Assembly: GCA_001600815.1 (NCBI GenBank)
Contig: BCKZ01000007.1
Span: forward strand, 434,001 to 498,000
DNA: 64,000 bases
From: Alloascoidea hylecoeti
Taxonomy: Eukaryota
Direction of reading: 5' to 3'
Shown here one piece after another: positions 1 through 64,000 of this stretch (positions are counted from its first letter, which is position 1; each line of letters opens with the position of its first letter). The translations under genes were made by a program, and so were the position numbers. Below the pieces are notes generated by a model that was not told where the DNA came from, ran no database searches, and worked only from the letters and a program-made list of their open reading frames with translations.

Positions 1-913
1 TGAAAGATTAACAAGAGAAATAAAATATAATTGAATCTTGTTAATATGTTGAACAAAGTATGATGATCTCTCTCTTTTGCGTTCCTTTCCAATTGATTGA
101 GTTGATTAGTATTTCATCATTATGAATATAAAAACAAATACTATTTACGTTACCCGGATTATCACAAATCGATACCCAAATTTAAGATCATATATATCAG
201 TGTAATTGCATTACAAACTTATAAAATAAATGAGTGAACATCATGATCATTATGTATCATTTATAAAATTATATCCATCAACATTTACTTAAAATATAAT
301 TAATATATTACAGTAATGTTTAATTAAGTTTAAATCATTGCAATTGAATTTCATAATATCAGTAAATTCTCAGACTAACGTTATTATATATATTTAATAA
401 TAAAAACTATCACTACTGTTCACTAGTCAATCCCTTGTTTTTAGCATAGGTCATACCGTGAATCAAATGGAAAATGATGGGATTACAGATAAAATATATC
501 AAATAAAAATAAATATTAAAAATTAAAAATTAAGAAAAAAAAAAAAAAAAAAAACTCATGATTATTATAGTCATTAAAGGACAAAAGCACGTATGTGTGA
601 ATATACCAAAAAAGATAATAATTAAGATAAAAAAAGGCATTTAAAATAAGATAAAAAAAAAGGCATTTAATATAAGACAAAAAAATTTAAAAGAAAAAAA
701 TAAAATATAGGCTTGGGTAAATAAAATAACGCAAACATGATAATCACATATAATATAGTGAGCTATAATATAGAAGAGACCTAGAAAAAGTTAACACTTC
801 ACACGGAACAATACTAATATGTCTTGATATGATTAGCATGATATGCTACGAATCACGTAGAGTTTGAGATTTTAAATTTTAAATTTTAAAGCATTTTTTT
901 TGGTTTGTATTGT

Positions 914-2492
914 TCACTTTGAAGGAACAGTAGAAGATTGTTCTGCTTCAATTTTTATATCATCATCAGTAACTTCTTCAATTTTTTCTGCATCTTCAGC
1001 ATCAGAATTATCAATCTCTTCAATCTCTGAAATATCACCTTCTGTACTATTAACATTAGGGTTGATACCCAATGAAGCCAACAAATCGGTAGCATTATGA
1101 GAATCTAGATAAATAACACCATTATCCTGTGTTAATGTAGAGTTTGCTAATAGACTCTGTAAAGTAATAGCATTTACATTTGGATCTTCATTCTCAATAT
1201 TTCCATTTGAACCACTAACACCTTCTTCATTTATCATTTCCCTTTCTCGCTCTTCATCTAATTTTTCCTCTGCTTCACGTAATTGTTGACCATAATTTTG
1301 GATTTCTTCAGGTGTCATTTTTGGTGCTACAGGACCATCTCCAGCATCAACCCGTTTTCTAATAGTTTCATACCATTCTTCTTTTGTTTGTCTATTAAGC
1401 AAAGCAACAATCACAATAGACATATTATCACATCCGATTCCACTAAAACTGCTAGCTGGTGCTAAACAAGTATCCAAAACAGTTTCAGAAATCTCAGCAA
1501 GAGATTTGCCTTCAGCGATTTCACGTCTAATAAATTCAACAGCTTGTTGAGAAGAAAGACAATCCCAAATACCATCACAAGCAAGAATCAAAAATTCATC
1601 ATCTGGAGTAATGTCATGAACTATAATATCAGGAAGAACGGTAACAATTTGTTCTTCAGCAGGCAATTCAGAATTTTGTTTATATTCAAAATCACCAACT
1701 GCTCTAGATAAGGCCAGATTACCATTGACACGTCCAACTTCCACATAACCACCGGCGGCAGATATTCTTGCTCTTTCACCTTCATTTTGAGGTTTATGAT
1801 CATAAGATAATGGTTTAGCAGTTCCTTTTATTCCCAATACAGTTCTTGAATCACCAGCATTTGCACAGATGATTTTATTGTCGGCAATGATGGCAGTAGT
1901 AGCAGTGCATCCACTTTCAACATTCTTCGTGGCTTCATCGGATAAAATTTGTTGATCTGTTTTTAAAAAACCTTCTTTAAGAGCAGTCACATAATCTTTT
2001 TTAGAAAATGCTTCTTGTCTTGTGACTATTTTATGAAGGTTCTCACCACTGTAAATTGCAACCTTATCATCTACAAAGTCATGCAATTAGTAAACGTAAT
2101 ATAAATACTTAAATTTTTTTTTTAAAAAAAAGATGAAAAATGGGTGAAAAAGTGAAGGGGAAAATACATACTGACATGACCATCGTAAACGGCAAAAAAA
2201 GCGGTTCTTTCTTTTGGAGGTTTTGATTCTGTCGACTCGCCGGGCGCTTTCAAATCCAAAATAGTGGTGTGTGCGTCTTCCATTGTGATCCTCCATCCTT
2301 GCATGCAAGAGAGACCATAGATAAAGTTTTCATCGCCTCCTTCTTCAGTTTGCTAGATTGGAACCTACAGTTAGTCTTGGGTCCTGAAATTCCGATCATT
2401 CTTGGATCTAACGGAGATCTGAAGAAAAGAGTTAAAATTTATGTCAAAACACGTACTTTATTTGTGACTGGCTGCGACAAGATCTGACCCAT
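914..2492 (-). CDS. PTC2: PP2C protein phosphatase (Ptc2/Ptc3 family), 3 exons: 2492-2457, 2352-2172, 2070-914; 457 aa
   Basis: Exon 1 [18 protein letters not shown]; exon 2 ...[15 protein letters not shown]...AVYDGH; exon 3 [43 protein letters not shown]. Introns 2456-2353 (GTACGT..GACTAAC..TAG) and 2171-2071 (GTATGT..TACTAAT..TAG) restore the frame. Confidence 0.93.
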
Positions 2493-2889
2493 GATTGATG
2501 TGAGATAAGGTAAATAAAGTAATACTCAAAAAGCTTCGAAATCCGAATAGACTTGCGGACCAAAGATATAATTGACTTGTAGAAAAGAGCAAATTTTTTT
2601 GCATGGAGAGAGTCTGGTGTGTGGATGTTACGTGTTCTTGGATCTTGAAAGCCGACGTCACCTGCCATGAACAAGTCAATTCGCTCCATCGGACGGGCCA
2701 AATCTGTTCATCACGAGACGGTGTGTTTCGTCTGCTTGGGGACATTCGCCCTCCCGTCCCCCCTCGTCCTGTAGTGTGTGGTGTGTGTCACGTTGGAGGT
2801 GTAGGGTTGCTCGTCTCCAAATATGACATGTCTAATTATAAGCTACCTGTATATTTATACTATTTTTTCCCTCTACGTTAGAGCCAGGC

Positions 2890-3525
2890 ATGCCAAAATC
2901 AACCACACTCATGTCTCCAGATACATTCACCCTCGTGGCCTCCTGCACGGTATCCCTCATAACAGGCTATGTCATAGGAACTATTTGCCCTTCTCCATTG
3001 AAATATTCCAAGAAAAGACTACACCGATCACGGAAACCCTTCGAAAAATCATCTTCTCCTACAACTGAAGAGTCATTATCTGAAGAATTATCTGAGGAGT
3101 CGGAATCAGATTATGAAGAAGAGGACATAGATTCAACTTCATTGAACGCAATTCCAGGTGAAGTGAAAATGGTGTTGGTAATTAGAACGGATCTTCAAAT
3201 GGGAAAGGGAAAAGCTGCTGCCCAATGTGCTCATGGTGCTCTCGCCGCCTACAAATCTATTTCAACACAAGGGACTCCCGCTTACAACCCAACCCTACTG
3301 AAAAGATGGGAATTGGGAGGACAGGCCAAAATAACATTAAAGGCAGAAAGTGAAGAAGCATTGGATATATTATTTGCTCAGGCTTTATCTTTAAACATTA
3401 ATGCTAGAGTTATTCATGACGCGGGAAGGACTCAAATTGCAGCTGGATCAGCCACCGTTTTAGCAATTGGACCTGCTCCAAAAGCTATATTGGATCAAGT
3501 TACTGGAAGTTTAAAATTATACTGA
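2890..3525 (+). CDS. PTH2: Peptidyl-tRNA hydrolase 2 with N-terminal membrane anchor
   Basis: KMVLVIRTDLQMGKGKAAAQCAH, W...GQAKITLK, DAGRTQIAAGSATVLAIGP, VTGSLKLY; divergent from PTC2. Confidence 0.96.
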   Translation: MPKSTTLMSPDTFTLVASCTVSLITGYVIGTICPSPLKYSKKRLHRSRKPFEKSSSPTTEESLSEELSEESESDYEEEDIDSTSLNAIPGEVKMVLVIRTDLQMGKGKAAAQCAHGALAAYKSISTQGTPAYNPTLLKRWELGGQAKITLKAESEEALDILFAQALSLNINARVIHDAGRTQIAAGSATVLAIGPAPKAILDQVTGSLKLY

Positions 3526-3615
3526 TTTTTACAAATGAAATGAAACAATAAATAATTGTGTCAGCTTATTACAAACTGAAATAAATTAAACTGAAAAAGT
3601 CTACTTCTAATTTCT

Positions 3616-4464
3616 TTACTCATTTAATTTCCATCGTTGAACAACTACTGCGTTGATTAATCCAGCATCTTTGATAGTTTGTTTTCGGTCTTCAAGAACC
3701 TTCATAGGAAAAGTAGTTGCCAAAGTGTACTCTCTAGAGCTTGTAGCTTGACTATCAATATATTCATATAACTGTTCAACTGGACCAGAAGCAAATACCT
3801 TTCTTATAACTCTTCTACCATCTGCTAATCTTAGTTGAACTGTACTGTCGCCATCTCCTTGGTCTGGCTTAGGTTTTGGTTTCTCGGCTTCCTTTTCTTT
3901 CTTAATCTGAGAAACTTGTGGAGTTTCCGTTATAATCTCTCCTGGAACAGGGGATCCAAGTCTATGACCTTGACCTTGGTAACCACCAACACGTCTTTTA
4001 GCTGGAGTCCAGTCTTGATCGATTTTACTCGATACTTTAACATCAACTCTTTGTCCTTCTTTGATATCTAATAATACCAATGGAGCTCTTCCTTTTTGAA
4101 ATTCTTGTAAATAAGCACGATTATTTGGGTCTTCATATGAATATAATGGTCCATCTCCAATTGTGAACCCATTCTTATAAAATGTGATCAATCTTTCAAC
4201 TTTAGGTAAAGGTTCATTACCAGCTTCAGGATCAGGGATTTGTTCTGATGGAGTTGATTCATCCCCTAATCTAAAACCCACTCCACTAAATTTTGATGTT
4301 TTTTGTCCTTCACCATCATCTGAATCCACCTCTTGAGCAGTTTGTTGTGCTCTTTTAAGTAAATCATCAACAATTCCTAATGTTCGTTTATGACGTGAAT
4401 TTGGTTTTTCTACAGCCAATGCTGATTTTTCTCCACCAGTATAATAGTTCTTTTCATCATCGTT

Positions 4465-4495
<31 letters not shown>

Positions 4496-4986
4496 GCTTT
4501 AAAACTTGAAAGTCTTCATTTAAAAAAATAACGTTAGAATGAAAAAAATAATAAGAATGCTTTTGGGATTTTTAATATTAAACTTACTTGGATTGACTTA
4601 CTGATGATGCTCCGACTCCAGAAGTTGAGTCACCATTAAAATATGATTCAACAGCAGCCTAAATTTGTTATTGTTAGATTAATCAATTTAATTTATCAAT
4701 TAATTTAATTAATGAATAAATTGCCACTTGATTTTAAAATACAATTGAAATATTTTGATACAATTAAACAAATAAAAAAAAAGTAAATAAAAATAAAATA
4801 AATGAGAAAAGAAAAATAGGAGCGAAGACAAGCAATACAAAAAAATCGTATATTCTTTAAATTTAATTGATGGTTACTTACTTCAATATTCCAATTAGAA
4901 CTTTCCAAATATGCTTTTGCTTCCTGAGGTGAAGAATTCGTAATTGAGATAAATGTTTGAGTTTTCTTATCTTCTTCTTCGGTCAT
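3616..4986 (-). CDS. SHP1: UBA-SEP-UBX Cdc48 cofactor (p47/Shp1), 3 exons: 4986-4882, 4658-4588, 4513-3616; 357 aa
   Basis: UBA-like FISITNSSPQEAKAYLESSNWNIE-AAVESYF; YTGGEKSALAVE; SEP domain ITFYKNGFTIGDGPL; SHP boxes FSGVGFRLG and YQGQGHRLG; UBX VQLRLADGRR...TTFP...IKDAGL. Introns 4881-4659 (GTAAGT..CTAAC..TAG) and 4587-4514 (GTAAGT..CTAAC..AAG). Confidence 0.93.
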
Positions 4987-5085
4987 TTTTCTACTTAATT
5001 TTCAACTATGTCAAGTTCTAAAATAAAAATATACAAGTCTGATGATGTGAAATTGAATGGTGTTAGGACTTGCCGTCGAATTGGG

Positions 5086-5093
5086 CCGGGTAA
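5086..5093. promoter_or_regulatory. Reb1-type site CCGGGTAA upstream of SHP1
   Basis: Exact match to the yeast Reb1 consensus 100 bp upstream of the SHP1 ATG; same motif at 24000-24007 and 150-157. Confidence 0.45.
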
Positions 5094-7658
5094 ACTTGTA
5101 GTTTCGAATATTAATTCCTTAATTGTGGACACGTTCGAGGAAAACATTTTCAATGTTAATTCCAATCGGAGATGCTTATTGAATTCTTATAAACCGGGTC
5201 TTTCTCAAAAGGAGAAGTCATTTTGAAAATCCCATATTCACCGTTTTTATTTAAAATATAAACAGCCGCATCCGTTGCAAGGTTTTCGTTCCCTTGTTTT
5301 TAAACCTATTAGTGCGAATCCGATATAATTTTGGATTGTTGTTTCTGTTGATGGAGAATAACCTTGAATTGTTATTCAAATGATGATGATAAATTAAATG
5401 ATATTTAGCGATTATATAATCCTTGGAAAATTAGATAACAGACCCTTAAACTTTTTAGTTTTTATATGGTTATAAATGGATATGAATTATTATCTTTACT
5501 CTGAGTTTGAACCAATTTAAATATACAATTACGAGAAATAAAGGAACTAGCTTGTTACGATTCTAAAATATTGACTAATATTGACATCATATCTTTATAA
5601 TAGGGAACCTATGATTGAAACTATTAAGCTAATTTTTGATCAGCAAGGCCTAATCATCTATTTTAAGAAGTAGCCGAATTAAGTGAAATGACTATATAAT
5701 TACCAACTAGTACTGCAAAGGGTCTGCCGATCAACTAAGCTTATTATAGATAAGCGTGTTTAAAAAAAATATTTGAGAAGTGTTGAAACTTAAATAAACC
5801 AGTAGATGCTTACTTAGTCTACCTACTACTTGTGTCATTCTTAAATGAACCATCAGCTCATGAATCCCTATTAGGGCTTGACCGTTACGACCAGGGCATC
5901 GAGTACTACTGGGTGAAAAAATTCAATATCAAGGTCAACACATGCTAATCAGATCATTGTATTAGGTATAACAGCACAGAAAGTTCATGACAAATGAAGT
6001 GAACGTACTAATTCGTCGCATCGGGACGATAGCTTTGGACAGTTACTTGGTTCTGTTTTGTGAAAAATTGAACATATTATCCACATGTCTTTTTTGGCGT
6101 TTAGATCATAGTCTTTCGTTTATTTACACAACATTTTGGGGTAGTTATTTACAACCACTAGAATAACCAGGTGTTTGTGTAAGTAACCTAAATAGCTTTA
6201 TATTTATGTTTATTCATTTGTATTTTCAACCAAAAACGACCGCTAGCTATTGTTAAACTTAATGAAACAATTAATTCACAACTAATAACATACGTACTTT
6301 AAGAAGATGTAATGCAAAGTGATATATACGGTACAGAGTAGCAAGACATCTTTCAACTTTTAACAATACTTTATCTCGGTTCTGCTAACCCTTTTTCCAA
6401 CGTTTAGAACATGTATATTGAAAAGCTAAATGAGGCTATTGTAATTCTATTATTTAACAAGATGCTGAAAATAATAGGAGCTATATAAAATGGATGTTTG
6501 AGGGAACTCAAAACAAGGGATTCAAAATTAAAATCATTATATCATAGTAAAATTTAAACAAATAGTAAATTCCGATATTATATCTACATAGAGATTATTG
6601 CTACAGTGAATCAATAACTACATCAACCATATACAATCATAATAATAATGCGGTATTCACATGTTGTCGATAACAGTGTGGAGGTTTTGAGGATTCATGA
6701 TCCGATCTTTAGCCCTGAAGATTCCATTATTAAGCTGTTTACTCCATACTGTTAGCGTTAACTTTATATGCACAATACTGGGGAATCTTGATGACGAAAT
6801 TCCACAGCTGATTATAATATAAAATGTTAATCGGCTTTCATATGCAGTGGCTTGAGTTATGTTTTATAATGAGTATTAAGTATGGAATTATAAACTGAAT
6901 TGGAGGTTTTGATTTAAACAAATAGGAATATGAGCACTCATAAATGCAGGTGAGCTAGACATGTGCATGATATAGCACCTTAAAAATGTACCAGCAAAAA
7001 AGTTATGACGCGAAGATGTGTGTTTCTCTTATACCACAAATTCAAATTTTTTTCCTTATTTAGATCATTAGTACGTTTTGTGGTTCTTTTGTTGAATGAA
7101 TACTAGCTATGTATATTGTGGTGGCGCTGTCTCACAATATTAGCTTGATCTCTCAAGTATAAGTTTATATAGAAGATCTGATCCAAATCCCATTTTAATG
7201 AAGGCGGAATATGAACAAGAGTCGTGGTATATAAAAATTCAAATTTTATAGTTTTCACAATTAATATTGGTGTCTCTCGATTAAAAATAAATCGATATAT
7301 ATATATAAAACATATTATAACTTACAATGCAACAAATTGAAAATTTAATTGATCCCTGAAAAATTTTGTAAATATTCCGCCAAACTTGATTAGAATATAG
7401 TTCCAAAGAATTAATTCAAACTTAAAAACAATCCACACCCAGATATTGTTGATAACTGCGCAAAAATATTAAGGTTATGGTACATATCTTCATCGAAAAT
7501 TTGGAGTAACATATGACTAAACTTACGTTTCTACGTATATTCAAAATGAAAGAGGATTGAAAACCCCATATTATGAAATTCAAGCTTCCGAATATATAAG
7601 AAATATATCTTCCCCCAAATTTTGGGTCAATTATTATATCTGGTTCTTAATCTATACA

Positions 7659-9491
7659 ATGGTCAGAATCTCAACTATAATTGGTTTCATAGCAGCTTCG
7701 AGTGCTGCCCTAGTAAGTGCTGGACCTTCACCATATGCTCCAAAACACGTTCCATGCCCCCCAGACTTCCAATTTGTTCGTAAAGCAGACTCACTCAGCA
7801 AAGGTGAAGCTGATTATGTTAAAGGTCGTCATCAAAAGACTGATGCCGCTCTTCAAGACTTTCTTGAACGTGCTTCATTGAAAGATTTCGATGCTGCTAA
7901 GTTTCTTGACGATGCCAATTCTTCTATTAACATTGGTCTTGCCTTTTCTGGAGGTGGTGATAGAGCCATGTTGGTCGGTGCTGGTGAAATCGCTGCATTG
8001 GATAATAGAACTTATGGAGCTGCTGAATGGGGTCTTGGTGGTTTACTTCAAGCATCTACATATATAACTGGTTTATCTGGTGGGGGTTGGTTACTTGGTT
8101 CTTATATTTTTAATGATTTCCCTACTACTGATGATATTTTGAAACCAGATAGTGGGATCTGGAAGATTGATGGTCCTCTCACAGCCCCTCTTGAATGGGC
8201 ACCACCAAACCTTTTAAAACTTCTTAATCGTGTTAATAGTGATATTCAGGACAAATTGGATGCAGGATTTCCAGTTACTGGTAATGATCTTTATGGTTTG
8301 ATCTTAGCCGTCACTTATTTTCCAGGAGAACACAATGGTATCAATCAAACTTTCTCCGGACTGAGAGATACAAGACTTTATCAAGAGTTTGATATGCCCT
8401 TTCCTATCATCATTGGAGACGGTAAAAAGCCAGGACAATTGGTCATCGACCTTGACTCTACTATCCTCGAAATGACCCCAGTTGAATTCGGAAGTTGGGA
8501 TCCTTCTCTTCGTTCTTTTGCTGATATCAAATACTTAGGTACCCAAGCTCTTAACGGACAAACTAATAATGGTACTTGTGTGACCGGTTTTGATAATGCT
8601 GCCTTCCTCTTAGGTGTTTCATCATTTGTTTCTGAAATTGGTCTTGAAAGTATTGCATCAGTCTTAAAGGGTAACACATTAGAATGTGTCAGTCACATTC
8701 TTTCACTTCTATCAGCCGGTACCGGTGACTTACTCTCTGCAGAGTTTAAACCTAATCCTTTCCTAGGATTCAATAATGATGATAATATCTTTAATAATGA
8801 AGAGAAACTTTTAGTTGTAGATGGTGGTTTGGACCAACAGCAAATTCCAATCGTGCCTTTACTTCAACCAGAGAGAGAAGTTGATGTTCTTTTTGCCTTT
8901 GATAATGGTCAAGATATGCCATGGGGAGCTCCAAATGGAAATTCTATGGTTAAAACCTATATGCGTCAGTTTTCAGAGTTCAGTTCTCAAGGAGATCATA
9001 GAGGTTTCCCATATGTCCCTACTGTTGAAGGATTCGTTCTTGAAGGTCTCACAAGAAAACCTACTTTCTTTGGCTGTGATGCAAAGAACTTGACAAGTTT
9101 AGACTCTGATAGAACTCCCCCATTAGTAGTTTATATTCCAAATTCATTTTATACATATCCTTCTGACTTTCAATTAGGTGTCAAAACAGATTATAGTGAT
9201 TTTGAAAGAATAGGAATGGTTCAAAACGGGTTTGAGATTGCATCTTATGGTAACCTTACTATTGATAGTGGTTACAAATCTTGTATTGCCTGTGCTTTGA
9301 TTAAGAGAGAACAAGAAAGAAGAGGTGAAGAACCAACAGAGCAATGCAAACAATGTTTCTCTGATTACTGTTGGAGCGGTAAAACAATTGAATTGCTACC
9401 TGAAGGTCTGCCTATACCATTTGATCTCTTTCCAAAGCATACAAGTACACTAGGAGTTCCAGTTTCAGCTACACCTACAGCTACAGCTTAG
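7659..9491 (+). CDS. PLB1: Secreted lysophospholipase / phospholipase B, 610 aa
   Basis: Signal peptide MVRISTIIGFIAASSAALVSA; YAPKHVPCP; AFSGGGDRAML; catalytic GLSGG; EFGSWDP; VDGG; RKPTFFGC; CIACA; CKQCFSDYCW. First ATG 7659 (track start is TTG). Exact PLB paralog is not resolvable. Confidence 0.93.
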   Translation: MVRISTIIGFIAASSAALVSAGPSPYAPKHVPCPPDFQFVRKADSLSKGEADYVKGRHQKTDAALQDFLERASLKDFDAAKFLDDANSSINIGLAFSGGGDRAMLVGAGEIAALDNRTYGAAEWGLGGLLQASTYITGLSGGGWLLGSYIFNDFPTTDDILKPDSGIWKIDGPLTAPLEWAPPNLLKLLNRVNSDIQDKLDAGFPVTGNDLYGLILAVTYFPGEHNGINQTFSGLRDTRLYQEFDMPFPIIIGDGKKPGQLVIDLDSTILEMTPVEFGSWDPSLRSFADIKYLGTQALNGQTNNGTCVTGFDNAAFLLGVSSFVSEIGLESIASVLKGNTLECVSHILSLLSAGTGDLLSAEFKPNPFLGFNNDDNIFNNEEKLLVVDGGLDQQQIPIVPLLQPEREVDVLFAFDNGQDMPWGAPNGNSMVKTYMRQFSEFSSQGDHRGFPYVPTVEGFVLEGLTRKPTFFGCDAKNLTSLDSDRTPPLVVYIPNSFYTYPSDFQLGVKTDYSDFERIGMVQNGFEIASYGNLTIDSGYKSCIACALIKREQERRGEEPTEQCKQCFSDYCWSGKTIELLPEGLPIPFDLFPKHTSTLGVPVSATPTATA

Positions 9492-12400
9492 GGAGGTATA
9501 TCGTCCTTCTTGTTGATATGGATTTAAAACTAAGACTTGCAATGTTTTCTACTTTAAAATCTTTGCTTTTTTATATAAACATATTTATGTAAAAGTATGT
9601 GAAATAATATATGTAATTATAATAGTCAAACAAAATAATATGATTAATAATTTTATGATAAAAATAGGGATTCGAAAAGTACAAATCTAAATATTAATTA
9701 CCATTACTAGTTAAAACTTTGCCCGATATTGCAATTGGCAAAAGTTAACAAAGATAAAGGTAATAGTTAATATCAAACAAAGTAAAAGTCATAGAAGTAG
9801 AGTATTATTTTTAAAGAATACTTAATTCCTACACAGCTTTAACGCTGCAACTTATTGTTATATGTAAGGTAAGTATTTAAATCTGATATAAATAATAATC
9901 AGCTGTTGGAGCTTTTAGACAACAATATGCAACTACAATTCGGAAGAAGATCCCAAGAAACTGATCATGTTAGAAGAATGAAATTTATTGTGATTATACT
10001 GTATTGTATATTGCATTTGATTGGGCTTGTACTGCAATATAAATATAGGAATTCAACCCTACAAATACATTTTTCTCCAATTCCTTCTCTTATTTTTTTT
10101 TCTACATAACTAATCGATTGGGTTTAGCGTACAATTTCCAGATTCTTTGATTCTGATATGTAAACAAATGATCACATTTAGTCTTCCTAGCTTTATTCAT
10201 TACTAGATAACTATAGGACATGTACACAAAATTCTTTAAATTTATGATTTTTTTTTACAATTGTAAATTTTAACATCAATATCTTGAAATAAGACATTCA
10301 TCATTGAAATTTCTAATAATATTTCTGTAGTCATCTACTGAATCTGAGTAGCTGGTACTATAATTACAACTGTCAGAGAGATAAAAATAAATCTGGAAAT
10401 TGGTTATTATACTATTTAAGCTATTTATCCTCTCTGTATCTTATATATATGTACATGTATATAATGAGTTGGAGTCATTTATAACGCATATGAAGATCTA
10501 AAGTTGCCCATTACGTACTATAGCTATATTTATTTAAATTGTGTTAATACCAAATTCAGTAAGGAGTATATTAGAGATAAATGAAAACTATAAAATTTAT
10601 TTAATCAAAGAAACCCAACTTTTTTTTGAGGAATTTCTTGGGTACTACGTACACATATGACTGAATTTTTCAACAGCTATAAATATCTTTAGTAATTTTA
10701 GAATACTTTTCGGACCTACTTTTAGAGTTGATGGTAATTTCGAGCTTAACAGGAACAGAATAGTATGAATCATCTTCATCAGAATTAATACTAGAATAAA
10801 ATGAAGATGACTTTTCAGTTTTGTACAACAATATAATCTGAAATGGAACACTTATGCATTGTTGAGTACTTGATGTTCTTGCATATTTTCAAACTGCTGC
10901 TTTGGGGTATCTGCATATTCTGTTTCTGGAAATTCTGGAATGTCCTATGCTAAACATTTAAATATCTCTCGTTTCCCTAATTATTTCACTTCTTTACCAT
11001 CTCTCTTTTTACTTAATACTCCTTGAATTTTGATGGTCATATTATTATAACTTAGCCATGAAAAAAATAAGGCAATAACAAAATTCATAATCAATATTTA
11101 AGGTTGTTCAGTAGAAGGTAGGTTGAAAATACGAGTGAGTTAAAGAAAAGAGGAGTTTGTGTCAAGAAATAATCACCCATTAAATGGTTTTTAGAAGACA
11201 GTTCTGTTTCAAAATGCAAAAATGGACAGACTTGTCATTTTCAATTTAAAGATTTTATCTTTGGGATAAAGACATGTAACAAATACAGAACGTACAGAAT
11301 TTATTAGTTTTGAAATATTTTTGTTAGAGTTCTGAATATCTATTATAGATATACGTACCTATATATTACATTCGGAACTAGATACCTCTTTTGTATCTGG
11401 TGACATTGTTAAACAATAGTTATTATCTGTATATTATTATATATATCTCTCTTTTATAAAACAGGTAGAAATAACTGACTATATATTAAATACTAAACAT
11501 CGAGGCTCATTTCATATCACAACGAAAATAAACCTTAATCCTTTATATCTAACATATTATCAATTATAATTAATATGAATTAAATCAAATTGTAAACATA
11601 TAATAAATTAAAAATTATATTTATTCATGCCTATTGTATATTAATTGTAATTCTTGCAATTGCAATTGGTTTATACTCCAAGTTAAACATATCCAAATCT
11701 TCAGAACCCCCACGTTCCCCAGGCTAAACTGCATCATTTATTCAAGCTTACTGGTATAACATGCCTTATATGTTTGATCAGTCCATCTAGTTAGGGTCCG
11801 GCATCAACGTGAGGCCGATTCCGATCATAGGTTTATCAGGTCAATTTTTATTTAATCTTATGGCATCGGGATAAGTTAATGGTTCAACAAGATGCTTATT
11901 TTCTTCGGTAATATTTCTGATCCATAACCGGCTCAGCCATTTTTAAAGTTTAGGATCCTCTGACATAGAACGAAGAAGGGGTGATCAGCAGACATTTAAA
12001 ATTCATGGATTATCAATTTGATCTTATATTGTATTTTGATATATATTATTGAAGTTCATCTTTTAATAAACTTGTTGTAGGGACTTTGAGCTATAGGCCT
12101 GGCCTAAGCATGATCGTAAAACCATGTCACCTATAAGTTCATCAACATCAATAACATATGTAACTGTTATATATCACAAGTTATACCATATGATCAGCTT
12201 TAAAGGTTAAACACTAATAAACAATTAATGAGTACGTTATACATCTACCCCAGGAAAACATCGTTTATTATTATTTAACATAGTATATGTATATAAAAAT
12301 GTAATGAATTACAAAATCAAAGAGATGCAAATTTTTGGAAAAAATCCGGAGGATCTCTACATTCCTAAGCGTTTCGAAGTTCCCTCAATAACAAAGCCGC

Positions 12401-15400
12401 AGATTTTATTTGGAATCCCTTCCAAACAGAGTAAATGTGGCAAAAAAAGCAAAAAAAGCAAAAAATATTTCTATTCACCAACTCCTTTTATTCGGTTTAC
12501 TCAATTTTATATAAAGGATTATTTTAATTTTTAGAAATAAATATATCTTATAAGTTATACCTATATTTCCACCAATAGTAGTATGTATAATATATTAAAA
12601 TTAAATTATTATATCATATAGATAAGATGGTATAAGTAAATTTATTATTGACAGCTGCAAATGTAATGAGTTTTATAAGATCTACTAAAGTTAACGAATT
12701 TAAATTTCACAGAATTTTCATTTACGACAACAATATTGAGAATTTTATCAAAACCTTGACTTATATTTGTTATATAGAAAATTTTAAAAGGTTTGAAACA
12801 TCATGAATAAATAATAGTATAAAGAATATTTTCGTTTGTTAAACTTTCAATTGGAATAAGTGTTTAAAATTAACTATCTAATGTTTTCCAAGAGTTATCT
12901 TTCATGTAAACTATTTAAAAGCTACTTTTCATGTACCTTTTTGAGTTGCCACTGCCATATATAACGATGGCTATACTATCTTTTCTTATTTACATATGAA
13001 GATGAAGATAATTCTACTGCGATATAGACATACCTGAGCAGTTAATTATAGGCGCCAGCTATGAAAATGTGAAAAATGGTAATTAGAATGTGGCTAATTT
13101 ACACGAATATATATATTGATTAAACTATAATTAAATAGGTTATCGGATATAGACTACAACAATTCCAAAGTTATCGCTTGAATATTCAGCCCTCCTCCGA
13201 CGTGGACAAAATCAAGTGGAATGATGGTTAACTGTAACATAAATATAATTGATATTGAAAGCGAGCTTTTTATTATGAATAATATTTATATTAACAGCCG
13301 TCGCAAGTGAAATTAAAAGAACATTCTATGAATTAATTATATTATAAACAATTATTCATATATATTTTTAAAGGCTTTTTATTTCTCTAATTCCACCAAT
13401 GGTAATGGTTATAATGAAAATGCGTATACGATCGCGATTAAGATTATATCAATCCAACAGTATATTTTAGCTTGCATAATAAGCATAAATTTAAACATGT
13501 AGGTTTCGAGAATAAACTTTCCAAATGATAAAAAGGGCAGATATATCGATTTCCGCCCTATTTATATACCATATAATTATAATCATGAATACTAAGAGGC
13601 CGATGGTGTTTTCTTAAGATTCTTTAAAATTCTATTAAAGCCCCGAGTAATTAATGGAAATCGTTTCCAGTGGGCGGGATTATTTAGTCTCTACTCTACT
13701 TGAAACAAAAATATACCCATCGCAAAATTAAGATTTATATATGTTTCAATGGTGATTACTGTATCAGTATTGATATTATATCAACCTTAACGTGATGATC
13801 GGTTAGGAATATATCCTCTGGCCCGATATTAAAATGATACGAGAAAATTTTAACGTCCAAACCCATGATTTTTTTGCACCATGCATATTATAAAAAATGT
13901 CCTGTTTATTGGGATCCATATATTTCAAATTCTCAAATTCTCAATTTTACTACATAACGGTGGCATAAGATTATTAATCTTAATTCTAAAATTTATGTCG
14001 GAACCCGTTTTTTGTCATTTATAGATTGATATCGCGGTTGAAGTTGAAAGAAAATTCTATTAACTAATTATAGACCTATAAACTTATCAATATATGCAGA
14101 TGCACATTATTAACATTACAATACACAAATGCCAATTTTACAATAATGCTGATTAATTTTTACAACGGTTCACCATAAATAGCAGTATATCCACCAATAG
14201 GGAATAAGATTTGCAGGTGTTAGTTGGATATTCTTTTACTAATATTGAACATTAACTTAAATTCAACAAAAACGCATGTCTAGCTAGATCTATTTGAAAA
14301 TTAATCTGCTATGCATATCTGAATTGGATTTCTAATCATCTTATAAATATTTATCGATAAAACCCAAATCATTTATAATTACTAATGATAAAACCTGGGT
14401 TTGCGTTAGCTTATAATTATGAAATGATATTAATCTTCGATTAATAAGATAATCGAGTGAGTGAGAGCAATTGAAATTAATAAAAACCGAAGTGCGAACG
14501 TCGGTTTATAAATCATCATGAATTTATAATATGTTAATTAATACTTTTCAGGCCCAGGTTTAAAATTCAAAGAAAATGATCCGAATTTTCGATCCGACTT
14601 CCATGCCTTTAATCCGGGTGACACCTATAAAATGAGTATTGATAATCTATCGCGCTAGATATTATTTTATTTCTAAGTTAAAAATAATTGAAATTCATTC
14701 CTTAATCTATAAATTATCAAAGAAGAAAAGTGGTGTGGAAAATTTCATTTAAAGTTATAATAAAAATCTTCAATCTTATAAATTAACATAATGTAAATAA
14801 TCTCATTATCTATAACATTCTATCATTCTAGACTAACTAACAATTAGTAATTGTTAGCTTGCAATTAAAATAGCGATAAACTCGATAATTCCGTGTGGGG
14901 TAGGGATATAGCTCATTACTAACGATCAAATACCATTAATTATAATTATATGGCAATTGTATCATTATGAATCACATCAATTGTAGAAATTGCGACTTCA
15001 CATGAGTCGAGCATGTAATTGAAAAGAAAAAAAGAAAAAGTGAAGACAAAAAAAGTTAAATATATGCTATCTTTTTTCATTATACAGGTGGATTAATTTG
15101 AAATGGATTCGGATTTATAAGCACACAAAAAGTTGTTGCTCATACTTAGTGACTTCACCGTATACATAAACCGTTGACGCAACATGCTTAAAATAAGATT
15201 CCTGCATCATACGAGCGGTGTGGATTTAATGGATTTAAGAGGTTGAGAATAACTAATATTTGCAGGCAGTTTATGATATTTTGCTGTTAGACATTTAGCA
15301 GCGATCTAATAGATTATGATGGCAAATGAAGGTCATCCCGGTCAGAAATGCGTGGAGTTGGGAACGGATGGACGATAATTCCGGGTGAGGCTGAAGCGAA

Positions 15401-15700
15401 TATTGGAAGGGAGGTGTTGACGGCAAGCCAGGTGAGTCATGCCGAGCTCCAGCAAACAAAACAGAAAAGGCCGGAAGACGCATCTATCCGGCTTGCCTTT
15501 ACTAATTATAAGTTTCCTATGGCAAATTAAAATAATTAAATGTCTGCAGGTGCTGTCTTTTTTAAACTTTTAGAGACACGGCTGGAATTTTATTATATAA
15601 AGATTGAATCTCCCTCTTCTCACATCCTAAAATTTGAAGTTCCACTACCATTTTGAGACCGAAAACACAATACTCCATAAATATTTATACTCAATACACA

Positions 15701-16510
15701 ATGTCATTTACTGAGGCTTATCTACTAGCAGGAAAGGCAAGAACAAAGCTGGCTCGGGCTGCCTCTAAACCAGACCACGACTTGAGAGTTTTGGTGGCTC
15801 ATGCCAATCTGCTTGATAACATACTGGACACTTTGTCCTCGCGGCGCTCAAGTCTAAGATCATCTCAACCACAAACTGTTTCTTTTAATATTCCAGAAGA
15901 ACACCTCCCTAGTTCACAACTATCTGTTACAATTGAAGAAGAAGAGGTTGTTTCTGATTCGGATTCGGATTCGGAATCTGATTCAGACTGTGGTATAGAA
16001 GCTGATGAGGATGATGAATGGGAAGAATTCGACAATGAATCCCCCGAAAATGATAATTCCAATGTAGTTGAATATATTGATGAAGTTTCTTCCACACCAA
16101 ATTACACTTATATTAAAGATGGTGACCTATCAAATGGTTTATTGCCATCATTTACAACTAATAATCTTAAGGGGTCAGAAGATTCTAGAAATTGTAGAAC
16201 TTTACCTGTTATAAATGAAGATGATTTTGAAAATGACCTAGATGATCTAAGTGATGAAGAAGATATTATCATTGATACAATCCATCAGGATGATGATGAT
16301 GATGATGAACATTATACACTCACGGAAGTACCATCTTTAACAGAATCAAACTCTGATAATGATTCTAGTGATGAAGAAGAAGAAGATGATGATGAAGGAG
16401 AAGATAAAGAATATCATTACAAAGATACAAAACGATATATTGGAACACACACTGATTTAAAAACATATTATGAACCACATCAAATACAGAACCCTCTCAT
16501 TGCAGTATAA
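15701..16510 (+). CDS. ECM13/YJR115W-like acidic protein, 269 aa
   Basis: N-terminal YLLAGKARTKLARAASKPDHDLRVLVAHANLLD motif typical of this family, followed by an Asp/Glu/Ser-rich tail; TATATAAA at about 15594. Confidence 0.8.
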   Translation: MSFTEAYLLAGKARTKLARAASKPDHDLRVLVAHANLLDNILDTLSSRRSSLRSSQPQTVSFNIPEEHLPSSQLSVTIEEEEVVSDSDSDSESDSDCGIEADEDDEWEEFDNESPENDNSNVVEYIDEVSSTPNYTYIKDGDLSNGLLPSFTTNNLKGSEDSRNCRTLPVINEDDFENDLDDLSDEEDIIIDTIHQDDDDDDEHYTLTEVPSLTESNSDNDSSDEEEEDDDEGEDKEYHYKDTKRYIGTHTDLKTYYEPHQIQNPLIAV

Positions 16511-17530
16511 GAAATCATATTATTTTTTTTTTCTACTGCTTTTTATTAACTGCATCGCATTCATTAATTTTTGGGGGTTTTCTAATTTATGTTTGCTTAT
16601 TTGGTTTTGTGTAATAGATTATTAATGTTTTCATTTGTATTTAGCTTTAATGATTTTTATGATACAAGTACTGGTATAACGCTAGTACATTGATATATAG
16701 GTGATATAGATTATTAGTATATATTCATATTTTATTCAATTCAAGATTCTACTTGATTTAAAAAAAAAGATGTCATATTAGATTTCAGTATGTGGATCTT
16801 GGATCATTAACGGGCCGTGTTTGTGTTTCCGTTTTAGTGTTGTAATTAATGATTTAAGTTAAGTTTGGTTTTGTATTGTAATCAAAGTTCGTCATTAATA
16901 ATCATATTTTAAAAAAGTCGGTTATAAAGGAGATGGATACCGGATTAGTCAGTTCACAATCCCTATTATTAAGCTAATAAGCTTTTTTGAAGTTTACATT
17001 TTCTTGCGATAACTCCACCTGCATATTTCAAGTTAAACTAGGATAATTAATTATAATATAATCAGAATATGGTACTTAATTGAAACACACATAAACAATA
17101 TTCTCTAACAATTTTCTTAATTATTAATAATTATAACAATAGACAATCTTTTTTTTTTATATTTTAAAATTCATTCACAAGACATATCAGTTAAGTTCAA
17201 GATCTAAATTTATGTTCGTTTATTACAATTGATTATTATTAATCTTCATGATTACGAAGTTGCTTATTGAATTTTGTTAATTATGGGAATGTTTGTTGAA
17301 TAAAGAATATTTAATATTCGCCAGCCGCATGATAATCATCAACTATTAATTACTTGAAAATAATAAATTGTTAGTGCGGAAATATCTTTGTTGGGAAAGA
17401 CACAAGCTAAGCTACGTTTAAAATCATATAGCCATGGTATCATTGGTAATTTGGTGTGGTGGGCCTTGGTGGCAAACCCACGATACGAACGTGAAATGAA
17501 CGTGCTTGAAGCCCTGAACTGTGTTTTATT

Positions 17531-17810
17531 AAATTATCCTGGAATGTTAGAAAGTTTTACTCATAATTTAGTATCAACTAATCATTAATATTAAATTACA
17601 CATGGAGAAATATTTGGCCTCTAATTAATATAGTATCGACTAATCATAAATAGAAGAAGTGTTTAAGGATTATAAATATCTTGGAGTGTAAGACAGTTTA
17701 CTCATAAATATATATCAACTAATCATTAATATCAATCATGATCAGACTATATGAATAGAGATATATTTCTACTCTTAATATATTAGTATCAACTAATCAT
17801 AAATAGGGAA
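17531..17810. repeat. Degenerate ~140-bp tandem duplication carrying four TATCAACTAATCAT-type motifs
   Basis: Units ~17531-17658 and ~17674-17810; motif copies at 17569, 17631, 17713 and 17784. Confidence 0.75.
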
Positions 17811-18484
17811 ATTTTTCATGAGCAAAAAAGAAATATGTATTTACTTCACTTGATAAATATTAATTTATGACTCAAATATTTCACTATTTATAAATCCAAT
17901 ATTTCAATTATTATACGTCGTCAATATCTCAAAATCTGTTCGCATAACCTTTAAATTTAATCTTAACACGCTATTGTTCGGAAACCTAGTTTCAACCTTG
18001 ATTGAAAATGCTTTATATCTTCAAAAGGCAACCGATTTCCCAGCATTAATATTATCGATACGAATTTTAAATCGAAACCGTCCGATTCTACATTATATCC
18101 GCTGTTATCAATTATAATCTTTTATCAATTATAATATAAAAGACCCAACCAATGGATAGATCTAGATTCTAGATATCATCCTAACAGGACCTCCTAACTC
18201 TATGTTATTTCAGGATTTGCAAGGCTAGAGTGTTGGATCAACGTGAAAAGTTTAATACCCAAACTTAATATTTAAATTAGGAACTCTTATGATCTAGAAT
18301 AATTACATATTGAAAGAAAAGTTTAATAGTTTTAATTTTTTATGACTTCACTTCACTTTATAAAATCAGAATGATTTAGAAAGTTTAACCAATATTGTTA
18401 ATTTAAGAAAGGGGTAATCACAATACCTACATTTGGCAGACGTTATATGATTAATAATGATATATTATTATGAGAAGCATCCAG

Positions 18485-18530
18485 ATTGAGAATATTGGGG
18501 GCTTAGGGGGGCAGCTCTCAAGTTCTCAAT
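18485..18530. repeat. Small G-rich imperfect palindrome
   Basis: ATTGAGAA..TTGGGGGCT-TAGGGGGGC-AGCTCTCAA.TTCTCAAT; the arms are inverted repeats. Confidence 0.55.
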
Positions 18531-20207
18531 TCAGTGTAACAGTTGTAGAAAAATATAATGCGGCTGAAAATGATTATAAGTTTATAGCCAAATTGATTAT
18601 AGGCATAAATTATCAATTGCTAATACATATCTAAGCTTTTGATCATATAATTAAAAATAATAATTCTTGTAATAATTAATGAATTGTCATTGTTATATAT
18701 AATTAATATTAAGCCTTCTACTCATTTGAAAATTTCAAGACCAAGGCCTTTGTTTTTCAGTACAGTATTATGCGCAAGGGTTTAATTGAGGCTGTGTATG
18801 TGACGAATATGTTCATTGTCGTTAGAAAAAGAGCAAATATGCCAAGAAAAAAAGTGAAACTTTTGAAAATGATGATATAATATGATATATATAACGATCG
18901 TGGCAAAGAAATTGAAAGAATGGAGGCATTGCTATATTTAAAATTATAAATTTTGTTTTTAATAATAACCTCGATCGAGCTCAGCTTACATGTTGGTAAT
19001 TATTTCCTATAATAGGGCAATATTTATTATTACTATTTTTCTATTGAACCCAGGTAAGGAATTCGTTTTTAATTGGCAAAATTATATAGTATATACTTAT
19101 ATAGATAATATATAATAGAAACATGAAAAAAAGTATGTGTTGAATTGTGTTCATTGTGTTGAAAAATGATTATTAGGAATTGAAATCATGGCAGCCTAAT
19201 GTTGCACCGGGTCAAGATAAAACGGGCGTTTATATTTCGGGTACCTTAAATATAGACTGGAGTTGTTAACATTACGTTTAGGATGGTGTTGTATTCAGTA
19301 AGACGAATGTTCGGGTGACAGGATCCGAGTCCGAGAAAGTATGTGCACTGCGAAAGTCAGGCCAAGTTTTCGAGTCAAAAAGGTATTTATAATATAGGGA
19401 ATTCTCTATAAGTGTTATGGTATGGAGTGAAATTTGGAAAAATGGTTGGGAGTACCCATACGCCATGACTCAAGTTTATAAAGAGTGGCAGTCGTTAATG
19501 ACATTAGGAGTGTTAATACTAAATACTAAATACGAAACATAAGACCATTTTACATTGATTAGTAAAATTTCCAGAACATCTTAAGGCCTTGTAGGGTACT
19601 TACTACTCTAATGCCATTTTTATGTGAAGTGAGAGTAAAAAAGTTTAACTTTGACCCAGCTATGATTTACACATCTTCTTTAAATTTAATGGCTTTTTTT
19701 AATTTTACTTATAATCTCCAATTAAAACTTCTAAATAATTTAAGCCTTCTTATTAGAAACTATTAAATTACCGAAATCACTCATAGAGTACAAAACCTCT
19801 TCTTCTTCTTCTTCTTAACTTCTTTTTGACTGTCTCTTCTCCTTTTCTTGTGCGAGTGGTTTTTTTTTTTACTTTTCATATATTTTCCAATTAAATTATA
19901 TAACTAGAAACTAAATAAATTCTGAGGAAATCTCTACTATATATAGTGAAATAAAAACCTCTTTTTCTATCCTTCTTATTCTTGTGTATTATTGTCACTC
20001 TTCTTTCTTCTCTTATGAGCCTAGACCACCTTAAAAGTAATTTTTTTTAATTTTTCAAGTTTTTAGATATTAGAATCCCCCAATCAATCTGATTTAATAT
20101 TTGTGGTGGTGTTCCTGCAAATCTAATATTTTTTCTTAGCTCCTCCTTTTTATATTTTTATGATGGATCTGGAGTTGTCACAATCTTTTTCACAAATATA
20201 TATGTTT

Positions 20208-20279
20208 TCGGCAATAGTTTAGTGGCTAGAATTTCCGCCTGTCACGCGGGGGACCGGGGTTCAATTCCCCGTTGCCGAG
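20208..20279 (+). tRNA. tRNA-Asp(GTC), intronless
   Basis: Acceptor TCGGCAA/TTGCCGA plus G discriminator; A box TAGTTTAGTGG; anticodon arm TCCGC-CTGTCAC-GCGGG; T arm CGGGG-TTCAATT-CCCCG; T-rich terminator follows. Confidence 0.97.
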
Positions 20280-20683
20280 TTTCTTTTTCTGATTCCGCAG
20301 AACCATATATTTTTTAAAAAAATGGGTCGTTTTTTTGTTCTGAATCACTTAGGTGCTATGGACAAAAAAAGAAAAAGAAGAAAGATGTATAAATATTACA
20401 TCCTTTATTCGTATTGATTGAGTAAGAAGTTGGAAATGGTGGCAATAATACTATAAAATGTAACAACATTACTCAAAAAAGAGTGAATTTATAACATTAG
20501 TAATAGGTATTTTTGCCTAGCAATAGGTCTTTTTATTTTCACATTTTTTGGTTGTTATAAATATAGTATTTATAGATAAAGCAGTTTAATATAGAGCCTT
20601 AATGGCCACTTGAAAAAAAAATAAAAAATAATGTAACACTAGAAGCAAAAAATATTGCAAACATTACCAGTCCCCAAGGTATT

Positions 20684-21488
20684 ATGAATATTACTGGTTC
20701 TATCCTCTATGTGGATATAACACAAGTAGATAGTGGTGAAGGCGAGATTACAATTAAGTCAAAAAATCCTACACCAAATCAAATAAGATGGGAAAAATAC
20801 TTACAATCGTATCTCGAAATAACAAAGACAAAAATATTACATAAAATCATTACTTTCATATCCCATCACTTGATGAATATACAGCTTCTGAGGTGGTATC
20901 CAAATCTTCTCCTTTAGAATGTATTAATAATGTTACAACTCATGATGATAAACCAATAGAAATCGAAGCGTTCAGAAGAGCGGCATCAATATACTATCAG
21001 CAAATGGATGATCAACCGATCATTCCTAATTGGCCAACTAGACAAATCAAAGAACGCAGCACACAGGACTGGAATAAATGGTGGCTGCTCGTACACAGGA
21101 TCAATAGGAAAGAACCAGGGTCGGTAGATTTTATTCATAGACTAAATCTTCGACACTACACACATCACTGACTGGAGTCTTACCTCAAGTGATCATAAAA
21201 GTGGTAATATGAATAAGTGTATTCTTTACCTACAACCAATGATCGAAACAGAAGATCATGTTTTCAATTTTCTTACACTTCTTAGGTAAAGATATAAGTT
21301 TGGATGACTTGATATGCCCAACGTACAAAGATACTAAAATAATTCATAATCTAAGCCTAACTTCAGAGATTTTATGGCAGATGCGAGTAAACAGAAGATT
21401 TAACTCATGTGATCTCAAAATAGACTCAGATGCTATTGTTCATTTAGCAAATATTAAACGACGAAAATTGATTCTTAGATATAAATAA
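20684..21488 (+). mobile_element. Decayed 3' part of an L1-clade non-LTR retrotransposon ORF2 (zf-RVT region)
   Basis: Frameshifted fragments WPTRQ..DWNKWWLLVH..DFIHRL; NKCILYLQPMIETEDHVF (21212-21265), a damaged CxxC..ETxxHxF zinc motif; then ILWQMRVNRRFN, matching the LWxxRNxxxF C-terminal motif. Confidence 0.75.
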
Positions 21489-21708
21489 ATACAATAGAGC
21501 CTTTGACTATCCAATTGAAGCGAAAACTTCAAGGTATTACAATAATATCTCATACAGTTGCAGATCACAAATAGTTTCTCTACAAAGATATCTTTAGTTA
21601 CATTATTTCCAAAACATCTCCTAGATGATATCTTAATATTAATACACCTATATAAGACTAAATCTATAGCTAGCTAGAGGTAAAATTGTTGTGGTACATG
21701 AATATCAC

Positions 21709-22203
21709 TCAGTAGTGGAGGCACCAATTTTCAGAGTTTGTACCTGTACGTACATTTTCATTGTAAGGTTGCTCTTTTTTAAACTTTAATTTGAACAAGT
21801 TTTGGTTCTCTTCTGTTCCAAAAATTAAACCAAATTTTACTGACAAAAGTTCTTTATGATTTTCTAGATAATAAGTTCTCTTAATGTCGTCAGTTCTGGT
21901 AATCGTGTATCTTTGATACAGATAATCTTCATTCAGAGTTAAAGAGTCAGGTAATTTAAAATAATCAGAAGAAGAGTCTTTTAATTTATATTCTAGCTGA
22001 ATTACATGAACATGAGTTTTAACTGAAATCGAAGCTGAACGTAGATATATTTCAAGATAACTTTCTCTTTGAAAATTAATTGGGTGGACACCACGGAAAA
22101 TTTTTACCCCACAAACTATGGGATTCGACCATTTTTGTGATAGTTTTGGATCATTTTGAATCAATACTTTTGCTCTCATTTTTGATAATATCTTTTTTTT
22201 CAA
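21709..22203 (-). pseudogene. Unassigned 164-codon open frame, probably the remnant of a longer gene
   Basis: Long stop-free frame in very AT-rich DNA; upstream coding-like sequence from an ATG near 22333 is broken by TGA and a frameshift; no recognised motif. Confidence 0.3.
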
Positions 22204-23999
22204 TGGTGGTTTTGTATCGCCGTTGGTTGCTTCGAATTTTTTTACAACTCACAATTGATTTAAAAACATCTGTAATTGACTTTCAAACTTCCTCTAGTAC
22301 TGTAATTATGTTGTGGTGAAGTTTTTCCGGCATCCGGCCTTCTTATCTTGATCAATTACTGAAATCAAATAAGCTTTTTCTATAGCTATATGATATATTT
22401 ATTATAGTAGTGATTACTTGCAATAATTATAATGTTAAGAAAAAGAGCTTGAAAAAGATACCTTTTTTTAACGTTATAATAATAAATAACATAAGGTAAG
22501 AAACCGTTTTGAACTTTAAAGTCAAATAATACTACATAATTATTATAGTTTAGAGTAATTACATGTAAAATAGCAATCTCGAATTTATCCGATATCTCAA
22601 TTCATCAATTGTATGTTTTTTAATACATTTTTAGTAAGTAGTTACACTATATTTCGAAGGTTAGACCTAGCCCTGATCTAAAAAAGAGAGCAGTCAGCGG
22701 TTTCTCGTACGAGCAAAAATTTTGTGGTTTCTTGATCTTAACATGTTGTTTAGCATGGGTCATTATGATCTACAACAAGTCTTGTCTATGCTAGTATCTT
22801 TTCCATCGACGTTGCTTCAGGCCTGAAGCTGGAATACTGGTTATGTCAATTTCATAATTAGACAATTTCAATAAGTTTGAATGACTTTTTCTAGGTAGAA
22901 GATACAATTACAAGCTTCTATATATGTGTCTATGCGTAGCTAGTAAAAGTTCAGGATGTATACTTATAATCAAGTTTACCATTGATGAGCCTAAGGTTTC
23001 AATTATACAATTATAAATTGTAATTAGACAAATATATGGTACTACATTATTTACTTGTAGATCTTTAACCTTATAAGTTATATGTATGAAAGCTTTTACG
23101 AAATACCATTGAAGAAATGAAACAACTAAGAGAGTTCCCTTTTTGTTTTGCATTCCGACAATATTAATAAAAGTAAGATATAAGTGTTGAGATGGCAAAT
23201 CTTAACGAGTGACCTTTCGGGGTAGTGACAAAGCACATGACTTGATTTTAATCTCCAACTATAAGATCAATTAACATATAATTATTAAGGTTATATGGTC
23301 ACGCTCCTACATTTACATTAACAGTTGAAATGAAAAGTTTAAAGAAAGAAAAAAATAAAATCAAATTGACAAGGTTGAAGAATACGGGGTAGAAAACAAA
23401 ACTGTTGATAATATGGCGCTATAGCTATATATGATACTACTCCATAATCTTAATACATCATAGTATTTTTATCAGGAAATAGTCCATAAAACTAATATAA
23501 AAACTTATATAGCTATACTATATTATTGATGATATATAAAGTGAGTATGACATATCACGAAGATCGATCGCATCGAGGACCCTGCATAGACATACATTAT
23601 TGGATCTACAATCAAAAAATTATAATATTCTTAATTTATACCCAAGTTTAACATTCAAACTTGTCAAAACTACTAATTTAGAATTGTTTTGAAAGCATGC
23701 AACAAACTAAACTCTAAGATGTTATGATGTTTTTCCCACAAGCTAAAGAAATTGATATAGAGATTTGGTTTATCAGAATTCAAACCTAAAAATTTGACAT
23801 TTTGAAGTCTCACTTTATATAACTTGTTATCACAGACACAACCATAGGAGTATTTACAATCAAATTGATTACTGAATAATTATAACTAGCCAAAATATAA
23901 ATCAACAGGTTTTAAGTTTAAAACTAATGTGGGGAACCTGGGGAATTAAACAATATTGATGTTGATAAATCGGCCATCGGTCACCTGATAAGTGATGGA

Positions 24000-24007
24000 C
24001 CGGGTAA
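24000..24007. promoter_or_regulatory. Reb1-type site CCGGGTAA upstream of WDR48/DUF1
   Basis: Exact consensus about 55 bp before ATG 24063. Confidence 0.45.
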
Positions 24008-24062
24008 CAGTCAACAAGAAGGCTCACCTGTTTCTTGAAACTTTCTTGTCAAAGATTAAGCG

Positions 24063-27000
24063 ATGAACAAACGATCCTCGCGTAAATTGACTTATGTCCT
24101 AACTCCCAACAGGCAAGACCCCGAGAGTAAGGATGGTTCAGCTCACACAGGTCACACGTTGGGGGTGAATGCTCTAGCAGTCGACCCAGATCCCCAGACC
24201 CATTTAGGTCAAAACTACTCCTCACTACTTTACTCTGGTGGTAGAGATGGGGTGGTCGCTATTTGGGGTGCTCCAAAATCAGAAATGAGCGACGACTGTC
24301 TTTTAAACCTACACTCCGAAACTTTAGATTCCTCCGAGGCCCTTGTCAGAAACTCACAAAATAAGGTCTTGGAACTCAATAAAGCCAATCAAGTCCAAAA
24401 TAATGATGCTACTACAAATAGTTACATATCACATTCCCAAATTCACACACATTGGATAAATGACATTGCTCTTGTCAACAACAATCAATCAGTCATCACA
24501 TGCTCTTCAGATTTATCAGTACGACTGTGGAACCCGGACCAGAACTTTGTATATCCAATTGGTCAACATAGAGATTACGTGAAATGTATAGCGACACCTT
24601 CTCAAACATCATCTTGGATTGCAACTGGTGGCTTAGATCAACGTATTATCCTCTGGGATTTGAATGGTAAAGGCAAAAAGTCAGAAATTGATGTTGGCCG
24701 TAAGGGAGAAAATACAAAGGGATCTGTCTATTCTTTGGCTGTCGGTTCTCCTGAAGGTAACATAATTGCCTCTGGAGGACCAGAATCCGTTGTTCGTCTT
24801 TGGGATTCACGAACAATGACGCCAATATTGAAATTTATAGGACATACAGATAATATTAGATCAATATTAGTAAATCAGGCGGGGAATTTGATTTTATCAG
24901 CTTCATCGGATTCTACTATAAAATTATGGTCGGTAACAGCGGGAAAATTGTTAAATACTTTTGATATACATGATACATCAGTTTGGAATTTATTTTCAAA
25001 TGACCCAAATCTTGATGTATTTTATTCATCGGATAGATCCGGCGTTGTCTTTAAAACTGATTTAAGACTAGCTAGACAACAAAGTTCAAATGCTACTATG
25101 ACAGGAAATGAAACCGAATCATCAATCTCGGCTTATCTTTGTAAAGAATCGACCAGTGTACAAGGAGTTGCAGCTGCAAATGGTTCAGTATGGACGGCTA
25201 CTCCAAACTCTTGGATCCATCGGTGGAATGATGTTGAGTTATCGCCTTATCTTGTTAATCAAGCTATTAGAAGAAATCAACTTGATGATCATATTCAATC
25301 TGCCACATTAGCAACCCCACCTTTAACGCCTAAGGTTTTGGTTTCACCTTCGATTGAAGGCCTTGTTTCTTCCACGGAATTGAAATCAATCTCCACGACC
25401 CTAATACAAAGTCTTGATTCTCCAAATGTCACTCCTACTTCTCCGACTTTACCAAACAATGGTATTATTAGAGGCATAATTTCAAATGATAATGCTGAAC
25501 CAATTCAATTGAAGGCTTCTTTTATCTCGATAACGGGAGAACCAATTCTTGATTATACAACATCTTCCAATGACATTAGTGATAAATCCGATCAATTAAA
25601 CCCTGAATCAACACCAGAAGTGACAGTTTCTCCATTATTGGAATTTCCAATTGAGACAATAGAAGGACAATCGGGTCTTATAAAGCACCGTTTATTAGAC
25701 AATAGAAGACATGTACTCACACTTAATACAGAAGGTGAGCTACAGCTATGGGATCTAGTATTATGCAAAGCCTTAAAATCGTGTGGTAAAAGAGATATAG
25801 ATATTATGGCAGATGAATTGAATTCATTAGATTCAATGTCAAATTGGTGTTCAGTGGCTACAAGAGCGGGGAAATTATTCGTTACATTAGATTCTTCTAC
25901 ATGTTTTGATGCAGAAGTTTATATTGATGAAATTGATCAAGAAATGGATTTAAAGAAACAAGATTCTCGTAATGTTTTATCTAATGAATCAAATGATCAA
26001 CGAATAAATTTAGGAAGATGGGTACTGCAAAACTTATTATCAAATTTTACAGAAAAAGAGGTAGAGAAAGACCAGGAATTGAGAGACAGACTAATTAAAG
26101 AACATAAAAAACCATCATTAATGAAGAGAATAACAAGTTCTTCAAACGTAAATCCAAACTTCAATACTAGCATACCAGTAACGTTCGAAAAATCTAGTTC
26201 TCGACCAAATGATCAGGGAACCGAAAATACTGATTATATCGATTTCAAAGAAAAAACTTCCCAGGCAACACATCAACCCCTTTTGGAAACGCATAATGAG
26301 AGCGTGAAAACTAAAACTCCAACTTCATCAGCAAACTCACAGGAGATAAATGTCAATCCAACACCCCATCCACAGCCCCCACCTCAGACTGCACCTGTAC
26401 CTAGTCCTGCACCTACTCCTCCATCATCAATACCATCTGGTGCTCCAAATGGAAATAGTGCTAGTGGTGGTAGTTTAATGGGGAAGCTACGTATGCTGGG
26501 TAGACAGAAATCTAATAAGACAAACGATTCCAAACAACATAACGCTAATACTAATACTCCTACACCTACCAAACCAGAGGTACCGGCTAAACCAGCCCCA
26601 GAAGTTAAAATAGATACAACTGTTAATGGGATACTAGAAAAAATTCACAAAGGTTATGAAACTTCTTCAAACCTGAACATTTCTGGCTTGATTATTCCTG
26701 GTGCGACGGATCTTCCAGTTATCCACATACCTGACGAGACGTTAATAATCATAGGTGACCAAGATGTCGGCGCCGGCGGTATGATAGATATTTACACAGG
26801 TACAGTGGCATCTCTTAGTGAAGATGCTACAAAATTAGAAACAATCTTGCCTGATTGGGTAGGAAACTCTGTTTTACAAGATAAAATTAACGCCAAGGAG
26901 CAGAATAAAGTAAGCTTTATAATTCAAGAATGGAAACCATCACAATCCCATAATAGTTCAACAAGCACAAGCTCTGAAAAGTCATATAATATAGTAGATT

Positions 27001-27275
27001 CGGATAATACGAATAGTTCATTACCACCACTTTCAACAACAGCTACGCGATTGAGTGGATATCGATATCTTAGAGCAGTTAAAGTTCTTAGTTATATTAC
27101 CGAAAGATTTGATCGGCCAACAACTGAAATGAGATCGGGTAAGAAACCAGAGGAATGGTTAGAATTGCTTTGTCAAGATAAAGTCATACCCTTAAAAATG
27201 ACCCTAGCAAGCATTCGAAGTAGAATCTGGAAATCGGGTGGTGATGTTGTATTAACATATAGGAGAAGATATTGA
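24063..27275 (+). CDS. DUF1: WD40 deubiquitinase cofactor (WDR48/UAF1, Duf1/Bun107 family), 1070 aa
   Basis: GHTLGVNAL, YSGGRDG, HTHWINDI, HRDYVKC, KGSVYSLA, GHTDNIRSI, LDNRRHVLT, WCSV, INLGRWVL, C-terminal WLELLCQDKVIPLKMTLASIRSRIWKSGGDVVLTYR. Confidence 0.95.
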   Translation: MNKRSSRKLTYVLTPNRQDPESKDGSAHTGHTLGVNALAVDPDPQTHLGQNYSSLLYSGGRDGVVAIWGAPKSEMSDDCLLNLHSETLDSSEALVRNSQNKVLELNKANQVQNNDATTNSYISHSQIHTHWINDIALVNNNQSVITCSSDLSVRLWNPDQNFVYPIGQHRDYVKCIATPSQTSSWIATGGLDQRIILWDLNGKGKKSEIDVGRKGENTKGSVYSLAVGSPEGNIIASGGPESVVRLWDSRTMTPILKFIGHTDNIRSILVNQAGNLILSASSDSTIKLWSVTAGKLLNTFDIHDTSVWNLFSNDPNLDVFYSSDRSGVVFKTDLRLARQQSSNATMTGNETESSISAYLCKESTSVQGVAAANGSVWTATPNSWIHRWNDVELSPYLVNQAIRRNQLDDHIQSATLATPPLTPKVLVSPSIEGLVSSTELKSISTTLIQSLDSPNVTPTSPTLPNNGIIRGIISNDNAEPIQLKASFISITGEPILDYTTSSNDISDKSDQLNPESTPEVTVSPLLEFPIETIEGQSGLIKHRLLDNRRHVLTLNTEGELQLWDLVLCKALKSCGKRDIDIMADELNSLDSMSNWCSVATRAGKLFVTLDSSTCFDAEVYIDEIDQEMDLKKQDSRNVLSNESNDQRINLGRWVLQNLLSNFTEKEVEKDQELRDRLIKEHKKPSLMKRITSSSNVNPNFNTSIPVTFEKSSSRPNDQGTENTDYIDFKEKTSQATHQPLLETHNESVKTKTPTSSANSQEINVNPTPHPQPPPQTAPVPSPAPTPPSSIPSGAPNGNSASGGSLMGKLRMLGRQKSNKTNDSKQHNANTNTPTPTKPEVPAKPAPEVKIDTTVNGILEKIHKGYETSSNLNISGLIIPGATDLPVIHIPDETLIIIGDQDVGAGGMIDIYTGTVASLSEDATKLETILPDWVGNSVLQDKINAKEQNKVSFIIQEWKPSQSHNSSTSTSSEKSYNIVDSDNTNSSLPPLSTTATRLSGYRYLRAVKVLSYITERFDRPTTEMRSGKKPEEWLELLCQDKVIPLKMTLASIRSRIWKSGGDVVLTYRRRY

Positions 27276-29303
27276 AAAATTATTTATCATTTAATTTATA
27301 TAATTTATAATAGTTACATAGAGATAAAATCATATAATTTATGTAATTACATATACCGGTATGTTAAAATCTATTAATGGATTTGATTCTTTACCTTTTT
27401 ATTTTTATATTTCGTATAATATTTACTTTATAAGGAATAATAATCCCTTAAAAGAATTATTTTTTGTTGTCAGACGAAAGTTTTGAAACTTTATAACTGT
27501 ATCAAAAGAATCGAATTCGAAAAGTATCGTTGACCTTATTGTTGGCATAAAACTATCCAGCGTAGACTAAAACAATAATATATTCATTTCTACAAAATAT
27601 ACGTGAACAGTGAAATTTTAGAGAGAATTAAAAATTAAATATGGTAACAAACACATGTGTAACTAAAACTATAATTCTTAGCTGTGTCAGCACTGAACAT
27701 TTACCACACCACCATCCATATCGGCGAAGCACCCACCAAAGATTTTGATAGACTCAGGGTCTATTCCCTGTTTAATCAATACTGCGTTCGTAATAAAAAT
27801 TAACTTCAAATACAGCATCACCAATTATCATAACCAGTGAAAACCTTCGTAACAAAACAAATTACATCACTATTACATGAGTATGAAACTATGTAGGCTC
27901 CACAGATTTCGCAAGCCATAAAGTTAAGAAATAGGGTCACGTTTGCATAAAGTTGGAAAAGTTGATGACAAGCGTAGTCACACAAACTATTGCTTCTAGT
28001 CTTTATTAGCAAGAAGGGGTTATAGTTTATTAAAAGAACAATTGAAACTAAGATGTAATCATGAGAAATCTTCATTGATATAAAGAGAGATATTGTTATA
28101 AATTAAATAAATTTAAAACTTCTTTTAAGAAGAATCAAGATCAAGAAAAGTAGAAAAAAGAACTTAATGCAATATTATCATTAACGCTGTTTTTATTTTT
28201 ATTAAATTAATATTTCCTATATTAAGATAAACTCCATACAAATACGTAGAGACCATCAACGCTAATTCACCCCATAGGGAAGATACGTGCGGATCATCAA
28301 ATGAAACAACTAATAGATCACATAGATCATACCACGATGAACAATAATGCTAGAGTTAATAATTATTACCTCCTAGCTGCTAACAAGAGTGTCCATCCAG
28401 AAACACATATTCTTTATATACCAGAAGCCCAAACATCACCAATTCCATAAGGAAAATGGGGGGTTTCGCCAATAACAATCTACATTTGATCCCCACATCA
28501 GAAATTAATAGTCCATTAGATCCATGGAAGTGAAATCAGAATCAAATGAACACCCCAAACTCATATTGATTGAATGGTGCAGTAATAGTTTTATGGAGAG
28601 AGTAAACTCAGTTTATCGTAGATATACTTGTTCACTAATTCTCAATTTAAACATATTAATGAAGGTTCATAAAAAATCATTATATTTTTTCAATCTTTGG
28701 TACTTCAGTGCTACTAAATAAAATTATGTTTCACTTAAAATATACCGACCAAAATATAATAAAAACATTTTCTCATTTCTCTAATTATAGGAGAGTGAGA
28801 CGATGGTGGAGATGGAATAATCGCTAATTATAAAGATAAACAGCTTCCAACTGTACGCGTAAAAAAGGGGGAAATGAGACCTTTATAAAACCATATTAAG
28901 ATATTAATTATAATATATTATAGATTTATTTGTTATGTATGACGGTTCTCGTAGAACGGCCTTTCAACGAGGTTAATTATTTAACGATATGCTCCTGCCA
29001 GCGAATATATTATGCAGGAATGCAGATGTACCGGGTTTCTGCCTAGCAAAGGACCGGGTAGAGACTCATTGTTGAAAATGCGACCCGAAAACTTGGCTGA
29101 AGACATAATTATAAGGTTGATCTAATTATTATGTTAACTTATTCCCCTTTTTTCCCTTCTATCTTTCTACTCTATAGTTACGAGTATAAGACAGTGTTCT
29201 TTTGTTTAATCTCGAAACCATACCAGTTTTTCTTGAATTTTTATTTCTCTTCTTTAGCATTGCTTTTTGGGCAATTTATGTTGACTCTGGAAGATCCAAA
29301 AAA

Positions 29304-30161
29304 ATGTCAAAAGCGACGTATCTGAAAAGTCCTAAAACAGATCTAAACACCTTCAGTCCTGATCCAAATACTTTAGAATCACTATCCACTCATGCTGAAA
29401 AAAGTGAAGAGACACAGGGAACAAACTCAAGTCTTCAATTAGAATCCGTGAAAGACGGTGCTCCTGCTCGAGGATCTCCCAATCTTGACTCCCAAGCTTC
29501 TGCTCGGCCTGAGGCCCCCGCGATTATGTTGGAAATGATGAACGATTTGAAGGAGATTGGTATCTGTGATGCTGGATTTAAACTTGTCCAATCATCACCC
29601 ATAACAATAGAAAGAGTTACAGAATTACTAACTATATGGTGTGAATCAAACATAGGGGAAAACTTTCTTGATGAACTAAGGTGCATCATTTCCCAGTCAG
29701 AATCGGATGAATTATATCTTTCTTGCTATTTTTCACCAGAACCACAAGAGAAAAGAGAATATTATATTGAACTATTACTTGATACATCTTTTGGAGAAGA
29801 GGATGAATCATTTACTTTGGAGGCATTGGAACCAGTTCCGAATGGACAATTGGCTATATTCTGTATTGAAGTCCCGTTTGTAAGTGGGTTTTATATGGAT
29901 GACATCAGAGAAGCAGCGTTTACAAACTACGGAAATATATTGCTGTCAATTAAACGTGATGTAGTGAAGATCGCCAAAAGAACTAACGGCCAGAGGAATG
30001 ATATAAAAACGTATAACCATGTTCTGGTTAACTTAGACAAATCTCAGGTGGTATTTAAAAGTCATACTTATTTAAGTCCTCCAAAGGCTATCAACTATTC
30101 TCTTCCTGACGGTGATCTTATTCCAGCAGATATAATTCTTTTGAATAGAGTTAGCTTCTGA
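29304..30161 (+). CDS. Orphan protein A, 285 aa; tandem paralog of 30879-31736; possible LINE ORF1p-like double RRM
   Basis: Intact ORF with a colinear conserved core shared with the neighbour (IGIC, WCE.NI..NFLDE, F.PEP, GQLAIFC..PF..GFYM, FTNYG, KTY.HVLVNL, PP). First ATG at 29304. Confidence 0.85.
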   Translation: MSKATYLKSPKTDLNTFSPDPNTLESLSTHAEKSEETQGTNSSLQLESVKDGAPARGSPNLDSQASARPEAPAIMLEMMNDLKEIGICDAGFKLVQSSPITIERVTELLTIWCESNIGENFLDELRCIISQSESDELYLSCYFSPEPQEKREYYIELLLDTSFGEEDESFTLEALEPVPNGQLAIFCIEVPFVSGFYMDDIREAAFTNYGNILLSIKRDVVKIAKRTNGQRNDIKTYNHVLVNLDKSQVVFKSHTYLSPPKAINYSLPDGDLIPADIILLNRVSF

Positions 30162-30878
30162 GTTACAAACTTCACTCTTCATAATTATATTTTCTTTAAT
30201 GCTTTATCTCTTTTTTATTATGCATTGTATTAGAACGTGGTTGGTGTTTTCGTTTTTTTTTTTTTTTTTGATATTAATGTTATAGACTTTGAATTCATAC
30301 TTTTATTTAATGCACTCAATGTACCAATTATTGATATATTACGGCAAGGTATATTAATTCTTAAGCTTGTAGCTATAGATGTATATAAAAGATTGCAATA
30401 AAAAAATGAATGAGATCTAAACTTTTTAAAGCTAACTGTTACTATCAATTCACGTTGTCTAGCTTATCAATTGTATTTTGGAGTTGGTAATATGCTGTCA
30501 TTAGAAATTTATTTTCAATTGATCATTCATTTAAATTTTCTTTAATTTAATATATTTTAAAAAACAATCACTTAAACATTAATTTTAATTGGGTTTCTAC
30601 TATCTAGGAATAATGCTACTAAAAAGCCATGCAAAGGCACAGTTGCAGAATTAAAAAATCTCCTGAAGCACGCGACCTGCAGTATTGGGACCGGTTAATT
30701 AGTTTAACATAATAATATTGACCCGATTAAAAATATAATTATTAAAAAATAATATTTGGATCTTCACTAATTGCCAACACCTTAACTCCTCCTGAGGTTG
30801 CTTGGAAGTTGGAACTCTTTAATTTCCGACCCATCTTTTTAACATTAGTACTAGTGCTATCAAATCAATTTTGTGATT

Positions 30879-31736
30879 ATGGAACTGTCTAATATGAGAA
30901 GCAACGCAAGTGATAGCCCACCTCTCGCTAAAGGAGACTCTGAAAAGGTTAAAGGCGAGGACGATTTTAACTTTACAGCTTTTAGTCCACAACTTGAGGA
31001 CTTACCTTTCAAAGCAGATGGTGCAGACTATGATGTTAGGACAAGAAGAAACAGTAAATCGCCTGATGTACCTCGTGAACTACTAGATGAGATGCATGAC
31101 CTTCGCTCTATTGGGATTTGTGAGGCAGCATTTGTTGTTAAAACTGAGAATCCATTGACCTCGGACGAAGTTATAGATGGCCTTACTGCATGGTGCGAAG
31201 AGAATATTGAGGGCAATTTTCTTGATGAGATAAGGTCAGTTGTTTCAGAATCAGAAACAGGCTCGATATTTATTTCTGCCTTTTTCGCCCCAGAACCAAA
31301 GGACAGAAAAGATTTTTATATTGAACAGTTTACAACAGTTACATTTGGTGATGAGGAAAAACCTTTCGAGCTTGAATATATGAAACCAGTTCTTGGAGGT
31401 CAATTGGCTATTTTTTGTCTATCTATTCCATTTATCAATGGTTTTTATATGGAAGAGGTTAAAGAGTCGGTATTTACTAATTATGGTCAAGTGTTAATGT
31501 CCCTCCAAACAGATCCAATTAAATTTGCAAAAAGAATTCACGGACAGAAAGTGGATTCTAAAACTTATGATCATGTCTTGGTGAATTTGAACCAAACATA
31601 CCAACCCGACGTTGCCTACAGTAAAAAAGCTGTTCAATATCCGCCCAGATCAATGAATTTTCAACCATTGTCAGCCCCTCCATTTCTTGTCGAGATTCGA
31701 CTGATAACTCGAGTAAATCTTACAAGACCTAACTGA
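30879..31736 (+). CDS. Orphan protein B, 285 aa; tandem paralog of 29304-30161
   Basis: Same conserved blocks with mainly conservative substitutions; divergent, low-complexity N-terminus. Confidence 0.85.
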   Translation: MELSNMRSNASDSPPLAKGDSEKVKGEDDFNFTAFSPQLEDLPFKADGADYDVRTRRNSKSPDVPRELLDEMHDLRSIGICEAAFVVKTENPLTSDEVIDGLTAWCEENIEGNFLDEIRSVVSESETGSIFISAFFAPEPKDRKDFYIEQFTTVTFGDEEKPFELEYMKPVLGGQLAIFCLSIPFINGFYMEEVKESVFTNYGQVLMSLQTDPIKFAKRIHGQKVDSKTYDHVLVNLNQTYQPDVAYSKKAVQYPPRSMNFQPLSAPPFLVEIRLITRVNLTRPN

Positions 31737-32077
31737 TGAATGTTGCAAAAGCGTATTGAACCATGCAATTAGAAATTACATTTTTATTAAACGTAATATA
31801 ATGAACTCGATTCGCATTGATTTAAGGAAATCAAATAACTAATATAGACTAAGAACCTTTTATAATGTGATGGTAATATTTCAAGAAACACAACTATTTT
31901 CTTTTCGCTCTTGTTGTTTGATGTGGTTATATCTGTGTTAGTGTTCATGTTTTCCTGGTTATTCTTGTTTAATTATTAATCTAAGACTTTGATGCCGCAC
32001 AACATTTTATGTTTTTGTAGATTTCCTGAGTAAATTGTTATAGGAACTTGTATTCTACACATATTTGAATAAATTTA

Positions 32078-33091
32078 TTAAAATTCTTCAACTGGTTGTG
32101 AATAATCTCTTTTCAAAATTTCCTGATCTTGATAAAAAGCTCCCTTATGATAATATTTTTGTTTAGATTTCACATCATCTTTAGATTTCGAACTTTCTTT
32201 TTCTTCTGCATCAATTTCTGCTTGGCGCTCTTCTTCGGTCATATTTTCCCGTCGTCGTCTTTCATCTTGTTCTTTTTCTTCTGCTTCTAATAATTCTCTT
32301 TTCCGTAAGAACCGTTTCAGCTCCCGCACTTTCCATTCCGCGTACTCTGCTTCTAGCTCAATATTGTCAGTATCATCAATACCTCCAAGGTCATCATCAA
32401 AATCGTTTTCCAATTTCTTCTCAACTGTTTCTCTTATTACTCTTTCTTCTACTTGTTTCAATGATTGATTTAATGATTGCTTTTTCCTTTCTATTTCTCG
32501 TGATTCTTTCTCCGCCTCTAAGACACTTTTCGACTTTTTAGTGTTCTTTCGATTTTTCCTAGAGAGAGAGAAAATAAGATGTTAGTTAGATCTTATATCT
32601 TCAAAAGATAAATCAGAAACTTATACATACTTTGAAATAAAGACAGGCATTACTTCGTCTTCCGACTCTGATTCCGACTCTGAGTCCGACCCTGGTTCTG
32701 ATTCTGATTCTGATTCTGATTCTGCCTCTGATTCTGATTTTAAATTTTTAACTAAACCAATTGAATTCTCCTGTAATTCTGTTTTGATTGGATTCTCTTC
32801 CGTAGAAGTGTATTCATCATCAGTAACATATTCACCCTCACTACTCTCCTGGTCGTCCTCTTTTTGTTTTGATGTCTCATTTTTATTACCAACCTTAACA
32901 TTTGATAATGATTTTATTATTGGTACAACTGTTTCGAGAGTAGTTGTTGCTTCTATGTTCTCTTCTTCTACATAATCTTCTTCTTCAGAATTCTCATTGT
33001 CACTATCATCATGATCACTATGTTCTGTATCTGCGGCCCTTCCAGGAAAATATCGCCGTCTTTGAAGTTGAGCCAAATTAATCTTTGCCAT
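32078..33091 (-). CDS. MFAP1/Spp381-like spliceosomal B-complex protein, 2 exons: 33091-32631, 32558-32078; 313 aa
   Basis: RRYFPGRA, acidic SE repeats, PVFISK|K, DDTDN.E.EAEYAEWKVRELKR, QKYYHKGAFYQD. Intron 32630-32559 GTATGT..ACTAAC..TAG. Confidence 0.88.
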
Positions 33092-33834
33092 TATAAACCG
33101 AGAAAAATAAAATGAAATCGGTGAAATCGTGAGCTAGCCGGAAATACGTAATGTTGTGTCTCAAACTTCCGGATACCAGCAATGAAGGAACAATCAAAAG
33201 AGTCCAAAATCCAAAGCGTTAACTCTTTTATTTTGTTCTCCGTCGTTTGGTTTTAAAGGAAGAACAACGAACACATTTTAAGAGCCAAACTATACTATTT
33301 AGATACTATTGGGCTCACTACAAATGTCTTTCCCTAGGCCTGACGGGATAATTATCAATCTTTCGGAAACTAATAATTCACGATAGTAGTAAAGTGTTGG
33401 CTACATGCAAAAATAAGCCTGGCCATCGAAACCCAAAAAAATTTTATGATGATTCAGACGAATCGGTCTGTGACGGTTGTAAAAGAAGAAGAATTAGAGA
33501 AAAGTAAAGGAAACACGATAAAAGAAACAAGACTCTATTTAGTACTATTGTCATTATACATCTGAATTATTTCAAAAAATAAAATCTCCCAGTATATAAT
33601 ACAATGTATGGCTACGATTGAAAATTCAATACATTTACCACACAGAGACTATTATATCAACATAGAAAGTGGAAATGAAAGTGAAATCACATTCATTGAT
33701 AAGATTGAAAGTTATTTTGAACTTTTTCTCAAAAGGTTTGAAAATGAAACATTTTTTATCTATGTTTAAAAAAAAGTAGAATGCCGAATAAAAATTCTTT
33801 TTTACGTTCCTATCATTGTTTTCAGGATAGAAAA

Positions 33835-34583
33835 TGGCAACGTGAGAAGGAGAATGCAAAAAAAATTCATGATCCAAAAGGATTAAAATCTTATGACTGC
33901 CAATCAATGCTTAAGATTCAATACTTATTTGATACCAATTTTATATCGGTTGAGTTTCTCGACAAATACTATATTCTAACGCCAGAACAGATGGTGGCTA
34001 TGGAGCAGACGAGAGATATTCTGGCAAAACCATTTATTCCTTCAAGTAATCCAATAATCATCCGAGCCAATAATCCACCAGAAGGAATTCAACATGGCAA
34101 ATGGATTCGTGTTTTAAAATACAATGGTCACAGTGAGTAATATCAAAATTTTCATCTTATTAATTAGTTAATAAATTTTCAAATAAAACACGTACGTACA
34201 CAGAACAATATGAATAGAAAATATTGTCAATAATTTACACCCATTTTTTTTTTATTATCTTTTTAAATATTACTAATTTAATTATTATGGAAAAGAATGA
34301 TTCAATATATATTTTCCACTGAACTTTCAAAGACAAAAATAATGTTCCTGCTTTTCCTTTTTCCTTTTTCATTTGTTGACTTTATCTTTTTTTTTACTGT
34401 TTTACTTTTTTTTTTATTTTGCCTTCTTGAATCGAAGGATGGGACACAGAATATGAAAAATCAACCGATATAAAATTGATATCAAATAAGTATTGAATCT
34501 TAAGCATTGATTGGCAGTCATAAGATTTTAATCCTTTTGGATCGATCATGAATTGTTTTTGCATTCTCCTCTTCACTGTGCCA
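33835..34583. repeat. ~120-bp near-identical inverted repeat (33835-33953 / 34461-34583) within decayed coding fragments, possibly Mutator-derived
   Basis: Both arms encode ENAK.IHDPKGLKSYDCQSMLKIQYLFD.NFISV on opposite strands; the right arm has an extra GATC. Confidence 0.85.
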
Positions 34584-35029
34584 ATTTACATCCCGAACGT
34601 TAAGTAGATCGTTCCATTTTAAAAGCGGTTTATTATACTTATAACAAATAGTAATCGTAACGACCATACTGATGAATATATCGAAAGACTTTGAAAGAAA
34701 AGGGTTGAGCATGTGCTCGAATTCATGGACATAAAAGTGGCCTAATCTTTATTCAAAAGAAGCTAAGTTACATACTTTTTGTCATAGTATGTTTTGACAT
34801 TGTAATATGTTTTTCAGTTAAAAATCAACAGCTTCCTGATTGGGGCAGATGTTGGGCTTCAATAGTCGCCCAAAAATACGACGGTTCCATTGTAATCGCT
34901 GAATTGTAGGTCTAGGGCCTATATCTGCACGTGAGCACTTTTATTTATAAATGCCGTTCCTCCTTCGCATTCTTGCCTTCTTTTAATTCATTTCCAATCA
35001 GATTTTTATTTCTATTGGGAACAGTTGAA

Positions 35030-36652
35030 ATGAAATCTCAGGTGCTTTTATCATTATTGATGCCCATCGTCTCGTTGGGGTTGAAATTACCATATTTTGG
35101 TGAAATCTCTCTTACTGGCACTGGCCCAATTCAACCACAAATGCCCATTAACTTTCCAGTCAATTCAGAAAAACTATCTGCTCTTGACATTGCTAGAAAG
35201 CTTTATGGTAATCATAAAGATAGCTACAGGGAAGATATTAAACAATTGTGGCGAGAAGTTGAGGAACAGGTACCATCAATGAGGGGTAAATTACTTGGAA
35301 GCCTTAATAAGAAGGCAAAAAAAGTTCAAGAAAATATTGCTAAGAAAATTAAATGGGATAAATTTGTTACGAATAAGAAAGTTCCTGGTAATCGTCTTCG
35401 TGTTAAAAAAACAAATCCTGGAGTGTTGGGACTTGACACTGTTAAACAGTATTCCGGTTATCTTGATGTTGAGGCAGAAGATAAGCATTTCTTTTATTGG
35501 TTTTTTGAATCTCGTAATGACCCAAAGACAGATCCTGTTATTTTATGGCTTAATGGAGGTCCTGGATGCTCATCACTTACTGGATTGTTTTTTGAGTTGG
35601 GATCTTCTTCCATTTCACCTAAATTAAAACCTATTTACAATAACTATTCATGGAATAGCAATGCTAGTGTTATTTTCCTTGATCAGCCGGTAAATGTTGG
35701 TTACTCATACTCCTCAAAAAGTGTCTCATCAACCGTTGCAGCAGGTAAAGATGTCTACGCCTTTTTGACTTTGTTCTTTTCACAATTCCCAGAATATAAT
35801 AATCTACCATTCCATATTGCAGGAGAGTCATATGGTGGACATTATGTTCCAGAATTCGCTGCTGAGATTATTAGTCACGAAGATAGAATTTTTGATATTA
35901 AATCTATTCTTGTTGGTAATGGTATAACCGATCCTCTTATTCAAAGTAAATATTATGAACCCATGGCTTGTGGTGCAGGTGGATATCCAGCTGTGCTTAC
36001 AGAAGAAGAATGTCAAAATTTGAGGGATATCTATCCTCGCTGTGCTAAATTAACTGAAGCTTGTTATAAGGCTGAGAGCGCATTTACTTGTGTCCCTGCA
36101 AACTATTATTGTGGCAAATTGCTCGATTCTTATGGAAAGACAGGTCGAAATGTTTATGATATTCGTGAAATGTGTGATGGAAGCGACCTCTGCTATTCTG
36201 CACTGAACGATGTTGATGCTTACTTAAATCAAGAAGAGGTGAAACTTGCCGTTGGCGCTGAAGTTGAAACATATGTCGGATGTAGTAATTCTGTTGGTAT
36301 TAACTTCTTTTTTACAGGAGATGGTGCAAAACCATTCCAAAAGTATGTGAAACAATTACTAGAAAATGATATTCCAGTACTACTTTATGAAGGTGATAAA
36401 GATTTCATTTGTAATTGGTTAGGAAACAGAGCTTGGTCCAACGCTTTAGAATGGGATGGGCAATTTGATTATGCTATCGCACCAACAGAAGATTGGATCA
36501 CCAATGATGGGGCTTTTGCTGGAACAGTCAAAAGTGCTCATAACTTAACTTTTGTTCGTGTTTTCGAATCTGGACATATGGTCCCTTACAATCAACCAGA
36601 AAATTCTTTGGATATGCTTAACAAATGGATTTTTGGTGAGGAATTGGCTTGA
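35030..36652 (+). CDS. PRC1: Vacuolar carboxypeptidase Y (S10 serine carboxypeptidase), 540 aa
   Basis: Signal and propeptide; [39 protein letters not shown] (Ser), [12 protein letters not shown] (Asp), [10 protein letters not shown] (His). Confidence 0.96.
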
Positions 36653-37673
36653 ACTTAGGTTTTTAATATGATAAAATGATATGATATATGATAATTAATT
36701 AGCTCTAAAGCACATATAAACTGCCCTATATAGGGACCGAGATTCAAAAGAGTCTGTTTATATTGCTATTTATGTAAGGTTTTAATTAACAATTGGCACG
36801 AATATATATATACTAATTAAATTATACATTCTTGTGAAGCAATTATATCAAGAATATAAATATAAGGTCGGTTACGACTGCAATATTAATTTCGATTCGC
36901 AGATCCCCCAAAGTCGTATGGTTATGTATTATTAATAAAAAACTGCCTCACCCAGTTTAGTAGCTATAAGACTTCCATCCAAGCGCTAGTAAGGTTGTGA
37001 TAATGACTGTAATTAACGGAGTTAGCTATTATTATATTATGAGTTAGTAGATTACTGCTATATCGTTGCCTAACAACTTTTTATTATAAAATACCATAAA
37101 TCTGTACAACGAGGCTACAGAATACATTCTTTGTTATTTAGAATTCGAAGCAAAGGGTCTCCTCAGAGAGTCTCCTCAGAGAGTCTTCTCAAATGAGTTT
37201 ATAAATAAAATCCAATCAAAATGATATCATGAATGTTGCGTTATATCTCTTACTCTCCTCCAATGAGTCCTCATTATCTTCAAATTCTCATCATGAATAA
37301 ATAGATGACATTTTATATTACTTAAATTATAATTTTACGATCTCCCGTATTTTAGATGTACTCAAGCATTTTCTCCATAATTTGAAATAACTGATGCTGT
37401 TCGACTCATTTACACTTAAATTCATCTTTGAAACCAATTGCACCTTATAAATAGATCCTAATAATTTATTTGTATGGCATAATGGCAGTGGGTATTGAAA
37501 CAATAATGTGAGACCATGGGAATTTCACTATTTTCAGGCACCGCTTTAATTTAATAAAATAATTATGAGTAATTGGGTGAATATAAATAAGAGAAAATAT
37601 GTCCTCATAAAATCATAAGTCAAATCACTTAATCGATATTGATCTATTATAATTAGTAAAACTATCAACTATC

Positions 37674-38405
37674 ATGAAGTTAACAATTGAAACTTTACTG
37701 TTATTTATTTCAACCTCTTTGATTGGATTTGCAAATGCTACTCTAATTCAAACTGCAGCTCCTACTGTTTCTGGAATCAATAAATATTTAAGTGATGCAG
37801 CAATAACTTCATATGATACTGCTCTTTATCAAAGTTATTATGATGCTTATGAAAGTTATTATGAAAGTTTATTAACTGATACTGCATTTTGGCAATCTGT
37901 AGAAGATTATATAACTTCTGTTTATGATAGTGAATTCTGGGAAAGTGTGAAAACTGACACTGAGATACTTGGTTACCTAACAAGTGAATTGGGAATAACT
38001 GGTGATCTTGGTGATTACGTTACCGAAGTTCTTGGAGGTTATGGGTCTTACTTAGGTGATGATTTTAGTACTTACATTTCGGAGGTTTTAGAGGAAATTG
38101 ATACTTTATTGGGTAGTGGCTCTGAAGTTTCAACTCAAACGGGGACTGGTGGTTCTGAAGTACCAGCTCAAACTGGTACAACATCCCCAACCTCAACGCT
38201 TTCAACAACTACTTTGAACCAAAAATCTTCTTCCACTAAAGAGGGATCTTCTTCTAACAAAGCTAGCGGAAGTACAATAGAAGCAATTTCTTCAAATGGT
38301 GTAGCTACAGCAGGAATTCCTGGTTCAGTTGCAATTAACCGCTCTTTCAGCTTAATGTTTGTTCCCTTAATTGTCTGTGTTGTTTTATCCATTGGATTGT
38401 GCTGA
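37674..38405 (+). CDS. Predicted GPI-anchored / cell-surface Ser-Thr-rich protein, 243 aa
   Basis: N-terminal signal peptide, Tyr/acidic helical region, S/T-rich stalk, hydrophobic C-terminus FSLMFVPLIVCVVLSIGLC. Confidence 0.85.
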   Translation: MKLTIETLLLFISTSLIGFANATLIQTAAPTVSGINKYLSDAAITSYDTALYQSYYDAYESYYESLLTDTAFWQSVEDYITSVYDSEFWESVKTDTEILGYLTSELGITGDLGDYVTEVLGGYGSYLGDDFSTYISEVLEEIDTLLGSGSEVSTQTGTGGSEVPAQTGTTSPTSTLSTTTLNQKSSSTKEGSSSNKASGSTIEAISSNGVATAGIPGSVAINRSFSLMFVPLIVCVVLSIGLC

Positions 38406-39038
38406 AATTATACACCATATATTATTAACTTTTTCTATCATATATTTACAATCTTTTAATCAATTAATAACATTTATGGTTAGTTTCTAGATATCAGCAG
38501 CTGAATACTCAAAATTAATATTTAAATTTTAAATGAAGTATAATCAAGATACTAAGAACTATTTAGAAACCAGTATCAGTAGTATAAGTACTTATCCCAC
38601 TCTAGCTCATATAAGTACATGTAGAAACTATTTGACGGTAGAGTAGGTATTAGTTGTATTAGTTGAAGGCCCTATAGCTGTACATATAGCCTATGTGAAG
38701 TTTGTGAACGTAGAAAATAGGAAAATCAAGAATTGTTTCCCGAAGTCGCAAGTTAGACTCGGAACTTTTGACAATGGGAAATATTTCATATGTAACAAAA
38801 TAAGCTTAATGATTTTTCAAAGGTAGTCCTCCTATTGATTTTGCTGGATTTGGAGGAAGAACAGGGACTACATTTAAACGCTATATGCCTTATAGGAGAG
38901 AAATCTATTATTATTATATAAATTTATATGTTAATATTTATTGTCCATTAAATACAATAGATATATTATACATAGTACAAATATTATTATTTATTAGAGA
39001 CCCTGGAAAGTATAATATATAATGATCATGGGGTACGA

Positions 39039-40408
39039 TTATGCATCAAATGGGAAATATTTATCTGGACTTATATGCCATCTCTTATCGATAAGCTCGA
39101 TTCCTTTTTCTAGTTCTGTAACATTTATATCATCATTCATTTCATTTGAACCTGCTTTTAATTCATATTCGGAACTACCATATAACATTTCATAGTTTGC
39201 AATTAAACTTAGGAATGATAATTGATCAAATTTTCTTAGTTTAATTAATGATTGTAAGTATTTGATAGATTCTTCATTATTTGATGATAATTTTAACGTA
39301 TCAATTTCATTCCCATTAACTAATTTTATAATTTTTTTTAAGGCTTCAAAATCAATAATATTGATTTTCGATAACCAAAATTTCGCTTCTTTTTGATTTA
39401 AATTTTGAATCTGATCTTTACTAAATGAATTTGATAGTAAAATTAATAATGATAATGATGAAGTGATACCTTCGATTTCTTCCTCTTCCTTCATTGATAT
39501 CTTCTCTTGTTTATTTAAATTTAGATTAATCAATGATTTATAAATGGTTTCAAAATGATTTGAGCAACTTGAATATAATTTCATACCAATTAATGTTGCA
39601 CCAACCGAAAAGATTAAGTTACACATTTTGGAATGTATTAATAAATAGTTAGTATTATTTTGTTTTGATCTTAATACCCATAATAATGAAAAATATTGTG
39701 ATAATAATAGATGGTTGGCTCCTCCGGCCCTTAGTTTGATCAATAAAACTTGTAAATTCCAAGGAACAAATTCAGGAAAAGGGTTCATGAATTTTTTATT
39801 GATATTATCGATATTATTCTCAGATGTTATAGGTGATTGTGATCGTAATTGTGATTGTAACATGGGTAATGGTCTACTACTGCTCCGGTTTCTATTTGGT
39901 CCGGGGCGTGGACTTTGACTTAGGCGGTTCCCCCGCATGGGGCTTGACGTTCTGCTACTTATACTCTCTCCTTCTGATTTAGCTAGATTGTTTTCAAATT
40001 CTCTTTTAGTGATCCGAAATAATTCATTACATATTCTTTGTGATTCAGTTTGTGCAATTTCATTAAGACCATATAAAACTAATGATGATAGTCTAATATA
40101 CCAAAACCCCAATATTAAATCGATTTGATTTGGATTACAGTTTAATATACATGATTTTGATGAAGCAGCTGCATTAAGAAATTTGTTATTCTGTAAATGA
40201 ACATTTAGTTGAGAAATGAAAGTTGATAATGTCGGTGGATGGTCGATATCAAGATTGCTCGGTGTTTCCGTTCCATAGTTTGGTGGCTATATTCAAGAAG
40301 TTTGTGTCAGTTCATGCAAATAAGTTCAAGTCTTATGAAATTATGATAACATACTATTGGAGTTGGAACAAAGATGCCTTGGTCTAACAGCACAACTAGT
40401 TGTGACAT
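39039..40408 (-). CDS. Probable fungal TRAPPC12/TTC15-like protein, 2 exons: 40408-40355, 40286-39039; 433 aa
   Basis: Intron 40354-40287 GTATGT..ACTGAC..TAG joins the ATG exon in frame. Motifs FLNAA, FWYIRLSSL..E and VPWNLQVLLIKL recall fungal TRAPPC12-like proteins; the family call is from memory. Confidence 0.7.
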
Positions 40409-40593
40409 ATGCGGTGAAGAGATCTGAGAATGTTGGGCAGATGGTTTTAAATTGGTGTCTCATCCTTCCATCTTTTATATGCCGTCTGACTGTTAAGGTA
40501 ACATAGCATTATGCAATTCTGCATACTACCTTATCAGTATTAATACATGCTGGATTTCAAAAAAGCTAATAGTTTATAATATTCTCATACATA

Positions 40594-41835
40594 CAGTGGG
40601 TCATCTCTAGATATGCCTAATGCATGTTGCAACCTAAAATATGCATGATTTATAAACATAAAATCAGATTAAAACATCAATTCTAAAATAAATATAATGA
40701 AATAAAATAAAATTCAGCTTCTCCATCTCTGTGAGTATCGCCAGACACAAATTCAATAGTTTATATGACCACCTTTTACTTCTATAATTAGGTTTAGTCG
40801 CTTAGGTATCGATTCTATGAGTTTGTCAAAATATGAATGATTTATACTATCCCATAGCTCTGTGAGTACTTCTGAAAGGCGTCTTCAAACCGTATCTACA
40901 CTTCCTTTCATGGTGGCGATTTCTTTATGTTGTTTTCTCAGCTCAATTTTGATCTTATGCCACGCGTTTTCAATGGGACTTAGGTCTGGAGAGTTGGAAG
41001 GCCAAACTAGCTGATTAATCTGATATTCCTCCAAAATCCCTCGGGTTTTTTTTAGAATTGTGAATGGGAGCATTATCCTGTTGGAACATAGCACCTTCAA
41101 ACTCCCGGATAAAAGGTATAGCTACTGGTTTTAACACTTCTTCGATGTATCTCTCAGAATTAATCGCACCAGCATCAAAAGTTACCAATTGGGAACGTTT
41201 TTGACCCCAAAGGCTCCCCACACCATCACGGAGACATTTTTGGTTTTAAATCTTGGTAACATATACTTTGTATCTATCACCCATTTTTTGGAAGCAAGAC
41301 TTGGGGGCTGTTGAGCCAACTTTTAAGATGGATGATTCACCAGAAAATATTACTTTCTTCCAATTATCAATGGTAAAATGCAAATATTTCTCAGCAAACA
41401 AGAGTCGGTCAGCTTTGTGTTTATCCGTTAACATAGGTTTCTCTTGCATTTTTTTCCATTCATAATTGTGTTTCTTTATTGTTCTCCGAATGGTGATAGG
41501 CGCTATTTCATATCTCTCTGAAGCTGCTAATTCTTTGACATTTTTTGTTGGACTTCTTGGAAGCAGTGCTATAATTATCTACAGTGCCGGTTTTTTTGTA
41601 ACGTTTCCAGACGCGTCATGCTGTGCTTGGATCAACACCTATAATTTTTGCAGTTTGACTATGATTTTTACCTTCATCAACCAAATGCTTTTCTTTATCA
41701 GTTAACCTCCTCATATATATTTTGATTGGCCAAAAATTAAAGTTTGGCTTGGATATTCTAAAATAAAATTTATAAATAATTTTACGCGTCGGAGAAAAAA
41801 AAAAGTTGGGCAATACCACAGATTACCCATCACTG
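40594..41835 (-). mobile_element. Decayed Tc1/mariner (DD34E) DNA transposon, 1242 bp
   Basis: TA|CAGTG...CACTG|TA termini with imperfect ~30-bp TIRs. Frameshifted transposase: LTDKHKADRLLFAEKY, WKKVIFSGES (first D changed to G), VMVWGAF, FQQDNAPIH, WPSNSPDLSPIENAW. Confidence 0.93.
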
Positions 41836-41860
41836 TATGTATATTACCATTCCATATCAA

Positions 41861-43270
41861 CTAGACAAGAGCAACCATATTTGGTCTATTTACAAAAATA
41901 TCCCATCCTTCCTCCGTAATTGGGGTAATCTGTCTATTTCTCTCCAGTAATTGGTCCGCAGCCGGATCCCTATTTGCAGGTAGAGCCACATTTCCGGGAT
42001 GAATTATGTCAACTCTTCCTTCATAAGTAGATGATGATGACATTAATGACTGGACACTAGAATCATTATCATTGGAATTAGCTGAGACATGAGCTAAACG
42101 CTCCTTTAAACCTTCCCCAAAACCTCGCATTCTTAAGATTGCTATAAAACATGTCACCAATAACATTGCAATGGTTATTGCAGCAAAAGTTACCATACTC
42201 TTACCTACGGTTAATTCTGTCTTTGCTATCCAGCCGTAGTCCTCGACAAAGAACGATCTTGAAATTTTTATCAGCTTATACAGAAAATAGATGAATGCTG
42301 CTAAGTAACATAAGAATATTACACACATTCCAACCTTATTCTCAGTTTTTGCAAATAAAGCAGCAAAAATCAAAATTATAATTGTGACTGGAATGAAAAT
42401 AATTGTGATATAAAATTCTGGATCTGTGGCTCCCTTCATTATAACAGCAAATTGAATCGTAAAACCTAAAAAGAAGAAAAAATCAAGCTTTAAAATCGTG
42501 ATATAAATTAAGTAAATTTTATACAATTCTTGTAATCGTCTGTTTGCAGTCAAATTAATGCCTATCTTATAGTTTAACCCACTGCAAACTTTCCAAGTTA
42601 TGCCAATTTGTATTATCGAAGTTATGAAATGGAAGCCAATTATAAGTCCCAATGATATATTTGCACCTTTTGAACTAGAGGACTTCCAGTAATCAAGTTT
42701 ATTGAATTCATATAATTGAATTCCTGAGTATACTGTTAATAGAATGTAAAATACCGCTAAAAACCATATCTAATTAATTGATAATATTTCATTTGTTTAT
42801 GTTAGACATAAATAGACTTTAATTCATTTATTTCATTTAATTGTACTTACCTGTATACTATTTTGTTTATATATCCCCTCAAAAGTTAAATAAACTTGAA
42901 AAAGCTATAAGTATCAAACCATGTTTAGAATTTATTTTCTTCGTGAAAACAAAGCGACTGATGATTATAATTATATATATATAATGATCAGTTACTTCGT
43001 CAGAGTGTAAGTAAATATACATACCTGAGCAAATACAAATAGTGTCCAAAATGTGATCATTCCCCTGCTGTTATCAAAAGCACCACGAGTAAAATACATC
43101 ACAAATGAATATATTTGTAAGGTAATTATGATAATGGCAGATGTCAAAGAAACAATGCAATAAGTCGTTTGATATCCACTTGTTCTTCTTCCATCTTTTA
43201 ATTGTCGATGCAAAAGTGATTTTACAGGATTTTTCGCATATAGAAACCATCGAGAGATGAAGTTTACCAT
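41861..43270 (-). CDS. UPF0658-like multipass membrane protein, 3 exons: 43270-43025, 42904-42851, 42769-41861; 402 aa
   Basis: Spliced LFVFAQ|LFQVYLTFEGIYKQNSIQ|IWFL; YKIGINL...YKIYLIYITILKLDFFFFLGFTIQF; KTENK; GFGEGLK. Introns 43024-42905 and 42850-42770 are GT..AG, phase 0. Confidence 0.85.
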
Positions 43271-44506
43271 ATTTATTGTTTGGTGAGTGATTAAAGGTTG
43301 TAATAGGGGTTATTAATTAATTGACAATGTTGATATATGAGAGCCTCGAGATCAAAGAAATGGAAGGGCCTTTTATATGATTTTATAAAAGCTGTTATTT
43401 CTGGGCATTGGTAGTTATAATTACACTAGCATAGTCACACCGCCTCAAAGAGGCAATTATATCTTGGATAAAAATCATAATGGTCATGTAGAAGAGTCTC
43501 TTATTCAATAAACTCATCCTAAAAGGGGCACAATTATATAAACTTCCCAAGACATTGCCAAATTAATGTCAACTGAATCTTAAAGGAGGTTGCAATTGAC
43601 AGTTTTGTAATCATACTTATGATGTTAGCATAGTTAGTTTTGTGAAATTTTTAACCCCTATATAAATTGGAGAAGTAGATCTAGACCACTATATGGCCTA
43701 CGCATTTGCTCTTTTTCTACCGAATCTACGCTATTTGTTTCTATGCATATTTAATTTCGGCCGCATGGTGAACTAAATATTCGGTATCATTTTACGTAAA
43801 TAATCCTTAAAAATGCTGATTCTCTGGCTGAAAATTGCATACATATTCAAGTGTAGTAGCTAATTTATTGACTATAATTCTGAAGTTATTATCGTATAAC
43901 GTGCTATTCCCGGATGAAAGCCATGTGGAGACAAATTCACCCATGCTATACTTTCGGGGGGCCCTCAGTTCATTGTTTTGTGGGGTATCATTACACTAAC
44001 TTATTAGTAAGATGGTTCCGGTGCAAAAGGAAGACCTCGGTCACTGAAAAAGTACCATACGGGTGTATCGATCCCTATCCTGTCCACTTTCCAAGATTGG
44101 TACATTATATCATAGATGTTATGTCAATGTGATACATAGCGATAATTATAATCAAATTAACCGTTTTGACTATGGATATAGATAATGATTGAGAAACTAT
44201 AAGCTTTCAGCATAACCTGGTATAGGCGTTTCCTTCCAAACAAAATTTAAAGGTTAATCATTGGATATTTTCATACAAATTCACTCTAAAATTTAGCAAA
44301 TTCAACAAGGTATAAGATACAACCACAACAATAAAAAATGAAAGCACACATCCTAGGATTATAGCTCATTTACTGTACTATAGATAATCTAGTTATAAAC
44401 GGCTTTACTATGCTTATCAATTTTATTATAAAGAGGGAGGAATCTTCCTTCACTTTGAAAAGTCATCCAATTCAAATCGATTCCAATAAATAATAATATA
44501 TTAACG

Positions 44507-45091
44507 ATGAAATTTTCTACTCTTGCTACAGTTAGTGCCGCCGCTATCGCCACACCAGTTATTGCAGAAGTCAATGAATACGACGCTTTGGTTGCTGCTT
44601 CTGCTTACCAATTCATCAACACTCATTTTACTGACATCTTAGCCTATGTTGCTCAAAACCCTACAGCCTTCCCACCAGTTGCATTATTAGGCCTTTACCA
44701 AAGTCTTAAAAATGCTTACGGAGATTCTAATGACTTCACTACTGATCAAGCTATTCTTGATCAGTTCCCAACTGCCGCAGTGGAAAGTTGGTTAGCGGTT
44801 CTTCCATGGTCCTTTTCTGTTCCAGCGGAGCCAACTAGCTCAGCACCAGCTTCCACCTCTGCTGACGTTACTACCTCCACTGAAGAGACTTCTACTACTG
44901 CTGCTCCAACATCTACTAAAGAGACTTCTACCACTGCCGCCCCAACCTCTGCTGATAAGACATCTACCACCGAATCTTCAAGTGCCACTGCTACTATACC
45001 TCCTGCAGCAATCGAAACCGGCAATGGTGGTAATTCATACTATGTCCCAGTTGCCGGTGCTTTGGGTGCTGCAATGCTTGCTTTATTGTAA
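44507..45091 (+). CDS. Srp1/Tip1/Tir-like GPI cell-wall mannoprotein, 194 aa
   Basis: Signal peptide; helical domain ending LAVLPW; ETSTTAAPTS repeats; ETGNGG followed by hydrophobic VPVAGALGAAMLALL. Confidence 0.88.
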   Translation: MKFSTLATVSAAAIATPVIAEVNEYDALVAASAYQFINTHFTDILAYVAQNPTAFPPVALLGLYQSLKNAYGDSNDFTTDQAILDQFPTAAVESWLAVLPWSFSVPAEPTSSAPASTSADVTTSTEETSTTAAPTSTKETSTTAAPTSADKTSTTESSSATATIPPAAIETGNGGNSYYVPVAGALGAAMLALL

Positions 45092-45321
45092 AAGCATGGC
45101 GTTATACATATTTATGATAAGTTGATCATGGAGTATCAACAGAAGTAGTTAGTTATATATCTATATTAACGCTTGTTATATCACTTACATATCAATAAGG
45201 AAAAAAATAAAATTGGCAACTTCATAATGGAATAATCATCGTAGCTTTATCGTAGTCACATGACCACCAGAATCACATATTTAAAAGATTATCCGTCAAT
45301 ATTTTTATTCTTGATAATAAT

Positions 45322-46743
45322 ATGCAGCAAAGCACTAAAAATGAGAATATTATAATTAATAATGTTCCGTTTTCGAAATACTCTAGCTCAAGCCTTGGCT
45401 CGGCTTTGGCAGGGTCCGCGAGTATTAATAATGTTAACATTATTAGTACCGCATCCTCAACACAAAAACATCGACTTCGAGCCTCCAGCAACTCCAGCAA
45501 TATTGTTAACCGGGAGGATAGCAACACAGCAGTTCCGGGCTTGAATATAAATGGGTTCATGCATAAAAAGCGAATGTCGTGGTCTGCTACTTCCGCACAG
45601 GTGATCAATCAGTCCAAAGGAAGATTGCCAAATGCACCACACAGACAATCAATATCTGTGGCTGCTACTAACATTAGAGAAGAATTAAACCCGTCACCCA
45701 CACAAAACCTAAAACTACAGACTTCTTTTCCAAGAACTAGAAGTAAAAGCACGACCGTTTTAACGAAGTTAGGTAGTCCTATCAGTTCTCTCTCATTAAA
45801 CAGAAAGAAGTCCGCCCAAAACTCTCCCATTTCTACCGATAGGTCGATGGCTAATGGTTCGAATCAGGAACTTTTTAGCTCCCCAGTTCCAATCCTTAGG
45901 ATAAGCGATGAATTTGGAACGCCAATACAAACGGCTTCGTATGGCGTTGGAACTCGATTTGGTGATATTTTCAACAAGGAAGCCTATTCAAATTCACCAC
46001 AATACAGACATGTTTCTCTTACTGGATCAAAGGATGCAAAAATGACGGGTGTTGATTTGAACGATCGTGATGCCTGTCAAAGTTTAGTTGATCAATTTTA
46101 TGGACATTCAAAGCATCGTGCTACTAGTACTGGATCTATTAATTTCTCCCCTACAAAAGCAAAAAAGAAAGATGACGATATTTTGGAAGAAGAGAAAATA
46201 CACGATGGATGTCTTACTACCAATATAAATGATCACTTTGAAATCAAAAATTTAAAGGATAAATTAATATCTAAAAATAATATTGATTCATTTATAAAAG
46301 AAAAAGAATTAACTATAAAATCTAAAATAACAACATCCAACTCAAATTTAATTAATAAATCAACCGAATTTTCAAATAGAATTAATGAAATTAATAATTT
46401 AAATTCTGAAATTTTAAATCTTAAACATTTTTTGATAACTGAAATTAGATTATTTGATTCTGATTCCAAAAAAAAATATAAAAATTTAAATATCATTGAA
46501 AATGATTTGATATCTTTAAATTATTTAGAAAAAAAAATGAAAAATGTTAAATCAAAATTAAACACTTATAAAAAAAAATTGGATAATGTTGAGAATGTTA
46601 TTGAACAATTAGAAATTATGCAAATTAATACAAAACAAAAAGTTAAAAAGAGAAAAGAAATTGTTAATGTCTCATGCTTTTGTTTGTTTGGTATATTAGC
46701 AATTATTTCAATTTATATTATTATTCGAAAATACTTATTTTGA
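45322..46743 (+). CDS. Tail-anchored coiled-coil membrane protein of unknown family, 473 aa
   Basis: Ser-rich disordered N-terminus, long heptad-like region, single C-terminal TM VSCFCLFGILAIISIYIII followed by RKYLF. Confidence 0.82.
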   Translation: MQQSTKNENIIINNVPFSKYSSSSLGSALAGSASINNVNIISTASSTQKHRLRASSNSSNIVNREDSNTAVPGLNINGFMHKKRMSWSATSAQVINQSKGRLPNAPHRQSISVAATNIREELNPSPTQNLKLQTSFPRTRSKSTTVLTKLGSPISSLSLNRKKSAQNSPISTDRSMANGSNQELFSSPVPILRISDEFGTPIQTASYGVGTRFGDIFNKEAYSNSPQYRHVSLTGSKDAKMTGVDLNDRDACQSLVDQFYGHSKHRATSTGSINFSPTKAKKKDDDILEEEKIHDGCLTTNINDHFEIKNLKDKLISKNNIDSFIKEKELTIKSKITTSNSNLINKSTEFSNRINEINNLNSEILNLKHFLITEIRLFDSDSKKKYKNLNIIENDLISLNYLEKKMKNVKSKLNTYKKKLDNVENVIEQLEIMQINTKQKVKKRKEIVNVSCFCLFGILAIISIYIIIRKYLF

Positions 46744-47145
46744 TTATGATAAAAGGGAAAAATGAATGAAAGGGACTATTATGGTGTTATGCGTTTAATA
46801 AGATTGTATTTTATACTACAATATAGATGTATTTTATAGCTATTCAATGTATTCGAAAGCTATTAATTGTTAGAATCTTATACTTATAATTAACGAATTA
46901 GCTTAGAGAAATTTTTTATCGTTTGTTGGACGTTGGTATTAACCCCACAAATGGTTAAAAGTTTGGGATTCCGATTGCTAAGTGGTGTGAGTGTGATTGA
47001 TTAGTCGAAAACGTTACTCGGATGGGAAATTATTCAGTGTACTACTATGGGACGGTGTGGGCCCAGTGTGGGGAGCATAAGCTTTTACAATGCCCTAATT
47101 GGTGTTTCCAACGATATATAATAAAATTATCGACCCCCGCAGAAT

Positions 47146-47930
47146 TTGATCATGGTTTATTTGACATTATTCAAATTTAAACATAGTTTGAATGTTACAG
47201 CTGTTGGGTGCATTTTTAATAAGGTTTATCTTATAAGATGTCCCACAGATTACACGGTACAGAAACAATTTTCAAATAACAATAACCATGTTAACAGTAT
47301 TGCTGGCCAGTTGGAACAAAATAGAGAATCCCTGCTCAACATTGAGAAGGGAAATGATGTTATAGTTGCGGATCATAGAGCAGCTTTGAGAGAAGGTATT
47401 AAAGACCGTTCTAAAGTTATTTCATCAGTTTTGATCGAAGATGATTTGGAAAAAGTTAAAATTGATCCCAAATTAATTGAAAATGGATATCACTATTGGA
47501 AATGTTTTAAATCCAGTTCCAAAAAGACAATTCTTATCAGGTTTGGTGACTATTAGTGAGATTGCAAATAAAACCCCTGATACCAGGCTGATGGTCAAAT
47601 TGAAGCACTCTTGGTGGGTGTGTTGAGACTAGTCTCAACATTATGCTTTACAACTTTTCTTTGTGGATAATCTGAAATCCAAAACTGAATTGGAAAAATG
47701 TTTAATTCTAATGAGTATTTTAAAATAAAATGTTGCTTCTATATCTTCAATAACAAGAAGAGAGAAGATGTTGTTGAAGCGATTGATTCAGATAGATTCA
47801 AAGATATACCCAGTGATTACGAAATAAAGATGAATTTTTTTTTATTTAGGTCAGATGCAGTTGTTGAATAATTATTTTCAATAAAGATGGTACTGGAAAT
47901 GTGTGTTGGACCTGGTATGAACGCTAAGAT
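47146..47930 (+). pseudogene. Fragmented coding-like sequence of unknown origin
   Basis: 136-codon frame without a convincing start, followed by further short peptide-like frames (FNNKKREDVVEAIDSDRFKDIPSDYEIK). Confidence 0.35.
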
Positions 47931-49620
47931 GATTGTAATATATACGTATGCCTATAGGTTAGTAGGTCACACAGTCTTTTCCTTTAGTGTTATTTAAAAG
48001 GAATTAATTCGTCTTCCGATTTTTCAAGACTCAAATCAATATAACTAAATCAATTGATAATATTGAACTAGTAAATGTTATTAGTATTCTAAACACTAGA
48101 AATTCTTATTTTTCAGTGTTCAATCCGTAAATTCTCTGCCTTTTCACACATCGAAATGATTGGATAAAATGACACCTTAGTTCGAATTCACTAACTATAA
48201 GGTTATATAAAACTAATTAATATTACGTGAAGGTCTTCATATAGAAAGAGAATATCAACACTTATCATGCCTACTATGTATTTACTACCAATTTCAATGA
48301 AACGCTACACATTGTAGTACACATTTGGATGGAAAAACTCTTTATCTCCATCCGACATAAAAAACCGTTTTAAATAATTATTTGGTCTTATGGTATTAAT
48401 TTTTGAAGAATTGATAAGCTGCTGCTTATAATTAAACCGATCCCCAAATCTTTCTCTAACGTTTCTTGGACATGCGTACGCTATGAACTAGAAACACTAC
48501 ATCGTATGATATTTTTTAATTTTCTCTCTTGAAGCCATTACTGTAGTGTAATTTCTTCTATTCTGAGCCTATCTGTTTAAAATTGGATGTGGTACATCTG
48601 AATATATGTATCCTCGCAAGCTTTGATACGCCCTAGGCCCTACACCTTTTTCAAAACATCACCAGTCTCTTTGACTAGAATTCCTCAAATTAAAGATCCT
48701 CGAATTTTGAAACCATGTTTGTTTGATTTCAATTATGTGTAGCTTAAAAGAAAAAATTTTGCAATGTTGGTTGTAAACCCGTTTGAAATTGTCTCATCTA
48801 TTTTTAATACCGATGTTAATGTTGTTTTTTTCTCCGTTTAAAATATTCGCTATTAGAGACATATGCGTATAAATACATGTAAGGGCTTACACTCTTTCTT
48901 GTTTGAGAGGAGAAAAAGCTTAAGCGATGTTGTAATTCAAAATAGGTATAAGTCTATAGGTTCATAAACTTTCGAACCTTTGAACTTCTGTCTATTTATA
49001 GAAATGTGTACAGTTTTAATTTCAATATCTTTATTTGAAGAGTCCCCTAGTCCATTATTCATTCTTAGCGAATGGATTTTCCAATATGATAAAGCAGGAA
49101 GTGATTATAATTAGAGGCAACTACATAAACTAATGCAATTGCAAGAGGTATAATGATGCTTACACAATTGCAATTAGTTTAAGATTTCTTCTTTTGGTAG
49201 GTTTAAGTTCAAAATCTATATTATATAAAACTTTATATGATTATTAAGAATTAAAGAAATTCTTACAATTGGATATTATAGGTTAATTATAATAACCTTG
49301 AAAATAATTATAATACCTATTTAGCTATAGCTAAAGATTTAGTTCGAACTTCGAATATCTAACCGATTCTAACGTATAGCACAAATTCGCATATAACGCT
49401 GTAAGCTTATACCTAATTATACATAATTTACGATATAGCTATAATTATAACTTATAAGATCTTATAAGACACAAGTCACACAACCGATCTCATGCAAATG
49501 AATTCGAAAAATTAGTTATTGCATATGGTATTACAAGCTTAAGTCAAATTTTATATTGTTGGTATTAATTTCTACATAGTATTACATAGTAATTGTAATG
49601 CAGTGCTTTCAATTCACGTC

Positions 49621-50236
49621 ATTTCGGCCGCTTTTTGAACAAAATATTCGGTCACCTTTTAATGAACAATTTTATCGACCTTACATTGTTCCTTTAACTC
49701 GACCAACATCTACATGGGTTACATGGGTTTATTTAAGTGCTTAATATATCTTCCGTCTTGTAACTTATAACTTGTAACTTGTACATAATCATGTTGAGAA
49801 ATAAAAAGTAATCTCATTTAATACATATTAATTATAGCATATAGAGCTATATTCTTAATATAATCTAATCTTTACCATTCTAGTAATATTCTGGTACTAT
49901 TATTAGAAAATTTATTGAATGTCAAATCTGATACTTATAGATCATCATATAGTAAAACAATCTTGTAACACAAATAGGTAAATGTATATAGTCGGATCGG
50001 ATTAATTCAAAACCAGTCTCCAGACTCAATCTAGAACAATGTTAACGTTAATAGAGCCACCCGTCATCCCCTTCGCTAATTACACTTCCTCAATACTATA
50101 GTTATACATGTATTATATAGGGCCCATACATAACATGGCTCGAGCTTACAATATAGAATTGTTCAATTAATGAAGGAGTGGTAGATAATTATTCATCAAA
50201 ATGTGGCCGAATATTTAACTCAAAGGTGATCGAAAT
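49621..50236. mobile_element. Degenerate inverted-repeat element; a third arm copy lies at 43754-43793
   Basis: ATTTCGGCCGCTTTTTGAACAAAATATTCGGTCACCTTTTAATGAACAATT (49621-49671) matches the reverse complement of 50187-50236. Confidence 0.6.
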
Positions 50237-51494
50237 AAATAGAAACACCAAAGTAAAATGTCCTAGTCAGTCTGCAAGAAGTCCGAAACCCGAAAGATCA
50301 CGGGGGTGAGCATATATGGCGATTAGTAAAGTGACCTGCCTAAGGTTGGGGTGTGTGTTGGATATATATTACACTCTTAGAACAGTTCACTAAAGAGTCG
50401 ATTGGCTTTTTGGCGCAATTGGGAGAACAGGCACTTTGAACTTTAGCAGAGTTCCATTAATAACCCGATTATTGAAACCTTAAAAACCAAACTTAAATAT
50501 TTCAAACAAACATCCACCAAATATAAATGTTACTAAAACTATTAACTCAATTAATCTTAATATTATTGTAACATAATATAGGTTTAGAGAACATTTGTGT
50601 TAGAGTTTTGATCTGTTTTGGAAGGCTTCCATGAACACAAATTATCTCATCATGGCAGTTGTATAATGAAAAATTTGTTTCACTTCGTCTAGTTATAGCG
50701 AATAACCAGTTCTTACAACTTGTCATTTCATCATCCAATGCAACTCTTTCACTTCGTTTCTTGGTTTTTCACTTTACAAAATTGATTGAGAACTTCAAGA
50801 AATGAGAGAACTAAAAACTAAAATAGGGGTTGGGTACCAGGTAAAATACATTGGGACGAACAAAAATACAGATAACTTCTACATCACCAATTTTGTATGC
50901 TTGCAGTAACTGATAAAGTGGTTAACTTTGGCAAAAGCTGAATGTGGATAAAATCAAAAGTTTAAATTTTGACTGTGGTCGATTAATTTACTTTCAAGTC
51001 GCAGGCTCGATCCAAAGGTGGAGTTAAAAGAAAAACGATTATTAGAATTGGGCGGCCAAGAGCAAACAGAGGATTGTGTTGGATATATGGTACAGTATAG
51101 CTTAAAATTAGTTTAAAATAGTGTAATAGAGATTCATATGACTTTTGCTAAAGAAAAAAGATATTCAATTTAAAAATTTTCTGGAGGATGACCCAAATTC
51201 ATGATTGCTGATTGTTATAAAGATAGATGTTAAGAATCTTATTGGTTGGAGATTTATCAGTGCAATTGGGAGGACAAAAAAAAAAAATCTCTCTAATTGG
51301 TGCTAGAAGTTAATCAAGCTCCCAATTGCAATCTCTGAAATTTAATATTTTACATTAATTGTCTTTCTCAAAGTAAAATTAAACACACAACAACTAAATA
51401 TTACTAAAGTAATCATAATAAGATCCTTTGCTACTAGAAGAGAAAACATATTGACACAAGGATGAAAGCTTCATAGACGTGGTGAAAATATAAC

Positions 51495-51712
51495 AATTGG
51501 ACTGATTTGAAGAGTACATAACAACTGGAGCGCCACGAATACTATATAATACAAAGGACTAAACAGGATAATTGGTACTAATATTAATGTACCCTAATAC
51601 AAATAATAAAAATGGATCCGTTTAGTCTATTTGTATTGTATAGTACTCATGGCGCTCCAGTTGTTACGTGCTCAAATTAGTTCAATGTTTTCGTCTTCAA
51701 ATAAGTCCAATT
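51495..51712. mobile_element. MITE-like foldback with ~58-bp inner arms and 19-bp outer arms
   Basis: 51512-51569 is the inverse of 51616-51673 (core TAACAACTGGAGCGCCA); outer AATTGGACTGATTTGAAGA / TCTTCAAATAAGTCCAATT. Confidence 0.75.
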
Positions 51713-52431
51713 TCTTTTTTTTTGGCCAGGGTCTATTTGAATCAACTGATTGTATTATAAGAATACGACACAAATACTTAGCGCTCGTGAGGATATTGAA
51801 TGTTCGATGAGAAATGTTCGTTCGCAAATGCATATATGTGTTATAGAAGCCTTACATATAGAATTCGAATGTTCCGATGTATTTGTAATCTGCGTTATCG
51901 AAGGGGTGAAGCTTCACCAAAAGCGAGGAAGGGCAAGATCAACCGACTAGGGGGGGGCACCGAGGGGCGAACCGAATTAATTAAAACTATTGGATATGAC
52001 TACATATGATATTTGAAAATATGCCCATTTTATGTGTAATTGTTAATTAATTATTTAGAGCTGTTGACTATTAATGATGAATTTAAAAAGAAACTTAAAA
52101 TTTCAAAATAGTTAACAGATAATTATAAACGAATCATGATCTTTATTATTACTAGCTTAGTCTATGCTATAATATTTATAATATAAATATAAGCCAAAAA
52201 AACAACAACTTGAAAGTGGCTAATCATATATTAATATTAATAAAGAATAAAGGCTAAAGAAAACAAGTGAACAAAATCAAACTTGAATATATTAATATTA
52301 ATTGATTAAATAACAATATTATTGCTATTATTATTATGGAAAAATAAAAACCAGCATACGGTCAACGGTTCCATTTGGCCAAATAAATATATCTTATTAG
52401 ACATATTAACATCACATATTTACATTTTGTT

Positions 52432-54150
52432 TTAAATGATACTACAATCTTGAAATTCAATATCACCTTGTAAGTATGGGGTTTGCCGCTGCTGAGCTGG
52501 TTTACCTTTAAGGTTATTTAGAGCACTAGATCGTAAAGATCCGCCACTATTGCTTGAATTTCCACTCCGAATCGATGTACCATAACTGTGGGTGGGCTTT
52601 TGTTGTAATGCAGCAGGATCAATACCTCTAAGTCTAGGAACTCTTGGCTCCATCCCAGCACTTGGTGTATATCTTTTTCCATATACTTTTCCTCTAGGTC
52701 CACGTGGTTGTATATTTTTAGTTACTGGTACAGCTAGCGTGAAGGGTGTGGTTTGAGCTAATGATGGGATCCTTTCTCTTTGTTGAGTCATGTTTAGGGA
52801 ATCTTCAGGTATAACTTCATCTCCTTGTGTATTAATGATTTTAGGGTCAATGCTTTCTTGTAAAAATTTATTTGCAATATAATTATATAGCGTGAACCAT
52901 GCTTCTTCAACTTCATTTGTGAAATCATCTTCAAACCTGTCACTTAATGTCCTCATTAAAGCCCTCCCCATTAGTTCGTATTGAAAAGGTTCAACGCCCA
53001 GAATTCTAGTGTGCCTTCTGCCAAGACTACCTAAATAGTCATCTAGAACTTCGATATGATCTAATTGTGAAATTGTAGTACTGAAAACACCAGCAAAGGC
53101 AACCGATTGATGTAAAATAGATGGGAATAACTGTTCGATTCCAGGAGTCATGCTAATCAAATTAGCGTACATTTGACGACAGAACAATGTAGACCCAACT
53201 GCAGAGAAAATAGGAACAGAACCATAACCATGGCCACCCATTGGCATCGGCCTTGACTCGCCCGATTCGTCCTTGTCATTCACTATCTGATCCCATGTTT
53301 TCTTCAATATTGCTATTTCTTCATTAGATAAATCAAGAGTTATTTTAACCTGACCAAAAAAATTAGGAGTTACAGCCTCTTGAAGCTTGAGATCCTTTTT
53401 TCCATCTTCTTCTTTTCCTATGTTTGCATTAGCGACGACTACTATTTTAGAAGCCTCATTGATAGAAAGAACCGATCCCTTCCTGGTAACTGGACCGCTA
53501 ATACCAGTAGTTCTTAAATTAATGACGTGATCTGCTTGAAATATGCCACCAATTAAAGTCTTATCCGCAATATATTTATCTTTTTCACTATCTTTATCTG
53601 TGCTAGAACCACTTGAGTTACCTGATTTCCCTGATATCGACTGCATAGAGTCATGTCTGTTTATTGATTGCAAAGCACTGTTTAAGGATGTGGCCGCAGT
53701 TGCTGCTGGAGTTATAGACGATCCAAAATCAGATTGAGATGAGGTATTTGAGGAATTAAAAGAAAAATCCAATGTTGTTGTACTATCTATAGTTGGTAAT
53801 TGCTGCTTGCTGTAGCTTAAATTAAAGTTTGAGGGTCGATTTAATGAGAATTGAGGGACATTATAAGGTACCGGCTTTCCACCTTCTAATTCCGGTGAAC
53901 CTTGGATACTCGAAGAGAGTGTGTCAGAAATACTTCTATCACTATCAAATCTTCTTAAAGATTTTCTGTTATTTGATGAGAAGGTTGAGTTTGCTGTGCT
54001 TTCGGTACTATCAGTTGCATATGTGTTTTGTGTCGTTATGGTCGTCTCTGTTTTTGTTGTTTCGACGGAAGACTGTCGTTTGTGAAGGGCAGCCAATAAT
54101 CTTTTCTTCTCTTTTTCCTTTTCTCGATGCTCCTTATTTCTTCTAAACAT
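52432..54150 (-). CDS. Fungal globin-domain protein (YNL234W-like) with C-terminal CaaX, 572 aa
   Basis: LSNEEIAILKKTW (A helix), FCRQMYANL..P.IEQLFPS (B-CD1), HQSVAF (E), LGRRHTRILGV (proximal His), YELMGRAL, EEAW..LY; ends in CSII. Confidence 0.92.
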   Translation of the reverse strand: MFRRNKEHREKEKEKKRLLAALHKRQSSVETTKTETTITTQNTYATDSTESTANSTFSSNNRKSLRRFDSDRSISDTLSSSIQGSPELEGGKPVPYNVPQFSLNRPSNFNLSYSKQQLPTIDSTTTLDFSFNSSNTSSQSDFGSSITPAATAATSLNSALQSINRHDSMQSISGKSGNSSGSSTDKDSEKDKYIADKTLIGGIFQADHVINLRTTGISGPVTRKGSVLSINEASKIVVVANANIGKEEDGKKDLKLQEAVTPNFFGQVKITLDLSNEEIAILKKTWDQIVNDKDESGESRPMPMGGHGYGSVPIFSAVGSTLFCRQMYANLISMTPGIEQLFPSILHQSVAFAGVFSTTISQLDHIEVLDDYLGSLGRRHTRILGVEPFQYELMGRALMRTLSDRFEDDFTNEVEEAWFTLYNYIANKFLQESIDPKIINTQGDEVIPEDSLNMTQQRERIPSLAQTTPFTLAVPVTKNIQPRGPRGKVYGKRYTPSAGMEPRVPRLRGIDPAALQQKPTHSYGTSIRSGNSSNSGGSLRSSALNNLKGKPAQQRQTPYLQGDIEFQDCSII

Positions 54151-55347
54151 TGTATATGGGCAATTTCTTTATATATATGTACTGATATAATATGATTTGT
54201 TAAGGCAAAAACGCGAACAAATACTCAATAACAATAATGTGAAGTTTGGACAGTTAAGGAAAAAATGGGGTATGGAAAGGAAAAAGGAAACGCGGGTATC
54301 TTTTAGTTTATATACAAAAAGATAATTAAATTTAGCTTGAATTTACAAGACTGGAACACAGATTTCCTAAACTAAAAGACTTTCAGTTTATATATAAATT
54401 ATAATTATGTTGTTTAATAAAAGAATTATATAATTAACTATGTTAATGTATAAGAAGCATATTGGATATGTGCATGTGTATGTGCAGGTGCATATATATA
54501 TATATATACATATACATATACATGTACTCCCTCCTAAATAAAATATTAGTTCATTATATAAGGCTTTAATTACAATTTTATAACCTTTTTGTGAAATGTG
54601 AGCTCAAGATATGCATATGCCGATTGTACTACATCAATGATAAAAAAGAGTCAATTGCAACTGGTAAGTAAAACGAAATTTTGTTAATATTCTTGAAGAG
54701 GCTTTTATTCGAGTAATTGGTCACATCGATATCGTTTTTGGTGTGATTCTTTCGAAATCACCGTTCGGAGTTCTTGAATCTTGATCATGATCATGAATAT
54801 TCATGACACCGTATATATAGCTAGTAGCCATATGAGTTCGATAATACACATGCATCATTGATTGATAACATTCCTTCTATACCTAATAAACAATATAGGC
54901 CTATAACAAATAAAAGTAAAACTTCATATAAAACTTCATAGAACTTTATAAAATTCGTCATTTAGTTTCAGTTTAATTGATCATGATCATGAGGAGTCTT
55001 AATTCTTGACATTTTTGTACCAAATTAATTACTTTTGTATTGTCTGGAACCTTAATTAATAAGCTTTTACACATTATATAAGTTGAAATAGAAGTTTCTC
55101 CGGTCGTAGCATACCCAGCAGCTGATCGTATAAAATAGATTAATAAATGAAATGATCCCTGAAAGATTGGAAAAGTAAAATTACCAGAATTAAACCGCTT
55201 CGCCAACTCACAATACGGTCTGTCCCCAAAATCCACTAACAAATGTTTACACTGTGATCATGATCATGATCAACAATTGTAATCACATGATCAATTGCCA
55301 AGTTATTCAGAAACATGATATGACCATGTTCATGCTTCAAGCAAATG

Positions 55348-56087
55348 ACTAAGGCTCTCGAAAGATTTTGGACGATTTTTCAAACAAGTATCTTAATTTC
55401 CGGGAAATAATTTGTCGATGTTCCGTGTATTAATTTGGGTATTTGTTGAAAAGGTATTTTGCCGAGTTTTAGAGAATATTTCATCAATTATTTGAGAATG
55501 TATTTCGCCCAATCTTTGATAAATATATGCTGAATAGTGCTATTTCAAAAAATGTATTCGTGAATTTTATGAAAAAGAAGTGTTTTTCAGGATTTTCAGA
55601 AACGTAATTTGCCAGTTTCAAGTACAATAATTGGTGGGATCTAAAAAATAATATTTCGTCGATCTCAGAAAAATTAATGTAACACGAGTAGGTAATATAA
55701 AAGTATTTTTCCATCGCTTTTCTCATCGCTATACATTATTGATTTTGAAAACAGCGTATCACATCTTTAAAAAACGTCAAAACACTAAGCTTAAATCCAC
55801 TAGTATTAATTATTATTGTGAAGTCAGTAAACTATTTCCCATAGAAAAAACTCACCAGTTATATATAATCTTGAAACTGCTGAAATTTAATTTTCTTAAA
55901 ACAAATAAAATCCTAGAAATAGCTTTTCAAATAATCGACAAAGTATTTTTTAGAAATTAGAAAATTCCTTTTCACGAACAAAACACTTTTACGAAAAATC
56001 GGCAAATTGTTTTCCGGAAATTAAAACATGCAAGATATACCGGTACTTGTTTAAAAAATCGGGTAAAACTTTTTCGAAAAGCCCAGT
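55348..56087. mobile_element. ~740-bp degenerate palindromic (foldback / long-TIR) non-autonomous element
   Basis: Left GGCTCTCGAAAGATTTT..AAACAAGTA..TTAATTTCCGGGAAATAATTTGTCGAT aligns with the reverse complement of the right end; similarity continues inward (TGAAAAGG, ATTATTTGA, CAGTTTCAAG). Confidence 0.75.
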
Positions 56088-58885
56088 GGAATTACTATAT
56101 GGGGGGGTGAATTTAAAGACTCGATATATATATCATTATCGATAAATTATTTCATAATTATGTTGCAATTGAATTTCAATATTGATATTAATATTGTGCT
56201 CTTAATTATATATATATATATAAATAAGTTCATGATCAACTGTTCAAGTTTTTAAAAGCTTCAGTCACATATAAATCAGCAGAAACCATGTATAAGAGGC
56301 TCGGGAATCATCAACCCGCACTAGACATGCGATCCGGTGAAAAAAAAAAAAATGTTAGAATATGATTCAACGATTATTAGCTTTCATGATGATAAGCGCC
56401 AGCACATAGATATACAAAATTAATATTCTAAAAGGCTTGTAAGTATTCTTTTAGCTACGATATATGCTACTACACCGAGCTATATCTGATAAGAATATAA
56501 TTTACATAATATATTGTTTTCAGAGCTCTAGATTTAAATTTGGATAATAGAAGATAATTAAAATTATTAGGAGTTAATTACAACTACAACGTTGCTGTAG
56601 GGCGTAGGGCAGCGGATATCTAACTTCCTATCAATTTGGGCATTCCAGAATCCAAACTGTACCGGTACATGTACAAGTTATATGCGCAGACATTGGGGGT
56701 AATCAGCACCATTGAGCGGTGCCAATGAGCACCAAGCAGCTGGTGCCAGTTCAGATTAATTTAACTTTATAATATATCGCGAAAGATAATAATACATTAC
56801 ATCCAATGGCACAGTATATGCATATAAGATACGCCGTGCATAGAAAGATATTAATTCCCGATAGTTATTATTACCGAATATAAATTATAATGGCATCCTT
56901 CAAATTTATTTATTGATCTCCCTGATTGTGAATTTGTGATATAAAAATATTATGAATTGAAAGTTGAGATTAATCATTAATCTTTCAACTCCCGATCGCG
57001 ATTTAATTATATCAAAGTTATGCATACTTACATAATATTTATCAATACGCTTCGAAAAAAAGGTATATCTGCATATGTATGTCAAATTCAGATATCGATA
57101 AAAATATAATCATAATTATAATGGAGTGGCTGCATTCAAATTCAATATCGATATCCACAGATTCCACTGTATGAAACAGCTTTTACTATTTATATTAGCG
57201 CTATTTATATGGTCTCTGCAATAATTATATAGAACGCAGTAAGCACAATGAAAATAGAGAAACAAATGGACCGTAAAGCTTTATTGGTCTCTATACACTC
57301 GAATTGTTATAAAATTTCCTCGATTTCATAATAAGATTGGACGTAGATCGTACATGAAATGACTTGTTAATTTGGCGCGCTATGTATTTCACGTACCCGG
57401 AATCAATAGAGCTACTTTTTTCTAGCAATTCCAAATCTCTTTTTGTTCGATAACTTTAACCATTAAAAATTAAAAGAAATTAAAAGTCATTGATATCCTA
57501 ATCATTACTTTTTAGCTGATATAACCACTATCAAAGACGCATGTGAGAGTATATTCGTAGGTTGTTATTCGCGATTGTACCATTATTTTTGAGAAAGACT
57601 AATGAAATATTTGGGAATCAATTGGCGAAATAAGCGGTAATTGAGTCGTCAATCTTTTGAAAATTTAATGGTGTACATAAAATTTAATTAAAGCCACCCG
57701 TAAGTAGTAGTATAAGTTATAAATTATAACTATAGTTTGTAAGATAATATATTGGCCATTCATCAGCTTTTTAATTAGTGTTCTCTATGAACATTTTGCT
57801 CAAACGTCTACAAACTTAACACCAGTTAGTTGTGCGCACTCTAAGAGTTTCACTCTGAAACAACTACAATACCAGCATTTCAAACAGTTGATCAAACATT
57901 TACTGGCTTAAACCCTCAATCCGTCGTGCTTAATTATAATATGAAATTTTTTAAAACACTTTCGAATTGGGTGAAAAACATCCCCACTCAAACCAAACTA
58001 TATCATCGATCAAAGTGATTTCGCTTCATGTTGATCTAATATTATGTTTATCGGAATTAATAGCTAATGGTCAATCTATTTTAAAGACTCTGTTCATCGT
58101 GTGTGCAAGTTTTAAACCGATCACATGTCGTTTAACTAGATCTAGAACTCAATATTATCTATTAGCGCTATCCAAAAATAATTGATCACCCGGTTTGTCT
58201 CCGCCATTAATCACCTCATTGGAATCAATATTTACATGTTCACTTCATTAAGTTTTCACGTCTCTGATAGATAGTTTAGAGAAAGCGCCAAATGAAATGA
58301 AAAACTGCTGAATAACCAATATCTTACAAATTACTACAGGTGGCTGCAATTACCAAACGCTATTAAATAAATATGAGAGGATTACTAACTCATTTCCCTC
58401 CCACCTCCCAAATTAATACCCAATATTTTGGTAGGGATTTAAACCAAGAATTTGACTTATATACATGGCTTCAATTGCATTTTTTCCCAGGATTCTTCTT
58501 ATAATAAATTTCTCAAATTTCAATTTTTTACTCTTTTAATGATTAAAGAAACTCTAAAATATTGATGTTTTAATGTATCTCAAAAATAACATTCATACCT
58601 GGAAAAACCGTTATCTTCTTGACAATAGAGATATATTATCTTAAACAACATTTAAACGATACTAATGGAATCTATATTTAACTATTTGTCTAAGAGACCA
58701 CATCGATCATTAATGTTATTGTTACCTTTACAAAGTGTTGGGAAGCCTATCTTAATTATATAACATAACATTATATTAGTGAATATATATTAATTAATAG
58801 TTGTAGTTATGACATAAATTGATAATTTCAACTTTAATATTTTTCAAATTGATCGTTAGTATTAGTGTTTAAATATAAGATTTTT

Positions 58886-60082
58886 TTAATTTTCAATTGA
58901 TAAAACTTTTTTAGCAGCTCTAACAATAGTTGTAGTATCAGGGAAAGCAAAGTTTTCTAATTCACCAGCATAAGGGGTTGGAACTTCACAACCAGTAACT
59001 CTTTCAATTGGAGCATCTAAATAATCAAAACCTTCACCTTCCATTACTTGTGCACAAATTTCAGATCCAACACCAAAAGCTGGGAAAGCAGCTTCAACAG
59101 TAATTAAATGATTTGTCTTTTTTAATGATTTATTTATTGCTGATACATCTAATGGTCTAATTGATCTTAAGTTTAAAACTTCAACAGAAACACCATATTT
59201 TGATTTTAATTCGTCTGCAGCTTCTAATGAAAAATCAACATTTCTTGTATGTGTAACAATTGTTAAATCAGTTCCTTCTCTTTCGATTTTTGCTTTACCA
59301 ATTGGTAAGACAAAATCAGGATCTAAAACTTCAGCAGAAACTTCAAAAGATTTATTATATAGAATTTCATTCTCTAGGAAGATAACAGGATTTGGATCTC
59401 TAATAGAAGCTTTTAATAAACCTCTACAATCTTCAGCAGAATATGGAGAAACGACCTTTAACCCAGGAATTGAACCATACCAAGCAGCAAAATCTTGTGA
59501 ATGTTGAGCACCAACACCAGCAGCAGCACCATTTGGTCCTCTAAAAGTGATATTACATGGTTGTCTTCCACCAGACATGTATAATGTTTTTGCAGCAGAA
59601 TTAACAATTTGATCAATTGCTTGCATTGCAAAATTCCAAGACATAAATTCACAAACTGGATGTAAACCAGCAAAAGCAGCACCAACACATAAGCCAGCAA
59701 ATCCCATTTCTGTAATCGGAGTATCAACAATTCTTCTATCACCATATTTATCTAATAATCCTTTTGAAACTTTATAGGCACCATTATATTGTGCAACTTC
59801 TTCACCCATTAGGAAAACATTTTCATCTCGATCTAATTCTTCTGCTAGTGCGGAATTCAAAGCATCACGTACCGTCATTGTTTGAGTACCAGCAGCGGAG
59901 CTCATTCCTTTTGAACCAGGTATATTTGAACAAGAATTGTTGAAAGCCGAATATAATCCGGGATTCATAATCGGCTTTCTCATCATGTTACTACTACCAG
60001 CATTACGGGCGATTGATGAAGCTGACGATCGTGATGATACCTTTGCTGCAAATTTAGCAGTTTTTGCAATGGTGCTAGACAT
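58886..60082 (-). CDS. PDB1: Pyruvate dehydrogenase E1 beta subunit, mitochondrial, 398 aa
   Basis: Basic presequence; [66 protein letters not shown]. Confidence 0.98.
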
Positions 60083-60293
60083 TATATAAATATATTTCAA
60101 AGGATTTTTGAAAGTTATGGGAAAGGAGAAAGAACAAGTTTTGATAACGGTTTTTTTTTAGAAAATAGAACAAGGAACGGTGTATGTTTGGAGGTTACCT
60201 CATCTGCGAAATTTTAGTACAACAATGCTACCAAATTAACTTCTCGAGTCCTACGAATTAATATGTATATTAATCATTTAGTTAATTCTATAT

Positions 60294-61526
60294 TTATAAA
60301 TAAGGATATCCTACATAATCTCCACCAATAACATATACTAAAGTCACGCCAATATACCCAAATATCATTCCAACCACCTTTTCAGTAAATGAATGAAAAT
60401 AGACAGCAGTCATTAACATCATCCAAACCCAGATCATTTGTAAAGCAAATATTGAACCTAGCGCATATTTCATGTATCTCGTTATATTGCGGTAGCTATT
60501 GGTTGATTTTGCCAGTGCTTTAATTGTTGGTTTATTTAATAGTATATTATTTATCAAAGGGATTAATTCAAACCAGATATATAATGACATTTGAGTCATT
60601 AAAAATAAATGACCACTTGGATCATGACCATTTACCCAACTTCCTCTAATTTTCCTACAAATCGATGATGATGCGATATATAATGATAATGATGGAGATG
60701 GTGATACTGGCGATGATGATGATGATGATGATGATGGAGTTATTACTTTTCTATTACGCTTAGGTAATTTCTTTTGATTTTCAAGTAATATTTTAATAAT
60801 TTCTCTTCCTTTTTTTGAAATAAATGTTTTATCATCTAAAATTTCATTTAATTTTTTCATTGTAAGTTCATTTTCATCAATACTATCAATATTTGGGTCA
60901 GATAACATTGGCATTAAAGGTGGTAAAGAATCAGGCTTATCTTGGTTATTTTCTGGTGATAAATTGTTGGGTAATCCTATATTTGGTACCAAGATTGGTG
61001 ATAATAATGGAGATATATCTTTATCAACATTAATTTGACATGATCCTCCACTTACAAGGAAGATTCTATCCATTATTGGCATACCAAAAAACCATTGTGT
61101 ATAGAATATGAACCAAGTAGTAATTAAAATGTATCTTATGAAAATCCAAAAGAGGGCTTTGGAAGAATCTTTATTAGGATTTGAAATTAAATTTCCATTT
61201 TCATTATCATCTTTTTTCGTTTTTATTTGCTTTTGTGTTTTCAATATTAACTTTTGATTATTTGTAACGAAGAATTTGAAATAGAGAACAATACAAGAGA
61301 ATAAAATTGAGATTGCTACTGTTGTCCATAACCAACCTTTCTTAACAAAATAAACATTAAGAAAGTTTCCTTTTAATCCAAATCTTGTACCAATACCATT
61401 TGGACCATCATATAGCCATAATTTATCTTGACCAATTAACAAAGAGAACAGATATAGAGACTGACCGAATAGTAATAAAAGGGGATAAAATAGGAACAAG
61501 ATTGTTAGTTCCAAAGGCAATTTCAT
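60294..61526 (-). CDS. SCS3: FIT-family ER acyl-CoA diphosphatase, 410 aa
   Basis: [40 protein letters not shown]...[27 protein letters not shown]; first ATG 61526. Confidence 0.92.
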
Positions 61527-61668
61527 TATATTTGATGGAGACACAACAAAAAATATTGGAGTGATTATAAAGTTAAGAAGTAGCCGATTGGATCATGTGA
61601 CCGGAAACATCCTTCTTAATGACACTTCACGTTCACGATCACGATCAATAAAAAATAATATACACACA

Positions 61669-62049
61669 ATGGAAGACCATGAACTACCAACGCGATGGGA
61701 AGTTGAACTTGAAGTAAGCCAATTGACTAATAATAAATATATATCTTTGCTCATATGCCTAATACGTTATCAGTTTGTTCAAGGCCTGGCCAATCTACAG
61801 TATTTAAATTTTCTAGCGCAAAATAAATATCTAGAGGATCCAAAATTTCTAAATTATTTAAAATATTTGGAATATTGGAGAGACCCAAAATACACCAAGT
61901 TTCTGGTATATCCCTATTGTTTGCACATATTAACGTTGTTACAGTCAGAAAGATTCCGAATGGAGATTACGCGAAATGATTTGGCGAATTTGGTTTTAAG
62001 TGATATGATCAAAAAATGGAAATTAGAAGATGAAGAAGAAGATAAATAA
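61669..62049 (+). CDS. SOH1: Mediator subunit Med31, 2 exons: 61669-61713, 61774-62049; 106 aa
   Basis: [29 protein letters not shown]...[31 protein letters not shown]; a 60-nt GTAAGC..CTAAT..CAG intron splits the conserved ELEFVQ. Confidence 0.95.
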
Positions 62050-62151
62050 TAAACTCCAATTTATTAGTAATAGTGTATAATTTCTTCCATCACGCAACAA
62101 GCCAGCGTGAGTTCGATTCCTGATCGCAGTCTCTTTTTCTCAGAAAATAAG

Positions 62152-62441
62152 GCATCGCGAGGTTGTAGGTACGTATGACCTGAAATGGTCTTTGTTATGC
62201 ATATGAGCAGTGAGCATTACTCCTCCGTGCAAAGACCCTCAATATGTGGAAGCCAGGGTCAGGCAACCCAGCATCCCACACGGTCCGTGGTTCGTATTCT
62301 CTTTCCTTTCCTCCTTTCTTTTAATCATGGACCAGTTCACGGTCGGATCGAGGGGAGGCAGTGCTTAACTACCACTGCGGGTGTAACGCAGGCCCTAACG
62401 CAGGCATCGTCGGACCGAAATCTTGAGTCTCCTGTGATTGC
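62152..62441 (+). ncRNA. Candidate structured RNA of unknown class (~290 nt)
   Basis: GC-rich island with a closing helix and at least five internal stems; G-U pairs favour the + strand; B box GTTCGATTCC at 62111-62120. No known family recognised. Confidence 0.5.
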
Positions 62442-62506
62442 GTCATTCTCCAAATCACATAAAAAGATGCCAAGATCTCGGTGAATAGAACACATAATCA
62501 TCCAAA

Positions 62507-64000
62507 ATGTCAGCCAATAGTACTTTGAAGTCTGCCATTGTACCCAGCTCCCAGCCTGCCATTTACATTCCAGATGGCCCTGCTCTCTCCTATTCCCAGC
62601 TCACTGATCAAATCAGCCATTTGCAACCTTTGTTTGAGTCGTTACCTGCCCAATCCCCTGTGTCAATTTCATTAACCAATTCTCTCGAATTTACAACTAC
62701 CTTTTTGGCCATCACCTTCTCAAGAAATATTGCTGCGCCTTTGAATCCAAACTATAAGAAATCGGAATCGGACTTTTATATCGATGACTTAAAATCAAAA
62801 GTTGTCGTTGTTTCAAGAGGTTCCTTTTCAAAAAATACAGAGATTGTTCAAAGTGCAAAGGAGTTTAATACTGCCGTCGTTGAAGTTTGGTATGATCCAA
62901 ATACCTCCTTTATTGAATACGAAATATTCAATTATCCCTCTTCTTTTCAATTAAAATCGCCTGCTACTGATGCTATTGGAACAAGATCTCCATTGCCTGA
63001 TGATGTCGCTCTAGTTTTACATACTTCTGGTACAACTGGAAGACCAAAAGCTGTCCCTTTAACTCATTTAAACATTTCAACAACAGTCAAAAATATCATT
63101 AATACTTATAGGCTACGATCTGATGATAGATCTTACTTAGTTATGCCTTTATTTCATGTGCATGGTTTAATTTGTGGATTATTGGGTCCATTAGGTTCTG
63201 GTGGTTCTGTAATTATTCCTTCAAGATTTTCTCCAAAATTCTTTTGGGATCATTTTATCAAATACAATGCAAATTGGTATACTGCTGTCCCAACAATTCA
63301 CCATATTCTGTTATCTTCTCCAAAACCAGTTCCTCTGCCCCATATTAGATTTATAAGATCTTGTTCTTCAGCTTTAGCTCCTTCTGTTTTTCATAAATTA
63401 GAAAATGAATTTAATGCCCCTGTTTTAGAAGCTTATGCAATGACTGAAGCCGCCCATCAAATGACTTCTAATAATTTACCTCCAGGTCAAAGAAAACCTG
63501 GTACTGTTGGTGTTGGACAAGGGGTTGAAATCGTCATATTAGACGAAAATGATAATATCTTACCAAATGGTAAAGAAGGTGAAATTTCAATTAAAGGAAT
63601 CAATGTTACAAAAGGTTATATTAATAATGTTAAAGCAAATAAAGAATCTTTTACTTCAAATGGTTATTTCAGAACAGGTGATCAAGGTAAAAAAGATCCA
63701 GATGGATTTTTAATTATAACTGGTAGAATTAAAGAATTAATTAATAGAGGTGGTGAAAAAATATCACCAATTGAATTAGATGGCATTTTATTACAACATC
63801 CAAAAGTTTCTGAAGCTGTTGTATTTGCTGCTGAAGATGAGAAATATGGTCAAGTTGTTAATGCTGCAATTGTAATTAAAAAAAATGAAAAAATTACTGA
63901 AGATGAAATTAAAAAATTTATGAGTGAAAAAGTTTCTTCTTATAAAATTCCTGTTAGAGTATTTTTTACAGATATTATGCCAAAAACTGCAACTGGGAAA
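62507..64000 (+). CDS. PCS60: Peroxisomal CoA ligase (oxalate-CoA ligase Pcs60/Fat2), 3'-truncated by the window end
   Basis: Open frame from ATG 62507 to the window end (absent from the ORF track): LHTSGTTGRPKAVPL, MPLFHVHGL, EAYAMTEAAHQM, FRTGDQG, GRIKELINRGGEKISPIELD, MPKTATGK. Confidence 0.95.
   Translation, partial: MSANSTLKSAIVPSSQPAIYIPDGPALSYSQLTDQISHLQPLFESLPAQSPVSISLTNSLEFTTTFLAITFSRNIAAPLNPNYKKSESDFYIDDLKSKVVVVSRGSFSKNTEIVQSAKEFNTAVVEVWYDPNTSFIEYEIFNYPSSFQLKSPATDAIGTRSPLPDDVALVLHTSGTTGRPKAVPLTHLNISTTVKNIINTYRLRSDDRSYLVMPLFHVHGLICGLLGPLGSGGSVIIPSRFSPKFFWDHFIKYNANWYTAVPTIHHILLSSPKPVPLPHIRFIRSCSSALAPSVFHKLENEFNAPVLEAYAMTEAAHQMTSNNLPPGQRKPGTVGVGQGVEIVILDENDNILPNGKEGEISIKGINVTKGYINNVKANKESFTSNGYFRTGDQGKKDPDGFLIITGRIKELINRGGEKISPIELDGILLQHPKVSEAVVFAAEDEKYGQVVNAAIVIKKNEKITEDEIKKFMSEKVSSYKIPVRVFFTDIMPKTATGK

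Follow-up and report, generated by a model that had tools for sequence, protein, structure and literature searches.

This locus raises the question of whether two neighbouring genes of the yeast Alloascoidea hylecoeti are ordinary host genes or the domesticated remains of a retrotransposon. An earlier note, made from the sequence alone, had proposed the latter, namely descent from the ORF1 protein (ORF1p) of a LINE element that had kept a double RRM and lost its zinc knuckle. Within the window, the whole 64-kb stretch of DNA that was analysed, the genes are as follows.

29304..30161, + strand: gene A, a 285-aa ORF (P0001), the more diverged paralog, 42% identical to gene B over 222 aa
30879..31736, + strand: gene B, a 285-aa ORF (P0002)

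The two same-strand 858-nt ORFs described in the earlier note are exactly these two in the ORF listing, where each measures 858 nt including the stop and runs for 285 aa from the first ATG; public annotation starts gene B at Met6 (position 30894; P0003, 280 aa). Gene A is followed by an AT-rich spacer of 718 nt and then by gene B, and the intron signal GTATGT is absent from the + strand inside either ORF.

When compared by BLASTP, the two proteins share 94 of 222 aligned residues (42% identity, 70% positives, E 8e-74) with a single 3-residue gap, over a span reaching from residue 66 to 284 in A and from 59 to 280 in B. This core is colinear, as had been claimed, and at about 220 aa is longer than the ~175 aa originally given. 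Identities at codon positions 1, 2 and 3 of the core are 61%, 68% and 38%, which shows constraint at the protein level, and pN is 0.355 versus a saturated pS of 0.768. The alignment and the codon positions thus uphold the claim of intact paralogs under purifying selection. Before the core lie the N-terminal tails.

29304..29498, + strand: N-terminal tail of gene A (aa 1-65), S/P/E-rich, non-conserved and outside the BLASTP alignment; probably disordered
30879..31052, + strand: N-terminal tail of gene B (aa 1-58), non-conserved, with no secondary structure and a pLDDT of 24-31 in the single-sequence model; probably disordered

Identity between the tails is 19% over 58 aligned codons, in keeping with the unrelated N-termini that had been noted.

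Could such ORFs be non-functional, either open by chance or recently dead pseudogenes that have yet to close? No family member carries a named annotation in the collections searched, as this reading would have it, but the chance of 285 stop-free codons given the composition of the window is 1.9e-10 per ORF, and A and B are excluded as chance ORFs. Also at odds with it are the strong asymmetry between codon positions in copies saturated at synonymous sites, the existence of a third intact member from another source (P0004, below), and ORFs that stay invariant while their flanks vary. Gene A is identical in a metagenome contig and a second assembly, the flanks of which differ, and all six differences listed for contigs from two other studies fall outside both ORFs.

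28661, 28768, 28769 and 30180: substitutions between contigs
after 30356 and after 31740: insertions between contigs

The ORFs occupy 1716 of the 4001 bases in this contig comparison, so that all six differences would miss them by chance with a probability of 0.57^6 ~ 0.03, a weak result; in contigs from other runs each ORF was covered once. One metatranscriptome yielded no contig over the region, which has no bearing on whether the genes are expressed. We regard a non-functional pair as very improbable, a reading that the paralog alignment, the phmmer relatives and the codon statistics have already effectively refuted.

The family to which the genes belong is very small. Searched exhaustively with phmmer, 1.84 billion representatives yielded three hits at E<=0.001, two of them true relatives and one of these the paralog itself, by which A and B count as near-orphans, in support of the earlier note. 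The only non-paralog relative, and the closest one outside the locus, is P0004, an intact protein of 273 aa with 47-48% identity to gene B over its full length and 53% over the core. The remaining hit was judged spurious, since its 601-aa sequence is repetitive and the match breaks up into 8 short stretches. When 5.8 billion clusters were searched with a profile, the same three family members came back and nothing further, none of the 301 pattern matches from a metagenome scan with the three-sequence alignment was confirmed as a family member, and a metagenome scan with a degenerate motif pattern gave no matches. Inside the 64-kb window, tblastn with both proteins found only A and B. The best reading of these searches is that the family is restricted to a narrow yeast lineage.

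The setting of the pair is an ordinary housekeeping neighbourhood. A and B are flanked on one side by a WD40-DUF3337 gene and on the other by an intron-containing gene for an MFAP1-type splicing factor, which is convergent and has its 3' end downstream of gene B; the neighbours comprise WD40+DUF3337, MFAP1, serine carboxypeptidase, PP2C, PTH2, SEP-UBX, PDH E1-beta, FIT and Med31. The only transposon relic found in the window is a Tc1/mariner element at 40888-41578, and the tRNA was the sole hit when the window was scanned with Rfam. Each of the two genes is preceded by a GC-rich patch.

29033..29088, + strand: GC-rich patch upstream of gene A, with four colinear 7-mers in common with the gene B patch
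30591..30726, + strand: matching GC-rich patch upstream of gene B, where these four 7-mers recur in unchanged order

The four GC-rich 7-mers common to both patches compare with 1.15 expected, and 23 of 500 shuffles also reach four; a common promoter module is possible, weakly suggested by these counts. Inverted repeats on either side of the pair (28134-28196 and 32106-32157) were rejected as chance, with a blastn E of 0.009 in a comparison of 2 kb with 1.6 kb.

As to what the proteins might look like, structure models suggest that the conserved core most likely forms a pair of small alpha/beta sandwiches whose topology is ferredoxin-like (RRM-like). The AlphaFold model built from the three-sequence alignment is weak (pLDDT 55, pTM 0.50; the five models have pLDDT 55, 51, 44, 42 and 36), and the one built from a single sequence is unusable (pLDDT 33). 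Before domain 1 the model has a single 12-residue helix (aa 66-77), after which the domains of gene B were placed as follows.

31110..31388, + strand: domain 1 of gene B (aa 78-170), strongly acidic alpha/beta, modelled as beta-alpha-beta-beta-alpha-beta; mean block pLDDT about 69
31389..31733, + strand: domain 2 of gene B (aa 171-285), mildly basic alpha/beta, modelled as a strand, a helix and three strands; mean block pLDDT about 48

All six elements predicted for domain 1 in the earlier note (AAFVVK, DEVIDGLTAW, IRSVVS, IFISAFF, KDFYIEQF and FELEY) coincide with strands or helices of the low-confidence model. Its 'double RRM' is not supported: the model reproduces the proposed order of elements in the first domain, but gives the second a low pLDDT and no second helix. 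Nor did hhalign of the sub-alignments point to an internal duplication relating domain 1 to domain 2 (probability 0.4%, E 0.15, 13 columns). A canonical RRM has RNP2 on beta1 and RNP1 on beta3; both motifs are absent from the predicted beta1 (AAFVVKT) and beta3 (IFISAFF) of domain 1, where single aromatics are kept and the RNP consensus is not, and the Gly preceding beta3 of gene B is not conserved in A or P0004. Domain 1 carries the motif W-C-E-x-N-I-x-x-N-F-L-D-E-x-R, invariant in an alignment that, with three sequences, resolves conserved columns poorly. The charge is unevenly spread, with a pI of 4.05 and a net charge of -14 in domain 1 versus 9.3 and +4 in domain 2, and the three full-length proteins have a pI of 4.54, 4.69 and 4.94.

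Fold searches with this model gave lists dominated by ferredoxin-like or RRM-like proteins, among them Pop5, YlmH, Cmr3 and U2AF65. The best match reached Z 7.8 for domain 1 (model residues 19-112), and the matches to domain 2 (model residues 113-227) had Z 5.7-6.5; since a Z of 7-8 is the usual best score for models without true relatives and none of 48161 chains scored Z>=8, we take the matches to be generic and at background level. Neither Foldseek nor the BFVD fold search gave a match at E<=0.001. The best scores for domain 1 came from single ferredoxin-like domains, those of the RNase P protein Pop5/Rpp14 and others (YlmH RRM-like, Cmr3 RAMP, ACT, HMA), led by 2czv_D (Z 7.8) and 8s1u_V (Z 7.8, rmsd 2.1 over 71 residues) and, in Foldseek, including 3wz0_A (prob 0.97, TMt 0.51); identity to all of these is 7-12%, and neither sequences nor profiles link them to domain 1. 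Tandem-RRM proteins (Prp24, U2AF65, HuR/Sxl and the DBHS proteins NONO/SFPQ) also have two alpha/beta sandwiches in succession, as modelled here. They take up a large share of the Foldseek list, with E of 0.02-0.2, and the alignment of yeast Prp24 (4n0t_A) extends over both domains of the model (151 residues, Z 6.7, rmsd 4.5), all of these matches being at background level. Unlike these proteins, the A/B family has no Pfam RRM, no canonical RNP1 or RNP2, a strongly acidic domain 1 and a domain 2 modelled without its second helix.

Such lists invite the reading that A and B are highly diverged members of a widely conserved cellular family, such as a non-canonical RRM, an ACT-like domain or another ferredoxin-like regulator, with their 'orphan' status an artefact of evolution too fast for sequence methods. 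Common cellular ferredoxin-like and RRM-like domains are indeed all that the fold lists show, the surrounding genes are conserved housekeeping genes, the N-terminal tails have diverged very rapidly, and among the language-model neighbours of the core is a cluster with RRM_1 in 18% of its members (scores 0.84-0.86, below the Atlas threshold of 0.9). Against this, hmmscan of Pfam at E<=10 gave only the chance-level rows UvrD_C (E 0.16) and Kdo_hydroxy (E 0.23), sequence and profile searches of the PDB with the family gave no credible match, the exhaustive phmmer search brought up no distant cellular relatives, and the predicted beta1 and beta3 lack the canonical RNP motifs. We consider this reading unlikely, while giving it appreciable weight.

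The remaining reading is that of the earlier note: a type I LINE ORF1p (RRM-RRM-CCHC) would have been captured by the host, lost its knuckles and ORF2, and then been duplicated, and by analogy with L1TD1 in mammals its products would be RNA-binding proteins, perhaps able to modulate retrotransposons. Speaking for it are the predicted topology of domain 1, reproduced by the model, and arthropod clusters among the language-model neighbours with PRE_C2HC (0.80), zf-CCHC in 12% of members (0.81) and DUF4780 (0.82), though all scores are below 0.9 and shuffled proteins reach 0.8 one-third of the time. According to PMC3087515, the Helena LINE has PRE_C2HC in its gag-like ORF1. ORF1 proteins are described in PMC4641428 as fast-evolving and poorly conserved between lineages, so that missing sequence similarity is compatible with ORF1p descent, and the EKA family treated there provides a fungal precedent for the co-option of ORF1.

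Several features that would mark an ORF1p were absent. By the definition in PMC4120745, a type I ORF1p has a CCHC zinc knuckle directly preceded by one or more RRMs; neither C-x2-C-x4-H-x4-C nor CxxC occurs in any of the three family proteins, and no CCHC relic was seen in the three forward frames within about 400 nt past either stop. Pfam at E<=10 gave no Transposase_22, PRE_C2HC, DUF4780, zf-CCHC or RRM family. Reverse transcriptase, endonuclease and ORF1 families were found in none of 181 scanned window ORFs (0/109 and 0/72), no ORF2 follows A or B, and no dispersed copies turned up, with A and B alone in the window and three family members among the 1.84 billion representatives. ORF1 proteins are nucleic-acid chaperones and basic, whereas the A/B family has a pI of 4.5-4.9 and only domain 2 is mildly basic. 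The AlphaFold and Foldseek comparison that the earlier note had suggested did return ferredoxin-like and RRM-like folds, all of them generic; no ORF1p chain, that of L1 included, was among the fold-search matches listed. An L1-clade remnant said to lie 8 kb away was not found by window ORF scans, Pfam or PDB phmmer, the only transposon relic detected nearby being the Tc1/mariner element; its likeliest candidate, a frame-broken ORF series at 20603-21488 beside tRNA-Asp, came up empty in Pfam, PDB phmmer and a longer protein search, a result short of disproof. Neither sequences nor profiles matched an ORF1p or RRM family, knuckles and their relics are absent, no ORF1p is among the listed folds and the products are acidic; the claim of LINE descent is not sustained, and we hold a domesticated ORF1p to be improbable.

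Known ORF1 proteins and their captured derivatives can be compared with A and B. The two proteins are of the same order of size as type I ORF1p (such as that of Candida Zorro, with its RRM region and zinc knuckles) and type II ORF1p (L1), and possibly share an RRM-like fold with them, but A and B have no ORF2, no repeats and no sequence similarity to them, and are acidic. Two zinc knuckles are reported for Zorro ORF1 (PMC3956500), and A and B have none; type II ORF1p has the order coiled coil, RRM, CTD, and the weak A/B model has one short helix before domain 1. L1TD1 and the Blumeria EKA genes are host genes derived from LINE ORF1, and would represent an analogous process only if A and B came from ORF1p, in which case the likeness would lie in single-locus host genes flanked by conserved neighbours. 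The origin of L1TD1 was shown by the 30-43% identity to L1 ORF1p that it retains (PMC4161310), with nothing comparable here, and the EKA genes keep their link to >1350 homologues and to LINE copies (PMC4641428), while no link of A and B to any element could be shown. It is likewise improbable that A and B are to yeast what L1TD1 is to mammals, a type I ORF1 with RRM-like domains that lost its knuckles, was captured at a single locus and duplicated in tandem, and now serves as an acidic decoy or adaptor hindering or exploiting retrotransposon RNPs. If an ORF1p origin were true, it would add a genetically tractable yeast example to the very few known cases of host capture of LINE ORF1, L1TD1 in mammals and the EKA effectors in powdery mildew, and budding yeasts would have their first reported case of a domesticated ORF1p (a non-exhaustive literature search found none).

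On balance we favour, with modest confidence, a real host gene pair that arose by an old tandem duplication in a narrow lineage, each protein having a tail and a ~220-aa core of what are likely two alpha/beta sandwich domains. The duplication would have given two acidic proteins of ~285 aa in which a fast-evolving, probably disordered N-terminal tail precedes the conserved core. Judged by its charge and conserved motif, domain 1, very acidic and without canonical RNP motifs, would more likely bind proteins through a 'pseudo-RRM' surface that has the invariant WCExNIxxNFLDExR loop at its centre. Domain 2, being mildly basic, could be in contact with RNA or some other partner. A regulatory role is conceivable for the variable tail. 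Read in this way, A and B are a further taxon-restricted yeast gene family, real and constrained, probably with a very common fold, of use to annotators and as a modest example of tandem paralogs that have been retained.

Both open reading frames of the pair, for which the earlier note had claimed 858 nt each, appear in the ORF listing at the positions given there:

29304..30161, + strand, gene A (protein P0001), 858 nt including the stop, 285 aa
30879..31736, + strand, gene B (protein P0002), 858 nt including the stop, 285 aa

The window is AT-rich (GC 0.28–0.40), with a stop probability of 0.076 per codon at its composition, so that a frame of 285 open codons has p = 1.9e-10. No GTATGT occurs on the + strand inside either ORF. 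BLASTP aligned the two proteins with 94/222 identities (42%), 70% positives and one 3-residue gap (E 8e-74). As this alignment spans A 66–284 and B 59–280, the colinear core described earlier is present and measures ~220 aa, the previous size of ~175 aa being too small, and the N-termini are indeed unrelated (19% identity over the first 58–65 residues). Across 220 aligned core codons, A and B are identical at 61%, 68% and 38% of first, second and third positions, with pN 0.355 and pS 0.768 (saturated). Such a pattern is what lasting constraint on the protein leaves behind once a gene has been duplicated long ago, in support of the purifying selection proposed before. CTG codons are scarce in the genes of the window (0–4 per gene). 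Among the five that the pair contains, two code for positions where Leu is invariant (A aa 241, B aa 275), so CTG is likely read in the standard way rather than by the CTG-Ser code.

The stretch 28500–32500 is also present in a second assembly of the same organism and in a wood-decay metagenome, where 0.97 of its sampled words were found and contigs match at at least 99%. Against the contigs from these two further studies, the stretch shows six listed differences, every one of them outside both ORFs:

28661, 28768, 28769 and 30180, intergenic substitutions
after 30356 and after 31740, intergenic insertions

Wherever they are covered, the two ORFs show no change (the listed pieces of one contig set, X4, miss 31469–31492). 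Since the ORFs make up 43% of this interval, the chance of all six falling outside is by arithmetic about 0.03, a weak hint of constraint.

Both genes are preceded by four GC-rich 7-mers (GGGTTTC, GCAAAGG, GGACCGG and GACCCGA), arranged alike:

29033, 29046, 29051 and 29082, shared 7-mers upstream of A (within 29033–29088)
30591, 30631, 30688 and 30720, shared 7-mers upstream of B (within 30591–30726)

Against 1.15 expected, four were reached in 23 of 500 shuffles, which weakly suggests that A and B may be under common regulation. Each upstream region also holds one ACGCG core, at 28855 (A) and 30670 (B).

Around the pair the DNA is ordinary chromosomal sequence from a yeast-like eukaryote, with a recognizable gene on either side:

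24063–27275, WD40 + DUF3337 protein of 1070 aa, upstream of the pair
32081–33091, - strand, MFAP1/Spp381-type splicing-factor gene, convergent, downstream of the pair

The latter matches PF06991 at 32081–32581 (E 2e-31) and has a short intron (GTATGT 5' site at 32625–32630) and an acidic first exon (32621–33091), in which a 6/12-nt tandem repeat at 32660–32739 encodes Ser/Glu/Asp runs. More distant genes encode a serine carboxypeptidase, PP2C, PTH2, SEP-UBX, a lysophospholipase, a globin-domain protein, PDH E1-beta, FIT, Med31 and an AMP-binding enzyme. The globin domain (residues 345–427, E 2e-11) is the sole Pfam match of a 572-aa ORF at 52432–54150 (-), an unusual length for such a protein. 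Several other genes in the window are likewise unassigned, being ORFs of 156–473 aa with no Pfam family at E<=0.001: 15701–16510 (+), 37674–38405 (+), 39039–40286 (-), 45322–46743 (+) and 21709–22248 (-). An Rfam scan of the window returned tRNA-Asp only (20208–20279).

Relatives of the pair are few. A phmmer search of 1.84 billion cluster representatives of all lengths gave three matches at E<=0.001: the paralog, P0004, and a 601-aa tandem-repeat protein judged spurious (8 short stretches, E 1e-4). P0004, a family member from outside the window, is intact at 273 aa and 47–48% identical to B over almost its whole length; in the core its identity is 53% with B and 46% with A, and it shares with B a C-terminal APPFLVEI-LIT motif. 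A three-member profile run against 5.8 billion clusters recovered the same three members and nothing more, two metagenome scans found no further members, and none of the three family clusters looked up is named. Pfam at E<=10 gave only two chance-level rows for the pair, and PDB sequence and profile searches no credible match.

AlphaFold reached pLDDT 33 from a single sequence. With A2, the three-sequence core alignment of A, B and P0004, the five models had pLDDT 55, 51, 44, 42 and 36, the best with pTM 0.50.

Elements of the A2 model, mapped onto P0002 residues
66–77, domain 1, leading helix
83–89, domain 1, first strand (AAFVVKT)
95–109, domain 1, first helix
118–124, domain 1, second strand (IRSVVSE)
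130–136, domain 1, third strand (IFISAFF)
142–153, domain 1, second helix
163–168, domain 1, fourth strand (FELEYM)
174–182, domain 2, first strand (GQLAIFCLS)
191–208, domain 2, first helix
234–238, domain 2, second strand
258–261, domain 2, third strand
269–280, domain 2, fourth strand

In the model, domain 1 (mean block pLDDT about 69) follows the order beta-alpha-beta-beta-alpha-beta, in which each of the six elements named earlier for it has its counterpart. Of the proposed double RRM, this low-confidence model gives the element order of domain 1; domain 2 (about 48) is modelled without a second helix. Foldseek gave no PDB match at E<=0.001; its best rows (E 0.016–0.2) were engineered ferredoxin folds, tandem RRMs, ACT pairs, Cas6-like proteins and Pop5, and re-examination of the top 999 chains gave the same picture. 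VIA-align found no chain at Z>=8 among 48161 representatives, its best matches, YlmH and Pop5, scoring 7.8, where a best Z of 7–8 is usual for models without true relatives; the tandem RRMs of Prp24 cover both domains (151 residues, Z 6.7). By hhalign the two domains show no similarity to each other (probability 0.4%). From the model, the core probably comprises two alpha/beta domains of the ferredoxin-like kind with an RRM-like order of elements, and the fold is probably a common one.

The earlier note had read the pair as domesticated LINE ORF1p. An ORF1p counts as type I if one or more RRMs directly precede CCHC knuckles, and as type II if it has the order coiled coil–RRM–CTD (PMC4120745); in Candida, Zorro ORF1 belongs to type I and carries two knuckles (PMC3956500). 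No member of the A/B family has a CCHC or even a CxxC, and no knuckle relic lies in the three forward frames within about 400 nt downstream of either stop. The absence of knuckles is therefore confirmed, as is that of an ORF2 after the pair. In the window, tblastn found neither a third nor any dispersed copy of A/B, and no ORF1p chain was among the fold-search rows shown. The origin of L1TD1 is described as based on 30–43% identity to L1 ORF1p (PMC4161310), whereas A/B have no such sequence or profile match in Pfam at E<=10. The sole positive hint comes from the language-model Atlas, where the named clusters nearest the core include RRM_1 (18% of members, 0.86), DUF4780 (0.82), zf-CCHC (12% of members, 0.81) and PRE_C2HC (0.80), the last present in the gag-like ORF1 of Helena, a LINE (PMC3087515); as all these scores lie below the threshold of 0.9 and shuffled proteins reach 0.8 one third of the time, this is a lead only.

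Transposon remains were sought by scanning 181 stop-to-stop ORFs against Pfam: 109 of at least 40 aa in 18500–23900 and 36700–44400, and 72 from the remainder of the window, picked from 128 of at least 62 aa by leaving out those nested in or antisense to identified genes and adding the open-ended ORF 62507–64000. No ORF of either set matched a family of reverse transcriptases, endonucleases or ORF1 proteins. Among the 109, two identify a decayed Tc1/mariner transposase in separate broken frames (40888–41578), the sole transposon relic detected in the window; they are given here with a separate series of ORFs near the tRNA:

41249–41578, - strand, HTH_Tnp_Tc3_2 (E 2e-10)
40888–41121, - strand, DDE_3 (E 3e-6, slightly under the curated cut-off)
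20603–21488, + strand, three successive ORFs (104, 108 and 81 aa) in shifting frames, ~320 nt past tRNA-Asp

The third feature has the look of a pseudogene or an element relic with a broken frame and, as the likeliest candidate, may be what was taken for an L1-clade remnant 8 kb away; it has no relatives in Pfam, PDB or the protein database, and the remnant is not confirmed. With knuckles, ORF2 and profile match all lacking, the domestication reading has gained no positive support and fails on several of its defining features. ORF1 proteins are reported to evolve fast (PMC4641428), which leaves descent from one some room, and we hold it to be very unlikely.

What is observed is two constrained paralogs, each with a conserved core behind a variable tail, whose halves differ in charge: the proteins have pI 4.5–4.9, domain 1 pI 4.05 (net -14) and domain 2 pI 9.3 (net +4). 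Domain 1 is acidic and lacks RNP motifs, and where its helix 1 ends, W-C-E-x-N-I-x-x-N-F-L-D-E-x-R is invariant; it would more likely offer a surface to other proteins than bind RNA. Domain 2, being mildly basic, may touch RNA or some partner, and the N-terminal tails, which carry S/T-P sites, may regulate. A and B are real genes that form a lineage-restricted tandem pair; the collections searched contain no named member of their family, and they add to the large class of taxon-restricted yeast genes.
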